From: Ophelia neglecta
Taxonomy: Eukaryota
DNA: 64,000 nucleotides
NCBI GenBank assembly: GCA_965285935.1
Contig: OZ260661.1
Coordinates: 82,398,001-82,462,000, forward strand
Direction: 5' to 3'
Positions 1 to 64,000 of this stretch are shown in pieces. Under the pieces are notes generated by a model. It did not search any database. It saw only the letters and a program-made list of their open reading frames with translations, and was not told the origin of the DNA. The position numbers were made by a program, and so were the translations under genes. How positions within the stretch are numbered: the stretch's first letter is position 1; each line of letters begins with the position of its first letter.

Positions 1-404
1 ACTTGGTAAAGCTTGAAACTGATCTTGTCAACGCGACCAGGGTACAAGGCATCTGTCTTTAAACACTCTCCTTCCCTAATTCCTAGACTAAAGACCATTG
101 ATTGGTCGGTTTAATATCATACTCTCAACCATTGTCTCACCTGATCACTTGATAAGTATGCTAAATATCATATTGTCAGACAATTTCAGTCATTGTCCCA
201 CCTCAATCCAAACATCACACTGATCAATGGGACTTTCAAAACTACCAAACTAACAAAGCAGTCTCAACTATCTGTTTTAAGTTCCAGCATGGAAATAAAA
301 ATAGATTTGGAAATTCTAAGATCAGTTAGTTAAATTAATTAAGTTTTTCTTTAAAAGGGTTCTAATGGTAAATTTATATATAAATATTTATTATTGTATT
401 CACA

Positions 405-556
405 AATGTATTCAGGAATATGAATACATTTGAAATGTATTCGAATACGAATACGAATACATTGGCTTTTTTCAGAATGTATTCGAATACGAATACAGCA
501 TTTTTGTATTCGAATACATTTGAATATGAATACTGAATACGAATACCCCATGTCTG
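405..556 (-). mobile_element. Terminal end of a DNA transposon/MITE (hAT-like), with subterminal GTATTCGAATAC repeats
   Basis: Dense tandem and palindromic ATTCGAATAC/GTATTC motifs end at CCCATGTCTG (547-556), which reads CAGACATGGG on the - strand, a CAG-start TIR-like end. It abuts GC-richer coding sequence at 557. Confidence 0.55.
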
Positions 557-1880
557 CCACAGCCACATCAGCGGCCAAGCAGACTATCCAGTCTCAAGAG
601 GCCAGAAAGCGGCCCACACGCATCAGGCGCCCTCCGGCCAGGCTGGTTAGCGATGTCAGCACTTCATCGCCAACACCTGGAACATCGACAGGTGGTCACT
701 CCCCTTCCTACACAGACACACAGGCCATGATGCAGACTATGATGCAGATACAGACAGACCTTTTCAAGCAACAGGAACTAATGAACGGTCACATCCAAGG
801 ACTCCTACAAGCGGTAACAAACATGGCGCAGCAGACCCAGGGTCGCCCGGCTTCACCAGACCAGCAGGCGCATGACGCTCACGCTACATCTGGGGATGGC
901 TCACAAGAGGCGGACATCCCCTTCACTGGCACGGACATGCCAGACCATCTCCCTTCTCCCATGGTCTACCAGGAACAGGGCCAGCACCTTCAGATCCAAA
1001 GTGTGACACCTCCCACCCAATCAGTCCAGCAGCACAAGACCCACCACACCGGTCCTCAAGAATTCACTGCCGTCCCCATTGTGCCAGCTGGACATTTACC
1101 AGTTACAGCTGCAGGTATGACTGTAGGTAGCGATGTAGACATGTCCTTAAGACAAAAGATTTGGCAGCACAAATATATTGATTTATCTGAATTGTTGTAT
1201 CCCCACACCTCCAGTTCGTATTCCCTCCAGGTTAGCCTGACCCCCAAAAAGTCTGAATGGGGCGATGCCATGCACATTTTCATGGCCGTGTACGTTCAAT
1301 GCCATCATGGTCAACTACTAGTACATGAGCTGCTCACCTAAATCACATACATAAAGGACCTTCAGAAACACTCCGTAAACTGGAAGCTTTATGACCAGAA
1401 ATTCTGATTGGACAGAGAACATTCTCACTGTTCGTGGGCCCTGGTCAGGCAAGATCTTGAGCTACGGGCCTTTCGGCCAACACCCTCAGCCAATACTTCC
1501 TCTGCCCAAGCTCCGGATACCCACACGCCTGACGCAAAGGTCCCCCCGGTTTCTGCTTCCTCTTCCACAGGAGAGGTGTCCGCTGCACCAATGAGACCTG
1601 CAGCTTCAAGCACACCTGCCCCCATTGCTCGCGACGTCACCCCATGTACCTCCAATGTGGTAACAGAAAACACACCCAATATGGCCAGTCCCAGCAACAA
1701 TCTGCCCAGCCTCCCAACTCCAATAAAAATAGAGGCACTGGCCCACCTCCTAAAAAGGGCATAACGATGCTGACTACCTCCTACAAGGTTTCAAAGAGGC
1801 CTTTGATATAGATTTTTTAGGCACGGAGGGGACCTTACACTCTAAAAACTCGCGATCCGTTCTCGATCATCCACAAATAG
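557..1880 (+). mobile_element. Decayed DIRS/Ngaro-type (tyrosine-recombinase) retrotransposon: ORF1 (gag-like) plus start of overlapping ORF2 (RT)
   Basis: ORF1 motifs LRQKIWQHKYIDLSELL, EWGDAMHIFMAVY and WKLYDQKF*LDR. After a frameshift comes the Cys/His cluster CFLFHRRGVRCTNETCSFKHTCPHCSRRHPMYLQC. An overlapping frame reads LPTPIKIEALAHLLK/GHNDADYLLQGFKEAFDIDF..SKNSRSVLDHPQI, typical of the N-terminus of DIRS RT ORFs. Stops at 1339 and 1405. Confidence 0.75.
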
Positions 1881-2432
1881 ATTCATGCTATCGACCCTGA
1901 ATATAAGGTAATCTCACGCAACCATCTGCTGGAGAAAAACATTGTGCCGATATATAATGTGGCCCGTGAGGAAGTGAAGGCAGACATCGCCAAGGCACCA
2001 TCCCATAGTTTTACAACAGATGCTTGGCCCGCCAGCACCATGCAGACCTTTGTGACAACCACATCCCATTACATGGACCTAACTACTTTTGAACTAAAAT
2101 GTAATGTGTTAGATATACACTGTGTGACAGGACAGCATAAAGGAGAGAGGTTGGCGAGTGAGATGGAACTTAGTGAGAAAAAATGGTGCTTAAAAGATGT
2201 GAAAGGAGTGAGTGACAATGCTGCCAATATTCAGAGTGCCTTCAATATCCATGATGTTCCTCCTCTTGGATGATTTGCTCACACTATTAATCTAGCTGTA
2301 AGTAAAGGCTTAGAAGAATCTGCTGTAAAGAGGTTGTTGGGTAAAGCACGGAGTCTGGTTTCCACATTCAAGCACAGTTACATCCGTACCCAAGATCTTC
2401 ATGAGAAGGAAAAACTCCTGGACCTAAAGGTA
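1881..2432 (+). mobile_element. hAT (ZBED1/Ac-like) transposase fragment, pseudogenised
   Basis: IDPEYKVISRNHL..IVPIYN, SFTTDAW (first catalytic D), FVTTTSHY, VSDNAANI (second D), LG*FAHTINLAV (CxxH motif with Cys changed to TGA at 2271), LLGKARSLVSTFKHS. Confidence 0.85.
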
Positions 2433-2532
2433 CCGCTGACATGGCACAATTACATGTCTAATATTAACTTGTATTGTTTTTTGCATTGTATTCCTGCATC
2501 TCCAATGCACTATCCAATAATGTATTAGTTTT

Positions 2533-2696
2533 ATCCTGGCCAGGCACCGGGCGATGGTTTCGGTCTTGATGGAGACTCGAGTGCCTCGGACACCAACACT
2601 GAAGATAGCGGAGGTGTTGGCATGAGTGCCACGCTGCCAAGACGCAGTGTCCGGACACGTCGAGCTCCAGCGCACCTAAGAAACTATGTTGTTTAA
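2533..2696 (+). mobile_element. C-terminal tail of an LTR-retrotransposon/Ginger-type integrase ORF (fragment)
   Basis: The frame ends ...LPRRSVRTRRAPAHLRNYVV*, matching the RRSxRxRxxPxxLxdYV motif found at the end of many Gypsy/Ginger integrases. Confidence 0.45.
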
Positions 2697-2734
2697 AAAT
2701 GTAGTGGAATTAGATGGTAATTAATAAATGTTGC

Positions 2735-2850
2735 AAGCTGGCTCGCTTGGCTTTGCTTGCTTGGATGAGGTTTTGTTTGCTTGTTTGCTTATGTTTTGCT
2801 TGCTTGGTTGCTTACGCTTTGCTTGCATGGTTGCTTACGCTTTGCTTGTA
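2735..2850 (+). repeat. Degenerate (GCTT)n microsatellite
   Basis: Repeated gcttgctt/gctttgctt units, visible directly. Confidence 0.8.
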
Positions 2851-2878
2851 TGAATATGGTGTTTTCTTTTGTAGGAAG

Positions 2879-3472
2879 ATGATTTGTTACGACTGCAATT
2901 AGGAGGTAGGCTCCAAAGTGGACTTATTTTGGTACAAACGGCATGTGCACAACAAACAGGGTGGCCTAAAGAGGAAGAGGGACGAGGCCCAGGAGAACCT
3001 TTTTCCATGTGTGATGAGGCAGTGCCAAAGGAGAATGGGCAACCGGTTAGAGGTGTTGGTCCATGCCAAGGAACATGGGTTGTCGGAGAGCTTGGCCTTG
3101 GCAGAGGACCAGCAGACTGTCCCAGTGGCACCTCTACGATACACGCCAGTGGTTGAGCCAGTAACGCCTCCGCAGAAGACCCCGGTCCCGGCCTTTGCTA
3201 GTGGAGTGGCCACTGCACAGTTCTCCTCGGCTGCAGCACCAACGCCGCCTCCTCCCACTGCCACGACACTCCCCGTCACCCTAAGGGCCCCCCTGGTGCC
3301 AGTGGCATCCGGCTGGGCAGCGACACCCCTACCGGCGGCGACTCCCTTGCCTGCGATGCCGCAGGCTGACCTGCTGGTGGAGGCATGCAGGGCGGTGTTC
3401 GTCGAATCACACCTGGCCGACCAGCAGGGAACGGAGATGATCTCGCTGGGGTTTCCGCCCACAAACTTTTGA
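2879..3472 (+). pseudogene. Disabled double C2H2 zinc-finger ORF with Pro/Ala/Thr-rich tail
   Basis: One frame reads MICYDCN*EVGSKVDLFWYKRHVH (degenerate finger, TAG at 2900) then FPCVMRQCQRRMGNRLEVLVHAKEH (exact C-x4-C-x12-H-x3-H), with an NLS-like LKRKRD between them. A ttttgtag acceptor lies at 2874. Confidence 0.6.
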
Positions 3473-4162
3473 GTCATGATTTGATTAGAAGCGCCCCTAA
3501 CGAAATGTGACGTCCGCATTTGGAACATTTTTTTCAAGTCACAATAAGTCATTTCTCCGTTGTATGTGCCACTTCGAATTGTAGTGCCTTCGGGACATTT
3601 GATTAAACTACCTTAGTCAAAGCGGAATGTAAATAGTTAGTTTAGTATGTGTATTTAACCAAGAGTCTGTTTGGGTCTATGTTGGTTTGCATGTGTGGGA
3701 TTGCCGTAAACAATCCCTTGTGTGTTTTGATGGCTTGCATGGCTTGCTGCATAACTTAATTGTTGGTCAGCCCCTTCTAGTGATGAAATAGGTGCTGATT
3801 AATGCCACAACTTTGCCAGGAATGGGAGAATGGACATCACATCATGGACGCCCAAGATGAATGACCGAAAGTCCCCAACCTGGTGGTTGGAAGAGAAAAA
3901 TTCTTTCTATTTTATGTAAACAATTCTGTAATCTTAGTTAATGTTAAATTAATGATGTATTGGATTATTACAATTTGATTGGAATGTCTCAAAGCATATA
4001 TTATTGGCTTAGGCACTAAATTGTGCCTTATTTGGGGTATAAGCCGGCCCATTTTGTTGTTTTTGGGACATAGGTTGATGGCTGACAAAATTACATTCGA
4101 TAAATCAAATTTCATAAAAATAAGATAGTATATGTCATTATGGCAATTATTGTTTGTTTTAG

Positions 4163-4791
4163 GCCCCCACGAACACCCTCCCCCCCCCCCAACATTAACA
4201 AACCACCTCGGCGCACCCCCCCCCCCCCCCCCCGACGACGACGATATCCACATGCCAGCTCCTTGGCCCCAAGGAGCCCATACATTTCGAGATGATGGGG
4301 CTCTTTGCCCATATCAGGGCACGAAATTGCCGCTATCCCGTTGGCCCGGGACAAGCTATTTTCGCGCAGGGCAAGCTGATCAGTTACTTAATTTGTCCGC
4401 CGGGCTAATACAGCAGCGGGGGCCAGTTACTGGGTTAAATTTCGGGCAAGTTATTGTTTTCCGAGGCAAGCATTTACCGCTGGACACCATTTTTGACTGG
4501 GTGAAAGTTAGGCAGGTCGCTGCATGTATGACAGTATCGCAGCAAAAGCATTGCAACTGAAGCCTAGTCACCGGCGCCATCCCTCCCCAGCTGTGGCAAC
4601 AGGAACAGCAGCAGCAGGGACCCATGGGAGCCCCTGCTGCTGCTGTTCCTGTTGCCACTGCTGGGGAGGAGGAGATGCAAACAGATTCTCAATCTGACGA
4701 TGAAGAATATTATTCTGAAAGCTCTGACTTTGAGGGGGAGGAAGTGGCCTTCACCCAATTTACTTCCTGTCATGTAAACTTCGAAATATAA
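4163..4791 (+). pseudogene. Spliced terminal exon/ORF with one in-frame TGA; Pro-rich start, possible Bro-N-like domain, acidic tail
   Basis: Acceptor ttgttttag at 4162. The ORF 4132-4560 continues in frame past TGA (4558) as SLVTGAIPPQLW...DSQSDDEEYYSESSDFEGEE to TAA at 4789-4791, followed immediately by AATAAA (4791-4796). Confidence 0.45.
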
Positions 4792-4893
4792 ATAAATTTG
4801 AATGTGATGGTAGTTTTTAAACTTTTATATTATATGCCTTATTTTATGATTTAGAATATTAAAGATATCTAGCATATTTGGGTCAAATTAATT

Positions 4894-5035
4894 TAGGGCA
4901 ACTAGATTTTCAGTTGGGCAAGTTTGTTTACATGTAACTAGCCCCTGGGCAAGCAAATTTGGGGGAAGTCAAGTTAAAAAGTTTATTTACTTGCCCAGAG
5001 GGCAAGTTGTAAATTTCAATTAGCTTCATGCCCTG
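4894..5035. mobile_element. MITE/DNA-transposon end with GGGCAA/TTGCCC subterminal repeats
   Basis: Multiple gggcaa(g) and cttgccc motifs end at catgccctg (CAGGGCATG on the - strand). Confidence 0.45.
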
Positions 5036-5201
5036 CATAAGTTATTTCCTTCGACATTATCTCTATAAGGCTTATGTAGTTGCCTTTCATAAGACCTATA
5101 ATAGCATGCATTGGTCACCTTGATAGTGACCAATTATAATCAAACATCATAATGATGTTTGATTATAAATACATCCATATCAATTTTACACAATGTTGCA
5201 G

Positions 5202-6476
5202 TTGATGTGCTAGGCCTGAGAACAAACCATGTAGATGAAAAATTTCCAAGACGTCTTGAAAATGTTAATCAATCATTGAACGTGGCCGCCAATAGTGACA
5301 TTAATGATTCTAACATTAATGATTCTGAAAATGAAGAGGACACTCTCAGTACTAAGTGGGTAAGGCATTACAGTTAATTAATGTTTAAATTTTCAGAATT
5401 GATATTGGTGGTGTGCACATTTTTATTTAAAAAGATTTAACACAGAATATAATTTTCCAAACAGCACCTGTTTAATTTGTATTAAAAAAAGTTCAAGAGC
5501 CAGAGTATCCGAAGGAAAATGAAATAATTGTACCCTTTTTTTTCTCCAGATTATGCAGGGGGCAAGCAGCTCCCCTCCTGTGAGGTTTCAGAAGCTGTTG
5601 CCAAGCGGAAAAGTCTGTGTAAAGGCTACTTGGATTAAACACATACTGGCTAAGAAGAGTACCCCAAAACAAAAAGTGAAGAAATTATTTTTAGGTTTGG
5701 TTGAAGGCCATTGGGAAGAAATCAAACCTTTCGCCTCCGGTACAAAGCAGCTTAAAAAATCTACAAGTTTTGGACAAGTATTCAAAGAACTAGAAGGTAA
5801 TTTTATTCTGTTTGTCTGAAAATATGGAAATGGAGTTCTAATTGCTGTCTTAAACAAATGTTTTAATTAATTAATCATTAGAGTAATTCAAAAGTCACAT
5901 ATCCTAGTGTGTTTCTACCATTCCTCAAAGAAAGTAAAAATTGCTACTCCTATGATCAGGTCTGAATGATTATTTCCTTGATGATTTTTTGTTTGGTCTT
6001 CTTTTTAGGTAATGTAATGTAATGTAACACTGGTTCAATTCATTGCAGAATTCGCTAGCACTGAGTTCAGTGTAAAAAGGTAAAAAATTAAGATATCATT
6101 CTTAGCAGATGAAAAGTTTTCAGGGATTTCTTTTTTACAATTAGTCATTGACAAGCTTTTGTGTATTACACACTGGAAAAAAGAAAGAAAGCATTGCAAG
6201 CTTTGTACATTGCGAGTCTCTTGACGAAGGATAAATATATATGAAGCCTGTATCTGTGCGTACCTGAAATACTTCAAAAGAAATATTGTGCTCTGTATGG
6301 CAGGACATTCTTTAGTGATTTGCTTCATTTTAAGCATATTCCTATCCTATTAATTGCAGCCTTGACATGATTATTTTGTTTTTTCTTCTTCAGATGAACC
6401 AAAATACAGCCTATTTAGGTCTGAAAAAATTGAGCCTGTAGAAGCTCCTTTGCAGGCATTGGAGAATTGCCAATAA
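5202..6476 (+). CDS. 3' exons of an unknown, possibly element-borne gene (BEN-domain-like helical segment)
   Basis: Phase-compatible GT-AG exons 5202-5359, 5550-5796 and 6394-6476 translate without stops to ...EEDTLSTKW|IMQG...KKSTPKQKVKKLFLGLVEG...VFKELE|DEPKYSLFRSEKIEPVEAPLQALENCQ*. No 5' exon was found. Confidence 0.45.
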
Positions 6477-6949
6477 GGTATTATTGAACAACTTAAATTT
6501 TCTGTCTTGTAATTGTTATTATTTCATGATCATTGTGTATTGGCCTGTTGAATGGATTTCTTGACTGGCCTCATATCTTCAACAAATTGCATCTGTTCTG
6601 TACAAAGTAGCCGCTCCAATATCGTATATCGCAAATCACCCGCTATATCGGAATTTGCCCGGGCAATACCACCAGACAGCTATCGGCGTATGCTGTGGAA
6701 GTTGGCAGTGTCTAGCTTCCCAAGTCTCCGCGCTGATGGAGCCGAGAGTTTCCGAGCCGGTCCTATATCAGGCAGTTGGCAGCTGACCAAAAGTGTCAAG
6801 ATGTCGTCTGTCAGGACTGAGAGCACATTAGCTCCCAATGCAGATCCCAATGATTCAACAAATAATCGTGCGAATGAGACAAAATTGGCTCCCGCCGATT
6901 CCGCCAGTAGGTGATACACAATGATCATAAAATAAATTGTTTATTGCAT

Positions 6950-7068
6950 GGCCAATATCATATAGTCCCTCATATAAGCCAAGCTGACTAGATATTTTCC
7001 CTCGTCTAAAGACTCTGGGAAAATATCTAGTGAGCTGGGCTGATACTCGGGCCTATATGTTATTGGCC
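6950..7068. repeat. Long inverted repeat/hairpin (52-bp arms, 15-nt loop), probably the end of a non-autonomous element spanning about 6600-7080
   Basis: Arm 6950-7001 matches the reverse complement of 7017-7068 at 44/52 positions; loop tcgtctaaagactct. Confidence 0.85.
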
Positions 7069-7108
7069 TTGTAATACGATCTACATATATCAAAATACTG
7101 TTTCTTAA

Positions 7109-7590
7109 TAAGGGCTATTCCATTTTTTAATTGGGGGGGGGGGCGGACTGATCTTTTTTTGACCCCCCCCCCCCTAGTGCCAATTTATCCTGACCTCCCC
7201 CCCCCTAGTTTTCATTTCCTTCCAACCCCTTAAAAAACACCCAAAATATTGTTTGCGCTAAGCGCACCTCTAGTTTTCACTTCCTTCAACCCCCCCCCCC
7301 CCTGGTGGTCATTAATAAAACGAACTGACCCCCCTGGTGATCATTAAAAAACACCCAAAAAGTTTTTCGTGCTATGCGCACCCCTAGTTTTCATTTCTTT
7401 TCGACCCCCCCCCCCCCTGGTGATCATTAAAAAATACCCCAAAAAAATTTCGAGCTACGCGCGAAACCACCCCCTGGTGATCATTTCAAACTCTTTACCA
7501 CCACCCCCCCCCCCCTAGTGCAAATTAATCTGGACCTCGCCCTTAGTGCCAATTCTCCCCCCCCCCCCCTAGTGATAATTATTTTTAGTT
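7109..7590. repeat. C-tract-rich MITE-like repeat
   Basis: Starts AGGGCTATTCCA, followed by repeated (C)n-TAGT/(C)n-TGGTGATCATTAA units. A related terminus TGAAATAGCCCT occurs at about 19115-19126. Confidence 0.55.
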
Positions 7591-7789
7591 AGGAGCCTAG
7601 AAGTACATTGGGAACCTAGAGGAAAAAAATTTAAGGGATCCCATGACTTATTAAAGATATTAAGTACTGATTTGCCAATTTAATGTACCATTTTTATACA
7701 GGTCCAATTAAATTCATTATTTCAATCTGTATTTCTGTCTTTTTTACTGTGATTTTTTTTACAGGAATTGGATCCCTACTTTTGATAGA

Positions 7790-7995
7790 GAAGTAGAAGT
7801 TCTACTATCTGAAAGTGGAAGTTCTACTTTCGGAAAATAGAATTTCTACATTCAGAAAAGTAGAACTTCTACTTTCCGAAAGTAGAAGTTCTACTTTTCG
7901 AAAATAGAAGTTCAATTTTCCGAAAGTAGAACTTCTACTTTTGTTTCAAAAGTAGAAGTTCTACTATAGTTCCAGTCCAAAGTAGTAGTTCTACT
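7790..7995. repeat. Tandem array of ~22-bp palindromic units (GAAAGTAGAAgTTCTACTTTC)
   Basis: About 9 adjacent imperfect self-complementary units; degenerate copies continue to about 8175. Confidence 0.85.
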
Positions 7996-8699
7996 ATTAG
8001 TAATTAATAAAACTAGAAATATATATATACTGCAACATGCTCAGCCTACCAATTTTGTTGAATTTCTACTTTTCCAGATTTCAATAAAAGTTCTACTAGC
8101 TCATTTGCATGTGAAATTTTCTACTTTTATTTTATAGAAGTTCAATTGAACTTCTATAGAAGTTCTACTTTATATTTTTGTTTGGTTTATCATGAAATAT
8201 AAACTGAAGGTTATAAGAGATTAAAGTTGCTAAAGCAAAGATTAATTAACAAATGTTAATTAATCTTTAAACTAATTATATTCCTATGGTCTATTGGGGT
8301 GAGGGGTGGGCATCTTTACCCATGTATTATTGGGGAATGCTGGACTTGACCTGGTAACTCCATTATGCAACTCTGTTAATCATCCAATAACACATGTCAT
8401 CCTAGTTATAACACCTGGACATATTTCAACAGATAAAACTTTGCTCATTTAACAATGATATATAGTATTAGTAGCCTTATCAACAATGGCATGGCAGACT
8501 GCAAAATACACATGCCCAGCAAACCGTCATCAATTCACACAATTGTGCTAACATAGCCAGTGTTTGGAGACAATAAAACGGATCAAATCCCTCTACACAC
8601 TGATACCATTTGCTGATGCCTACAACGCTGTTCATACGTATGAGATTCCACTGACCGTCAGTTGGCACCGTCATTATCACCAGGGATCACACATGTGCA

Positions 8700-9067
8700 C
8701 ATGAATAGCTCGCAAGAGGCGCCGCTTTGAGCTCGCTATAACGTGATAACTACTCGCGTTTGACCGATAAATGGGCTTGAAGGACTCTGGTCGCTAACCG
8801 TGAAAAACTAAGTCATTAAAAGTTGACACAGAAAGGAAGTGATTATAAGTTACCTACCGTGAGCACGCAGGGTGCGGAGCAGACAGCAATCGACCAGCTG
8901 AGCTGGGACGACCCAAATAATGAACAGCGCGACTGTACTCTTTTCAGTGAAACTTGAAGAGAGCTACTCACGCGACTACTTTGGTACACCGGCCATAATG
9001 GTAAAAGTGACAGTCCTTTACCAGTTGAATGATCTCTGATTTTGAAATATACGTTGTCTTATGAGAG
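8700..9067 (+). promoter_or_regulatory. CpG-enriched promoter/5' leader of the TPR-pseudohelicase gene
   Basis: Local CpG enrichment directly upstream of ATG 9068; ETS-like AGGAAGTG at about 8834-8841. Confidence 0.45.
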
Positions 9068-12000
9068 ATGATGTTGTCGGAATCACTCAGACAAGCCGAA
9101 AACTCCTTCCGACATGGATTATACAACGAAGCAAGTAGTTTATATACAGGAATTTTAAGTGGTCAATTGTCTACAAAGAAATTTGACCATTTGAAGGAGG
9201 CGAAATATATTCTTCATTCTAACATTGCAACCTGTCACTTGAGAGAAAACAAACCTTCTTTAGCCTTGGAGCAGGCAAAGGAGTGTGAGACGTTGTTACC
9301 CACACCAAAGGTGAGAAGCTGAGCACTTTTACAATTCCAATGTCATTAATTTTTTATAAATCCGGGGGGGGGGGGGGGGGGGGAGATGGTTGCCCACCAA
9401 CATTTTATAGGTCCTAACTTAGTCAAAAGCGTGTTCTTGATTTTAAATCATCCTAACCCATCTACAGAATTCAGAAAGTGTTGTCACATGTTAGCTTTAC
9501 ACTTTACATTCAGCTGTTATCTTGAATAATTCTCATTTATTTTGCTGAGCAAAGAAAATGAAAAGCATTGCTACAGTTTTAATTTTAAAAGCCTATCATT
9601 ATATAATACTAGTATTTTCAATATTTTTGGCAAAAAAGAAAATGTCACCAAACTGTCTTAGTTTGTCTACGTACATTACTTTATTTATAAAATTCCCTCT
9701 TGATCTATTTTGGCATGCTTTTCATCAATTGACCACACAAGTTCATCTTTTATATGAAATAGTTCTTTTTTCCAGAGTTTCTTTCTTCAAGGACTATGTC
9801 ACACCCAGCTCCAAAATAATAAGGCAGCCATAAAAGCATATGTTTTAGCAGTAAAATGTGCCCCAGTTTTCAGTGATGGAGGACCTGATGGAGAGAACAG
9901 TAGTAATTACACAATTAGTGAAGAGAAGAAGTTTGTTCTAGGGTGTCTTCTCCAGGTAGCCTTTACTCAGGATATGGGTCAGTATTATATATACATATAA
10001 CAACATTGTATTACCGGGTATATGCGTTCATTATTTCAATCTGGACCTGTATATAACTTCAAGCCAGTTAAGGGGGTCATTTTTCTGGACCTGTATACAG
10101 GTCCAACCTGGTGAAAGGGTTAGGGTGAGGGCTTATGGGTATACAGGTTCCCAGGCCAGTTTATTTTCAAGACAATAAATGGCCCATAATTATGAAGCTT
10201 AGGCTTAAGTGTCATTAAACCCTCAAAAATGTTATGCGGTGTTGACTGAGTATAAATATTAGTAATGTTTATTTATGCACATGTTTGCATGTTTTAAAGG
10301 TGCGGAACTGAAGTCACAGTTATTGAAGAATGGCTTGGAGCTAGAAATACTACTGAGTATAACGGTACTACTGAGAGATGGGCCGAGCCTTGACATGTGG
10401 CTAGACCTCTTATTTTCTGATCGCGATAGCTACCACTTAACTGCAAATTTAGAATTGTTGCCTATACTAGAACTTGGAGAGAAGGAGCTGGAGAAAGTGT
10501 TAAAAGACATGTTTGGTGATGCAGTAGGCATATGTTGCAATATTACCAAGGGTAGGGGCTTACTTTTCTCTGCATATTAATGAGCAGTTAGACTCCTGCA
10601 TTAAAAGCCTAAAGGAAGGTATCATATTTTTTTTCTAGAAAACTGTATGTATGCACAAGTACATGTATATGGCCAAATCACTATTAGATATTGGTTAGAT
10701 TAAGGTATAGCTTTTAGTTCATCTTTCTCATTTAACCTAGTCTATTGTAGTTGCAAGGACTGGACAGACAGATCACCTATCCTTTTTTGTTATAATCAGT
10801 TTTTATGTTTACTTTATTCATAGGGGGCTGTCACAGACTACACTACTTAATCCATCTTCTCGAATATACCAAGACAAACAAAAAACACTTCCAGACAGCT
10901 TTGGGACCATCCCCCCTTGATATTGTGTGTAATACATACCAGAAAAGTGCTGCCGAAAAAGAACCTAAGACTTGCCACGCCACTGAATCTCCGCCATCAG
11001 AGGCTGCCATGGACATGTGTTATTTGTTAAACTTATTGTTGTCTGTTGGATTGATGGAAAGAAATATCGAACAATTCGGGGACATGTGGTCAGATTTGTC
11101 AGAATCAAGTTCTCTGATAGACTACATAAACAAATGGCTGGAAACAGGTCATATTTTGGGATATTTGTGACTTGAAATTGGTGTATAGGGGTATAAATTG
11201 GTTGGTGTCACATCATGTTCGTAACAGGTGATAACCACTGTACTGCCTGGCACAGGGGCATTATAACATATTATCTATGCATTTCATTTTTTTAAAGTAC
11301 AAGTATCTTATTGACTTCATTGTCTCATAATAAGATAACACAATCTCTATATATTTTTAATTTCATTAATTTTTATTCATTAATTTACCTCTTGTAGACG
11401 AAGCAGAAAAGATGAGAGATGTCCACATAATGACAGCTGATCAAGTCTCGCAGTACCTGTTGAGTCTTCTTTGCAGTCAACTGAGAGGCAAAGTAACGGT
11501 CATTCTCCCCCACCTCACAGTTCTCACTGAATGTGATAAAGCACAAGTACTAGGTATCCAGGGAAACAACATGGCATGGAAAAGTCTGGTTCAGTTGTGT
11601 GTGTGTAACCAGGGTTTAGGTCTTCTCCAGATGTCTGTTGTACTTGAACAGCTTGGTTGTCCCAACCTAGGAGATTCGGTTTATAGAGGTAGGAATTCAT
11701 GTTCAACATACTTTCAGAACACAAATTGTAGTCAATGACGTCTCATAACAGCCTTAGGATACAAGTTACAAAAAAATGCCCCCCAGAGAATTTAGTCACC
11801 ATGGGGACCTTATAGCTGTGCTAGTCCAGTGCTGGCAGCAGTGGTGGCAGTGGCTCAATGCTATAATAGCTAAACCCCTTCATTCTGAAAAAAGAAAAAC
11901 GATGCCAGAGTTGTACAAAATCTCTCTGTAGTGTGATAAACGTTTAATGGTGCAAGCTAGTCATATAAAATGTATTGAATACTAATGGATCATATTTTTG

Positions 12001-15000
12001 CATGATTAGATAACTCCCCAAAATGGCTATGACAGGAATGATATATTACTATATGTAAAATAAGCAATTGACAGTCACAGTCTGATTCTGGAGGTAAAAG
12101 AAGCACTATGATATTCATGATAATGTGCATCTCCAAATCACAAACTAAGGGAAGTTAAACATTAATATTAACTCTTTAGAATTACATTTGGGTCTTGACT
12201 GGGAAAAACTGATGGCTCTCATAGCATTCTATCCAATTTTGATGAAGTATAATTCTTTTCAGTGTACAAAAGATTGTTTCTGCGACCAAGCAGCATTATG
12301 AGGAAAAGTACGGCCCTGAATAACCTGCACAGCAATTTTTCTACAATAACAAAACACCTCATTGAGCAAGATAATATTCTGCCTGTTCTTCTTGATTCCT
12401 GTGAAGACTTAGGTGATACTGGGAGATTTTATCTAATATTCTTCACAAAACAAGGACAAATTTCAAAGAGATCTATACAAGGCTACATATCATCTGTTCT
12501 AGACTTTTTGAGTTTCATAGAATACGGATGTTTTGAGGAGTCAATGATCTGGATTATTCTCAAGGAGGTTGGGTGTGCCATTGAGTCTAGGGTAAAAGAC
12601 TCAGATCAGCTGGGTGAGTTCTACCAACATGACCACACTTTTAACTTTTATAATGTATATAGGAATAGCCTATGGTTTACATCATAATTTTCCTTCCAAT
12701 GAAACAGCAATTTACAATTATAAGTAGGTGCACGCTTATTTATTATTATTAATATTATTATTATTAAAGTCATTGTTTGTAAATGTTTCTATCAAACAGT
12801 ATTAGTTAACAGAAAATATTAATATATCATTTTCTTATTTCAGATTGTCTTGAGCCAAAAATGGAAACTCGTCTGAATTTATTAGAGACATCACCTTGGC
12901 CTGGTAAAATGTGTGATATTTCCATGTAAAGTAATACATTGTCACTAAAACCTTAGCAGTTCTCAATACATGTACCACTACCATGAATTTTGACCCCTTG
13001 CCCTGAGTAAAGGCTAATAAATGAAATGATGCCTTAAATATAAAATTTGTCTCAATGTTTCAGAAATCGAGAGGGTCAATATTAATGAGATTTTAGCAGT
13101 GATTTCTTCATCAAAGACACCGAGACGAAGGAGACGCAATTCATCAAAGTATACATACTTAATTGTGTTTTATCTGATTGCTTCAAAGGAAAATACTGAC
13201 AAGGGAATACCTCAGTAATAACATACTGTGATTATTAACAAATTGAATGTTGTTTTGAAGGGTTAAAATATTAGCACATTTATTAGTTGGGTCGAGGGGC
13301 CTGTTGGTTGATGTCTTGATGAGTTGGACTGTCAGCCGGAAGGTGGAGAGTTATAAATCCTACCACTGGCCAATGTGGTCAGCACAAAGATGTATGGTGC
13401 CAAGGCTTCATAGCCGCCAACCATCCAGCTGTATTCAAGTGTGCCAGCTTATATAGGGAGTCTTACCTGCGATGTACTGATATGACATCCAGGAGAAAGA
13501 CGGTTCTCAGTTGATTGCACCTCTGTAACAGAAATATAAGCAGCACCTTTGGAATGCTTTAACTTGATTGTCATATAATTATTAATTTTGTTGAAAAAAG
13601 TCACCTTAATCTTATTCTGCCAGTCTTCATCACACAGGAAGCTAGTCAAAGAGCCAAGTCAACCGGAGGAACTAAAGAGCTTTGAAAGTGAGCTAGCTGA
13701 CCAAGTGGGCTGTCAGTCCGTGGGGCTGACCCAGGTGTACATGCCCTGTGTACCTAGTCAGCCAGCCATCGCTTCGGCCATCATACAGAGACATATCTGG
13801 TACCTCTCAGAGTCAGCAGATAAGGATAGAGAAGATGTTAGGGGTGAAGATGGAACTGCTGATTCGGAGACTGCAATGAAAACCAGTGTTCTTGTTGTTG
13901 TTCCTGGTAAGAATGCTGTATCATATGCAGTGAATGATTTAAACAGGTATTTACCACACCTGAAAATAGGAGATCATGGTGTTTCTGCAGATCACAGAAA
14001 ACAAGGCAAAGGAAAGGGTTTCGTTCACAAGTCAGGGCTGGCAAAAGTACTACAGAACAAGGATATAGTTGTCTGTGCTGAAGAAACATTTAGCAATTGT
14101 TTGAGATCTTCTTCTGTTGCTATAAACCAAATGACTCTTGTTGTATATCTAAATCTTGACACTTTTTCCAAAGGCTTCCCTCCCTCGATCAATTCTCAGG
14201 TGGCTGCTAAATCAATGCTACCCACGATTGTCATGTTTTCCAAAAGTATATTACAAAGAGAGGACACGCTCAGAACTTTTGGTGTAAGACGCCATCTGAA
14301 AGATCTGTTTGATATGTGTTTTCCCGAGGTGATGTTCCAGTCAAGTGCACTTAGTTCAGGCAATCTACTGGACGATAGCTCAGCACAGACCAAGCAGTCC
14401 TGGGACCTGCTACGGAATGCTTCCTCCCAGTGCTATGGCTCCATGGGATATTTGTCAGGTATGTACCTGTAGGCCTATATGTGAAAGCGAATGATTGTTT
14501 TTGTTCCAATTTATATTGATATAAACACACTGGCGTGAATGATGTGCAAGTAGCAGCAGGTAGTTGAAATGGAGTTAACAGGATATCATATTTATTATGT
14601 GTCCATTGTAGAAAAATCAAAACCCAGAAAAGGTACTTATATTTACAATTATTTGTATTTGAGGTTAAAACTTTTCTAATTGTATTTTAACAAAGTAATT
14701 GTAATTTGCAGGTTTGTTGATCTGCGAGCCTCATGGTGAAGAGAACAATCAACTCAAAGTGGAGGAATGTGTAAGAGATATTTTACCTGCCTCTCTAACT
14801 GTCTCCAGCTTACAGGACATCACAAAAATGCCAAAGTCCAAAAGAAAGGGCTGCAACTTGTACTTGATCAAGTATCATCCATGTATTGTGCATGTATGTC
14901 AGGACAGTCTCTCAACAGATGTCAACTTGGTATATTTAAAGAGAAGTGGGGATGCCTACGCACTTGCAGGAACCAATTTGAAGAATGTTTTACAATGTCT

Positions 15001-15022
15001 TTTATTTTCTAATCTAACTTAA
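9068..15022 (+). CDS. Uncharacterised ~979-aa protein: TPR repeats, helical/CARD-like modules and a degenerate Dicer/RIG-I-like (SF2) helicase domain
   Basis: Ten GT-AG exons: 9068-9310, 9776-9977, 10300-10551, 10824-11147, 11398-11688, 12263-12613, 12844-12903, 13064-13148, 13638-14458, 14712-15022 (2940 nt, all phases compatible, no internal stop). TPR-like segments: AENSFRHGLYNEASSLYT, LHSNIATCHLRENKPSLALEQAKEC, SFFLQGLCHTQLQNNKAAIKAYVLAVKC. Gene structure is well supported; domain calls are by eye. Confidence 0.85.
13289..13555 (+). mobile_element. Degenerate tRNA-derived SINE in intron 8
   Basis: tRNA-like head (ggttgatgtc..ggactgtcagccggaagg..gagttataaatcctacc) followed by ccagctgta...cctgcgatgtactgatatgacatccaggag, resembling the conserved central domain of marine-invertebrate SINEs. 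Confidence 0.5.
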
Positions 15023-17265
15023 AAGTAACTGTGTGATTCAATATACCCAGTGTTCTTTCAGTGCCACTATGATTTTTTATTATACCCAGTGTACTTTCAG
15101 TGTCACTACAGTTCTTTGTTTCATTTTTTAATGCCTATCATCATAATATTAGATATTTACAAATGTGTGTAATGATTCTGTGTGTGCTGTTTTTGGTGGA
15201 ATGTTTTTGATTAATCATATTAAAGCCTTTTGAAAATAGTTGGAAAGCCTTTCTTTCTCTTAATAGTATGACTTTTACCAGTCTGTTTCACATTCACCTG
15301 GAATAATTTGAAAAATATTTTGTGGGTGTACAAGGATCCATTAAAATGAAAGAACCTACTTGTCTCACTGGATAGAATTATACAAGTAGATCTAATACAG
15401 ACTTCAGATTTTAAGAGGTATCCTTCATTTTAAAACTTTTTTTTATAAGCCCCCACATCAGACCTTGACACTGGGAACTCCTCACAGCCTTGATTGCCTT
15501 AATTTTAACCCTGGTACACCCTCATATTTGGTATTTTTTAGTTCATTTTAGGAGTGTGAGCAATATTGGTTGAGGGGGGAGGGGAGGGGATTGTTTGTCC
15601 AAAAAAATAGGGGAGGCTGGGGATCATTGGGACAAAAATCGTCCTAATAATGAATGTATGAAGCATAAATACCGATACCAAAAATTATTATTTGGAAGAG
15701 CAAATCCCTCCCCCCCCCACATATTCAATGCCATCCCTTTTTAATGTTTTCTGGTAAAGGGACTCAGTTGCCCTGTCAATAACAACAACAAACAACACCA
15801 TTATCAATGGAAAGCCCTTGGTAATAGAGTCGAAAAAGTTTGTTGCCCCCTGTTCACCCTCTCCCACAGCCCCTGGTCTCCCCTTCCTCCTAATATAAAG
15901 CAAGGCAAAAGAATATTCAAATATTTTCTGTGCAAAAATTTATTTACAAACAGATTACACAGCATAGCATCAAATAGTTAAGAGGGAATAAATAGTTTAT
16001 CACATTGCAATGTACAATATATATAAATAACATAAACCCTCCTGCCAAACAGGAGAAATTAAACACAAGCCCTCCTGACAAGAGAGTAAATTACAATGAC
16101 ATGTACTCTACATGTCCATGACATCCCTGTTGATTTATCACACTGATTCTGCAAGCAGGGTGAAAAATTCATTCAATAATTCTTACTAACTTATATCCTT
16201 TATCTATCACACTTTATACTCTAGTAATAAATTAAAATTTTACAATCTTGCCAGATTGTAAAGTGACAATGTGATACAGAATGTACCTATCACGATATAC
16301 ATGTAAAACATTTGAATGTATGTTTTGCATTACATGTATTACCAAATATTAGGAATGTCTTAGGCAATTTTAAAGCACCACTTTCTAATACAACAATGTA
16401 CGCAAGGTCAACTACTGCTGGGGCAACTCAGCTTGACAAGTATTACAGTATGCTTTCCAAAGTATGTGGCCAAATAACTTTTCAAGTTTTCCATTTTCAC
16501 TGAATTTCCTACGTAAAATACCCTATTCACTGATACCATGTGGGTAAACATATTTGATTGTTTACTTATCACAGCATTGCACTATCTTAATTCTGCTTTA
16601 ATTGAGTTTATCTCTGAGACACGCACTATCATTTATTTGTCAAATATATAAAAAAGGCATATCTTCATGTTTTATAATGAAAAAAAAAACAGCACTATTT
16701 TCCAAGTTTGCAGACAGCTCTGCCAAAATAACCAACCCTCCTTGTTTTAAAATGCTGCTATTAATACAGTAAATCTATTTTATGGTACATGAAAAACCCA
16801 CAAATCTAGCCGAGTTGCATTACATAGCATCAAGTATAGGTAGTTTAACAGACTCTGAAGGAAGGGCACATCTACAAATAGAGGAACCCATTTCCTCAGT
16901 ATAACTGTACAGTCATCTGATGTATTACAGTTTAAAATAATGGCTTGTACATATTTATTTACCAAAAACCTTAACTAGCTTCATATAATAGCCTAATAAT
17001 TGAATTGTACAGCACAATGCAAAGGATAAAGGATGCAAATTTTGATACTTGGGCTTGCATTCAATCCAATATGTGAGGGTTTTTCGGCTTTCAGTTACCT
17101 ATAGTACTTGTATCACAGCAAAACTTGGAATCAATACTATAGCATAATAAACTCACAAGGCAATCAATGTTTAACAAGACATTCTTAAAATTTCAAATAC
17201 ATGTATGAAGTTTTTTATACATAAAGTACCGGTACTTTTTCTTAATGTCTGCTTGCTAGTGAGTG

Positions 17266-20200
17266 CTATCTTTGTCCTTGGGACTGTTGGGCTGTCGAAA
17301 ACAAAAGAATAAAGCTTTAATAACGGTAATAAGACCATACTATCATTGGACAGGAGTGGAGAATGTGCAAGTGGTTTTTAATGTAAAGGAGACAATAGTT
17401 ATGAGCAGAAAATCTTTCAGAATGCCTATTCACTCATATTCTATTGTAAAAATGTTCCAAGAAGCCAGATTTCATGATAACAAATTTAAATGTGGCTTAC
17501 CATGTTTGATAACATTCTGTCTAGCTCTTAAAAAGGCCATTATGTCTGCGTCTGCTTGGGCGTCCCCAGTCAAAGGAATACTGCCAGACTTCTCTGCTCT
17601 GTAAAACCAAATAAATCAAACAAAGTGTTAAGAAACATGCACTCCAACTAATAAATATTAATAATAGAATACCCTAGTCATCCACGTATTATAATAATAA
17701 TTCCCTCTAACTAATGATTTTATTAAGTTTATGATTTACAGATTTACATTTTAAAAGTTAGTTGACCAAAGAATTTTACCGAGAAGATTTCTGCTGTCTT
17801 GATCTGTGGCTGTGGGCTGATTCCTGAGATCTATACCCACTAGTCTCATCAGTGCTGACCCCACCAAACGCACGTTGACGAAGATCGCCACTGCCTGCAT
17901 TGAAAGACTCAGAAGCCAAGCTTGACTGAAAAGAATTGAACTGTTGTATAAGAAATGCATTTAGTAGGAGTGTCATAGATACAGTACATATCGATATATC
18001 GCTATTCCAAATTTATCAATTTGTGTATCTATACATATGGCTGAACATCGTCATACAAATACAAATACACAAAGATCATAAAACTTAGTAACTGTCACCT
18101 GAGAACAGGGTTCTAAAAAAGATATAAAGATGATTCTTGGAAAACAAAGGTTTTCTGATAAATATTGTACAAAGAAAGGGTTTTAAAACTTGTATAGCGG
18201 AACAATGACAAAGTTTCAATATTGGAAAAACCTTTTGGACATGAGTTTTATTTCACATGTGAAACATAACATGTTTCTCATCTGGCAAGAGTTCAGATTA
18301 ATTAAGAACAATACCCAGAAACCTCTTGTCAAGAAACATTAGTCAATACTTCCCATATATACAGTGTGTTCAATTAATAATAACTGGAGCTCTGGCCAAG
18401 GTTTAAAAGGACATTGAATAGTCTTTTCAAGAAGGAAAAGCAGAATATTATAGGTTAGATTTTTGTTTCTTTCTATTTGACCAGCCGCAGAAAAAACATC
18501 TTGAGAAAAAAATAGTTCCAATGTTCAGCCGTTAGCTGCTACTAAGTCTTGTCAATTTACTGCATATATGGCTTGTTTTTTTAAAAATGTATTAATCCTT
18601 AGCAATAAAACATAATTTTAGAACTGACACTACATTATTGAAAATCGAGGTAATCCACCTTTACTCAAGTTACAGTAGGTGGTATAAGCAAGCAAATTCT
18701 TTAGAAAGAAATATAATAAATGAATTAATTAATATGTTGGTAATTTTAGGTTGGCCTCACCTGTGATGAGCTAGTTGAGAACACTTGTTGTTTGTTTTCA
18801 CTAGGGGTGAGGGGAGGGGTTCGCCAGGCAGCCTTAGCCTTAGGCTCCTTCAACACCTCTTTTTGCTCCTAACAGAAAATAATCTCATGGTGAATAGGTC
18901 AAGTTAATCTACACTGTTTCTATTTTCCTATCACTTAATGTTTTAGTTAAAGAATTACTCTGAAGGAAAAAAAAACTAAATATTCCTTGTTAATATAACA
19001 ACAAAACTGAATGGTAGAATGAAAGACACCCTGTTAGTTATATTTCCCTTATATAATAGATAACAGTATGTTGCAACCCCCCACCCCCACGCCCATCAGC
19101 AATTCAATGAAATATGAAATAGCCCTAGGCTCAAAAGTACAATTCACATCCTTTTCAAATTTGATAAATTTGTTGTGTTTGTGCAGAAATATGGAAAATC
19201 TGGTCTCCTCACCAGCTCTTAACCCCAAGCGAATGTAAATGGTATGGAAAGTAAACGAAAAAAAAAACAGTTAAGGCCGAAATTCAATCCCCTTCACACA
19301 ATCCACCCAGTTTTGACCAGATGAGGAGGTTTAATACCTGTAAAGAAGCAGCCTGCTCAGCCCACCATATTTCGAAATCCTTCATCAATTTGACCTTTGA
19401 CTTCTCCAACAAATGCTGCAGATGTTCAATTTCTGTTTTTAGCGTTCGTAGTCGGTTGAAGGATTCTTTGTACTTGTTTTTCTCTTCTTCTATCTGGTGC
19501 CTCATTTCTTGTTCAAGATCGTCTGGCTCTGGATTTTCTGGGTCTACTAAGCCTACATCAAACATATAAACTTACAATCTGAATCTGAATCTGAGATGCT
19601 GAATTACCCAAAAATGTTCAGTTTTTATCCATAACTTTGTTTAAAGTAACCAATTTTTGTTTAAATAAACACCATGGCATACAGTATTTCTTACCTTGCA
19701 TTACCCGAGACATTCTATGCTGTTCAATAGAAGATTTGAGTTTGTCTGCAATGAAATTGCATCATGCATATGGCATAATTATCAGGGATGAACAGGGCAT
19801 ATCTGCAGATTATAGACGTATTAATGTTTGTTACTGTAACATCAAAATTATAAAAGCACAGCAATGAACATCATGTTCACATATTCGACTATAGTTTTCT
19901 GTTCAAGAAAAAACTTAGATCAGTATCACAAGTGTTATCAGAAAAGAGATAACTTTGACCATTCCATTTTCGGTGATAAAAACTCTAGCTAAAAACCACA
20001 ATGACACTTATGAAACTATCCTCATTAAAAGTTATGTTTATATGAAACATGAGTTGATTGAGGTATTCAATTTTTTACTTACTTATTTTTGTCCTGGCAT
20101 GATTCACTCTTTCCCCTAATGACTTGGCCTCTGCATATTTTTGTTTCAACACTCTCTTGTTTTCTTCTATATTTGGCTTCTGTGGATAATCTCTTCGAAA

Positions 20201-23200
20201 TATCTCAAAAGCTTCTTGTCTGCCCATAGACATTTCTCCCACTGAAAAAATGATGGTATGAATCAAAAGTTAAATATTATACAAGGGCACAAACACACTG
20301 GTGATATTTCCACAATTAATCCACAGGTAATATAATGAATCCAACATAAATTGCTACCATAAAAATCAATGCAATGTTGCAGGGGTGTAAAGTCAAATAT
20401 TTCCACCCCTTCGTCAACTTTGCTAGTTCTGGACATTGTGGCTGATGATTTTCCTCTCAGTCTAGGATGTCTCTTCACATAATTCTCCGTCCATTTGGCA
20501 ATATCTTCTTCAGTAACCGGATCATTTATAAAGTTTAGTGATGTGCACAACATGGTTCTTTCAGACTTGCTGACAATATCCACCTACAGCCCTCTAATAT
20601 TGGTATTTATACTTGTACTTGGATCAATCCTATATGGGTGCTAGGTGAACAGCTAGGTGTTCTGCCAATTAAAGCTAGTGAAATACAGGAAAGGATTGTC
20701 AAATACATGTAGCGCCAAATTCCAGTATTTGAGTCAGCTGAACGTGCAATAAATAAACAAAAAGTAGAAGCAAATTATGCATCATGCATTTTTACAAATG
20801 CACTTTGCACTGAGGTGATTGTTCCACTATGAATATGTGTAACTAGACACCTAGCATTTGCCCAAACACTTTAAACATCGCCTTATAATATGACATCAAA
20901 TGCAACAGAATGTTCAATATTGCCAGCAATCCATTAGGCAGCAGTTGTAATGATCAATAGAGAACTGTCATAAACAAATTCCAAAATTTCCTTAGTCACT
21001 TGAATAATGCCAACTTCTTATAGAGGTAGAGTTAATAAGGCAAATGATATATTTCTAGTTAGCCTGTAACATTGTTCAATTCTAATAATGCAGTCTGCAT
21101 GAATCTAAATTATAGGCATGGTTCCTAAGCTTTATTCTCTTGATGTGTTTATGCCACTACAACCAGGCCCCAATGGAAAGAATTTTTATAAGTTGAAAGT
21201 ATTTTGCACCTGTCAAATGGGTGGGCATTCAAGACATCCTGCTGATTGCAGCTTGTTTCTGAGGTGCTACAGTGTTGCACGCAGTCCTCATTATAATAAA
21301 TTAACACTTTCTATAGAAAACTTTCATGGTTACAGAGGTGTGTTCCATGTAATTTCCGCATGGGTTGGGGGTGGTGCCCATGTTGTGTGACTCCCCCCCC
21401 CCTCTTCAAAAAGAAAATATTGTGAAATTTTACCTTAATCTCTTGAAACAAATGAATTTGTGTTTAATGATACCTCGTACATTATACTTTCTACTCCTCC
21501 CATAGAATGGAATTGTGCAATAGATAAGTGTTCTTTCCATTCATGGCATGTCCCAGTGCATTTTTATTGGTTGCAACTATGCAAGCATTCATTATTTTTT
21601 TTTATTCATCATATAAAAAAAGTTGTATTTTTGGAAATATCTTATTTCACTACTCCCTAATTAGGTAGGATTAATTCCTCTGTGGAATAAATTTTTAGGT
21701 GAACAGAAAGTAGGAATGTTTAAATGGGAATATAATCCAAGCCAAAATATGTATACGTACGACTAAGTATTATATTGTATCAAAAGTGTATTGTACTTAA
21801 CAATGAATCAAAAAAACTTTTTTAAAAATTCATCCTTATCAGCAGGGGGCAGACATGTGTTAAGCCAGAGGCTTTTTTGACTTGGCTGATAAACATAGGA
21901 ACCTTCCATCTTATTTAAGTGACCCTTCCCATTTCTAGGTGTATGGTTAAAAGCTGTTGCCCCCCCCCCCCCTGAAATGGGATGCAAACAAATGTCGGTC
22001 CCTTCTGGTGTGTCCCCCTTGCCATAAAGAATGAACACTCCCTATGATATATATGTTAAGCCAATCAGCATCACTATAACAATCTATCACACCACTACTC
22101 TTAAGAGTGTCCTTATAATCCCAGATACATAGCTGCCCCATTAAGATTAATTTACATTACCTTTGGTATTTGCAACAAGCCCCTGTACAAAACTAATATC
22201 TAGATTTGGAACACCCAATGCAAATTTGGGGACATGACCTAAAGGCAGAATTCTGGTAGATAAAAAATGTCTTCTCCCTTTCAGGTGATTGGTAGTCAAT
22301 GAATCAGACGAGATATTTATAGAACAAGATGTCATGGATGCCAAAGTCCCCTGCACCAACACAAAGAGTCAATATTATTACAGTAGTCCCTTAGACATGG
22401 AAATAAGTCACACATCAAATTTGAGGATGAAATACCAAAAAGTTGTGCTTTAGTGAATGTGTACTTACATATTTTTGTCTTTGTTTTTTCTTCTTTTTCA
22501 TTCAGAAGCTTCCTCCCACTGGCTGCAGATTCACTACTCACAGACATACTTCTCTGTCCCTTGGGAGCAGTATGACCATTTGCTATACCACTGCTGCTGG
22601 TTTCGACAGGCACATAGCTCTCGCTGATGTTCGAACTGGATCTAGGCACATTTTCGCCTAGACTTGCTAGCTTACTACTTGCATCAGCTGCTCTCTTCTT
22701 TTCTTTCTTAAGCATATTAACCAGTATATCTAACATATAGTTAAGAAGTTTTGTAAAATGTATCTTATCACACTGATTCAATTTCAAAGTACTGGAATCA
22801 AAATTTTCATTAAATTGGAAACATTATCAACAATATGCTCTGCTGTACTATTTTCAAAGATGTCATTGTTTTTCATAACAATTTTATCAGACAAACCCTG
22901 TACAATCTATCTAAATGCACTTATTTTCTTTTTAAGGATACTTATTTCATTATCTCTCTGTCTGATGAGTTCCCTCAGTTTCTTTGCCTCGGTGGAGTCA
23001 GCTGGGGCAGAAGGTAGTCGGGGCATTTCCTCTTCTCGGACGGTAGAGGGTGCGCTGTTGGCAGCTGACCCTCCCTTGTTCAAAACATTTCCCTAATAAT
23101 ACAATTACAATTATTGTTATCAATGCTCATTCAAATTCAAACATTAAATTTAATTTCATAAATTTTTTTTTTTAAATATCAGGATTTTTATATTTGATTA

Positions 23201-26200
23201 TTTACCTTAAGTATTTTAAAGCACTCTTGTATTTTTCTCATATCAGCACCAACATTAAGAATTGCCTCAGGATCTGTATCCTCCAAGTAATACTTAACTG
23301 CTTCTCTACATCTGCAAAAAAAGGTGGAATAATCTCAACTCCTTGCTTAGTGGTATAGATAAGGTTAAAAAAGCTTTGTTAATAACATTATCTATAAAAT
23401 GTAGAAACACGAGGCTGCTGGCATCCCTGTTGTCTTGGTTTGAAAAAAAATCTGTTTTAGCCAAGGGAGAACATGGGATGCCAGCAGCAAATCCAATTTA
23501 TACAGCCTATGAGCAATGTTACGGTTTTCCCATTGATTGGATGAGTGTTTCAAGCAAAAATGGTCAATATTTAGATAGTTTTTTTCTTTGTGCTTCGATT
23601 TATTACTTAGACCAATGATATTAATAATAAGCTATATGTTGGCCCTTCACACACTGGCTTAAAGGCACAATAATGTCACAATAGGCCATCTGATCTAGAA
23701 CAGTTTGACTTTAATGCTTCTGAACACACACATACAAACTGTACCACACCCCTTGTGAATTTAAACTAGATCTCAGCTATCACTACAAGCAGGTCAGACT
23801 TCTATATTGTGTACCCTCCCTAGGATAAGAGTTGTAATTAATGCAATCAAACTGTAGCTATTGATACCAAGGGTATAATTTCAAACACATTTCTGTCTGT
23901 CAGGTGTTGGCTCAAGAGTGTGAGTCAAGAGATAAGAGTCACAGTAACCACACTCTCAGTGATTGGGGGCAATAACCAAAGTATGAGACATCAATGAGCT
24001 GATTATTTACCTCTCTCTGTCCTCATCTGTTAGGTCATCAGTTCGCTGTTCCCCTGTTGCCATGGCTAGTTCATCCTTCAACTGAGCTATTTCTCGTTTG
24101 AGCTTCAGTATCATCAGTTTAGGATCCAGTTCCTCATTGAGTATTGCATCATTCTTGATAAGGGCCACTCGCTGAGAAAATCTGCATGTTGATATCGATT
24201 CCTGTCAGTAGAAAACTACAATAACATGTTGTCTTTATTAACTCCCCTCCTGAAGGTAGCATAATATGCCCTTTCAAGTCAGAACATATATACAAATCAA
24301 ATATTGTAAGATTCAAATTTGCAAAGCTGATATCAAACCATTGTTCTTAAGGGTTAGTTTCAGTCAGAAATAATATTCTTTCAGCAGAATTTTCATATTT
24401 GAAAAAAACCCAGTAAAACACAGTTTTTCTAAAAAACTTATTCTGAGGAATATAAGGCAAGTTAACTATATAGGTTTGTGCATCTTCCATGCATAACCCA
24501 AGTTCAGTGAGACTTCGTTAATTATTTTCATTTATAGAAATAAATTTTGTGGAAATATTATATAATTTCAAGTAAACATTAAAAAATGATTTGGGCAGTC
24601 ATTCACACTCCACAATATTATTGGTAGAGTATAGTATGCTGGTCAAGTATCCAACATATATTGGAAACAAGAAACTCACAAAATATTCTGCAGTGGGTTA
24701 TTGCACAAAAATCCTGTAACCTGCTGGAACCACATGCTCAATCATTTGCTTACACTTTTCTTAACTGCAAACTTTCAAACAAATTATCTACAAAACCAAT
24801 ATGTTTGGCTGGTATAAACAATTTACATGTATTTTGCTTTTTATACCACACTTTTTTTTTTTCTTAATTCATTAACTCAGGTTGAAGAGATATCTAATCC
24901 AAAATGCCTTAGCATATATGAAACTCAGCAGTTAATGAATTAAGCTGTTAGCAACATAACCAATAATAATTTATTATACACCTCAAACTGTTTAAAGTTA
25001 TCTGGAGCACATTTCCAGTTTGACCAAAGAAATTGCTACACCATTATTTAGCTGCATTGAGCACAATAGCAGAGTAAAAGAGGAAGTAGTAGGATAGGTA
25101 GTAACAATGGAAGAAGAAAAGAGGAAGTAGTAGTATAGGTTGTAGTATGCAGGTATTATGCATAGTCATTCACAGTTGTACTTACATCTATATTTTTCTT
25201 CTCCACAGAGCAAGTAGCAATCATAGTTGTCATACAGTTCCCACCTAAGCTGTCCCTCAGCACTGAGGTCATCATAGAGTTCCTATATGGTATGTGCTGT
25301 CTGTTCTTATCAGAGAGGGAGACAATAACCTGGCAAAGAAAATTTTAGTTAGTCAAATTTGCTTTATATTAATGCTAAAGATGACTATATCTATGTTATT
25401 AAAAATAAAGTATAAATTACTTGATTATACCATGAAATAAAGTCAATGTATTGGCAGCAAACAAATCTAAAATGTTTTTAAGGCAGCAAGAAATATTAAT
25501 TGATACTCCAGGTCCCAAATTTAAAAGTGACATATAACCTGATGTAATATGTATATAATATTATTGGAAAGTTTGAATATAAGCCATACCTGTTCCAGAT
25601 AGTGAAGAGATAAGTTGATATATTTGGCCTCTGTAAGTAATGTTCCACTCACTCCTGTTTTAGAAACCCTCTCTGATCTAACCATTTTAACAACAAGAAG
25701 AAAATGAGCATTAAATGACTTAAAGATAGAAGACTTAGAGACATTTGCTCCGTAAACACACCATTGCTAAAGAAATAGAAATAGCTGTTCAGTAGTAAGT
25801 AGGAAGTAAATAAATACCCTGCAAGATCCACTAGATGCAACTTAGATCTTCGAAGTGTTGCTGAACCCACCTCCCGAGACGACACATGTACTGTGAATAT
25901 ACAGTGGGAACGGGTAGATGCCTGGTTCATAGGAGTCTGAGAGAAGAAATTAACTTTTTCATTCATCCCTACTATATACTCCAATATAAAGATATCAAAT
26001 AACTTTTTACTATATATACCAAATATATATAAATTTTGCATCTAACTGTTGAACAAAATTTGTACGAGATTGCAGAAAGAAATATTTGGGAAACCTCAGC
26101 TATCATTCTATTTGTATCCCCCAAAAATAGTAGGTTAAGAGCCTCCTCCTCACTGCTAGCAGCATGGGTGCTGAGGTTCTTGAGGTGAATGTTCTGGTCA

Positions 26201-29200
26201 TTATCTTCCATCAAAGATACCTTTCTAAAGGATGGAAAAATTCTTATTAGACCTGGTGCTGGGACACATTGCATAAATGTTAAAGTAGTATAGAAAATTA
26301 AAGTAGTACATGTATGGTGACTCGGCGTGTTTGTCTTCCAAGGTAACACAAACTCCACAGCTGGATGTTTGACTAAGTGTATACATGTCTATGTATATTG
26401 AACTCTGAAAATTTGTTCCTGTTAAAGAACTCCAAGTGACCCCCCCCCCCTCTGCCCAGATTTCTTACTATATATAGAAAAGAAAGTGAGCCTATGTATG
26501 CAAAGGGGACTTAATACACTTTGCACAAAAACAGGTAAAGCAATTGTACTCTGACATAAGTATTTAATTAACTAATTCTTATTAATGTCAATGACTTTTA
26601 AATTGCTAAATCTAATATAGGTACCTGTTCATGATACACACAATGATGAATATAAATGGTTGAAAGAATGCTGTGCTTAACACTTGTTAAGCAAAGGAGA
26701 CTGGTAAGATCTTAAATGGTGTCAAAAATAGTTACAACAAAAGCTTTATATGTTCACACATTCTAAGGAGATAAGTAGCCAGAGGGCCATGCAAAAACTA
26801 CACCCCGCTTGTTTACATGCATCAGAATTAAAACTAGTAAACTTTGCCAACTTTGCCAAAATTAGGGCAATTAGCATTTCAAAAGAGGCTTGAACATCTC
26901 AGGTGTAGCCTCGAGGTTTGCTCTGCTTGAGATGGTCAGGTAATAGCCTGAGAGACTGGTTCTCCATAACACTATTCTAGTTAGTTTTTGAAATACACAC
27001 AGTACTTCTAAAATGCTGTCTGTATAATAACCTGTATGGTAATTTTAATACTAACATTTCAATTAGTAACCAGTTAGGTAGATTAAGTTATGTGAATATC
27101 AATAGTGAAGATTTAATATTCATGCCCCTGCCCACATTATATCACTATTTGGCAAAGTAGGCAAATTTACTTTGCCTAATCAATGCTTCTTAAATTAATT
27201 TTCCACACTACATACATTTAAGCATATGTTTGTATGCTTGCAATGTTTACTGCCATAGTGAACAAAACCATTACCACAAATATCAGGTAAAGCCATGTAT
27301 AAACTGTACTTATATATAGAAGAAACTCAAATAATATGAGTTTACCTAATTCCTTTATATGTAGCAAAAAATAATTTCAAACATTGTCAGCTAACAGAAC
27401 TTACGGCAAATCTTCTAACTTGGCAGCTTCATGCTTCGGGTCCAACAGATCATAACCAGCTTCATTGTAGATTTCCAGATAGGATATATATGAGGTAAAC
27501 TCATACTCTGTGTTCTGAAGGGGAAAAGTAAGGCTTATACTTCTGAACATATATTATTATTAATTGAAGAACATGGTTTGGTGAAATAAACTCTTACCTG
27601 CTGATAATATTCAAAAATGTATGATAGAGTTCTTGGGATAATACCACGGTCTATGTATCTTTCAGCACCTCCGGTAATTGTGAATGTTTTTCCACTCCCA
27701 GTCTGGAAAATATTTCACATTATTTATCATTCACCTAAATTTGTGAAATAAGAAAATGGTGAAAAACAGTTTTAACTTTCTTACTGTAGAAAACAAACTT
27801 GCAGTACTCTTAAAAGTAGTTGCCAATGAGTAATCTAAGCAGAAAGCAAGCACAAATTGTTTTCCAAGTTTTAAGAAGATGATCTACATTTCCTCATGTC
27901 TAGTAAATTACTAATTTATATAAAGACGAACAATATACATTCCTGAAGACAGGAATTTTGGCATTCCAGAAATATACTAACACTTGCCATATCGGGACAA
28001 CAAAAGTGACCAGTGTAGCATATCTTTTTTAACACTTTTTGTTCTATTTTCATTTTTATTTGGCTATATTAAAAATGCATCTATTAAAACTTACCTGACC
28101 ATATGCAAAAATTGTTCCATTATAGCCTCCCAGAACACTAAAACATAAGCACACCAAGTATTAAATACTCATTTTTACCAGCCTATGATGAAACAGCACA
28201 TATAATCTGACATATTTGCCAGTAAAAAATAATGTATCTAGCAGACAAAAATTCTGTGAATACATTGTGGCGGTCCAATTATTGTGCCTGATTCCTATAC
28301 GGTAGCATGTATAAAACCCTTGCCTGCTTTAACATTAAGTTTCCAGATTATTATTATAATTTTCTTATCTTATTTGCTAGTCCAAGTAATTAATTTGCCT
28401 GTGCAAGAAAATGTAAGTATGAATGTTTTGCTAGTCCATGAAAAAGTAAATGTCAAGGCCTGGGCTCCCTTCAGCTTCTGCACCTCAGGTTATGGAGGCA
28501 GATATATTGGCCTTTTTGTTTCCAAATGATCGGCTTATAACTTTTGATAGTACTTACTTATTTATAACAGGTTTGGCAACATTGTCAAATATTTCATCTT
28601 GTTTTGTGGTTTGGTCAAACACTTTTTCAAATCTGAAAGAAATGCCACATACAGGAAATTCATATATTTATATAAAGTTTTAGCAATTTGATGCCACAAT
28701 TTCCACAGAGGGGAAAATTAAGTTCCATGTGAAGCAATCAGAAGCATTGTCTTAATTTTTAATTGATGCTTCAATTTGCAGCACTGCTGTATATATATAT
28801 ATATATATATATATGTAAAAAACTATGTTCAATTAACTCAAGAAATACAATAATGTTGATACTTTTCTTCAAAAGACATTAGAGTGGTTCAAAATATTTC
28901 TTAGTAATGACATTTTAAACATAAATTATGGCTTAATTTATACACATGTAATGAGGAACTACACTTGACATGCTGTAACAATTACAATATTACCAAGTTA
29001 TAGAAAACAACTATTCAGTACATATAGACATGTATAAAGAAGTATGGCAATTATGTTAAAAACTCACTGGTTTCCAGTTGTTACTGCTTAAATAGAAGTG
29101 AAACTGGTAAAATTCCACAACTTACCAGCCAAACAAACTGGTAAATCTCAATCCACCGTTCGGTCTTTAACAATGTTTAACAGTTTAAGAAGTCATCCAA

Positions 29201-31509
29201 GAGAAGTGAATAAGGTGGCTTTTGTAATTAATTATTATTTTTTTAAATGGCTAATATCATTTTGTCCTTCAAAAAACTGTGCCTGTTACAAATCAGTTCC
29301 GACAAGTAAGTTAAAGGAAGACACCAGTTATTCTAACTGGTGAGCTGAAAGACTTTTCAACATGACTCAAATGCACTTTACCTAAATTTGTAATTTTCCT
29401 TTTTGTTGTTGACCACCCCGCTAATAAGGTCTCTTGGCACAGTGAATTGTAACAGTTGGGCGCCATCTTCTTCAGATACTTCATAAACCTGTAATGAATA
29501 TATATCAGAGAATATGTATTCAGTGTGTACTGTGTACGCATCCTACTAAGTAGTATTTATAATAATCTAATGCACAGGCATAACTTAATTGTTCTTAGAT
29601 CAAATAATATTGTTAACACCACAAACTGTATTGGTATAGGTGCTACATCAGCAGCATTGATGGAGAATTTAACAACATTATAGCAAGTAAGTATACCCAG
29701 GAGGCTAGGCATTTATCCTTGGAACTTGCACACACGGGCCAAATAATGAAAAATGTATCGGGAACTCTTGCGTCATGAAGGCAGAATTGTGACGTCACCT
29801 GCCCTATTATCGCTCGTCATTTCGCGCCTCACTTTATTGATATTACATGATCACATCCTAGTGTCCGGATCAACTAAATCTTGGACCCTCAGATCTCTTC
29901 ACCAGTTAAATGCGTTTCACCTCCTCGATATCTGAACTATTTAATATGGAATAAATGTAGTTGTTTTAGAAAATGGATTTCTTGCTCGATCAGCTTTAAA
30001 CTGTAGAAACAAGGCTAGGTTTAGGATGTTAATGATATCTGCTAGCCTTCTATACCTCCGCTGTTGATTAACTTTCAACAAAGCGGATGTTTACCATTCA
30101 CAATTGGCCCCATAGAACATCGGTGAGAAGCCTGACATTATTAATCCGATAAATTCGACAAAGTTTGCTATGAAATGATTTCTGATGGATTTAAATTATA
30201 GGCATATATGCGCCAATAGCATTTTGATGACTTAATATAAGGTAGATATCAAGAATGGCAAAATATTTCCTTTCGTCTTTGTTAGTTACGGCCCATCACC
30301 TAACCGGAAAACAAATACTAGCTTTCAGCTTTTTCAAAAGTAATTAAAAGTGAATCCCCGTATAGAAAAGACCAATGTGAACATATTATGGATTTTCGCA
30401 TCATTGTTCTTCTTCTAACCATATTACCTTTGTGCTATCTGTGAGAATAGCGTCCTACCAAACGTTGCTACCAGGCAGGGCCGCGTCATCTGCTGAGACG
30501 GAAGTTTACGCGATTCAAATCTCCGCGCCAGAGAGTTCCCGATACATTTTGCGTCATTTGGCCCGTACGTGTTGGGACTGCCCCCTAAATTTTGCCAAGT
30601 GCTATGAAGAAGCACTTTTTTGACCTGTAAATGCCTTTATTGCACTGCACGCCTCCGGCAGTAACATATGAGCTAAAATGAGCCATTCTGCCGCACTGTT
30701 AAATACAGCAAGGCCATTTTTCCATTTAGAGTGCTTGAATACAGACACTCATTTTCATAGGATCGATTTTGAGTGTCATTATTAATAGAATCAAGCATCC
30801 CTCAACTTTAGTTTCGGGTGGAACATCCCTAAATCTTGGTCTCTGACGGCAGGCCCAAAACGGCAGTGCTCGGCAGTGGTATTGTGAATAAAGGGCTGTT
30901 GTTAATATCGGTTTAAACCATTATAAAATGCATGGAAATATCATACATATATCGTTCTTAATAATTCCAATAGATTAGTGATTGATTATAGCTCAACGAC
31001 AATTCAACTGGGAAAAACATTGAAATCAGTGCTCAGGCAACATGAAATGTAATCAGGCACGCAAATTTTTACTTTGATATTTAATGTTTACGGACAATAA
31101 CATCAAATTACATATATTCCTTGGAAGAAAGTTCAGAAATTGTATTCTTATGAGTGGCGTTTAGGAAATGCCGTTAAGACCCAGTGGCGTTCTGGACGTG
31201 AACCGTTATTGGCATGCTGTGGTGCTGGCTGTGGTTGTTTTACACAGTATTATTAATAAATATAAATAAATGATCCGAGCGTCTGTGCTAGTAGTTGGTT
31301 CTTTAAAAATGATAGGCTCTGGACAAATATATTGCTGCTATCGTATTCTCACATTATCATTCATCTGTTAATAGCTTATGCTTTCCCCAGTGTTCTCGAA
31401 TCCATGAATCTACATGATCAATGCATGATGTTTTTATTAAGAAACCTACCCCCGCTTTAGACTTCGTTGGCTTAACACGAGCAAATATCTGAATGGTTTG
31501 TTTGACCAT
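17266..31509 (-). CDS. KIF6: Kinesin-like protein KIF6 (kinesin-9 family), ~830 aa
   Basis: 21 coding exons in transcript order: 31450-31509, 29382-29488, 28558-28632, 28095-28137, 27598-27702, 27405-27514, 26095-26224, 25818-25936, 25590-25677, 25186-25329, 24011-24201, 23206-23311, 22942-23092, 22469-22729, 20083-20241, 19695-19745, 19338-19552, 18761-18868, 17780-17925, 17501-17598, 17266-17291 (2493 nt). Motifs: [85 protein letters not shown], and C-terminal [15 protein letters not shown]. Confidence 0.96.
28787..28814. repeat. (TA)n microsatellite
   Basis: Direct TA dinucleotide run. Confidence 0.9.
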
Positions 31510-31730
31510 TGTTATGTGATCTAGTAATACTCAGCTTTCGACGTTTTCTGAGTTAGTTATGGTGGTAGTCACACATATTAAGGCAGCGATGGCAAATTAT
31601 GGTTGTTTGGTCGCCATTTGTAAACTATGTCGGTCAGGCTCGCAGAAATTCGATGAATTAATTGGATTGGTTGTAGGATATCCGAGGAAGGATTTCCCGA
31701 GGAAAGCCGATCGCTGTCGGCAACCTTCGG
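31510..31730. promoter_or_regulatory. Bidirectional promoter shared by KIF6 and DAAM
   Basis: CpG-rich. KIF6 ATG at 31509 (-) and a strong + strand donor CGG|GTAAGT at 31839 are about 330 bp apart. YY1-like CGCCATTT at 31612-31619, tandem ATTGG (CCAAT) boxes at 31661-31670, half X-box GTCGGCAAC at about 31716-31724. Confidence 0.65.
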
Positions 31731-31839
31731 AAGCATGAACACAAGAGAGCTTGCTCTGGAGCTAGGACTGTGATGACAGATCGACAGTCACGACATGACA
31801 CCTGCAGGCAAATAATGTAAACCGTTTGAGCTTATTCGG
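31620..31839 (+). other. DAAM: Putative non-coding first exon of DAAM (start approximate), containing uORFs
   Basis: Consensus donor at 31840 in a CpG-rich segment; no other + strand gene before the DAAM acceptor at 47603; no ATG in frame with DAAM. Confidence 0.55.
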
Positions 31840-34800
31840 GTAAGTTCATGCTTTTAAACGCATCGAATATGAAACGTTTAGTTCTTATCTTCCAAACCAC
31901 CATTTCAACACGGTATTATATTATCGATTTATTCAGCTCTTTTGTGTTCGCCGTTTCTGGGGAAGCGCCTGCCGAAGGCTTGCTCTCTCCTGCTCTTGCT
32001 GCTGCAGCAGGGACGGCATGGTTCCTCAGTTTCTGCGGTATCTCGATGCATGGTAAAGGAGTCATCAGCTCAGTCATTACTGGCTCTCGACTTCTATTCA
32101 GTCTATTGTTATCTTCACCCGGCTTCACAGTCTGTCCATGTTTATTTTGAATCACAGCGCGATAGCGCATGATGATTTACAAATAAAAAGGTTTTATTGA
32201 AACATTTTGTTGCACATTATAAATTAATTAATGAAAATATTATTACTTATTGATAAACATTATTATTTTATTCATAGTTGAACTAAACTACATCTTTTTT
32301 TGTTTAATATATATTTCGTCTATCTTTAATTTTGAAAAATATGACCATCATTTTCTGTGGAAATTAAAATTTCTCCTTTCCAAAGAACTATTTGACAAGG
32401 ACCGATACAGGTTTTTGTGGACGCAAGTAGTAAAGTAATTTTTGGCGACCATCAAGATGTCACAAACAATATGCGTCATGTACACTTTGTGACATTTGTA
32501 AAAATCCTCCACAAAAGTGGAAATGTGCCAGTAAAAATCGCCTCTCTCCTGGGAGAGTTCTAACCACTTTTGGAGATTTTGTGTGTGAGTGTGGATGATC
32601 AAATACTTTGAACATGTTAGAGGCTGAGCAAGGTGAAAATACATGATTGTGTTGGCAGTGTAACCAAGAGCATGGTATAGGAGTATTAATTAAACAGTTA
32701 TTGGTATTTAACTGTTAAATAGCCACCTGCAAAAACACCAGACATGACCAAAAAATTGTAACTCTTCTAAGGTAGAATTTACCCCTCTTTGAATGTGTAC
32801 CTGACTCCTTTTTGATTGGTACATTACTTTTTGTTTGTTTATTTGTGTGCTGTCTGAATCTTCTTATTCTTGATAATTAAATTAAAGGCAGTCTATTTTT
32901 AGAAGTGAAGCACGATAGTAGGTAATGCATCATGTTTGTAACCTTCACGTGGTGTGCTACTGATTGTTGCTGTACTAGTAGTAGTTTTATATTGGCTACC
33001 CATGCTGATCATCTGCCACAGTAGGTGTTGGATGGCCGCCAACTTCTCACCAACAAATCAAACTAGGTGGGTAAGTGCATTGTCAAAGTAAACACAATTT
33101 CGGCATCAAAGCACATCTTAAATCATGAAAAGAAAACCAACAAAAATATAATTTTATGAGAATGGAATGTGGAATGTGGACTGTATACTGAAGTGACTGT
33201 GTCCTCATAATTAGCAAAATTCAAGTCACTATAAAATTCATTCTGACTTATTGCCACAGCATGCAGTGTAAATCATAGATACTATAGCCTCTTCTTCCTC
33301 CTGTGACTCCTATCTGTGTTGATTTGGATCATAGCCAAGAAATTGACACAGGAGGGGGTCTCCATTTACCCCATTGGATTTATAAGCAAGTGGTTTGGGG
33401 TTGCGAGGCCTGGTCATATCCTGGGCATAAGGATATCTGCCAAAGCCATGCGGAGACTCTATGCTCTAAGAAACCATGGCATGCTTGATTTATTCAATTT
33501 TGAAACAGAAAACCACCATGATAAGCTTCTAAAACTGTCACAGTTATTTACAAATATGCATTGTTATATTAATTACATATAAGAAACAAAATAATGTGAG
33601 ACCCTACAAAAGTTTGTTTACAATTAAAATTAATTAAAATCAGCCTACTGTAAAAAAAAAAGGTGGCATGTGCTGCATACAAATATATGAAAATATGTGT
33701 TTGCTAATATTGTATTTCAGCAAAACCTCTAAAGTAAAGAAGAATCTAACAGTTTGTCTGGTTGTTATTGTTAACCTTTCTGCATTCTGCAATATCTGTT
33801 AAGATATAAATTTTCTGTAATAATTTGGGTTGACATAAGACTGAGGTATTCACACTTTTTACTTTTCACTAGAATTGATCGTGCAGGATTGTATAGAATA
33901 GAACAAGTCTGGCCACCTAGACATGCATTCAATGTATAACAGGCGTTCACCACCATACCCTGTAATGAACCTGTTAATATTCTAATAGACCAGTGGTCAC
34001 CTTCATGTTGTTCTCCACCAGGTCCTTCAGTAGACAATGATTTGAACTGTGGTTATCACAACAATTCTACTGAGGGATTGATCATACCGCAAATATAATA
34101 GTTCAGTGTTGTCACTCTTGTGACCTGACAATCATGTTTTTTTTTTATATCAAGGTATTAATTCATTCCTGTGTAAGCTGGGACTACATGTAATAAGCTG
34201 GTAGTCAAAACACCAGAGAGCTCATGCCGGAAAATAACTTGTACGATTTAACCAGATGAACATAATGGTTGAATGTAGCCATTGTCCATCTGCATAGCAT
34301 CAATCAGAATTAAGGCTCACCATCAACCCCAGTATGTCTGTGGAATGTGCACATTGTTACTAAATGTAAGATGGATTGTTCATAGTTTCTGAAGGACTGT
34401 CCTTGACCAGAGTGTCAGGTAGTGGCTCGGGTATCTTTGGTCATCATTCAAAGTTTCAAACAGCCCTTCATCTGTGTTTAACTATGTTTTGGACTACCCG
34501 GTAGTGAATTTAACAGATAATTTGATTCACCCAGGTGAGCAAGACTAGGAAACAGTTTCTGATCTTGATTTTCCTTTGTATCTAGACAACATATAGCAGG
34601 AATTATTTTCTCTGAATGTGATGGGAAAATCGGTAAATGGACAATCAACTTGAAATCTTTAGCTACGAGTACACAGTGAACAGTTAGATTGTGGTAGATT
34701 GTTCCCTTCATCATCAAGGCAGGGACATTTCTTGTGACTTTTGGATATGAATTGGATAGAGTGGAACAGTGGACAGTGCTTGTGACTTTTGAATATGGAC

Positions 34801-37800
34801 AGGCCTGTGGAGCAGTTGACAGTTCTAATGTCTTTTTGATGTGGATTGGACATAGGTGCTGTGGTCAGTCAGTGGTGTTACTATTTGTTAGGGAAGACTC
34901 TTGTAAGATGGCAAGGTAAGTTTCTGTAACTAACACTGAATCTTATCCGATCAATATTTTTTACTGGTAAATATAGACAATATTTTTTACTGGTAAATAT
35001 AGACAATGCAGTAAGAAATAAATGCGTGCCACCTGATGATAGGGATAATCAAAATGTTTGTCAGACTAGGTGACTTCCAAACAAATCAATTCCTCTGAAT
35101 TTTTTAGCAATTAGACCTAGGAAAAGTCGGTCCAAGTTTAATATGGCAATGCCAACAAAATATAAACATTAGTTCTAAATACTTTTAATAGAGCCCATTG
35201 GTTCAACGAGAAGAAATTACACATGCTTCTGAGCATAAACCATGTAAAAATCAGAAATATCTTTCTCCATGCTCGAAGTAAACCAACGGCATAATGCTGC
35301 ATGAAATTAAATAGGATGAAAATTAAAAAATGGACTAAAAAATTTTGTGTTTTCAAATTTATTTTTCTGATTAGACCTTGAAGATATAAATCAAGTCTTT
35401 CTATTGAAATTAAGTTTCTAATGCTTGGCCCCTTCTTGCTAAGGTACTTTTCTTTTTACACTTCCCTAATTGATGTAGTATTAGCAACTTGGTAACCAAC
35501 TAATTAGCCAAGACTAGATCCATAAAAGATGTCAAAGATGGTTACTGAACATGGCTGTGTTTCTGAGTGATGGTCCAAACTGGCACTGGTACAACAGGAA
35601 TATATTCCAATTTATATATCCCCAATGTTTTATCTATGCATAGGAGAGTGGCAATAAATTTGTATGTAAGGCACAGAAAATAAAAAAATACACCAATAAT
35701 AACAAATATCAAAGTATTTATTTTGATGTTGTAGCCATCTGTTAATGTGCTATTTTTTGTCCATAGCTATTTCATTACCTGGTAGTTGAACTCCCAAATG
35801 ATAGGTTGTCACACCCCGTAAGACAGAAGTTAAATAGGACAAATTATGGTCAACATTTCATGTCCTCACGAAGGAGTTAATGATAGATTCTGTTAATTGT
35901 ACAAATAAGCATAAACATATTCAGTGCATGGTCTGAATGAAAAGAAAGCTCCAACGTGTCAAACTGAGTGATTGAATATACCAACTAGATGTGAAAATCA
36001 CATGACGGAAAGAAGGTGAATGTAAAATAACAGGTATCTGTTAACCTTCCACACTCGGCTTATATTGGAATGCCCATCGGCAAATGGTCACCCAGGCACA
36101 TCTAATTTAACAGGTACTTTTGTATTCATGAAGTACAAGCAGCATATAATGGGTTAAGTTAGTTGAAGTCAACTTCTAGAACTGTTTCATAGTTTCCCAT
36201 TTCCATTACCTTTTTGTATGTGGCTGTAAAAACCTAAGATTTGTTTATGAAAATATGTGATTTTCCTCTGGAAGTTTTTCTTTTTTTTGACCGATTAAAA
36301 AGAATTGTTGCCTTGGTATTGTTATTTGTTTTGGCTATGATATGTGACCCGATGGCTGTCAAAAAAGGCATTAATCACTTGTAGTTAATGATATGACAAG
36401 TCTTCAAGCATTTCTATACAAATATGTTATTTATGATGCTGGTTTTTCAGCAAAATATAGTCCAGTCGGTAATATTTGTCATAAAATACCACTATCTAAT
36501 GATACAATAGCTATCGTATTTGAAACTTAATACAAGATAGTCTACTGAGTGATTTATGTTCTTAAAAGGAGATTCTTAATAGTCAAATCCAATGTATTCT
36601 GTTGCGGTTATATTTATAATTATTTCTGCAATGCCTTAGGGACACCTTGCACTGACAGCTAGGTGTAATTGATTGATTAAAGTTATTTCACAGGGGATGC
36701 TGTCCAGGTTGTTTTACAGCATAAAAATTATACTGGTTATGGTGCCAGTATTCATTTTACTCAGGCTATTTCTGTTGATCTTGTGAAATGATCAAAGATA
36801 ATTATGATATACTAGTAATAAAGTTGATGTTGTTTGTAATCTTTTTATGTGTTTTATATGTCATAAATGTGTAAGACTAAACATAATGGCACATTTTACT
36901 ACGGACCATGAATGTCACACCCAGGCCTAAGTTAATTGACAGATCTCATGCAATGAAGTTTTTAAAAATCTTATTCTGAATTTGTTATGTAAAGAGGAAT
37001 GAAGAGTACAATTTCATATTGGTCACATGATAGTTTCTTAACTTGAGGACAATGACAAGCATCCACAATAGGGTTCTACCTAAGGTGGCCTCATTGAAAT
37101 ACCTGCTTGATTAGACTAGAATTTAATCCATTGTGAGGTGGACAACAGGTAGGAACTGCTTGGATAGAATAACACCTAGGAGAGCAGTGGAGACCCAAAT
37201 AACCTGCCTGTCACCGCAAGGGGCCTGAAAATATTGAGACATCAAATTAGAATGAGGAACAGGACAAACCAGAGCCAACATTTTACTGAAGTGTAAAAGC
37301 TGGCCTTTTCATTATTGACGTAACCCTGAGAGGAGGCATGACATTCACAATAGGCTAGGGTCCTCAAGGCAAAACGTTAACTCTCTCTTCTTGTGGTCAT
37401 AGGTGATTTGGAATTGTGACAAAATAGTAGCCATTGATGGAATGTTTGCCTAATGCGGAGAACTGTACATAAGCAAGTACATTTCTGGCCGGGCACAGAT
37501 TAGATGAGGAGTTGGGTACATACACTCAGCAGTAAAACCTGATATATTACTATAGACTTTGGAGAAGGATCAAGAGATTAACTAAGTTAATAAGTGACTT
37601 AGGGCATGAGACGAGCTGGCTCCAGGTAGGCTTCACACTGATCTGCTTATTATGATTTAGGCATTATCAATTTTATAAGCTTGTTTCTCAGTCTAATACA
37701 ATTTTTTTAGTGATCTTTGTGTTCAGTTATGAACCTTTCATTTCAGTTTTATTGACAGTTTTTTATCATTTCACTCTTAACCAATCCATGCATGTGTAAA

Positions 37801-40800
37801 CCTGACACTAAACTTTTATTTGCCATTGCTAACTGTTGTGACAAAGTCTCTTTTCTTCTCTATGACAGGAAAGATGTTGTAAGATATTTTATTCACAGGT
37901 TAATAATGCCCAAAAACTCAAGTGTAGGAAAAAATGATTCAAGTCACAGGTGCATGAACATTCAAGTTTTGTGGGAATTAAGCAGGTTTGTTACCACATT
38001 TGCCTTTCGATCATTTGGAAAAACCATGAAACTAACACCAATTCTCGAAAGATGCGTTATGTGAATATAAGAGGTACATGTTTAATGAAGCTCGGTGAGC
38101 AAAAGACTAGTCATTTTATTTGACTTGGGTCAAGACCCACATGTTGATATACTTGCCACTGTTGTTGATCAAAGCGTACTTTCATTCATTTGGGTCAGTC
38201 TTTTTGATGATGAATACCAATCATATTTTTATTGGTGGTGATTTTCGGCCCCTTTCTGTTAAATGCAGTTGTTTGATTCGTGGTAAGTGTCTTTTGGCTT
38301 TTTTTCAGGTACTTCCTCAATAATTGGCTAAAATAAGATGTACATGTATGTCATAAAATGACCTATAAAAGAGATTCTCTCTTTAAGAATTCACCAGTGT
38401 TTTGTTAGGGAGAGCTATAGCTATAAATGTTATTTGCTCACCTATGTGTCAACAGTATTATTTAAAGGAAGTTAGATGTATGATTTTGTGGAGGCTTTCT
38501 CTCTAAAAAGGTGGGTTTTATTTCCCTATTTCTAATTACAGATTATACTATTTATCACAATGGAAATTGCTTTTTATGCAAGCATCGTATACTGGTATTC
38601 AAAATAATCTTACATCTACGTTAATTTGAAATTCAGTAAGTGACTTTATAGGGGAAAATCCTGTTTAGAAAAGTGTGGTAAAGTTTAATTATTAGTGTTC
38701 TGATAGTTTGTCTTCTGGGCACCATTGGACTCAAGATGATTGTAGATTTACTTTGATATTTAAAGGTTGGTCACTTTCCTTTGCTTTTCAGGTATCGTTA
38801 TGTGTAGTACACACACACACATACGCATTTATATATATTTTGTGCACGTCTGGCATGAGGTATATGTCAGTCAAAATGCTGTGTACTGTACATTTATTAG
38901 AATATAAAGACTCTTGTCGCTGGTGGGATAGTTGTTTAATTATACAACCCTTGCTATTCATATCACAGTCCAGTTTATAGATGGTAGACCTCACTGTCAG
39001 TAGGTCACTTAATTAATTATCATTCTTCAGCCAGGCATACAAGTTGGTCAGATGAAATTTCATGTTCACATAGACCCGGACACAGGGTGCAGCTTTCATT
39101 AACTCCTGTGCAAACCAGGTAATGTAATGATATATAATTAGTGTTGATTAATGCATTTAATTTATATTAATTAGACAATGATTTACACTAAGGTCCTTTA
39201 TTTGGATTTCATTACTTCTTGTGGCGGCTGGCTACTTTTTAATGACTTGAGTAAACGGTCTGGCAACTGGCAATTTCATTGTCTGATCTAGCATAAGAGT
39301 GTAAATACAGGATTGTCACTGATACTCTGGGAATTGGACAATTTAATCCTTATCAAAACTGAGCAGAAGGTTCTCTATTCATCAGGTCCAGTAACCCTTA
39401 ATAGACAGTAATCTATATGTGTCAAGGGATATGCCATTAGGATGGATTAATTTATGGGAAGAAAAAAACTGTTCTTTAGATGTGTTTATGACAGCAACTG
39501 GAAATTTGATATTTTAACAGTAAATGAAAGTTATTTCTTATGAAAAATTTTGAACATTATTGTGTAGAAATGAAGGATAGCTTTCTATCAGTGCATGAGC
39601 ACCTGTTTGATTTCAGTGATGCTCCAGTGATCAGCTGATGAAGCATCAGTTAGACAAGTGCCTATCAGGTTTTATGAGTATACAGCCTGATATTACCTCA
39701 CTTGAAACTGGAAATTGAAATGCACTACTATGTGTTCAAATAAGGTGAAAGTAGGCATACATGATCTAATGATTCATCATGGAATGGCTCTGTTTATGAA
39801 CCTGTATCTCAACTCTCTCAGGTCAGTGTATCTGAAGAAAAGGCACACTCCACAAACAACACTTTGTTTGAGGAAGCTAAAATTTCTGCTGTGACGACCA
39901 AGAACTTTTTTGTATTTGTTCATATACCTGTACAAAATATAACTTTGTGTACATATAAATGTTAGACTGTGATGTTTGAAAAATGCCACAACTGCAGCAC
40001 TGGCTATTAACTGTGTGGATGTGGAAATGCCTTTTTCAAAATCACAGAAAAAGGGTTGTTTTTGGTAGATGCTTGTTCACAAAGAGCTATTGTGAGGGGT
40101 AACCCTGTTCATGTGTTGTGTTATGTAATGAACCGTCCGCAGAAAAGCTTTTTTAAGGTCAATATAACAAATATTCGGCTAAGCGTTGCCGACAATGAAT
40201 AATTCTGCCAAGTCCTTTTCAAACTTATGCCTTGAATTGAGAAAACACACACCTACAAACACACAGGTCTCTATACAGGTTTGTTCTATTTGCCTGTTTT
40301 CCTTGTGAAGTGGCTTTAAGTAGCTTGAATCACCTTAAGGTCCATGTAAGAACCTTAAAAATTAAAATGATACAAGTTCAGAATTTAGTATACCACCTTC
40401 AAAAGCATTGGGCTAGAAAGTCCAGTGGATACCTCATTTCTGGCAGTGACAATGGGAACAAAATGAAAGGTCAGGGTTTTTTTGCCACGAACAATTAAGA
40501 AGCAGCTGTGATATATTAATATGTCTAAATTATGTGTCTGTTTTAAAGCATATTTACTTAGTGTAATGCAGATGACTTTTAAGCACTTCTACACGCATGT
40601 TCATGACACATGAACATGATATGTCTCCTCCCTGTAAATGAGATAACATTTATAGTTGGGTGCAGGATATTGATTTGAAAATACAAATAAAAAAATAGTG
40701 TTAAGGGGGCTTATTTAAAGGAAGAAGACTATGACAAGAGTGACACCAGCGATTGTGTAAAACTGTTTAAAGGTCAGTATTAAGGAAATGATAGGTGATG

Positions 40801-43431
40801 CTTTAAAAAGTGACTTGATTCAGCTTTCCCCTGTCATCTGTCATCATAATACCATATTGAAATACCATGAAACACCCTGAAACAAAATAAATTCCAGCAT
40901 GACCTGTTTAGTATGATGACCCGGGTTGCCACTTTGGCACAATAAATATATAAATATAGCAATGGCTGGTCACTGTTTATTTTTCTATCTGGTAAGATTA
41001 AATAAGTATATAACTGATGTTGTGGCAAAACACAATCAATCAGATGTTTTAGAGAAACTGAAATTATGAGATGAGCCATGACAGGACAAGTTTTTATGGC
41101 ACCATCTGGGTGTATTGCTGATGCTTTCTGAAGCTTGTGTAAGTTAACTGATAAACTAACTGTCTATGACAAATTAGTGACACATCTGTGTATAACAAGG
41201 AGGAAGAGTTACATTTTCATCGTGGACTCGTGGTCTGAATGAAAAGTATGTTTTGATAAATCTTTTTTTAAGAATACAAGTTCTTGAGTGATATCCTTTC
41301 TGTCAGTTTTTTAAAAACAGAATATATACATTTATCAGTGTCAAATTTAACATGATTGCATGCATTTTGCTACAATCATTTAAGTAAGTAAAATTATGAT
41401 ATTTTTAGGGTTTGGTGTTTCATTTAGCCATTAAACTTTGAAACAAATTTAATGATATCTCCTATTATTGTGAATAAGTAGCTATTACATGTGGTGGAAT
41501 AATTGAGGCTTATAGGTCTAAATACATAATAGTTATGCAGTCGTTTGAAGTGAAATTAATTACTGTTTTCCATGAAAATAGAAACTAGCCTAGTGTGTTA
41601 AATGCTGTGCCTGTCAAATGAAGGTCCATCTCATATATACCTATCTGCTGAAGGCTACCACCCCCCAGACATACAATGGTAGGATTCTAGTGTCCTTTAC
41701 CACTGTCATCCAACACAATCTGTGGCCCACAGCTATTGTATTGTGTGAGTGGAGGAGGACCTCTTCATCTTTGCATCAGCTACTTAAGCAACACATTATA
41801 GCTCATACCTGGATGGTCAAGTGCCTTGGGGAACTCGCCCTCGGAGTGTCACTGTGTTCCTGGGAATGAGTGTCACAAGTGAAGATTTATACACAGTGAC
41901 AGCTTATTATTGTTTTGTATCAGTTGGTGTGACATCTCAGGGAGCCTTCCTCACCATACTTTATGTATGTGAAAAGAAAGCCCTTTTAGAATGTTCAAAC
42001 ATCATTCCTCAATTGGATGTGGTTTATCTGCAATTTTGGAATCATAGTTAATCAGAAAATGATCAGAACACACTAAGGATATTTTTTTATATTGATTCTT
42101 CTTTCTTAAACCAGCTCATAATGACCCACCAATTTGACTGTATGAACAGGTAAGAATGTCTGATGTATTATTAAAGATGTCATATTTTAATGTCTGGCTT
42201 TTTATCAAATATATAAATGGCATATAAATTCCTGCTTAGGCCCCAATATATTTTAGTTAGTTGATGTACAAAAGTTTTTTGACAAATTTTAGACAAGGTG
42301 GGAGGAAGTAAAATAGAATAAATTTCTTATTGGTGGTTTGGAAGGGAAGTCCTTCAGAAAATAGCTTGGTTTTAACAAAATATAAATGTGATACTTAATT
42401 ATTGCATATACTTAATTTTTCGACTACAAATTTTGAACTTGTCATTTTGAACCAATTGCTTAGTGTTTTTAAGTTTCCATTATAGATAAACCACAACACC
42501 AATTTAAAACCCAGTGGCTTCTTATTATTCTAATTGAAAATGTCCTTTCAAGGTTATTGAAAGAAAAATAACCTCATTTAACCTGTGTTGACCATTTCTT
42601 TCAACAGTTCCTTGATGTTTCTGGTATGTGAATAAATAGGAGCTAATACATAGGAGCTAAAGGTTTCAGAAACTTGGCAATCACTTTAATAATCATCATC
42701 ATTGAGTGTTTTGAATAGTCGAAACATTGACCCAAAAAGACCACCATGTTAAGAACGTGCTGTATAGAGTGCACATGGCCTCCAATGACCCTGGGTCATT
42801 TTCTAATTTGTGTATTGATTACAATAATGTATTTCATATATAAGAAATATATGACCCACTGATGAGTAAATGTCATTTTTTGGAGTGATGTGTCTAAACT
42901 TAAGTCTTCAACCCAGATCTGTATCTTCCCATGGCTTTCTATAAGTGTTGTCAGATGGACAGAAATGTAATCAGTAGCTACTTTTTTTCATTGAGACTCT
43001 GTGTAATAAGGACCCCATCCCCAGGAGTCTATGTACTGCTGTCCAAACCTCATGTCTTCACATCAATCATTTAAAGAAATTGGCTCACCACCAACCAGAA
43101 AACAGGGTATCAATCTTCCACATACAACACTAACTGAAATCATATTTATTACCACATATATTATGTAGAAAGTTGTTTGTTTAAATGCTTTTAATTCTAT
43201 GTCATAACAGAGTGTATTTGTATACTGTACAAGCCAGGATATGTATATTTATATTTTAAAAGGAAGGTCAGGTTTATATTTACAGGTATACATGTTGGAA
43301 TTTACCAGGCAAAGAACCTGAATACAAAATACAAATAATTAGCATTTGTTAAATCTCTAGGGATTTTCTATGCATCAATAATCAATTATGTACTTGTACA
43401 GGTATTTGTACTGTACTAACTGGTTTAAATC

Positions 43432-43501
43432 TATGGTGAGTAGAGGTAATCTGTGACTGCATCGCTTATGGTGAGTAGAGGTAATCTGTGACTGCATCGC
43501 T
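43432..43501. repeat. Exact 35-bp tandem duplication
   Basis: tatggtgagtagaggtaatctgtgactgcatcgct x2. Confidence 0.9.
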
Positions 43502-46500
43502 TTAAACCCCAGAAAGCTTGGTGTACAGGCCAAATCCAAGCCATTCACTCCCTGTGACATATATTGGTGGGTTGGTGAAAACATATTTATTTAGATTGGC
43601 TAAATGGTGAAGGTTTCACATTTTTCATCAGACACAATCTGCCAAAATGACGATTTCATTATCTAAATGCTGTGATTGCCAGACAAGGAGGATGTAGGAT
43701 GATGGCCAAGAACGATGGATTAAATTGCGTTGTTGGGCCATGTTATTTTGTTGAGTAGCTGTAATTATCCAGCAGTTTATTTGCAGACTATTTACATACG
43801 ATTGTACACGTATTGATATTCAACCCATCTCCTGTTTGACCCTCTGTGGAAAGTCTCTTCACTCTTCATCTTGGACCAATAATTGAATTTGAGGAGAGAT
43901 ATTGTCCTTGTGAGGAGAATTGTTATGAGACGAGTGAGACATTGATACAATGCCAACTAACTTACATTACATCTGAACATGTTTAATGCAAGCTATTGGT
44001 GAAAGGAATGACCTTCCCAGCAAGTGTTGTTCTTGAGTTTGTTTATGAATATAATTAGCTGGAGGGTTGATAATTATTTGCATTACAATCAAAGTGGTCT
44101 CAGGACTTGTATAAACTGCCTGGTCAAGAGGCCTTGGTGTTCTCTTAGAAGAGTCCTGGTGTCCTGTGTGCAAGGTCTTAATGGTTGGGACAGCATTACA
44201 TGTACTCCAAGCAGGGATAAGCCTACACATTGATATATATACACTAGTCTTATGGGAAAAAACATTGGATATACATATATAATTATACTAGTAAGAATAG
44301 GACTTTTCTTTGTATATATATATATGTGTGTAGAGTACAAGACATAGGCATTCACATAGGATGTATTACCTGTACTGTTTAGAATGTGCCGGTATAGGCC
44401 TACCTATGTACATTGTGATTGTAGGGCGTAGGTTTCTTTCAAACTCAGTTTTGTGATATGGATCATTGTACTTTGCATGTATATATGCTATAGATGTATC
44501 ACAAAACTTGTGCCCAGGAGTATTTAGCACTTTATAATTCTGAAAAGCAAAGTTGGAAAAATTGGAACCTATAATTTCTAGTTTCCTTTAAGAACTAGCC
44601 ACTTGCTACTTGTCAAACCAAATGATATTTATTATACATCATTGTACCTCAGTAAAAGCTGCAACACACCTTTTCAAATTGATAGATGGAATTGTCACCA
44701 AGAAATTGTAAGACATGCAAACTAACAATTTGGTTCTCCTATGTACAATCCAGATGATAGAAAATTGCATGCCATCATAAGTAATGTGTCATATATTTGT
44801 TGGTTCACCAGTCCATTTATATAATTGAATTTGTATATAGTATGACGTTTAAGCATCGTATAATATGCTAGTTCTTTTTCCTGGGATGTCTTAGGTAACT
44901 ATTCTGATTTATATTCTTCTACTGTCACATTAATAACAAACCTTCATACCATCAGGAAAATAAACTTGTAAATCTACTGTACCGGAGCTCTGAGATAACA
45001 TAGTGTCTGGGAAAGTTCATATGTCGTGGTGAATGGTTTCTTAAAGTGCCTGTAGCACTTCTTAGTTACTTACATTTAATGATATACTGGGTAAGACAAC
45101 TTGGTGGGAGAAAGTGCTAGTGATATTGACTTCATAAGATAGCTTACATGGAGGGTTAGTCAAGAAGGGCGGGGAGGGGGAGGGGGGGTCTGGCGAGTAC
45201 CATTAGTCCATATTTGGATCTATGTACTTTAACCAACTATAATTATGCAACTTACTCTTGGTAATGCTGTCTCATTTGACGAGTGAACTTTCAAATAATA
45301 TTAAATCTATTGGCTTTAAGATGTAAATACTATTGAATTTATATAGTATCATAGAATTAATAAGGTTTTATATCAAAAACCTTATGTTATTACTTGGCTG
45401 TACATATATTGTTTTAGTACCATTATTTTTGCCAGCATCATTATGTGCCAATAGCTGTAGATACCTTATGACACACTCAATTTTAAAAAGGTTCTAACTG
45501 TGTCTGTACGCATTGTTCTTGATAGAGTCTTAGAATGTGTTTCCAGTATTTTACCTGTTACCATACTAACAATGCTGATTATTCACCTGTCACTAGTTTT
45601 GTTCTCCTGAAATGTAACAATGCCATTTTAGATTGATTTAGCCAATCAGGTATTGTACTCTCAAACTCTTTGGAGTAAAAAATCAAGGACAATTGTGATT
45701 CAAGGATGTCTTGAGTGCTAGGTCTATTTTAACTAATGTCTCAAAGAGCGAGCAATGCTATCTGTCGGTTCTCAAGGTATCCCATCTGTATTCTCTTGTC
45801 GTCTACATACGAGACATATGTCAATTGTCTATCTATTAAAAATATCACAATGTGTGCACTCATTATGTGAGATCTGTCACAGCAAATTGATGTCTACTGA
45901 CAAAAGTTTTTGGACTAGCAACACGTAAATGTAAACTGTAAATGTAAACCACATGCAGCTGGCCCTGACCTTGTAATAATTAAATCTGTGTTTGGAGCTC
46001 AGCTGGCATATTGATCACTATACTATTGAAGATATTTGACATAATATCCTACAGCAGTCTAAATATTGTAGGTTTAGCTTTTGAAGCTATTTTTGCCTAC
46101 AGTGAAACCTTGTTTATGTTTAACTCAGGATTCTCCTCAGGAATTTTCCTGTTCATCCTTTATGCCTATGGTAACTTGTTTACTTTCCAGCATCCTAGAA
46201 CACTCAGTCCTGATAATATTTATAAACTGGTATACGTGGGCTTTCTGAACATTTGTTTTATCTCACTAGTCAGACCCAACAGAACGGCTTTGTATGTTGA
46301 AGGCCAGATTTCCTGTTTACTCGGGCTTCCGTTTTTTTTCAAGTCATTTTTGTAATTTGAAATCAGCTGTAATTATTGTAGTTTGTTGCAGGCATATTTT
46401 GAATCAGTCTTGTTGATTATACTCAATAAGATTTAAAATGTACAGGAGTGTATTTGAAACCAAAAAGTAATTTTTCATGTAAATTGACAAGTGTTAGCAG

Positions 46501-46881
46501 ACTAGGATAACATTCATTTAATTGAGATTACAGACATAAGATTTATAATATTGAGGGACATGAGGGTATTAACCGCCTCATTAGCATTTCTCAAAATAAT
46601 TACCACTGACTCGGGAGGTGAAATCCAAGTATTGGCCTGTCTGATGTTGTTACCAGTAAAACCTTCATTATCAATGTCTCTCTGTCATGTATTGTAGTCA
46701 TTTAGACAGACTACATGCATACTGTCATTCACCAGTTTTTGTAATTTGTCATATTTCACTGCAAAAGTTGAAGGCTCTTTCCTGGTTGTTTAAAGCTGGT
46801 CTGCTTCTATACAAAGATTTTGTGTTAGTGTAAAATTTTACTCTTTGGTGCAAACCTCCTGAAACAAATTGTCTGTAAACT

Positions 46882-46895
46882 GTAACCATGGTAAC
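46882..46895. promoter_or_regulatory. RFX X-box-like palindrome
   Basis: GTAACCATGGTAAC fits the GTNRCC-AT-RGYAAC consensus; about 700 bp upstream of the first DAAM coding exon. Confidence 0.5.
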
Positions 46896-47622
46896 AGTTA
46901 ATTATGCACAACGTGGGGTGTGTAATGTATGATACTTTCACATTCTCTACCAACTTATGCTTTAGATATGTAAAACCAAGACTAATCATTATGCTAAAAT
47001 GAAATATATATGCTTATATTATACATGTAAGTCACAGTTCTAATGATGAACTGTTCACCATGCCATTTCTTCAGTGAGCCGAAAGAACGGCACTCACTGG
47101 TGGCTTACTGTCAGCGCTGATTAGAACCCATTACCATCCACTGTAGCATGGAAGTCCGTGATTAGAGCACGTGCCAGCCAGCACTTAGTGTCGGCAAGAC
47201 AGTCTAGCAGTGAGGGCAGGGCAGACAGCGGAATAGCCCTAGCACTCGTACAAACTGCTGAGGTACAACACAAGACAACCTGTACTGGATTGTGGGCTGT
47301 CAGTTGTGGAATCTGCTCAACTACATACATATCTTCTTCACAAAAGATGGACAACCTTCTCTTGACATTCTAATAAGATAGTGTGTGAGCCTATGGTGTT
47401 GACTGAATGATCCCACTAGTAGAACAAGCCCCTTGTTGGCCAGCAAGCAGAAATCTGTATTAGCTCAAGGAACATATTACCCAATTATAAATCTGGTATG
47501 CATTCAAGGTGGATTGGTGCAGGCTCTCTACATGCTGTATTTTATTTATTGTACTCATATATGATATAAATAACATACTCAAAATGGTTTCTCTTTCTTT
47601 CAGAGTGTTTGAGACCCTCATA

Positions 47623-50600
47623 ATGCCAGCAAAGAAGGGGTTTTGCTGGTGTATAGGGGGGTCTGCACCCCCTGAAATTTCATATGGATTAGAAAATGGG
47701 GGAATGACCCTTAAACCCATTGAAGTGGATATTCCAATGCCACAAGATGAAAATGAACTCAATGCATTATTTGCGGAACTGGTGGTAAGTGCAATATTTC
47801 AGATACATAATTTATTAGTAATGTACGTTAAAGCCAATGCTACATGTTGGTGTAGTGGAGCAGTGCAATGTGTCATTTTTCATCATATACTGCTCATGTT
47901 GTATATACAGGTACTGCTCCCTTCAACATGTACCATGCATGCTCAGTATTTCCAGGATACATAAGACATATTTACCAGTCAGCTAATAAACCCAACCCAC
48001 ATGCTGCATTTTGCCACATCCTATATTTCATATTTGAATGCCAAGTATGCTTCCTTAATCTGTAGTATCTACATAAGCTGTCCCTAATCTCTTGCTGTCT
48101 ATGGGTGCTGGTGAGATTTAAACTGCTCTTGTTGTTATAGTCCTTAAGAGCTGGGTATAAATTCAAGCCATCACTGCCATGTGTCTGTGATCAGCCTAAT
48201 GAGACCTCCAGTACACGACTCCCCTCTGACCAGATAACTGGCGACCTGCTCTAAGTGTTATGCCTAGCCCCTGTCAGTCTGATGTTTATTAGGATGCCTA
48301 GCCTCATAGGCCTAGCTATTCTATTGAGTTTACATTTTAAAATATCTCCTCTCACATCAGCAGGAAGCCTCTGGGACATATATCTGCTCAACTTAAAGAG
48401 TTTTCAAAAAAGCTTGACCTCACATCCAGCATGGGTGCCATTAATAAAACCGAAGAACTTGAGCATAGTGAGATCTGTTAAAAAATAATAAAACTCACTA
48501 TAGATATAATCATTGCCAGACTCACTAATAAGTGTGACAGGAAAGTATGAGATTTAAATGTTGGCTGGGTTCATTTGAGGGCACAGGTACTAAATATTGT
48601 GGTAACCTCAGTAGGAAAAGTGACTTTGTTGCACACTTTATTACGAAATAATTAGTTCCCTGCTGTAAACAAAGCAATAAGAAATCTGTGGATATGAGAA
48701 GCATTCAACCTTTAAAGTGGGACCTACAGCTGCACCTTAAGGATTCTGCCAAGCACTCTAGCATCTGTTACTGAGCCAAGCTCGGAGAGATTGTGGCTTA
48801 TTCCATGCAGTCTACCCACAAGGCCTTTGACTGCCTGAGGAATTTTGGATGGATATAAGCCTAGAACCACAGGTTGTCCAATTCCCTTCAAATAGGTCCC
48901 TGGTGACCAATGCTGCATGGCTATTGGTTTGAATAGCCCGGAGCTCCCTTGACCATGTATCAGAGTAAATGACCATCTCTTGTCTAGCGGCCTAGTGGGA
49001 TTAGAGATTAAGATTCCTTTGATGACTCAAATTGTCCATTGTCTCCTCACCCACTGTGAATAAAGACAATGGGTCCGGTTTGGCTGTTAAACAGGCTTCC
49101 AGCAATATCTGTGTAAAGTATGTTTAATAGAATTCACAAATTGATCATTTGGTGTCCCAGTGTGGGCTGGTGGCTTTAAAATGTTAAACTTCAGCTTTAC
49201 AAGAACCATGCCTGGGTAGTGAATGTGTTAAAAAGTGACAAGTTGCTACCTCTTAACAAAGCTTATCACAAACTAACAAAAAATGTTAGTTGTTGGTTGA
49301 GTAATCTCTTGCAAAAAAAAGTGACTAGGAGTCTTTTCACCTAAGGCATATAAAACAAAGATATGAAAATTAGAAACTACATGTCTTTGTTAAAATACTG
49401 ATTAAACATATTGGTTCAGTGCCTTGATTTATCAGATTATTTCAAGAGACTCTTACTCCCACTAAAACATCTAAGTAGAATGTTCCAGACAGCAGAGTTT
49501 TTGTTTGTGGATGAGTATCCATTAGGTGGAGAAGGAATTGGAAACTCTTGATAGTTTGTCAGAAAATTCTATCAGTCAATCTTTAGTTCCACTGAACATT
49601 CTGTGTGCAGAAGTCACTGTGTGCTCCAACATGCTGAATACAAACATGAAACCTGCAGATTTTTTTTGATTATTTTCTCTTGTAGCAATAAGAGGGTGCC
49701 ACCTGTACTAATGGGACTTGAAGGCAGACAATCCCTAAGCAAGGTAGTTACTATTTTTGTGGAGAAAATTTATCTGAGTGCCTTCCAAATAAAAAGCAGA
49801 AAGGTAATCTGTAGGCAGCAGGAGATGTAGTTAGTTTACAGGTAACACCAGATGCCAGCAAGGCTTGTTGAAGGACAAATCCCCCGTCTGCCTACCACAG
49901 CTTACCCACAGCACACATGTGCTATCTGCTGATATGAGCTATACCTGCCAGTAATTTTTCTTCTTTTTCTTTTTGTTGAAATGCCACAAACAGCTCAAAC
50001 ATGGGTGTTTTCTCAGCTCACTTGTACTATCATGGTTATTTTACTCTCCAGTTAATCTTTGAATGATACACTCAACTGAATAATGAACAGAATTTTTATG
50101 GCTTCTAATCTTAGCACTGAGTATTGTGCTTCTAAAGAACATGATTGTCAGTAGCAAAAGCAATTTATTTTATATTTGCTGTTCAGGATTTGCTCATTTT
50201 TTCAATGCTTGAAACTTCTACCAATGGCTTCGGGGCTTATCATGATGCACATCTTTATCTAAAGCGCCCTGCGGCACTTGGGCCTTATCAAACAGACCCA
50301 AGTTAGTGACACCCTGGTGCAGCTTACCCCGGGGCATGAGTATAACTTAAGCTGAGTTTTGGCCAGTTTTTCACTATATCCCCCCTTCGTCTTAGGTGGT
50401 CAGGTCGAATGGTCAAGTCGTATGTTTTAATAATCCCTTGTATTTATAGATATTTATGCAGAAAGTCAAGGGAGTTATCTTATTTTTACTCTGGTGATTT
50501 GAGACCAATGTTTAGGGAGGTGGATGTGTTAGGAGCCATGAAGGAAGGCAGAATAGAGGCAGATGGGAAGGGATGCAGGACAGCGGCAGATGTGAAGGGA

Positions 50601-53600
50601 GCAGAACGGAGGCAGACGTGAAGGGGGCAGAACAGAGGCAGATGTGAAGGGGGGGGGGGGCAGAACAGAGGCAGAAATGAAGGGGGGGGGGGCAGAACAG
50701 AGGCAGACGTGAAGGGGGTGGGGCAGAACAGAGGCAGACGTGAAGGGGGGCAGGACAGAGGCAGACTTGAGGGGGGGGAGGGCAGAACAGAGGCAGACGT
50801 GTAGGGGGTAGAACAGAGGCAGACGTGAAGGCGGGAGCAGAACAGAGGCAGACGTGTAGGGGTATAACAGAGGCAGACGTGAAGGGGGGCGGGGGGGGGG
50901 GCAGAACAGAGGCAGACGGAAAGGGATGCAGGACAGAGGCAGACATGAAGGGGGGGGGGGGGCAGAACAGAGGCAGACATGTAGGGGGTAGAACAGAGGC
51001 AGACGTGAAGGGGGGGGGGGGGGCAGAACAGAGGCAGACGTGAAGGGAGGCAGATGATTTTAAGCACTTTAAACTCCTATCATGCCTATAGTGGTTGACT
51101 ATGGACACAAGATAAAAACATGAGGTATTTATAAGTACACCAGCACACTGTGGTTATAGAAGAATAATATTTGCTAACTGTTTTATCAAAGAAATATTGA
51201 CACTTTTCCTGTCATTTTAGCCTACAATAAGTTAATTAATAACCATACACATATTTTATACAAGTAGCATTGATTTGACGTCTTTATATCATACTAGCCC
51301 AGCAGCCATATACAGTTCATATGGATGTTGACCTTGTAATTATCATCAAAACAAAGTTCTAAGCAGTATACACTTAGTTTTTCAGTCAGCAATAACAGCA
51401 CCACCCAATGAACTTTTCAAGTGATTCACAATCGGTGCAAAGAAAATATAGCTTCCAGACTTTTGCTTTTGGTACAGGCCGGGAGTGTCACCCAGTAATC
51501 GCAATTATAACAAAAATGTAACTTTTTATCTGTTGTCTTGTGATGTGTCTCATGCATTTTTTAAGTTTGTATGTTCTAGTTGAGAATCCTTTATTCTGTG
51601 TAATTGTGCTGACAAGTTGCTGATAAGTAGTATTTCTAGCATTGAAAGGTGATCTACTAGGCCTGGCTGTATGACAATGGGAACTATTTTAAAAAATGTA
51701 TTGTTTCAAGACCAGTGGAGCATAAATGTACCAGGTAGTACCTAGCAGACAAAAATATATAGGTCACAGAACTTATAGATAAATTACCATTTTAAGTACC
51801 AGTTTTGAGTAACATGCCATTTAAAAAACCATGTGTTCAAAGTCATGAATTATAGCTTCTATCAAGGGTTATAGTGGAATAGACTAAATACATACACGTA
51901 CTTGTATTCTTCTAATGGTAAGGAGCAGACGAAATACAAATGATTTGTTTATGTAATGAAAGATATATATATGTTTGTATTCATGAGTATTAATTTTAAG
52001 TTATCAACAATTATGATTAACGGTAATATACAATTTAATTTATCAGTAGTTGTGTAATGTTAAGTACTGGATTTATTGACACATGTATACACACCTTAGA
52101 TTTAACTTTTTACTATTAATAATATGTCAGTTATTAGAATTTCCCACAAGCAGGGAATACTATTTTCATTTTCCCCACAATAGTTGTCAAATCCTCTTTA
52201 CATCTTTAAAGCACTTGCCTTAGTGTCAACTATCGTTTAAATGCTATGGGATGATAGCCTTGGACCAACAGGATCATGTATTCCCTGCTGCATTTCCAAT
52301 TAACAAAGTCAATTACAGTCACATATATTCATGTACATGTATGTATAAAAAGCATCTCTTCAGCGTCTGTACCATGAGACCACATTTCATGTTTCAAGGG
52401 ACATATACAACAAGTATAGCAAGTTGTAGGGAGAAAAATCATTGTGACATGAGTATGCTTTTCTACAGTGAGCATGAGGCCAGCATGCAGATGCATTCTA
52501 GGCAAAAGCTGGTGCAGAATCTGTCACAGCAGAAGCTGTCACACTTTCTCAAAGCAATCATATGTCTAACAAATTACCATAGAAAGAAAAACATTAAGCT
52601 ATCTCAGATAATTTTTTTTTTAAAGATGTAATCAGTGTTAGGGGATTATTAGTCAAACAGTGCTCTAATTCTAAATGCTAAAGAAAGGCTTGCACAATTA
52701 TATTGCACTGTGATATTTAAATGAATGTGGTCTTGTGCCATGGACATTGAGGGGGTTTTAAAGGCATGTTTTCTGTATGAAGCTTTTTTTTTATCAAACA
52801 TCATCTAAATCCTTGTGACAGAATTATCAGATTGTTACCCAATGTGTAAGATCTTTATCCTGTTGGCCGCTCTCCGCTGCAGTTAAACTCTCATGTCTTC
52901 ATATGGGTTTATATCTGACTACATCTTAGATTACAGTAGACTTGGGAGGAATATTGATTGTGCTTGATTTGTTTCCGAATTGCATCATTGCTCACCATGC
53001 ATAAATACCAACAGCCAATCATGTCGTAGCTACAGTCGGTGATTAGCTGGCATTGTTCATATTCCAGGAGGAACACAATGCAGCCGCTAGATGATTTATG
53101 TTGCTCCACATGTTAACTGTGTCTGGTGTTATGAAGGCCAGTGCCCCGCTGGTCTCCTCTCTCAGCCCCCACTTCAACACCCTCAACCAGAACATCAGGG
53201 AAGGCTACTACACAGATAAATCAAACTGTACTCCCAAAATAATGAGTTGGATCAATAATGTAAAGCAATTTATCCATCTGTGGATAGCTGTATGTCTCAT
53301 GAGGACAGACTGGCTTGAAGGACGGGAAGCTGGCTAGCACCTGACAGCACTTTTCCATCTAAGTTTTTTATTCCCCCTTGATAACGCATTGCATGGATGA
53401 TGGTGCCATGGTGTATTTATTTATTGAAGATGAGATTTGAGGGCCTTGACTCAGTCTACATATGAATCAAACATAGATTGGATAACAATTATAGATTTTT
53501 GTCTCCTCTCTATTGCATGGAGAATGCATGCCAACCATGAAAAGATCTTGACTAATGGTCTTTTTGTGTTGGGTCTAATTATTTTCATTTTGGTTGTATT

Positions 53601-56600
53601 TTTATTTACATGTAAGTGATCCCCATTGTGATTGATACAACTGTCAGCGGCAGACGTTGAGGTCAGGGGACCACTGGATTACTGTGCACACCGCTCGATT
53701 GCACACCCTGTCTTGGCTTCCCATGTTGATGCAGGGCCGAGGACCAATATTTACATCAGGCCCTCCTATCACCATGATTAGAGTACTCAGCCAACAATGT
53801 ACACCTGTAAATCATCAGAATACTAAACAAAGTCAGAGGATTCATGTTGGCTGGATTTGATTCAATCCTTGATTTCATTATTGCCACAGCAATATAATAA
53901 TATTATTATACATACATTTTTGTTAGTATTTAATGTACATGATACTTGATAAAAAGAATACACACCATTCTGGTAAAGTTACTAGTATATACACACACAC
54001 ACCTAAAAATTCTCTTTGATAAGCAAACTATTCTGGGTTTTAATGATTCACAACATTAATGGAAATAACTGATGCTATTAAAAGTGCTATTTGAAACTAT
54101 AACATTTATTGGTATTACCTTTATCGGGTATGGCATATTTTGCCTATTGAGTAAACTGTACTACTTGGATTTAACCCCAATCAGTTTGACTATCTGTATG
54201 GTACATCAAATTCAACTGTTTACTAAGTGTACTCAGTGGAAACATAGAAAAAAAGACAAATGTACTCAGATCTTCTCTCCCCCCCCCCTCCGCCATCACA
54301 CACACTGTGACACACAAATACACATTTGTTTAGAAGATATTTGTGCTTAATCCTACAAAAACAGCATTTGTTATGGTCAGTGGGGAGAAATGGTGTCTTA
54401 TCTGACTATCACATATTACAACAATTAACGTAAGTAAATTAAACTATCCCTTCTGTTTCTTTTGCAGGATGAGTTGGGTCTGGACAAGACACACAGAGAC
54501 GCCATGTTCAATCTTCCTGCTGAGAAGAAATGGCAAATATACTGCAGTAAGAAAAAGGTAAATGGCTTTATTTAAACTGTTATTGCTGAGGCTGTATTGT
54601 CTGCAATGGGCATGTACATGTATATATGTATCCAAACTATATCCCATAATGATATTGGTAAATCTTTATGCATGTTATTTAAAGCTTTTTTTGTTTTTGA
54701 CCAGTGCATTTCCTTTAAATTGCAAGATTGGAGAAGAGATAATTACAATTGATACCTGGCCCTTTCCCCAGCTTCAATCCTTGTTTTGTCCTGAATGTAA
54801 ATTAGTCACAAATGCTGCATTGCTCACCCAAGTCAGACCTTGCTCAAGTGCTGTGGGGAGCTATTCCAGGAGCTTGGCTAGAAATGTTTGGACATTACCT
54901 TTTAGGTACTCGGCTTAAACTGAGTTGGGAGTATTGATTACCCACCTAAACAAGAAACATTACAATAGTCATCCATAGTCATCCACACAAATAACCCTTA
55001 TATACAAATAGCATCTCTAAAATTATATTCACATTATAAATTTAACTGTACAGTTGTTAATTATCTGCTGGAACCAATGAGACTGTGAATTCACACTGTT
55101 ATTCCTAGTCATTGAGGTAATTAGAATATACACATGTAGGTCACCACTCCCGAGACTAGGCCTACTTTTTGGAATCATCGGCACGACAGATGTAGTTATT
55201 TACCTAATCAATCGTCTGTGTGTGCCACACAGTAGTCTCCCTTGAGGCAGTGCTGTCTGTCAGATATTAGTCAACTCACGTTGGTTGATTGGTGATAAAT
55301 TATTCTATTACTACTCTTTGGAAACCATAGTAGTACTGTATGTTGAATATGGCTACATTTCTCCTAAGAGAAATATTGGCATTTAGCATTTTCTCTGAGT
55401 AGCAGTCCTACATTATTGCTTCACTACACATGTAGTTTGCTCCAATTAAGGTTAGAGCGGCAGTGTGTATCTATAGGTGTATAGCGATACCGGCTAGCTA
55501 CTCGGGAATCAGTTTATGTTATTGTGAACACGATTGCCATGGCTGTTGTATGACTGCTGTCTGTATTGCTTTATTGCAGCTGTACTGTTGACTCATCTGA
55601 CGTGACTCAGTTCACTCATTAAATGGTCCCTGTCATTATATGGGTTCCTGGCTGTCTAGTACAATTTCCATATGCAAAAGACTAATAATGTCCTTTAACT
55701 CTATCTCGGTCACATTTAAATTACTGTCTATATGCAAATTTGACTGATTTCAATAGCTGATAGCCTGCAGGATGTTTTTTCTGCAAGCGATGGGGGAGAG
55801 TTTGGTAATAGAAGGTACCTGCCCTGATTGATAAACAAATAACTGGATGGATAAAAAAGAATTGAACATTTTATGTTCTGTTAATTATCTCATTCTGTGG
55901 CAAGTAAATGATTTCAAATTAAAATAATATTACTTCATACCTGTGTTTCTTATAAATGTGTATATATTATAAATGAGATTGGTTAAAGAGAGCCTGTCAG
56001 TTGAGGGCTAGGGGCAATGACTAATGAATGTCAATTAAAACAAATGATCTTTATGTATCCTTGGCTGTCATCATTTAACTGACACGACAACCACACATTG
56101 ATTTTTATTCAGCCCTAAATGCATAGGAAAGGTTGACAAGGGTGCTAGAGGCTGTTGAATAAATGAATTAAAAAGGGAACTAATGTAATTGTCACCTCAA
56201 AATAATGATCAACTGCTGGAGGCGCTGGCAGACGACACTGCTCTTCCGATGGTGCCAATATAATGTAAAACATTACTGCAAAAAGTGGCTGATGACCTAA
56301 TAATCAATTTCTGTAATATTTCCATTCAATTCTTCAAATCCTGCATGCTATATTATTGTGAGGCAGCTTGATTTTCATGTCTTATCTAGACACTTAATTA
56401 CTAATTTATTATTTTCTAGTTTTATTGTTAGAAATGATATTTGTCCAAAAGAATTGCTGCATGATGAGTGCAGTTGGTGATAAGTGTTCTATCTGTTTGT
56501 GTGTATTATGATTTATGTTGTATGAGATTAAGCCTTTGGCTTTCATGAACCTTTATTCAACTGCCAGAAAACCCCCATTCAACCTCCTGCATGTACCTAC

Positions 56601-57402
56601 TTTTTCAGTTGTTGTTAGGCACCATTTTATTTCAGCAGGTAGGTCTGATGCACGTGATAGTTTCAGCATGATCACAATTTGTCAGGTTTTTCCCTAAAAT
56701 TTGTATTCATCGTTTTATGCATTTGTCTCTGACATAATAAGACTTTTCAGGCATGTTCTAAACTGCATGTAATCAGCACCGAGTGTTATCACCCAAATAA
56801 TTTTTTGACTGACTAGATAAGTTTGGGATCAATGGGCTCTAGGCAGACAGTTATCAGAGACCTATGTAGGATAATTAAGGGGCATGACTGCTACTACAAA
56901 ATGTTACTTTGTTGATGATAATTTACTAAAATGATGATGAAAATTATATTTTTTGTAAAATGTTCAGCATTTTTAATCATTTTAAGTTTTTCTTCTATCC
57001 TTCACCAGCTTAATTGATACAACAATTTAGTTATCAAGTCAGTCAATCCTGCAATTTCTCCCATCTTGTCGCCAGTCCTGTTACTAGCCAAGACTTAAGG
57101 ATGGTTACTATTCTTGTTGCTGAATGATACTTAAATTTGGTTGTTATTGGCTATGCCAATGAACGTTGATAAACCCACTTGTATCTCACCACTGATTGTA
57201 ATGGGGAACTGAATTATATATTTATGGTTCTCATTGGAGGTATAAAATGTTCCAAAATTTATAACTATCAAATTAAATGAATAGTTCTTGAGTTTGATCA
57301 TAATCTCATTTATGGCCTTTCAAATACCGGGTAACTAAAGTACCACAAACTGTTACTGGCTCATAATTATATCCGCGAAATGCGGATATTATGTTTTCAG
57401 TA

Positions 57403-57441
<39 letters not shown>

Positions 57442-60400
57442 ATTTTAGTCGTTAACGCGATAACTCAAAAACCATTTCGTACATCTTTTTCAAATTCAAC
57501 ACAGCCATAGACCTTATTGAGAGGAGGAACTGATTAGATTCTGGTGAAAATCCAATAATTATTAATTAGTTAAAACAATTAATTAATTACGTCAGAAACG
57601 CATTTTCTGCAATAACACAAAAAATATTTGATACATCTTTTCTAATTTGACACAGCCATAGACCTTATTGAGAGGAAGACCTGTATTTATTCTGGTGAAT
57701 TTCTGATAATTATTAATTAGTTAAAATAATTAGGTCAAAAACACATTTTCTATCATATATTTCAAAGTATAAATGATATTGGCTTGAAGTTTTGTGTCAT
57801 GATTCATGTAATAACTATATACAATCTGTGTAATAAGTTAACTAGTTAACTTTATTAATGACCTGAAAAAAAATTAGTTAAGGTGGTTTTGCATAATTCT
57901 TGAGGTCATATGGAAACAACTTTATTAATGACCTGCCTTATTATTGAGGTTATATAGAACCTACTACAATCTGTGTAATAAGTTAACTAGTACTGTGTAA
58001 TAAGTTAACAAGTTTAACTTTATTAATGACCTGAACAAAAATTAGTTAAGGTCGTTATCTTTTGTGCCTACTAAAACTACCATATTCTCTACCTTGCCTT
58101 ATGCCATGTTCCCCATTCGATTATTGCACGCATTCGCGGATATACCCCTTGCTGTCGGCCCCCCGACAGCGTTGGCCTAGTTATTAAATCAAATTGTCCA
58201 AGGACTGTATGAAAGCATTCAGTTTTAATTAGCCCAGTAGTTACCCTTCTGTAGTAGAAGGCGTCTGTTTTGATCTTTACACAGCCTACGTCTGGTTGGT
58301 CAGTCATAGTCTGATTGATTATGAATCATAAAATTCAGCGAATTGATTATTGTCAGCCTATGATGTAAATTGGCATGTATCTGGGTCAAATGCATGTCAG
58401 AAAAAACACCTGTCTTCATTTGCCTGGGATGCTAGGGGTGGAGACCGGCAATGAAAGCTATGTTACAGTGGCGTGCATTTAGCATGTAGATGCCGTTTGA
58501 AAACCATTTCATACATTTTTTGGACAGAAAATATGACACCATTTGGTGAATAAATTTTAAAAAAAATTTCATGTATTAAAATGGAAAACTTTTCCTGCAA
58601 CCAATATTTTCCATCTACACTTACATGTGAAATTTAAAAATAAAAAAGGAGTGCATCAGCACCGACTTTTTCATAGCTGATAAAAAGTTTGCGAGAAATT
58701 ATTACTCCATTGTCTACAACTAAGCATGGACCACTGTTGCAAAGCTTGCCACATCGAGGTATGACATTTGCAGAACTGGTAGAGTATGTCCACTATGGAG
58801 AACAAAAAATATGTTTCTTCAGGTTGAGGAGTAGGTGGATTACCAAAAAAAGGCTCGACCATGTATATGTACAGTTTTTTTTGTGGGGATAACTCGATTG
58901 GTTGATACATGTATGTTAATTGGTTGGAATTAATCGTTCTTACTAATACTTCACTTCACGTTCAATAAAAAGCTATAACAAGTTGAATATTTCAGGAGAT
59001 TTTAACCTCTCACATTTCAATGTTCAGCCAATAAACCACCAGCATAATTCATATTTCACCACAAGCTGTGCTTTCAATTCATGCTTAAGAAACCAACAAA
59101 AATATTACTTACCCACAAGAAATAGAGGTAAATGTTGATCACAAATCTTTTCATGATTGATATACTACTCCTGGATACTTTAATTTTATTTAGATATGTG
59201 TTATACTTGTCTAACTATTTTTTTATTCTGGTACCAGTTATTCATGCTGTGTTGTTTGTTGTAGGAACAGGAAGATCCGGCATCAGCCAGCTGGCCAGAC
59301 TACTACATAGAGCGAGTCAAAACAATGAGCTCGGTAAGTAGCCTAAGCACACTACTTACACTACTTATATCTACAGGGGTCTAGGAAATATGCATATGTG
59401 TATGCAGATAATACAGAAACTATTTACTAGCAATGTATAAGTTATGTACATGGCAACTCGCAGTAGAATAATTTCAAAACATTGCAGTTAGAACTAGCTA
59501 ACATAATTTTGAATTTAAATCTTTGTTTCTGTGCTGCAGACTACTGTTTAAATTAATTTGAAAAAGGTACATGGCTATTGCAATGTGTTGGCCACTACAC
59601 CTTTGTACATATCAGTTTCACAAAATAAACTGCCTCAGGCATGTCACATGTTTTAGATCCCAATTTCAGGCGTTCTCGAGTGTTGAATAGTTTGATTTAA
59701 ATTCACAGAGATTTTATGAGGTGCCCTGAAGGAAATCCAGGGAGGAGGTTCATTATATTCATTTCAGCTGAACAAATTACTGCTGACACTTTCAGGTTTT
59801 CTTTGCCCACGATGAAGAAGAGATACAGAACAGAATCAAACTAGTCGACAGCCTGAAAACAGCACTGAGGACACAGCCAATGAGGTGGGATATTATTGTC
59901 AGAATTTTGTTATTATATAAACATGTAAACATGACAATAAATTTGCCATACAGGAGTGTTGTAGTTCATGCTGATATATATTAATCTAATGTTTGAAACT
60001 AGAAGTTGACAAATAGTACTGCAACACAGTAGACCTTGTTGACAATCCAGTTTTGATCTTTCAGTTTTGTGATGAGATTCATAGATTTAGATGGACTGAA
60101 CTGTCTGTTTAACTTCCTGAGTACTATGGACTACACAACGGCCCAGAGTGCAATACATACCTCCATCATAGGCTGTATCAAGGCTCTGATGAACAACTCG
60201 GTGAGTAACTATTTAACACTTTGTCACATTTTTGCAAGGAAAAAAGGTTATAAAGTGACAATCAGCTGTCTTGATATATTAAGTAACTAACTGATTATTC
60301 TGCAAAGTTGACAATATTAATAGTTTATAAGCCATAATAATTTATATGTAGTTTGTATCAATATTATGGTAATGATATTCATACAGTGGTTTGATTGTTC

Positions 60401-63400
60401 AAGGGACTGCATGTGAAATGATGCTCTTATTGTAAAGTTGTTTTCTTTAAAGTACATGTTTGTATTTTAGGAAGGAAGAGCTCACATATTGTCTCATGCC
60501 ACGGGGATTAATATTATTGCCCAGAGCCTGAGCACCAACAATGTCAAGACCAAAATAGCTGTTTTAGAAATCCTTGGAGCTATCTGTCTGGTGCCTGGCG
60601 GACACAGGAAAGTCCTGCAGGCAATGATCAACTTCCAGAAACATGCTGGGGAAAGAACAAGATTTCAGGTATATTGAAAACATTTCCTTTTGAAATCACA
60701 GTTGTTTGATTTAAAAGGGCACAATATGCATACTTATTCATGCACATTTGACAGAAACCCTTAGGTGGGTGTACTTTTTTTAACAAACTATAAAATGAAT
60801 CTGTTAGCCCACATTATCATCTACATGAATATGCTGTTGGTAAAACTGACTCAATATAGTATAACATTAATTAAAAGAAGTTTATTGGTCGAAAATAGTA
60901 TTATGTGTACATGTATGTTAACTTATGGTGAGTGAAATGCTATTTCCTTTTTATCAGAGCCTCATGAATGACCTGGATAGTAGCAGCGGGGAATTCAGAG
61001 ATGACCACAGCCTGAAAACTGCCATTATGTCCTTTATCAATGCTGCACTCCAGTATGGACCAGGCCAGGTGAGACTACATTGTATTAATAATTGAAATTT
61101 GGAATTTTTGATGCTAGGATTTAATGTTGAATCTGCCCATTTTCATGCAGTAGTTACAAAGGCACTGTTATTTGTTTCAGACACACCTCGAGTTCCGTTT
61201 ACACCTACGGTTTGAGTTTCTGATGTTAGGCATCCAGCCAATCATAGACAAGCTGAGAACACATGATAACGCCACACTGGACAGGCATTTAGACTTTTTT
61301 GAGATGGTCAGAACAGAAGATGAGAGATTACTGGCCAAGAAATTTGAAGTGGTATGCCTTACTTTTTATTTCATTTATAAGCTGAAACAAAGACAAAGAG
61401 TTTTGATATGACATTGCATTTGATGTAAAGAAAAACTGGTCAGCCATTTTAATATCAGTTACAAAATATTGAGTTGAACAATGTTTAATTTTTGTTATTT
61501 TCAGGCTCATGTGGACAGCAAAAGTGCAACATCACTGTTTGAACTCCTGAAAAAGAAGCTGAATTTCTCAATGGCTTATTCCAACTTTGTTTCAATTCTG
61601 TTTCATTTTCTACATATGCCTTGTAAGTATAGGAATATTGTTTTACTGGGCTTTTTATTCAGATAATTGCAAATACAAATGTTAGTTTTGTGCTATACCT
61701 GAGCAGAGTGTATATGAATTAATGATTATAATTTTTTATATCAAATTTCCATTTTTTCCACCAGTTGGTAATGGAGCGGCCAATCAGTACTGGCAGCTGA
61801 TTGACCGCGTGGTCCAGCAGGTCTGTCTACAGACCAAGGAGGGTGACCCCGATGTGGCTCCACTGGAACTGGACGTCAAGAAAATTGTCAAACAGTATGT
61901 ACACTGTGTATTAGTTTTCTATGTGAACAAAAATCACCTGTTAAACATTTAATACAGTATATAATATATATTATAGATTAAGACACAAATATGAAACTCT
62001 CAGGATAGAAAATGAAACAGTTGGGAACTTAACATGTCTACCTATATATATCAACAATTTTTTTCTCTTCATAGATTAGCTAATGAGAATGCAATGAAAG
62101 AAGTTCAGAACAAAATCAGAGATATACAAAAGGAGAATGATGAGCTTGCCTCAAAGCTTGCCAAGAAAGAAAGGGAATGTGAGGTCAAAGCAGAAGAAAA
62201 AGAGGATTTGATGCAGACTTTAAACAAAATCAAGAGCAAGTTGGAGAAGGAGACGTCTGCCCATGTGGAGACCAAGGCTCAGTTAGCTGACTTGTCGGCC
62301 AGACTGAGTGAGCTGGGACAGCTGGTGAGTACCAGAAACTGACTAGCTCTCAGAACCCTCCGCTGTGAAAATATGTTGAACAGTTGAATTCTTCTCGGCA
62401 AACATTTGGAAAAAGATATGTACAATCTGGGATTGGTCGCAAATAATATAAGTTTATATCCTTGTATACTATTGTCTTCCCTTAGAGTCTCCAACATTCT
62501 GGGTTTTCCATCATATTTCATTCGTATTCAATCATTATCTTCCCTGAGGGTTGAAATTAAGTCATTCTCTACTGTAATGCTGGGACATTTTACTTACTGT
62601 TGGCATGTGAGTGTATTGTAAGGTAGGGAGAATAAAAATGGCAATGTAATACATGTAGGTTGACTTAGAGAGAGCTGAGAGAGTTAAACTGGAAAATGCA
62701 GTGAAGACTGGTTCCCTGCCAGATGATGCCAAAGTTGGTTTGTCTACATCCCTGGCCACTGCCCTGGCAACCAGAGGACTGTCGTCTGCTCCTCCCCCTC
62801 CTCCTCTTGCCTTTGGAGGTAAGATTTAAAAAGATATGATGAATGCCAATAAATTATGCAAGCCAACAACTAATTTATAACTGCTTGTTCATTAATAATT
62901 CTGATGAAAAAGTCATGATATCAATGTATCTTCCTTTTCCCAGTCAGCAAATTTAACCAGTTACAATATTTGTTTAATTCTGGTCTCTTTTGTATTCAGC
63001 TCCACCACCCCCTCCCCCACCTTGTGGGGTGCCACCTCCCCCACCATTTGGAGGAGCTCCACCTCCTCCCCCGGCTCTGCCTGGTAGGTGCACGGAAAAA
63101 CACTTGATTACATTGCTGTACCTAGTTATAACAGCACAAAAGCTAATAGGGCACATAGTAGTATTCATTTTATTTTCATTACTAATAGATGATTATATAA
63201 TTTGTCTTTATTATGAATTTAGGTATGGGCCCAACTGGTGGATACCCTGGCCAAGCTGTCCAGAAGAAAAACATTCCTAAACCTTCTCAAGCACTGAAGT
63301 CTTTTAACTGGGCAAAACTACCAGATGTAAGTAGTGTTATATATCTTAAGTAATAAGTAACATACCCAAATGAATAGCTTTTGTTTCAATCAGCCTATTT

Positions 63401-63853
63401 GGCAATTGTTATAATCACATTATTTTAGTATTGCATTGCATTTTGTTCACAGAACAAAGTTAATGAAACTATATGGAGGGATATAGATGACACCAAAGTG
63501 TACAGGACATTAGATCTGGGGGAATTTGAGAAGAACTTTTCCGCTTATCAGAGACCAGAAGGCAGTGACAATGACATTTTTGGCAAAGGAGCCGCAAAAC
63601 CTAAGGAACTATCAGTCATAGATGGCAGACGTGCTCAGAATTGCACAATTTTATTATCAAAACTTAAAATGACCAATGCTGAGCTAGCGAAGGCTATTCT
63701 TAGTGTGGACACTCAGGAGGAGATTCCCAAGGATATGTGTGAACAGTTGTTAAAATATGTCCCTACACCAGAGGAGATACAGCTACTTGGTGAACACGAA
63801 CATGAAATAGAACAGATGGCACGGGCTGACAGATTCCTATTTGAAATGAGCAA
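47623..63853 (+). CDS. DAAM: Dishevelled-associated activator of morphogenesis (DAAM formin), 5' part: GBD-FH3, coiled coil, FH1, start of FH2; continues beyond the window
   Basis: Exons 47623-47784, 54468-54557, 59265-59333, 59796-59884, 60065-60200, 60471-60668, 60958-61068, 61181-61351, 61505-61622, 61765-61894, 62075-62324, 62659-62818, 63000-63083, 63223-63326, 63453-63853. Diagnostic motifs: [66 protein letters not shown], poly-Pro FH1, [31 protein letters not shown]. Confidence 0.96.
50547..51057 (+). repeat. G-rich minisatellite, ~17 units of CAGAACAGAGGCAGACGTGAAG(G)n
   Basis: Constant ~22-nt core followed by a variable-length G tract; purine-rich strand asymmetry. Confidence 0.92.
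57367..58182 (+). mobile_element. Non-autonomous Helentron (HINE; DINE-1/pearl-like architecture)
   Basis: 5' subTIR TATATCCGCGAAATGC with adjacent short inverted repeat (GCGGATAT); (GCC)12 at 57405-57440; two ~150-bp core repeats (from about 57480 and 57632); 3' subTIR GCATTCGCGGATATA at 58130-58144; stem-loop GCTGTCGG-cccc-CCGACAGC at 58151-58170; ends CTAGTT. Confidence 0.85.
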
Positions 63854-64000
63854 GTAAGTACAGGTTTTTGAAACTGAGATCTGTGAGTGACCTGTACATA
63901 TGAAGGCAGGGGACAAAACCAATATTTACCATTTGATTTGTCTATCAATAAAAAGCTTCTTGAACAAAGAGTTGACTTGAAGTCGGAGCAGAGTACAATA

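Follow-up and report, generated by a model that had tools for sequence, protein, structure and literature searches.

An RLR-derived helicase gene without ATP motifs in Ophelia neglecta, with a possible divergent CARD and a likely terminal-module duplicate upstream

The window, a 64,000 nucleotide stretch of Ophelia neglecta DNA, contains a single-copy gene for an RLR-derived helicase domain that has lost its ATP motifs. In the interpretation we favour, to which we give an even chance, exons 5 and 6 are coding modules of this gene, with exon 5 holding at most one CARD-derived domain and exon 6 duplicating the terminal module of the family, and the protein would not sense RNA through tandem CARDs but take a non-catalytic part in RLR signalling, as a scaffold or a brake. 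The TPRs and modules would bind partners and the dead Hel1 would dock on RLR complexes or RNA. The pseudo-RLR family to which the gene belongs appears to be undescribed in the literature, and is a sturdier find than the CARD claim of an earlier, sequence-only reading, in which exons 5 and 6 were read as possible tandem CARDs in front of a pseudo-helicase.

Gene structure and coding constraint

Ten exons, all on the forward strand, can be joined in frame into a stop-free model of 979 codons, the splicing of which is predicted from sequence. The layout begins with weak TPRs; after them come exons 3 to 6, each a phase 1-1 module, then a linker and an RLR Hel1 domain without Walker A and B motifs. 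Exon 1 (9068..9310), which starts with an ATG at 9068 and is presumably tied to the remaining exons by its splice phases, encodes TPR-like repeats, while an additional TPR-like repeat and a spacer are encoded in exon 2 (9776..9977). Scored exon by exon, the repeats reach 13–15 bits against Pfam cut-offs of 26–28 and so fall below them in both exons (TPR_2, E 0.089 in exon 1; TPR_1/2/8, E 0.03–0.06 in exon 2), and the sole PDB match of exon 1 is SPAG1 (E 0.62). The modules are encoded by exon 3 (10300..10551; 84 codons), exon 4 (10824..11147; 108 codons), exon 5 (11398..11688; 291 nt, 97 codons) and exon 6 (12263..12613; 351 nt, 117 codons). Exons 5 and 6 both have AG/GT ends, and are present with the codon numbers and peptides given in the sequence-only reading, except that exon 6, said to end in IILKEVGCAI, continues for ten residues beyond this peptide to its donor. 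The linker includes exon 7 (12844..12903), a short exon placed by splice sites and frame, and exon 8 (13064..13148), which encodes a basic RRRRR stretch and is placed by its frame and by the synonymy of 2/2 allelic differences. Exon 9 (13638..14458) encodes the pseudo-helicase, and exon 10 (14712..15022), the last predicted exon, runs for 102 codons up to the stop. With its predicted end here, the gene would have neither the rest of Hel2 nor a C-terminal RNA-recognition domain.

The reading frames are under purifying selection. Comparison of the alleles on genomic contigs of one sample (counts from 40 of the 50 rows) gave 14/20 synonymous differences over the whole gene, against a chance expectation of 22–28 % (P 5e-6 to 1.4e-4). 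Among the differences listed, all four in exon 5 and two of the three in exon 6 are synonymous (6/7 together), and at least four indels are listed between the alleles, all four being intronic. Searches of the genome with exon 5 or 6 returned only the exons themselves.

Origin of the helicase exon

Six relatives of exon 9 were found (E 4.5e-54 to 3.7e-4), with identities of 31–47 %. When the exon 9 family profile was compared against 177,635 PDB sequences, MDA5 was the sole match (E 3.6e-4), and the same profile scored the Hel1 domains of 4/4 host RLRs at 17–20 bits, with sixteen other host helicase-locus ORFs at or below 2.8 bits. A host RLR core profile in turn matches exon 9 (E 1.3e-5). The Walker A motif (near 13738), the Walker B motif (near 14131) and the Q motif are all replaced, so that Hel1 homology is combined in the window gene with the absence of an intact Walker A (GKT) and DExH. 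GKT is likewise missing in all five relatives that cover the motif, and DExH in all four that cover it. These comparisons establish exon 9, at the level of homology, as an RLR-derived Hel1 domain which has lost Walker A and B in both the window gene and its relatives. The RLR rather than Dicer origin of the pseudo-helicase stands on the helicase exon itself; the CARDs, which had been offered as independent support, do not provide it, and are not needed because the origin is shown directly by the helicase profile.

Hel2 motifs V/VI, the pincer and the CTD were not detected in the gene, with profile windows giving null results, and tblastn with host Hel2 and CTD pieces found no remnants elsewhere in the window, where extreme divergence may hide them. 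The C-terminal RD domain profile (PF11648) matches three places in the genome, none of them at this gene. Word-index searches with exon 9 and with its alignment returned no full-length protein, and these are weak negatives.

Exon 6 and the terminal module of the family

The terminal module of its own family has probably been duplicated in exon 6, as judged from the similarity of this exon to the last exons of two related loci, L188 and L189, which were obtained from a metagenome scan, a first scan having given none. The exon 9 homolog of L188 is flanked by phases 2 and 1, as in the window gene, and is followed by an exon of 97 codons that ends in a stop; no exons occur upstream of exon 9 in the ~0.9 and 1.9 kb covered at L188 and L189. 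Exon 6 matches the last exon of L189 (3/3000 shuffles, 2/1000 block shuffles, 0/179 decoys, 0/30 CARDs), that of L188 (5/3000, 14/1000, 0/179 and 0/30, respectively) and a two-sequence profile of both (1/300, 0/186). As the two last exons are 86 % identical they count as one line of evidence, and about a dozen profile families had already been tested before the match appeared, with 204 unrelated window tests reaching z 3.0 as the chance level. That the relative's last exon is the best match of exon 6 suggests an internal repeat. Exon 10 shares position, phase and approximate length with the relative's last exon, but pairwise similarity is not significant (238 and 743/2000; 353 and 1149/3000) and the match to the last-exon module profile is weak (11/300, 3/186); the repeat idea leaves unexplained that exon 10 matches less well than exon 6. 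Exon 3 is possibly a further copy (against L189, 9/3000 shuffles and 50/1000 block shuffles; against L188, 151/3000), and carries no signal on the host CARD profile (554/1500 shuffles).

The terminal module has no match in the PDB. Its reading as Hel2i was rejected, with pairwise values of 9–12/500 against the DED-RLR only and null results against RLR-A and RLR-B and by profile; another Hel2i/Hel2 register gave 0–2/500, the registers being inconsistent, and a Hel2 motif V reading did not hold.

The proposal that exon 6 is a second CARD fares poorly by comparison. On the pooled host CARD profile it scores −11 (71/1500 shuffles, within the top six of 186 decoys), but this signal is lost under block shuffles (139–171/1000), and the relative's last exon is the better match. 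No CARD was found in exon 6 by Pfam, PDB, ESM Atlas, local HMM or HHalign (Prob 0.2 %), and no DED or Death domain with host profiles (five DED sequences, 101/300 shuffles; six Death sequences, 146/300). The predicted fold is a mixed helix/strand, low-confidence model (pLDDT 45.1) with no Foldseek match, which speaks neither for nor against a death fold. We consider a death fold in exon 6 decidedly improbable.

Exon 5 as a candidate CARD

Exon 5 may encode a death fold in the form of a single, very divergent CARD, a tentative assignment that we think somewhat more apt to fail than to hold. On the pooled, whole-domain host CARD profile it scores −11 bits (29/1500 shuffles, 29–36/1000 block shuffles, 6/186 decoys, p about 0.03), and its alignment to a host CARD profile runs over the full length with few gaps; 30/30 true host CARDs score +19.7 or above when left out of the pooled profile, and six host Death domains lie between −34 and −1. 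Exon 5 shares its size and phase 1-1 with host CARD exons, of which 7/13 callable ones are phase 1-1 and 261–318 nt long, against 2/10 SAM exons, on rough splice calls. Its residues are 16 % charged, against 24–39 % in 24 host CARDs, and it is more hydrophobic than all 24.

Pfam, PDB and ESM Atlas found no CARD in exon 5, and the HHalign profile comparison gave a Prob of 0.3 %. None of the 68 CARD_2 and 150 CARD matches in the genome listing is exon 5, which stays at shuffle level on local host CARD profiles and, like exon 6, gives no signal in end-gap-free pairwise comparison with single CARDs. Host DED (five sequences; 68/300 shuffles) and Death (six sequences; 186/300) profiles were negative as well. 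Single-sequence AlphaFold2 gave a low-confidence model (pLDDT 39.6) without a Foldseek match at E 0.001, which neither backs nor refutes a death fold. No relatives of exon 5 occurred among 89 candidates in a word-index search of longer proteins, and none of either exon in NCBIfam, the PDB giving chance SRCR and ArdA matches. The motifs cited as CARD-like recur in 5/30 and 6/30 host CARDs and in 0/186 decoys, counts that are circular because the patterns were written from exon 5. The CARD likeness of exon 5 is a marginal whole-domain signal, not clearly above chance; the precedent of DRH-1, whose CARDs were missed by annotation, keeps the assignment alive.

Alternative interpretations of exons 3 to 6

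Exon 5 could instead have been duplicated from an RLR helicase, from the stretch where Hel2i ends and Hel2 begins, with exons 3 to 6 all being decayed helicase repeats and none a death fold. Its similarity to the Hel2i/Hel2 junction of the host DED-RLR (tblastn E 0.14 in the window; global 0/1000 shuffles), a profile value of 3/500 and a weak match to the module profile (13/300) agree with this. However, the corresponding regions of RLR-A (117/1000) and RLR-B (218/1000) give no match to exon 5, profile windows are null in 2/3 cases, the RLR core profile has no local match, and there is no pairwise match to the relative's last exon, which makes this origin unlikely. The gene might also represent a TPR-headed pseudo-RLR family of animals, its dead Hel1 flanked by several copies of a helicase-derived module and by a cryptic CARD in exon 5, perhaps with a second in exon 4. 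The protein would then serve as a dedicated decoy that keeps RLR CARDs inactive, as Hel2i does with CARD2 inside RIG-I; we regard this scheme as quite unlikely.

It is improbable that the cryptic tandem CARDs lie one exon further upstream than originally proposed, in exons 4 and 5. Exon 4 has a weak CARD-like score (26/1500 shuffles, 3/186 decoys, 25–51/1000 block shuffles), similar to that of exon 5, and outranks all decoys (0/186) on the host RLR CARD2 profile, but the pair was picked after the fact and scores far under true CARDs. Furthermore, the middle of exon 4 is rich in Pro, Ser, Glu and Lys, its 3' half locally resembles exon 3 (7/1000), and exons 4 and 5 have no mutual likeness (162/1000).

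We find it highly improbable that exons 5 and 6 encode a tandem pair of divergent CARDs arranged in the canonical RLR order, through which the protein would signal or compete by CARD-CARD contacts. The placing of both within the top six of 186 decoys, a joint Fisher p near 0.03 under block shuffles, a weak similarity between them (29/1000 global), the phase and length of host CARD exons and the precedent of DRH-1 speak for such a pair; the gap between −11 and the left-out host CARDs, the failure of exon 6 to exceed block shuffles, the negative domain searches and the low charge of exon 5 speak against it. Nor is the order canonical, as TPRs and two more phase 1-1 exons come before exon 5, and the host CARD-CARD RLRs split each CARD by an intron, which exons 5 and 6 do not.

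A SAM domain in exon 5 (or 3) together with a tyrosine-recombinase core-binding-like helical domain in exon 6 is very improbable: exon 6 lies close to integrase-SAM-like, QRICH1 and ALOG clusters in the ESM Atlas (0.92–0.95; only 100–134/256 features shared), a five-sequence host integrase profile gives 13/300 shuffles and SAM-type RLRs occur in lophotrochozoans (excerpt of PMC8998645), but block shuffles remove both signals (SAM in exon 5, 172–335/1000; integrase in exon 6, 71–150/1000) and a QRICH1-like profile gives 246/500. The SAM, DED, Death, integrase-N and QRICH1-like readings did not hold on profile and shuffle tests.

Significance

A non-catalytic scaffold or brake remains our preferred reading of the protein. 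The single copy, the purifying selection and the relatives, which are 31–47 % identical and share the dead motifs and, in the one case visible, also the exon borders and the end of the gene, point to an old non-catalytic offshoot of antiviral sensors. This candidate regulator of RLR signalling in invertebrates would escape RLR surveys that start from the C-terminal RD domain or from intact helicase motifs. The CARD claim adds little short of an ortholog-based fold of exons 3 to 6.

Comparison with known systems

MDA5 and RIG-I follow the order CARD-CARD, Hel1-Hel2i-Hel2, pincer and CTD. Exon 9 is collinear with the Hel1 domain of MDA5 across about 200 profile positions, and helical modules and a linker likewise lie upstream of Hel1. 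The window gene differs in the replacement of Walker A, Walker B and the Q motif, in having no Hel2 motifs V/VI, pincer or CTD that could be detected, and in its TPR-like start and four upstream modules, none of which is a demonstrable CARD. LGP2, a regulator of RLR signalling, is without CARDs and keeps its ATPase motifs and CTD. Nematostella CARDIB is described, in an excerpted account, as a regulator of RLR signalling with a recognisable CARD. Both may serve as models for the proposed brake or cofactor role, although the window protein differs from them in its dead Hel1 and in having no clear CARD.

Lophotrochozoan RLRs carry grafted N-terminal domains, including Death, DED, CASc and IG as well as SAM (as excerpted from PMC8998645), and resemble the window gene in the exon-wise grafting ahead of the RLR helicase. 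The host itself has a DED-RLR, the Hel1 of which also sits in one long exon. In C. elegans, DRH-1 has a cryptic 2CARD that was unannotated until structure prediction (as excerpted from PMC11260149), and the likeness would lie in CARDs overlooked by annotation ahead of an RLR helicase.

Gene model and genomic context

Ten GT-AG exons on the + strand of the window (9068-15022), in a host animal genome of 762 Mb, give one 979-codon frame without stops, the ten being presumably spliced together. The lengths and peptides that the sequence-only reading gave for exon 5 (11398-11688) and exon 6 (12263-12613) were reproduced. Six consecutive introns, those after exons 2-7, are all in phase 1, and exons 3-6 thus constitute symmetric modules of 84-117 codons. 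A second allele is carried by three sequencing runs of one sample, which are genomic since exons and introns are covered alike. Among 40 of the 50 allelic differences twenty are exonic, of which fourteen are synonymous, against an expected share of 22-28 % (P 5e-6 to 1.4e-4, two differences in one shared codon being treated separately). For exons 5 and 6 together 6/7 differences are synonymous, while all four indels among the allelic differences listed fall in introns. The synonymous excess and the confinement of indels to introns indicate that the exon frames are likely real. Genome searches with exon 5 and with exon 9 each returned the self-match only. A basic stretch (KTPRRRRR; 13120-13148) ends exon 8 directly upstream of the pseudo-helicase and could serve in RNA binding or as a nuclear signal; in the relatives P0002 and P0008, such stretches lie within Hel1.

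Kinesin exons, presumably KIF6-like, lie tail to tail with the gene on the - strand (17240-26400), leaving scant space for further + strand exons. Formin exons on the + strand (47490-64000), which we take to be DAAM-like, include proline-rich FH1 and FH2-like sequence (62016-63857), and a repeat-rich stretch is found at 50500-51150. Stop-interrupted ORFs resembling transposon remnants (400-7100) were read by eye alone as gag-like (424-1764), transposase-like (1881-2273) and further fragments (6530-7110).

An RLR-derived Hel1 with replaced ATPase motifs

As a single sequence, exon 9 (13638-14458) has no match in Pfam or the PDB. Six relatives were retrieved from a representative library (E 4.5e-54 to 3.7e-4; 31-47 % identity). 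Searched against the PDB (177,635 sequences), the seven-sequence family profile had just two matches, chicken MDA5 (E 3.6e-4) and the Hel1 of human MDA5 (E 0.072); an earlier version of the alignment matched the human MDA5 chain alone (E 0.61). A profile of the four host RIG-I-like receptors (RLRs) matches exon 9 (E 1.3e-5), and the family profile scores 17-20 bits on the Hel1 of these RLRs, as opposed to at most 2.8 bits on 16 other helicase-locus ORFs, a set that contains no host Dicer. Walker A is replaced in 5/5 and DExH in 4/4 relatives spanning the respective motif, and glutamate everywhere takes the place of the glutamine of the Q motif, the motifs being named according to established usage. 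Because this homology and motif comparison are direct, both RLR origin and ATPase-motif loss stand without any CARD; the proposed origin is thus retained, and the CARD support once adduced for it is dispensable.

The host RLRs comprise three CARD-CARD RLRs on C1 and one DED-RLR on C2. The former constitute a tandem cluster that retains intact ATPase motifs as well as RD domains (G000:C1:36580000-36653000; L041-L048). The latter, on the - strand (G000:C2:73151000-73163200; L139-L144, L021, L149), looks intact, with an N-terminal DED (Pfam E 2e-13), Hel1 and Hel2i in one 1212-nt exon, and a CTD that is interrupted by an intron and was overlooked by the PF11648 search. The host CARD repertoire is very large, with PF00619 matches in 150/150 scored candidates (286 at first look), many being near-identical copies on C1 and C5; only six DED matches occur at E 1e-5.

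Two loci carrying relatives of the gene, L188 and L189, have an exon-9 homolog with a phase-2 acceptor, followed by a 96-97-codon exon closing in a stop. The phase-1 donor frame of the homolog is kept in L188, and L189 is frameshifted inside exon 9. This L189 sequence (L189:1887-3047; 88 % DNA identity to L188), a second copy of the relative's exon 9, may represent a paralog in decay, an allele or a misassembly. Since the relatives' next exon ends in a stop, and no Hel2 or CTD remnant was found in the window, truncation of the RLR helicase looks old.

Affinities of exons 3-6

Exons 5 and 6 had been read, tentatively, as tandem CARDs before a linker and helicase, the canonical RLR order. No CARD was found in either exon in Pfam, the PDB or the ESM Atlas, or with local HMMs (10 or 24 host CARDs; six RLR CARDs), and HHalign against ten host CARDs gave probabilities of 0.3 % (exon 5) and 0.2 % (exon 6). 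Forced whole-domain alignment, more sensitive than the local CARD searches, places exon 5 end-to-end on the CARD profile with one two-residue insertion and one three-residue deletion. On a pooled 30-sequence CARD profile exons 4, 5 and 6 score -8.7, -11.0 and -11.1 bits, with exon 3 at background level. Of 186 decoy windows taken from real proteins, 3, 6 and 6, respectively, score as high, as do 26, 29 and 71 of 1500 shuffles; true host CARDs, each left out of the profile, all score at least +19.7 bits and six host Death domains -34 to -1. Under block shuffles, which preserve the local helical pattern, the scores of exons 5 and 4 are matched in 29-36/1000 and 25-51/1000, and the exon 6 signal is lost (139-171/1000). 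Since z values of up to 3.0 arose among 204 unrelated profile windows scanned, the p of 0.03 for exon 5 carries little weight. In charge, exon 5 lies below every one of the 24 measured host CARDs, and single-sequence folds yielded unusable models (pLDDT 39.6 for exon 5, 45.1 for exon 6). The exon structure here is compatible with a CARD: by rough calls of exon ends on 24 CARD and 29 SAM loci, phase 1-1 borders and a length of 261-318 nt are seen in 7/13 host CARD exons for which both ends could be called, as against 2/10 SAM exons; however, each host RLR CARD is split by an intron, whereas exons 5 and 6 are single-exon modules. One decayed CARD in exon 5 is a possible if doubtful reading, and an unproven one. 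A second CARD in exon 6 is unsupported and improbable, and the tandem pair slightly more so.

The strongest exon 6 signal among about a dozen comparisons, reached late, is with the relatives' last exon (L189: 3/3000 shuffles, 2/1000 block shuffles; L188: 5/3000 and 14/1000; for each 0/179 decoys and 0/30 CARDs). A two-sequence profile of both last exons agrees, L188 and L189 not being independent evidence. Exon 3 matches more weakly (L189: 9/3000 shuffles, 50/1000 blocks; L188: 151/3000 shuffles), no match to these last exons is seen for exons 4 and 5, and exon 10 of the window matches them only weakly. By its position this terminal module points to Hel2i or the beginning of Hel2, although the registers conflict among tests and the PDB has no match. 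Exon 5 resembles the DED-RLR Hel2i/Hel2 junction pairwise (0/1000), and does not resemble the corresponding region of two other host RLRs.

Proposed function and comparison with known systems

The protein would be incapable of ATP hydrolysis and would carry no domain recognising RNA ends, and so is not expected to be a canonical sensor. It would most likely act as a scaffold or brake, in which TPR-like repeats and repeated modules may bind partners, the dead Hel1 may dock on RLR complexes or RNA, and exon 5 may contribute one decayed CARD. In RIG-I, CARD2 is reported to be kept inactive by Hel2i (PMC4737149). A decoy made of helicase-derived repeats, extending this hold, would be an attractive but unproven analogy.

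As two defining RLR features were not found, the gene is not classed as an RLR, nor are exons 5 and 6 classed as CARDs. No description of a TPR-headed, motif-dead, truncated RLR was found in the literature searched, which covered few subscription papers. The main text of a survey of lophotrochozoan RLRs, which used the RD domain as first screen, leaves TPR unmentioned and describes RLRs onto which Death, DED, CASc, IG or SAM domains have been grafted (PMC8998645). DRH-1 shows that annotation can miss the CARDs of an RLR (PMC11260149), and CARDIB is described as a CARD protein that partners an RLR in a repressive role (bioRxiv 10.1101/2025.11.22.689925).

Follow-up and report, generated by a model that had tools for sequence, protein, structure and literature searches.

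RLR-type helicases and their regulators

In RLRs such as RIG-I and MDA5 (IFIH1), most of the RNA contacts are provided by Hel2i, Hel2 and the C-terminal domain (CTD). One member of this group, LGP2 (DHX58), has a regulatory role instead of signalling by itself; it has no CARD and has kept the full ATP-hydrolysing helicase together with the CTD. Another kind of regulator is represented by CARD-only decoys (e.g. human CARD16/17/18), which are non-enzymatic death-fold proteins able to cap or compete in CARD assemblies. To our knowledge, these described regulators of RLR signalling, LGP2 and the CARD-only decoys, are vertebrate cases, and RLR signalling outside the vertebrates is poorly understood. 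Precedent for lobes of the Hef/RLR/Dicer type being kept as non-catalytic scaffolds is given by the N-terminal domain of XPF/ERCC4, by SHOC1 and by low-ATPase Dicer helicases. In a survey of Aplysia, two RLR-grouped genes, LOC101858480 and LOC101846979, were found to carry CARDs without a detectable helicase or CTD (PMC9334734).

The stretch of 64,000 nucleotides analysed here (the window) contains at positions 9068-15022 of the + strand a single-copy, conserved gene for a protein of 979 residues, which we propose, with moderate confidence, to be an RLR-derived pseudo-helicase regulating CARD-based signalling via protein contacts. In comparison with MDA5 and RIG-I, none of the ATPase motifs Q, I, II and III is retained, Hel2i, a detectable Hel2 and the zinc-binding RNA-recognition CTD are absent, and an N-terminal TPR-like module as well as about 300 residues without assigned fold have been added. 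With respect to LGP2 the situation is reversed, as the CARD-like domain is kept while catalysis, Hel2 and CTD are lost. From CARD-only decoys and the Aplysia genes the protein differs in its large size, its TPR cap and the retained dead Hel1, and from XPF, SHOC1 and Dicer in the absence of nuclease, PAZ and RNase III domains as well as in a sequence affinity to RLRs instead of XPF or Dicer. No description of an architecture composed of TPR, CARD-like domain and dead Hel1 was found in the literature and protein collections searched.

Gene model and conservation

The gene model consists of ten exons separated exclusively by GT...AG introns. It was re-derived by adding up the lengths of the exons and following their phases, while searches and fold predictions were run per exon. 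The phases chain throughout, no stop occurs within any in-frame piece, and the exons add up to 2940 nt, corresponding to 979 codons plus the stop codon, in agreement with the open frame of about 979 residues given by the sequence-only reading. Moreover, an in-frame TGA lies two codons 5' of the ATG at 9068. An orthologue on an ENA contig of another species (L002) displays the same ten-exon order with very short introns; its start methionine coincides in position with that of the window gene and its stop does so approximately, and exons 9 and 10 recur in two further species (loci L003 and L006). From phase compatibility and this colinear orthologue, the two grounds for doing so, we infer that all ten exons are probably joined in one transcript. 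Three sequencing runs aligned with the locus consist of genomic contigs and contain no splice joints.

Exons 3 to 7 are all of phase 1-1. Exon 3 (10300..10551), an open frame with GT-AG borders, and exon 4 (10824..11147) are poorly conserved; neither gave a tblastn match to L002, where exon 3 has a positional counterpart only and the C-terminal half of exon 4 aligns visibly, without reaching significance. Exon 6 (12263..12613) encodes a conserved domain with 31% identity to L002 and returned no PDB sequence match. In exons 3, 4, 6 and 10, which account for about 40% of the protein, no Pfam match was obtained and no fold was assigned. Exon 7 (12844..12903) is a short linker, the L002 counterpart of which likewise ends in PWPG, and exon 8 (13064..13148) is another linker with a conserved basic run of five Arg followed by Ser-Ser, the string TPRRRRR-x-SS being identical in the window and in L002. 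The stretch 13285-13500 in intron 8, suspected to be a repeat, matched only itself.

The gene is conserved, protein-coding and under purifying selection. For exon 9, a dN/dS of 0.22 was obtained for one pair of orthologues (L006 versus L030), and the differences listed for another sample of the species comprise 14 synonymous and 6 non-synonymous SNPs together with four indels, all of them intronic. The earlier view of an intact rather than decaying gene, for which a dN/dS calculation on orthologues had been suggested as a check, is borne out by these values. A gene-prediction artefact, in which exons from at least two separate transcripts (those of a small TPR gene and of a CARD/Hel1 gene) were combined or an unexpressed relic was taken for a gene, would fit the poor conservation of exons 3 and 4. 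Nevertheless, chained phases, canonical splice sites and the lack of stops, the repetition of exon order, start and stop in L002 with very short introns, and the synonymous bias, intron-only indels and dN/dS of 0.22 make such an artefact highly improbable.

Attempts to extend the family yielded little: an exhaustive HMMER search for more orthologues returned only six short clusters, word-indexed searches added one protein, and a metagenome scan gave none. In the protein collections searched, within their sequence-length limits and their particular make-up, no full-length annotated relative was found.

A Hel1 lobe without ATPase motifs

Exon 9 (13638..14458) comprises a complete RLR-type Hel1 (RecA1) lobe in a single exon, while Hel1 is spread over at least four exons in the genome's own RLRs. 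Single-sequence searches with exon 9 gave nothing in Pfam or among PDB sequences, and MDA5 was reached by the family profile only. This profile matches chicken MDA5 with a whole-sequence E-value of 6.1e-7, which is the sum of individually weak stretches (the best of them at 14.8 bits), followed by human MDA5 and DRH-1. LGP2 is among the top structural matches of exon 9, and Dicer-2 is among its fold matches. Exon 9 and the first RecA lobe (Hel1) of helicases of the RIG-I/MDA5 type are homologous; the earlier assignment to this lobe held, with neither a non-Hel1 fold nor closer kinship to another family emerging. In the structural comparison, the last helix of exon 9 possibly coincides with the pincer region.

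All motif strings quoted in the sequence-only reading were recovered from the translations of exons 9 and 10 (the motif I-like and Ia-like strings, the Ib-II string ending in LNLD, PTIVMFSKSIL and GLLICE, the G of which is encoded by a split codon). According to the MDA5 alignment and a motif table of the family, the Walker A lysine is replaced by Gln or His without a glycine-rich loop, the DECH of motif II by L-N-L-D and variants, and the TAS of motif III by FSK and variants. The replacements affect the Q-motif glutamine, the Walker A Gly-Lys-Thr, DExH and TAS in every family member covering these positions, which is in line with the loss of catalytic residues noticed earlier; functional RLR ATPase motifs are absent. 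On this alignment, the predicted catalytic death is ancestral to the family. The strand and helix positions of Hel1, on the other hand, are well conserved, including the Ia-like strand with its proline.

The missing C-terminal half

Approximately 100 residues follow Hel1 before the stop codon, so that Hel2i, a recognisable Hel2 and an RNA-recognition CTD are missing from the protein. These C-terminal residues (about 102) are encoded by exon 10 (14712..15022), and each of its orthologues in L002, L003 and L006 runs for about 100-113 residues before reaching a stop codon. The sequence-only reading had regarded GLLICE at the start of exon 10 as the motif IV strand of Hel2. This assignment was not supported: a profile of exon 10 found nothing relevant in the PDB, Pfam gave no match, and hhalign detected no significant similarity to the four Hel2 exons of the RLRs encoded in the same genome. 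The set of Hel2i insertion, Hel2 lobe and pincer seen in RLRs is lacking. In contrast, the stated absence of an RLR CTD and of RNase III domains was confirmed. PF11648 (RLR CTD) has no match in exon 10 and was detected in a whole-genome search at three loci only (C1:36.60-36.65 Mb), the canonical RLR genes located 46 Mb away, and neither the PAZ domain nor the tandem RNase III domains of Dicer gave a Pfam match in any exon. Visual comparison of exon 10 with the RLRs of this genome picks out a K-x-C-N-L stretch similar to the strand that comes after their motif V, a likeness that no test bore out.

Exon 10 is conserved in four species and shows an alternating strand/helix-like pattern. This pattern and the well-kept secondary structure positions of Hel1, with the proline-containing Ia-like strand, would be compatible with a protein that is still a ligand sensor, in which the degenerate Hel1 and a cryptic second lobe in exon 10 bind RNA or a nucleotide non-canonically and signal via the CARD-like domain. 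We consider such a sensor improbable, however, as the ATP-site residues are replaced in all members covering them and as Hel2i, CTD and a detectable Hel2, from which RLRs derive most of their RNA contacts, are absent.

CARD-like and TPR-like modules

The best conserved exon is exon 5 (11398..11688), for which a CARD-like six-helix death-fold domain is predicted. Modelled with AF2 on an alignment of two sequences (pLDDT 74), it forms an antiparallel bundle of six helices, which can be superimposed on solved CARDs. In a Foldseek-independent scan of this model against 48,161 solved chains, nearly all of the top 50 were death-fold proteins, with CARDs in the lead, and an Atlas shape search returned CARD and MAVS clusters at TM 0.61-0.67. 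At sequence level, however, no match of exon 5 to Pfam CARD or CARD_2 was found at E-values up to 10. Exon 5 is also missing from the genome-wide list of 84 CARD_2 matches, and hhalign gave no significant match between exons 5 and 6 and nine CARD_2 exons taken from the same genome. Hence, the earlier designation as CARD-like holds at the fold level of the exon 5 model and not for Pfam sequence models. With regard to the N-terminal tandem CARDs of RLRs (PF16739), one CARD-like fold is predicted by modelling, that of exon 5. Exons 5 and 6 were also considered as CARDs by sequence and found no support as such, PDB profile searches giving chance matches only (SRCR, complement C5, MAD2).

At the N-terminus, exon 1 (9068..9310) carries the start codon and putative TPR-like repeats 1-2, and exon 2 (9776..9977) a putative repeat 3, followed by a Gly/Pro-rich tail. 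Exon 1 matches Pfam TPR_2 at residues 49-79 (E 0.089) and its L002 counterpart TPR_1 at the equivalent place (E 0.032), while for exon 2 the E-value of the TPR_1 match is 0.03 in the window and 0.0042 in its L002 counterpart, all of these matches remaining below the curated Pfam cut-off (13-17 bits versus about 27; E 0.004-0.09). These sub-threshold matches recur at homologous positions of both exons in the window and in L002, in line with a putative module of about three TPR-like repeats. For the TPR cap claimed earlier, no match above the Pfam threshold was obtained, and those below it are repeated in the orthologue.

Possible function and relation to RLR signalling

With the features described above, a role as scaffold or brake in signalling of the antiviral type seems more likely for the protein than one as RNA sensor. 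The pseudo-helicase would neither hydrolyse ATP nor clamp dsRNA in the fashion of RLRs and would therefore work through protein-protein contacts. Through the death-fold domain of exon 5 it could engage the CARD assemblies of, for example, MAVS-like adaptors or RLRs, its TPR cap could bind a peptide ligand or a chaperone, and its dead Hel1 could serve as a rigid scaffold or as a surface that docks onto active RLRs. Overall, CARD-based antiviral-type signalling would be regulated in this way, whether by capping, decoying or bridging. An immune context is given by the three canonical RLRs and at least 84 CARD exons of RIG-I/MAVS type in the same genome.

The same protein might also act without any immune role, as a housekeeping TPR scaffold or co-chaperone-type factor (e.g. 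in RNP or complex assembly) in which the CARD-like and Hel1-like domains are relics reused as interaction surfaces. Only one copy of the gene exists in the 762 Mb genome, and it has been conserved across distant species under purifying selection, in contrast to expansions such as that of the 84 or more CARD_2 exons in this genome; lineage-specific expansions are typical of invertebrate immune genes. In addition, judged from the sequence by eye, the apparent three-repeat N-terminal TPR module resembles chaperone-binding TPR modules, and the adjoining genes encode a kinesin and a formin, which are not immune genes. However, the only recognisable homologues of the protein core are antiviral RLRs, and the only other assigned fold is CARD-like, so we judge a purely housekeeping role to be rather unlikely.

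Beyond the regulatory role preferred here, the gene may, as a considerably more tentative proposal, stand for a family of RLR-derived pseudo-helicases that is old, conserved and as yet without a name, and that serves some invertebrate lineages as a dedicated regulator of antiviral signalling by CARD filaments, with the dead Hel1 docking onto active RLRs or their filaments. If true, this would constitute a third solution beside LGP2 and the CARD-only decoys. The protein also represents a natural dissection of a receptor, from which the action of a lone Hel1 lobe and CARD in the absence of RNA sensing can be learned. Since Pfam scanners are blind to this helicase and its CARD, surveys of invertebrate immune genes would miss the gene or list such cases as 'CARD but no helicase'. 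To domain scanners, members of the pseudo-helicase family could look like the RLR-group genes of Aplysia with CARDs and no detectable helicase.

Gene structure

The exon model was re-derived from the raw sequence and checked arithmetically via exon lengths and phases with the exons left unjoined, and searches and fold predictions were likewise run exon by exon, using single exons as query. All ten exons are located on the + strand, namely exon 1 at 9068-9310, exon 2 at 9776-9977, exon 3 at 10300-10551, exon 4 at 10824-11147, exon 5 at 11398-11688, exon 6 at 12263-12613, exon 7 at 12844-12903, exon 8 at 13064-13148, exon 9 at 13638-14458 and exon 10 at 14712-15022. Every exon is open with canonical GT...AG borders (10/10), internal stops are absent, and the phases chain to a summed length of 2940 nt, equal to 979 codons plus stop. 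Hence, the open ten-exon frame of about 979 residues proposed in the sequence-only reading was reproduced, and the motif strings quoted there were all found in the translations of exons 9 and 10. Exons 3 to 7 are each of phase 1-1, the symmetric class that permits domain shuffling, and an in-frame TGA lies two codons upstream of the ATG in exon 1. We infer that all ten exons are transcribed and linked in one transcript. The window sequence contains no N; in all three public runs, contigs are broken or divergent at a run of about 25 G (9365-9390, inside intron 1), making the local assembly uncertain.

A catalytically dead RLR-type helicase lobe

As a single sequence, exon 9 gave no match in Pfam or among PDB sequences, and a language-model search placed DEAD/DEAH helicase clusters nearest (0.87), which served as a lead only. 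A profile of exon 9 and seven relatives (A1), applied to 177,635 distinct sequences, matched chicken MDA5 with a whole-sequence E-value of 6.1e-7, followed by human MDA5 (E 0.027) and two DRH-1 entries, so that four of its five matches are RIG-I-like receptors (RLRs). Since the best single stretch to MDA5 reaches only 14.8 bits, this whole-sequence value is a sum of weak parts; the stretch itself is colinear, leading from the L-R-x-Y-Q-x-E start of Hel1 over motifs I, Ia and II to an RLR-specific segment past motif III. The AF2 model computed on A1 (pTM 0.70, core blocks at pLDDT 85-93) alternates strands and helices, and all 50 Foldseek matches listed for it are RIG-I, MDA5, LGP2, DRH-1 or Dicer-2 (E about 5e-8). 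Moreover, A1 aligned in order to the four Hel1 exons of the genome's own RLRs (hhalign E 0.04, 0.004, 0.004 and 0.2), whereas none of their four Hel2 exons gave an hhalign alignment. Taken together, these profile, fold and exon matches identify exon 9 as an RLR-type Hel1, as had been proposed, here encoded by a single exon, in contrast to the four exons used by the canonical RLRs of the same genome.

The catalytic state was read from the MDA5 alignment and a family motif table. In the Q-motif, Gln is replaced by Glu; the Walker A loop lacks its glycines, with Lys changed to Gln or His and Thr to Pro, Val, Met, Ala or Ile; DECH appears across the family as L-N-L-D, L-N-W-D, L-Y-V-N, I-H-I-D and similar; and TAS is F-S-K or unalignable. 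These residues predict a catalytically dead helicase, in agreement with the earlier suggestion, whereas PTGSGKT and DECH are intact in the canonical RLRs of the genome. As none of the family members covering the motif positions retains the canonical set, the motifs were already lost in the family's common ancestor.

After Hel1, exon 10 adds only about 102 residues, while an RLR requires about 450 for Hel2i, Hel2, pincer and CTD. PF11648 occurs in the genome only at the three canonical RLRs, and the early end without an RLR CTD was thus borne out. The further idea that exon 10 opens with the Hel2 motif IV strand is unsupported, because its four-species profile found nothing relevant in the PDB and no match to the genome's own RLR Hel2 exons, and exon 10 has no Pfam match. 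At most, there is a hint that the final exon 9 helix may superimpose on the pincer region.

The N-terminal region and linker

For the proposed CARD-like domain, fold and sequence disagree. The AF2 model of exon 5, based on a two-sequence alignment, has six helices (pLDDT 74, pTM 0.64); Foldseek E-values are weak, yet CARDs fill the list, and an ESM Atlas shape search returned CARD, MAVS-like, RIPK2 and caspase-2 clusters (TM 0.61-0.67). At the sequence level, however, exon 5 matches neither Pfam CARD nor CARD_2, is not among the genome's at least 84 CARD_2 matches, and aligns without significance to the genome's own CARDs in hhalign. It is therefore called a predicted CARD-like fold, kept apart from Pfam CARD membership.

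As to the proposed N-terminal TPR, Pfam TPR models stay below threshold in the window (exon 1, E 0.089; exon 2, E 0.03), but recur at matching positions of L002, a 53 kb ENA contig (E 0.032 and 0.0042), which is consistent with, though not proof of, a module of about three repeats. In the linker ahead of Hel1, a basic motif of Thr-Pro, five Arg, one residue and Ser-Ser is identical in both species (window 13064-13148; L002:9794-9898) and may represent a nuclear-localisation signal or a basophilic-kinase site. Similar Arg/Lys-rich, Ser-containing runs are found inside the Hel1 insertion of two relatives (P0002 and P0008).

Conservation and selection

L002 carries a full orthologue, in which exons 1, 2, 5, 6, 8, 9 and 10 match in conserved order, ORFs at intervening positions stand in for exons 3, 4 and 7, introns measure about 100 bp, and start methionine and stop are placed as in the window gene. 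Identity amounts to 54% for exon 5 and 47% for exon 9, and exons 3-4 have drifted. Exons 9 and 10 also adjoin in contigs of two other assemblies (L003, L006), where exon 10 likewise closes with a stop after about 100-113 residues. L006 and L030, which belong to the same assembly, each hold a copy of exon 9, and the pair gives dS 0.18, dN 0.04 and dN/dS 0.22 over this exon. Genomic contigs from a second sample of the species span the whole locus; among the differences listed, beyond which ten further ones lie, 14 of 20 exonic SNPs are synonymous and 6 non-synonymous, exon 5 has only synonymous SNPs (4/4), and all four indels are intronic. On these combined grounds, the whole reading frame, dead helicase lobe included, is under purifying selection, and the gene is intact rather than a decaying pseudogene, as first read. 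The two exon 9 copies (L030:1891-3139 and L006:935-2179) share about 88% DNA identity overall, and a 4-nt insertion splits the L030 frame in the variable linker; this could reflect an assembly error, haplotype divergence or a paralogue on its way to becoming a pseudogene.

Proposed role

The structural interpretation of the gene is supported in all but the exon 10 detail. With ATP site, second lobe, Hel2i and CTD all missing, the protein presumably cannot work as an ATPase switch triggered by RNA. It would be left with a death-fold domain, a TPR-like cap for binding peptides, a rigid RecA lobe and the conserved basic Arg5-x-Ser-Ser linker motif. The simplest interpretation is that it serves CARD-based signalling as a scaffold or regulator without enzymatic activity, and it might operate as a decoy or capper, or as a bridge. 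This interpretation agrees with the abundance of RIG-I/MAVS-type CARDs in the genome: at least 84 exon-sized CARD_2 matches, many in near-identical clusters on C1 and C5, constitute a large expansion. Three canonical RLR genes, each with CARD exons, intact PTGSGKT and DECH, Hel2 and RIG-I C-terminal domain, lie in tandem on the window's chromosome, 46 Mb away (G000:C1:36579600-36652745). A scaffold without immune role is a serious rival, however, since the 762 Mb assembly holds one copy each of exons 9 and 5 and the gene evolves slowly, unlike expanded immune families.

Relatives and genomic surroundings

An exhaustive HMMER scan of exon 9 against 1.84 billion representative proteins yielded only six clusters, all short ORFs on eukaryote-like contigs. 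Protein collections held no named or full-length relative, which is weak evidence because few annotated animal proteomes are usable there. Full-text literature searches found no TPR-CARD-RLR architecture. An Aplysia survey describes RLR-orthogroup genes with CARDs but undetectable helicase and CTD (PMC9334734); these may belong to the same gene type, as it appears to Pfam.

Upstream of the gene, two long Ser/Thr/Pro/Gln-rich ORFs (303 and 118 aa; 430-1764, + strand) have no Pfam match; they may represent an intronless gene or what is left of a mobile element. A pair of overlapping ORFs (about 195 aa; 50486-51108, - strand) composed of proline-rich repeated units is probably a low-complexity tandem repeat, not a gene. 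A kinesin motor-domain exon (25649-26358, - strand; Pfam Kinesin E 7.9e-11) belongs to an oppositely oriented neighbouring gene, and a formin FH2-domain exon (63498-63857, + strand; Pfam FH2 E 7.7e-28) lies at the 3' window edge.
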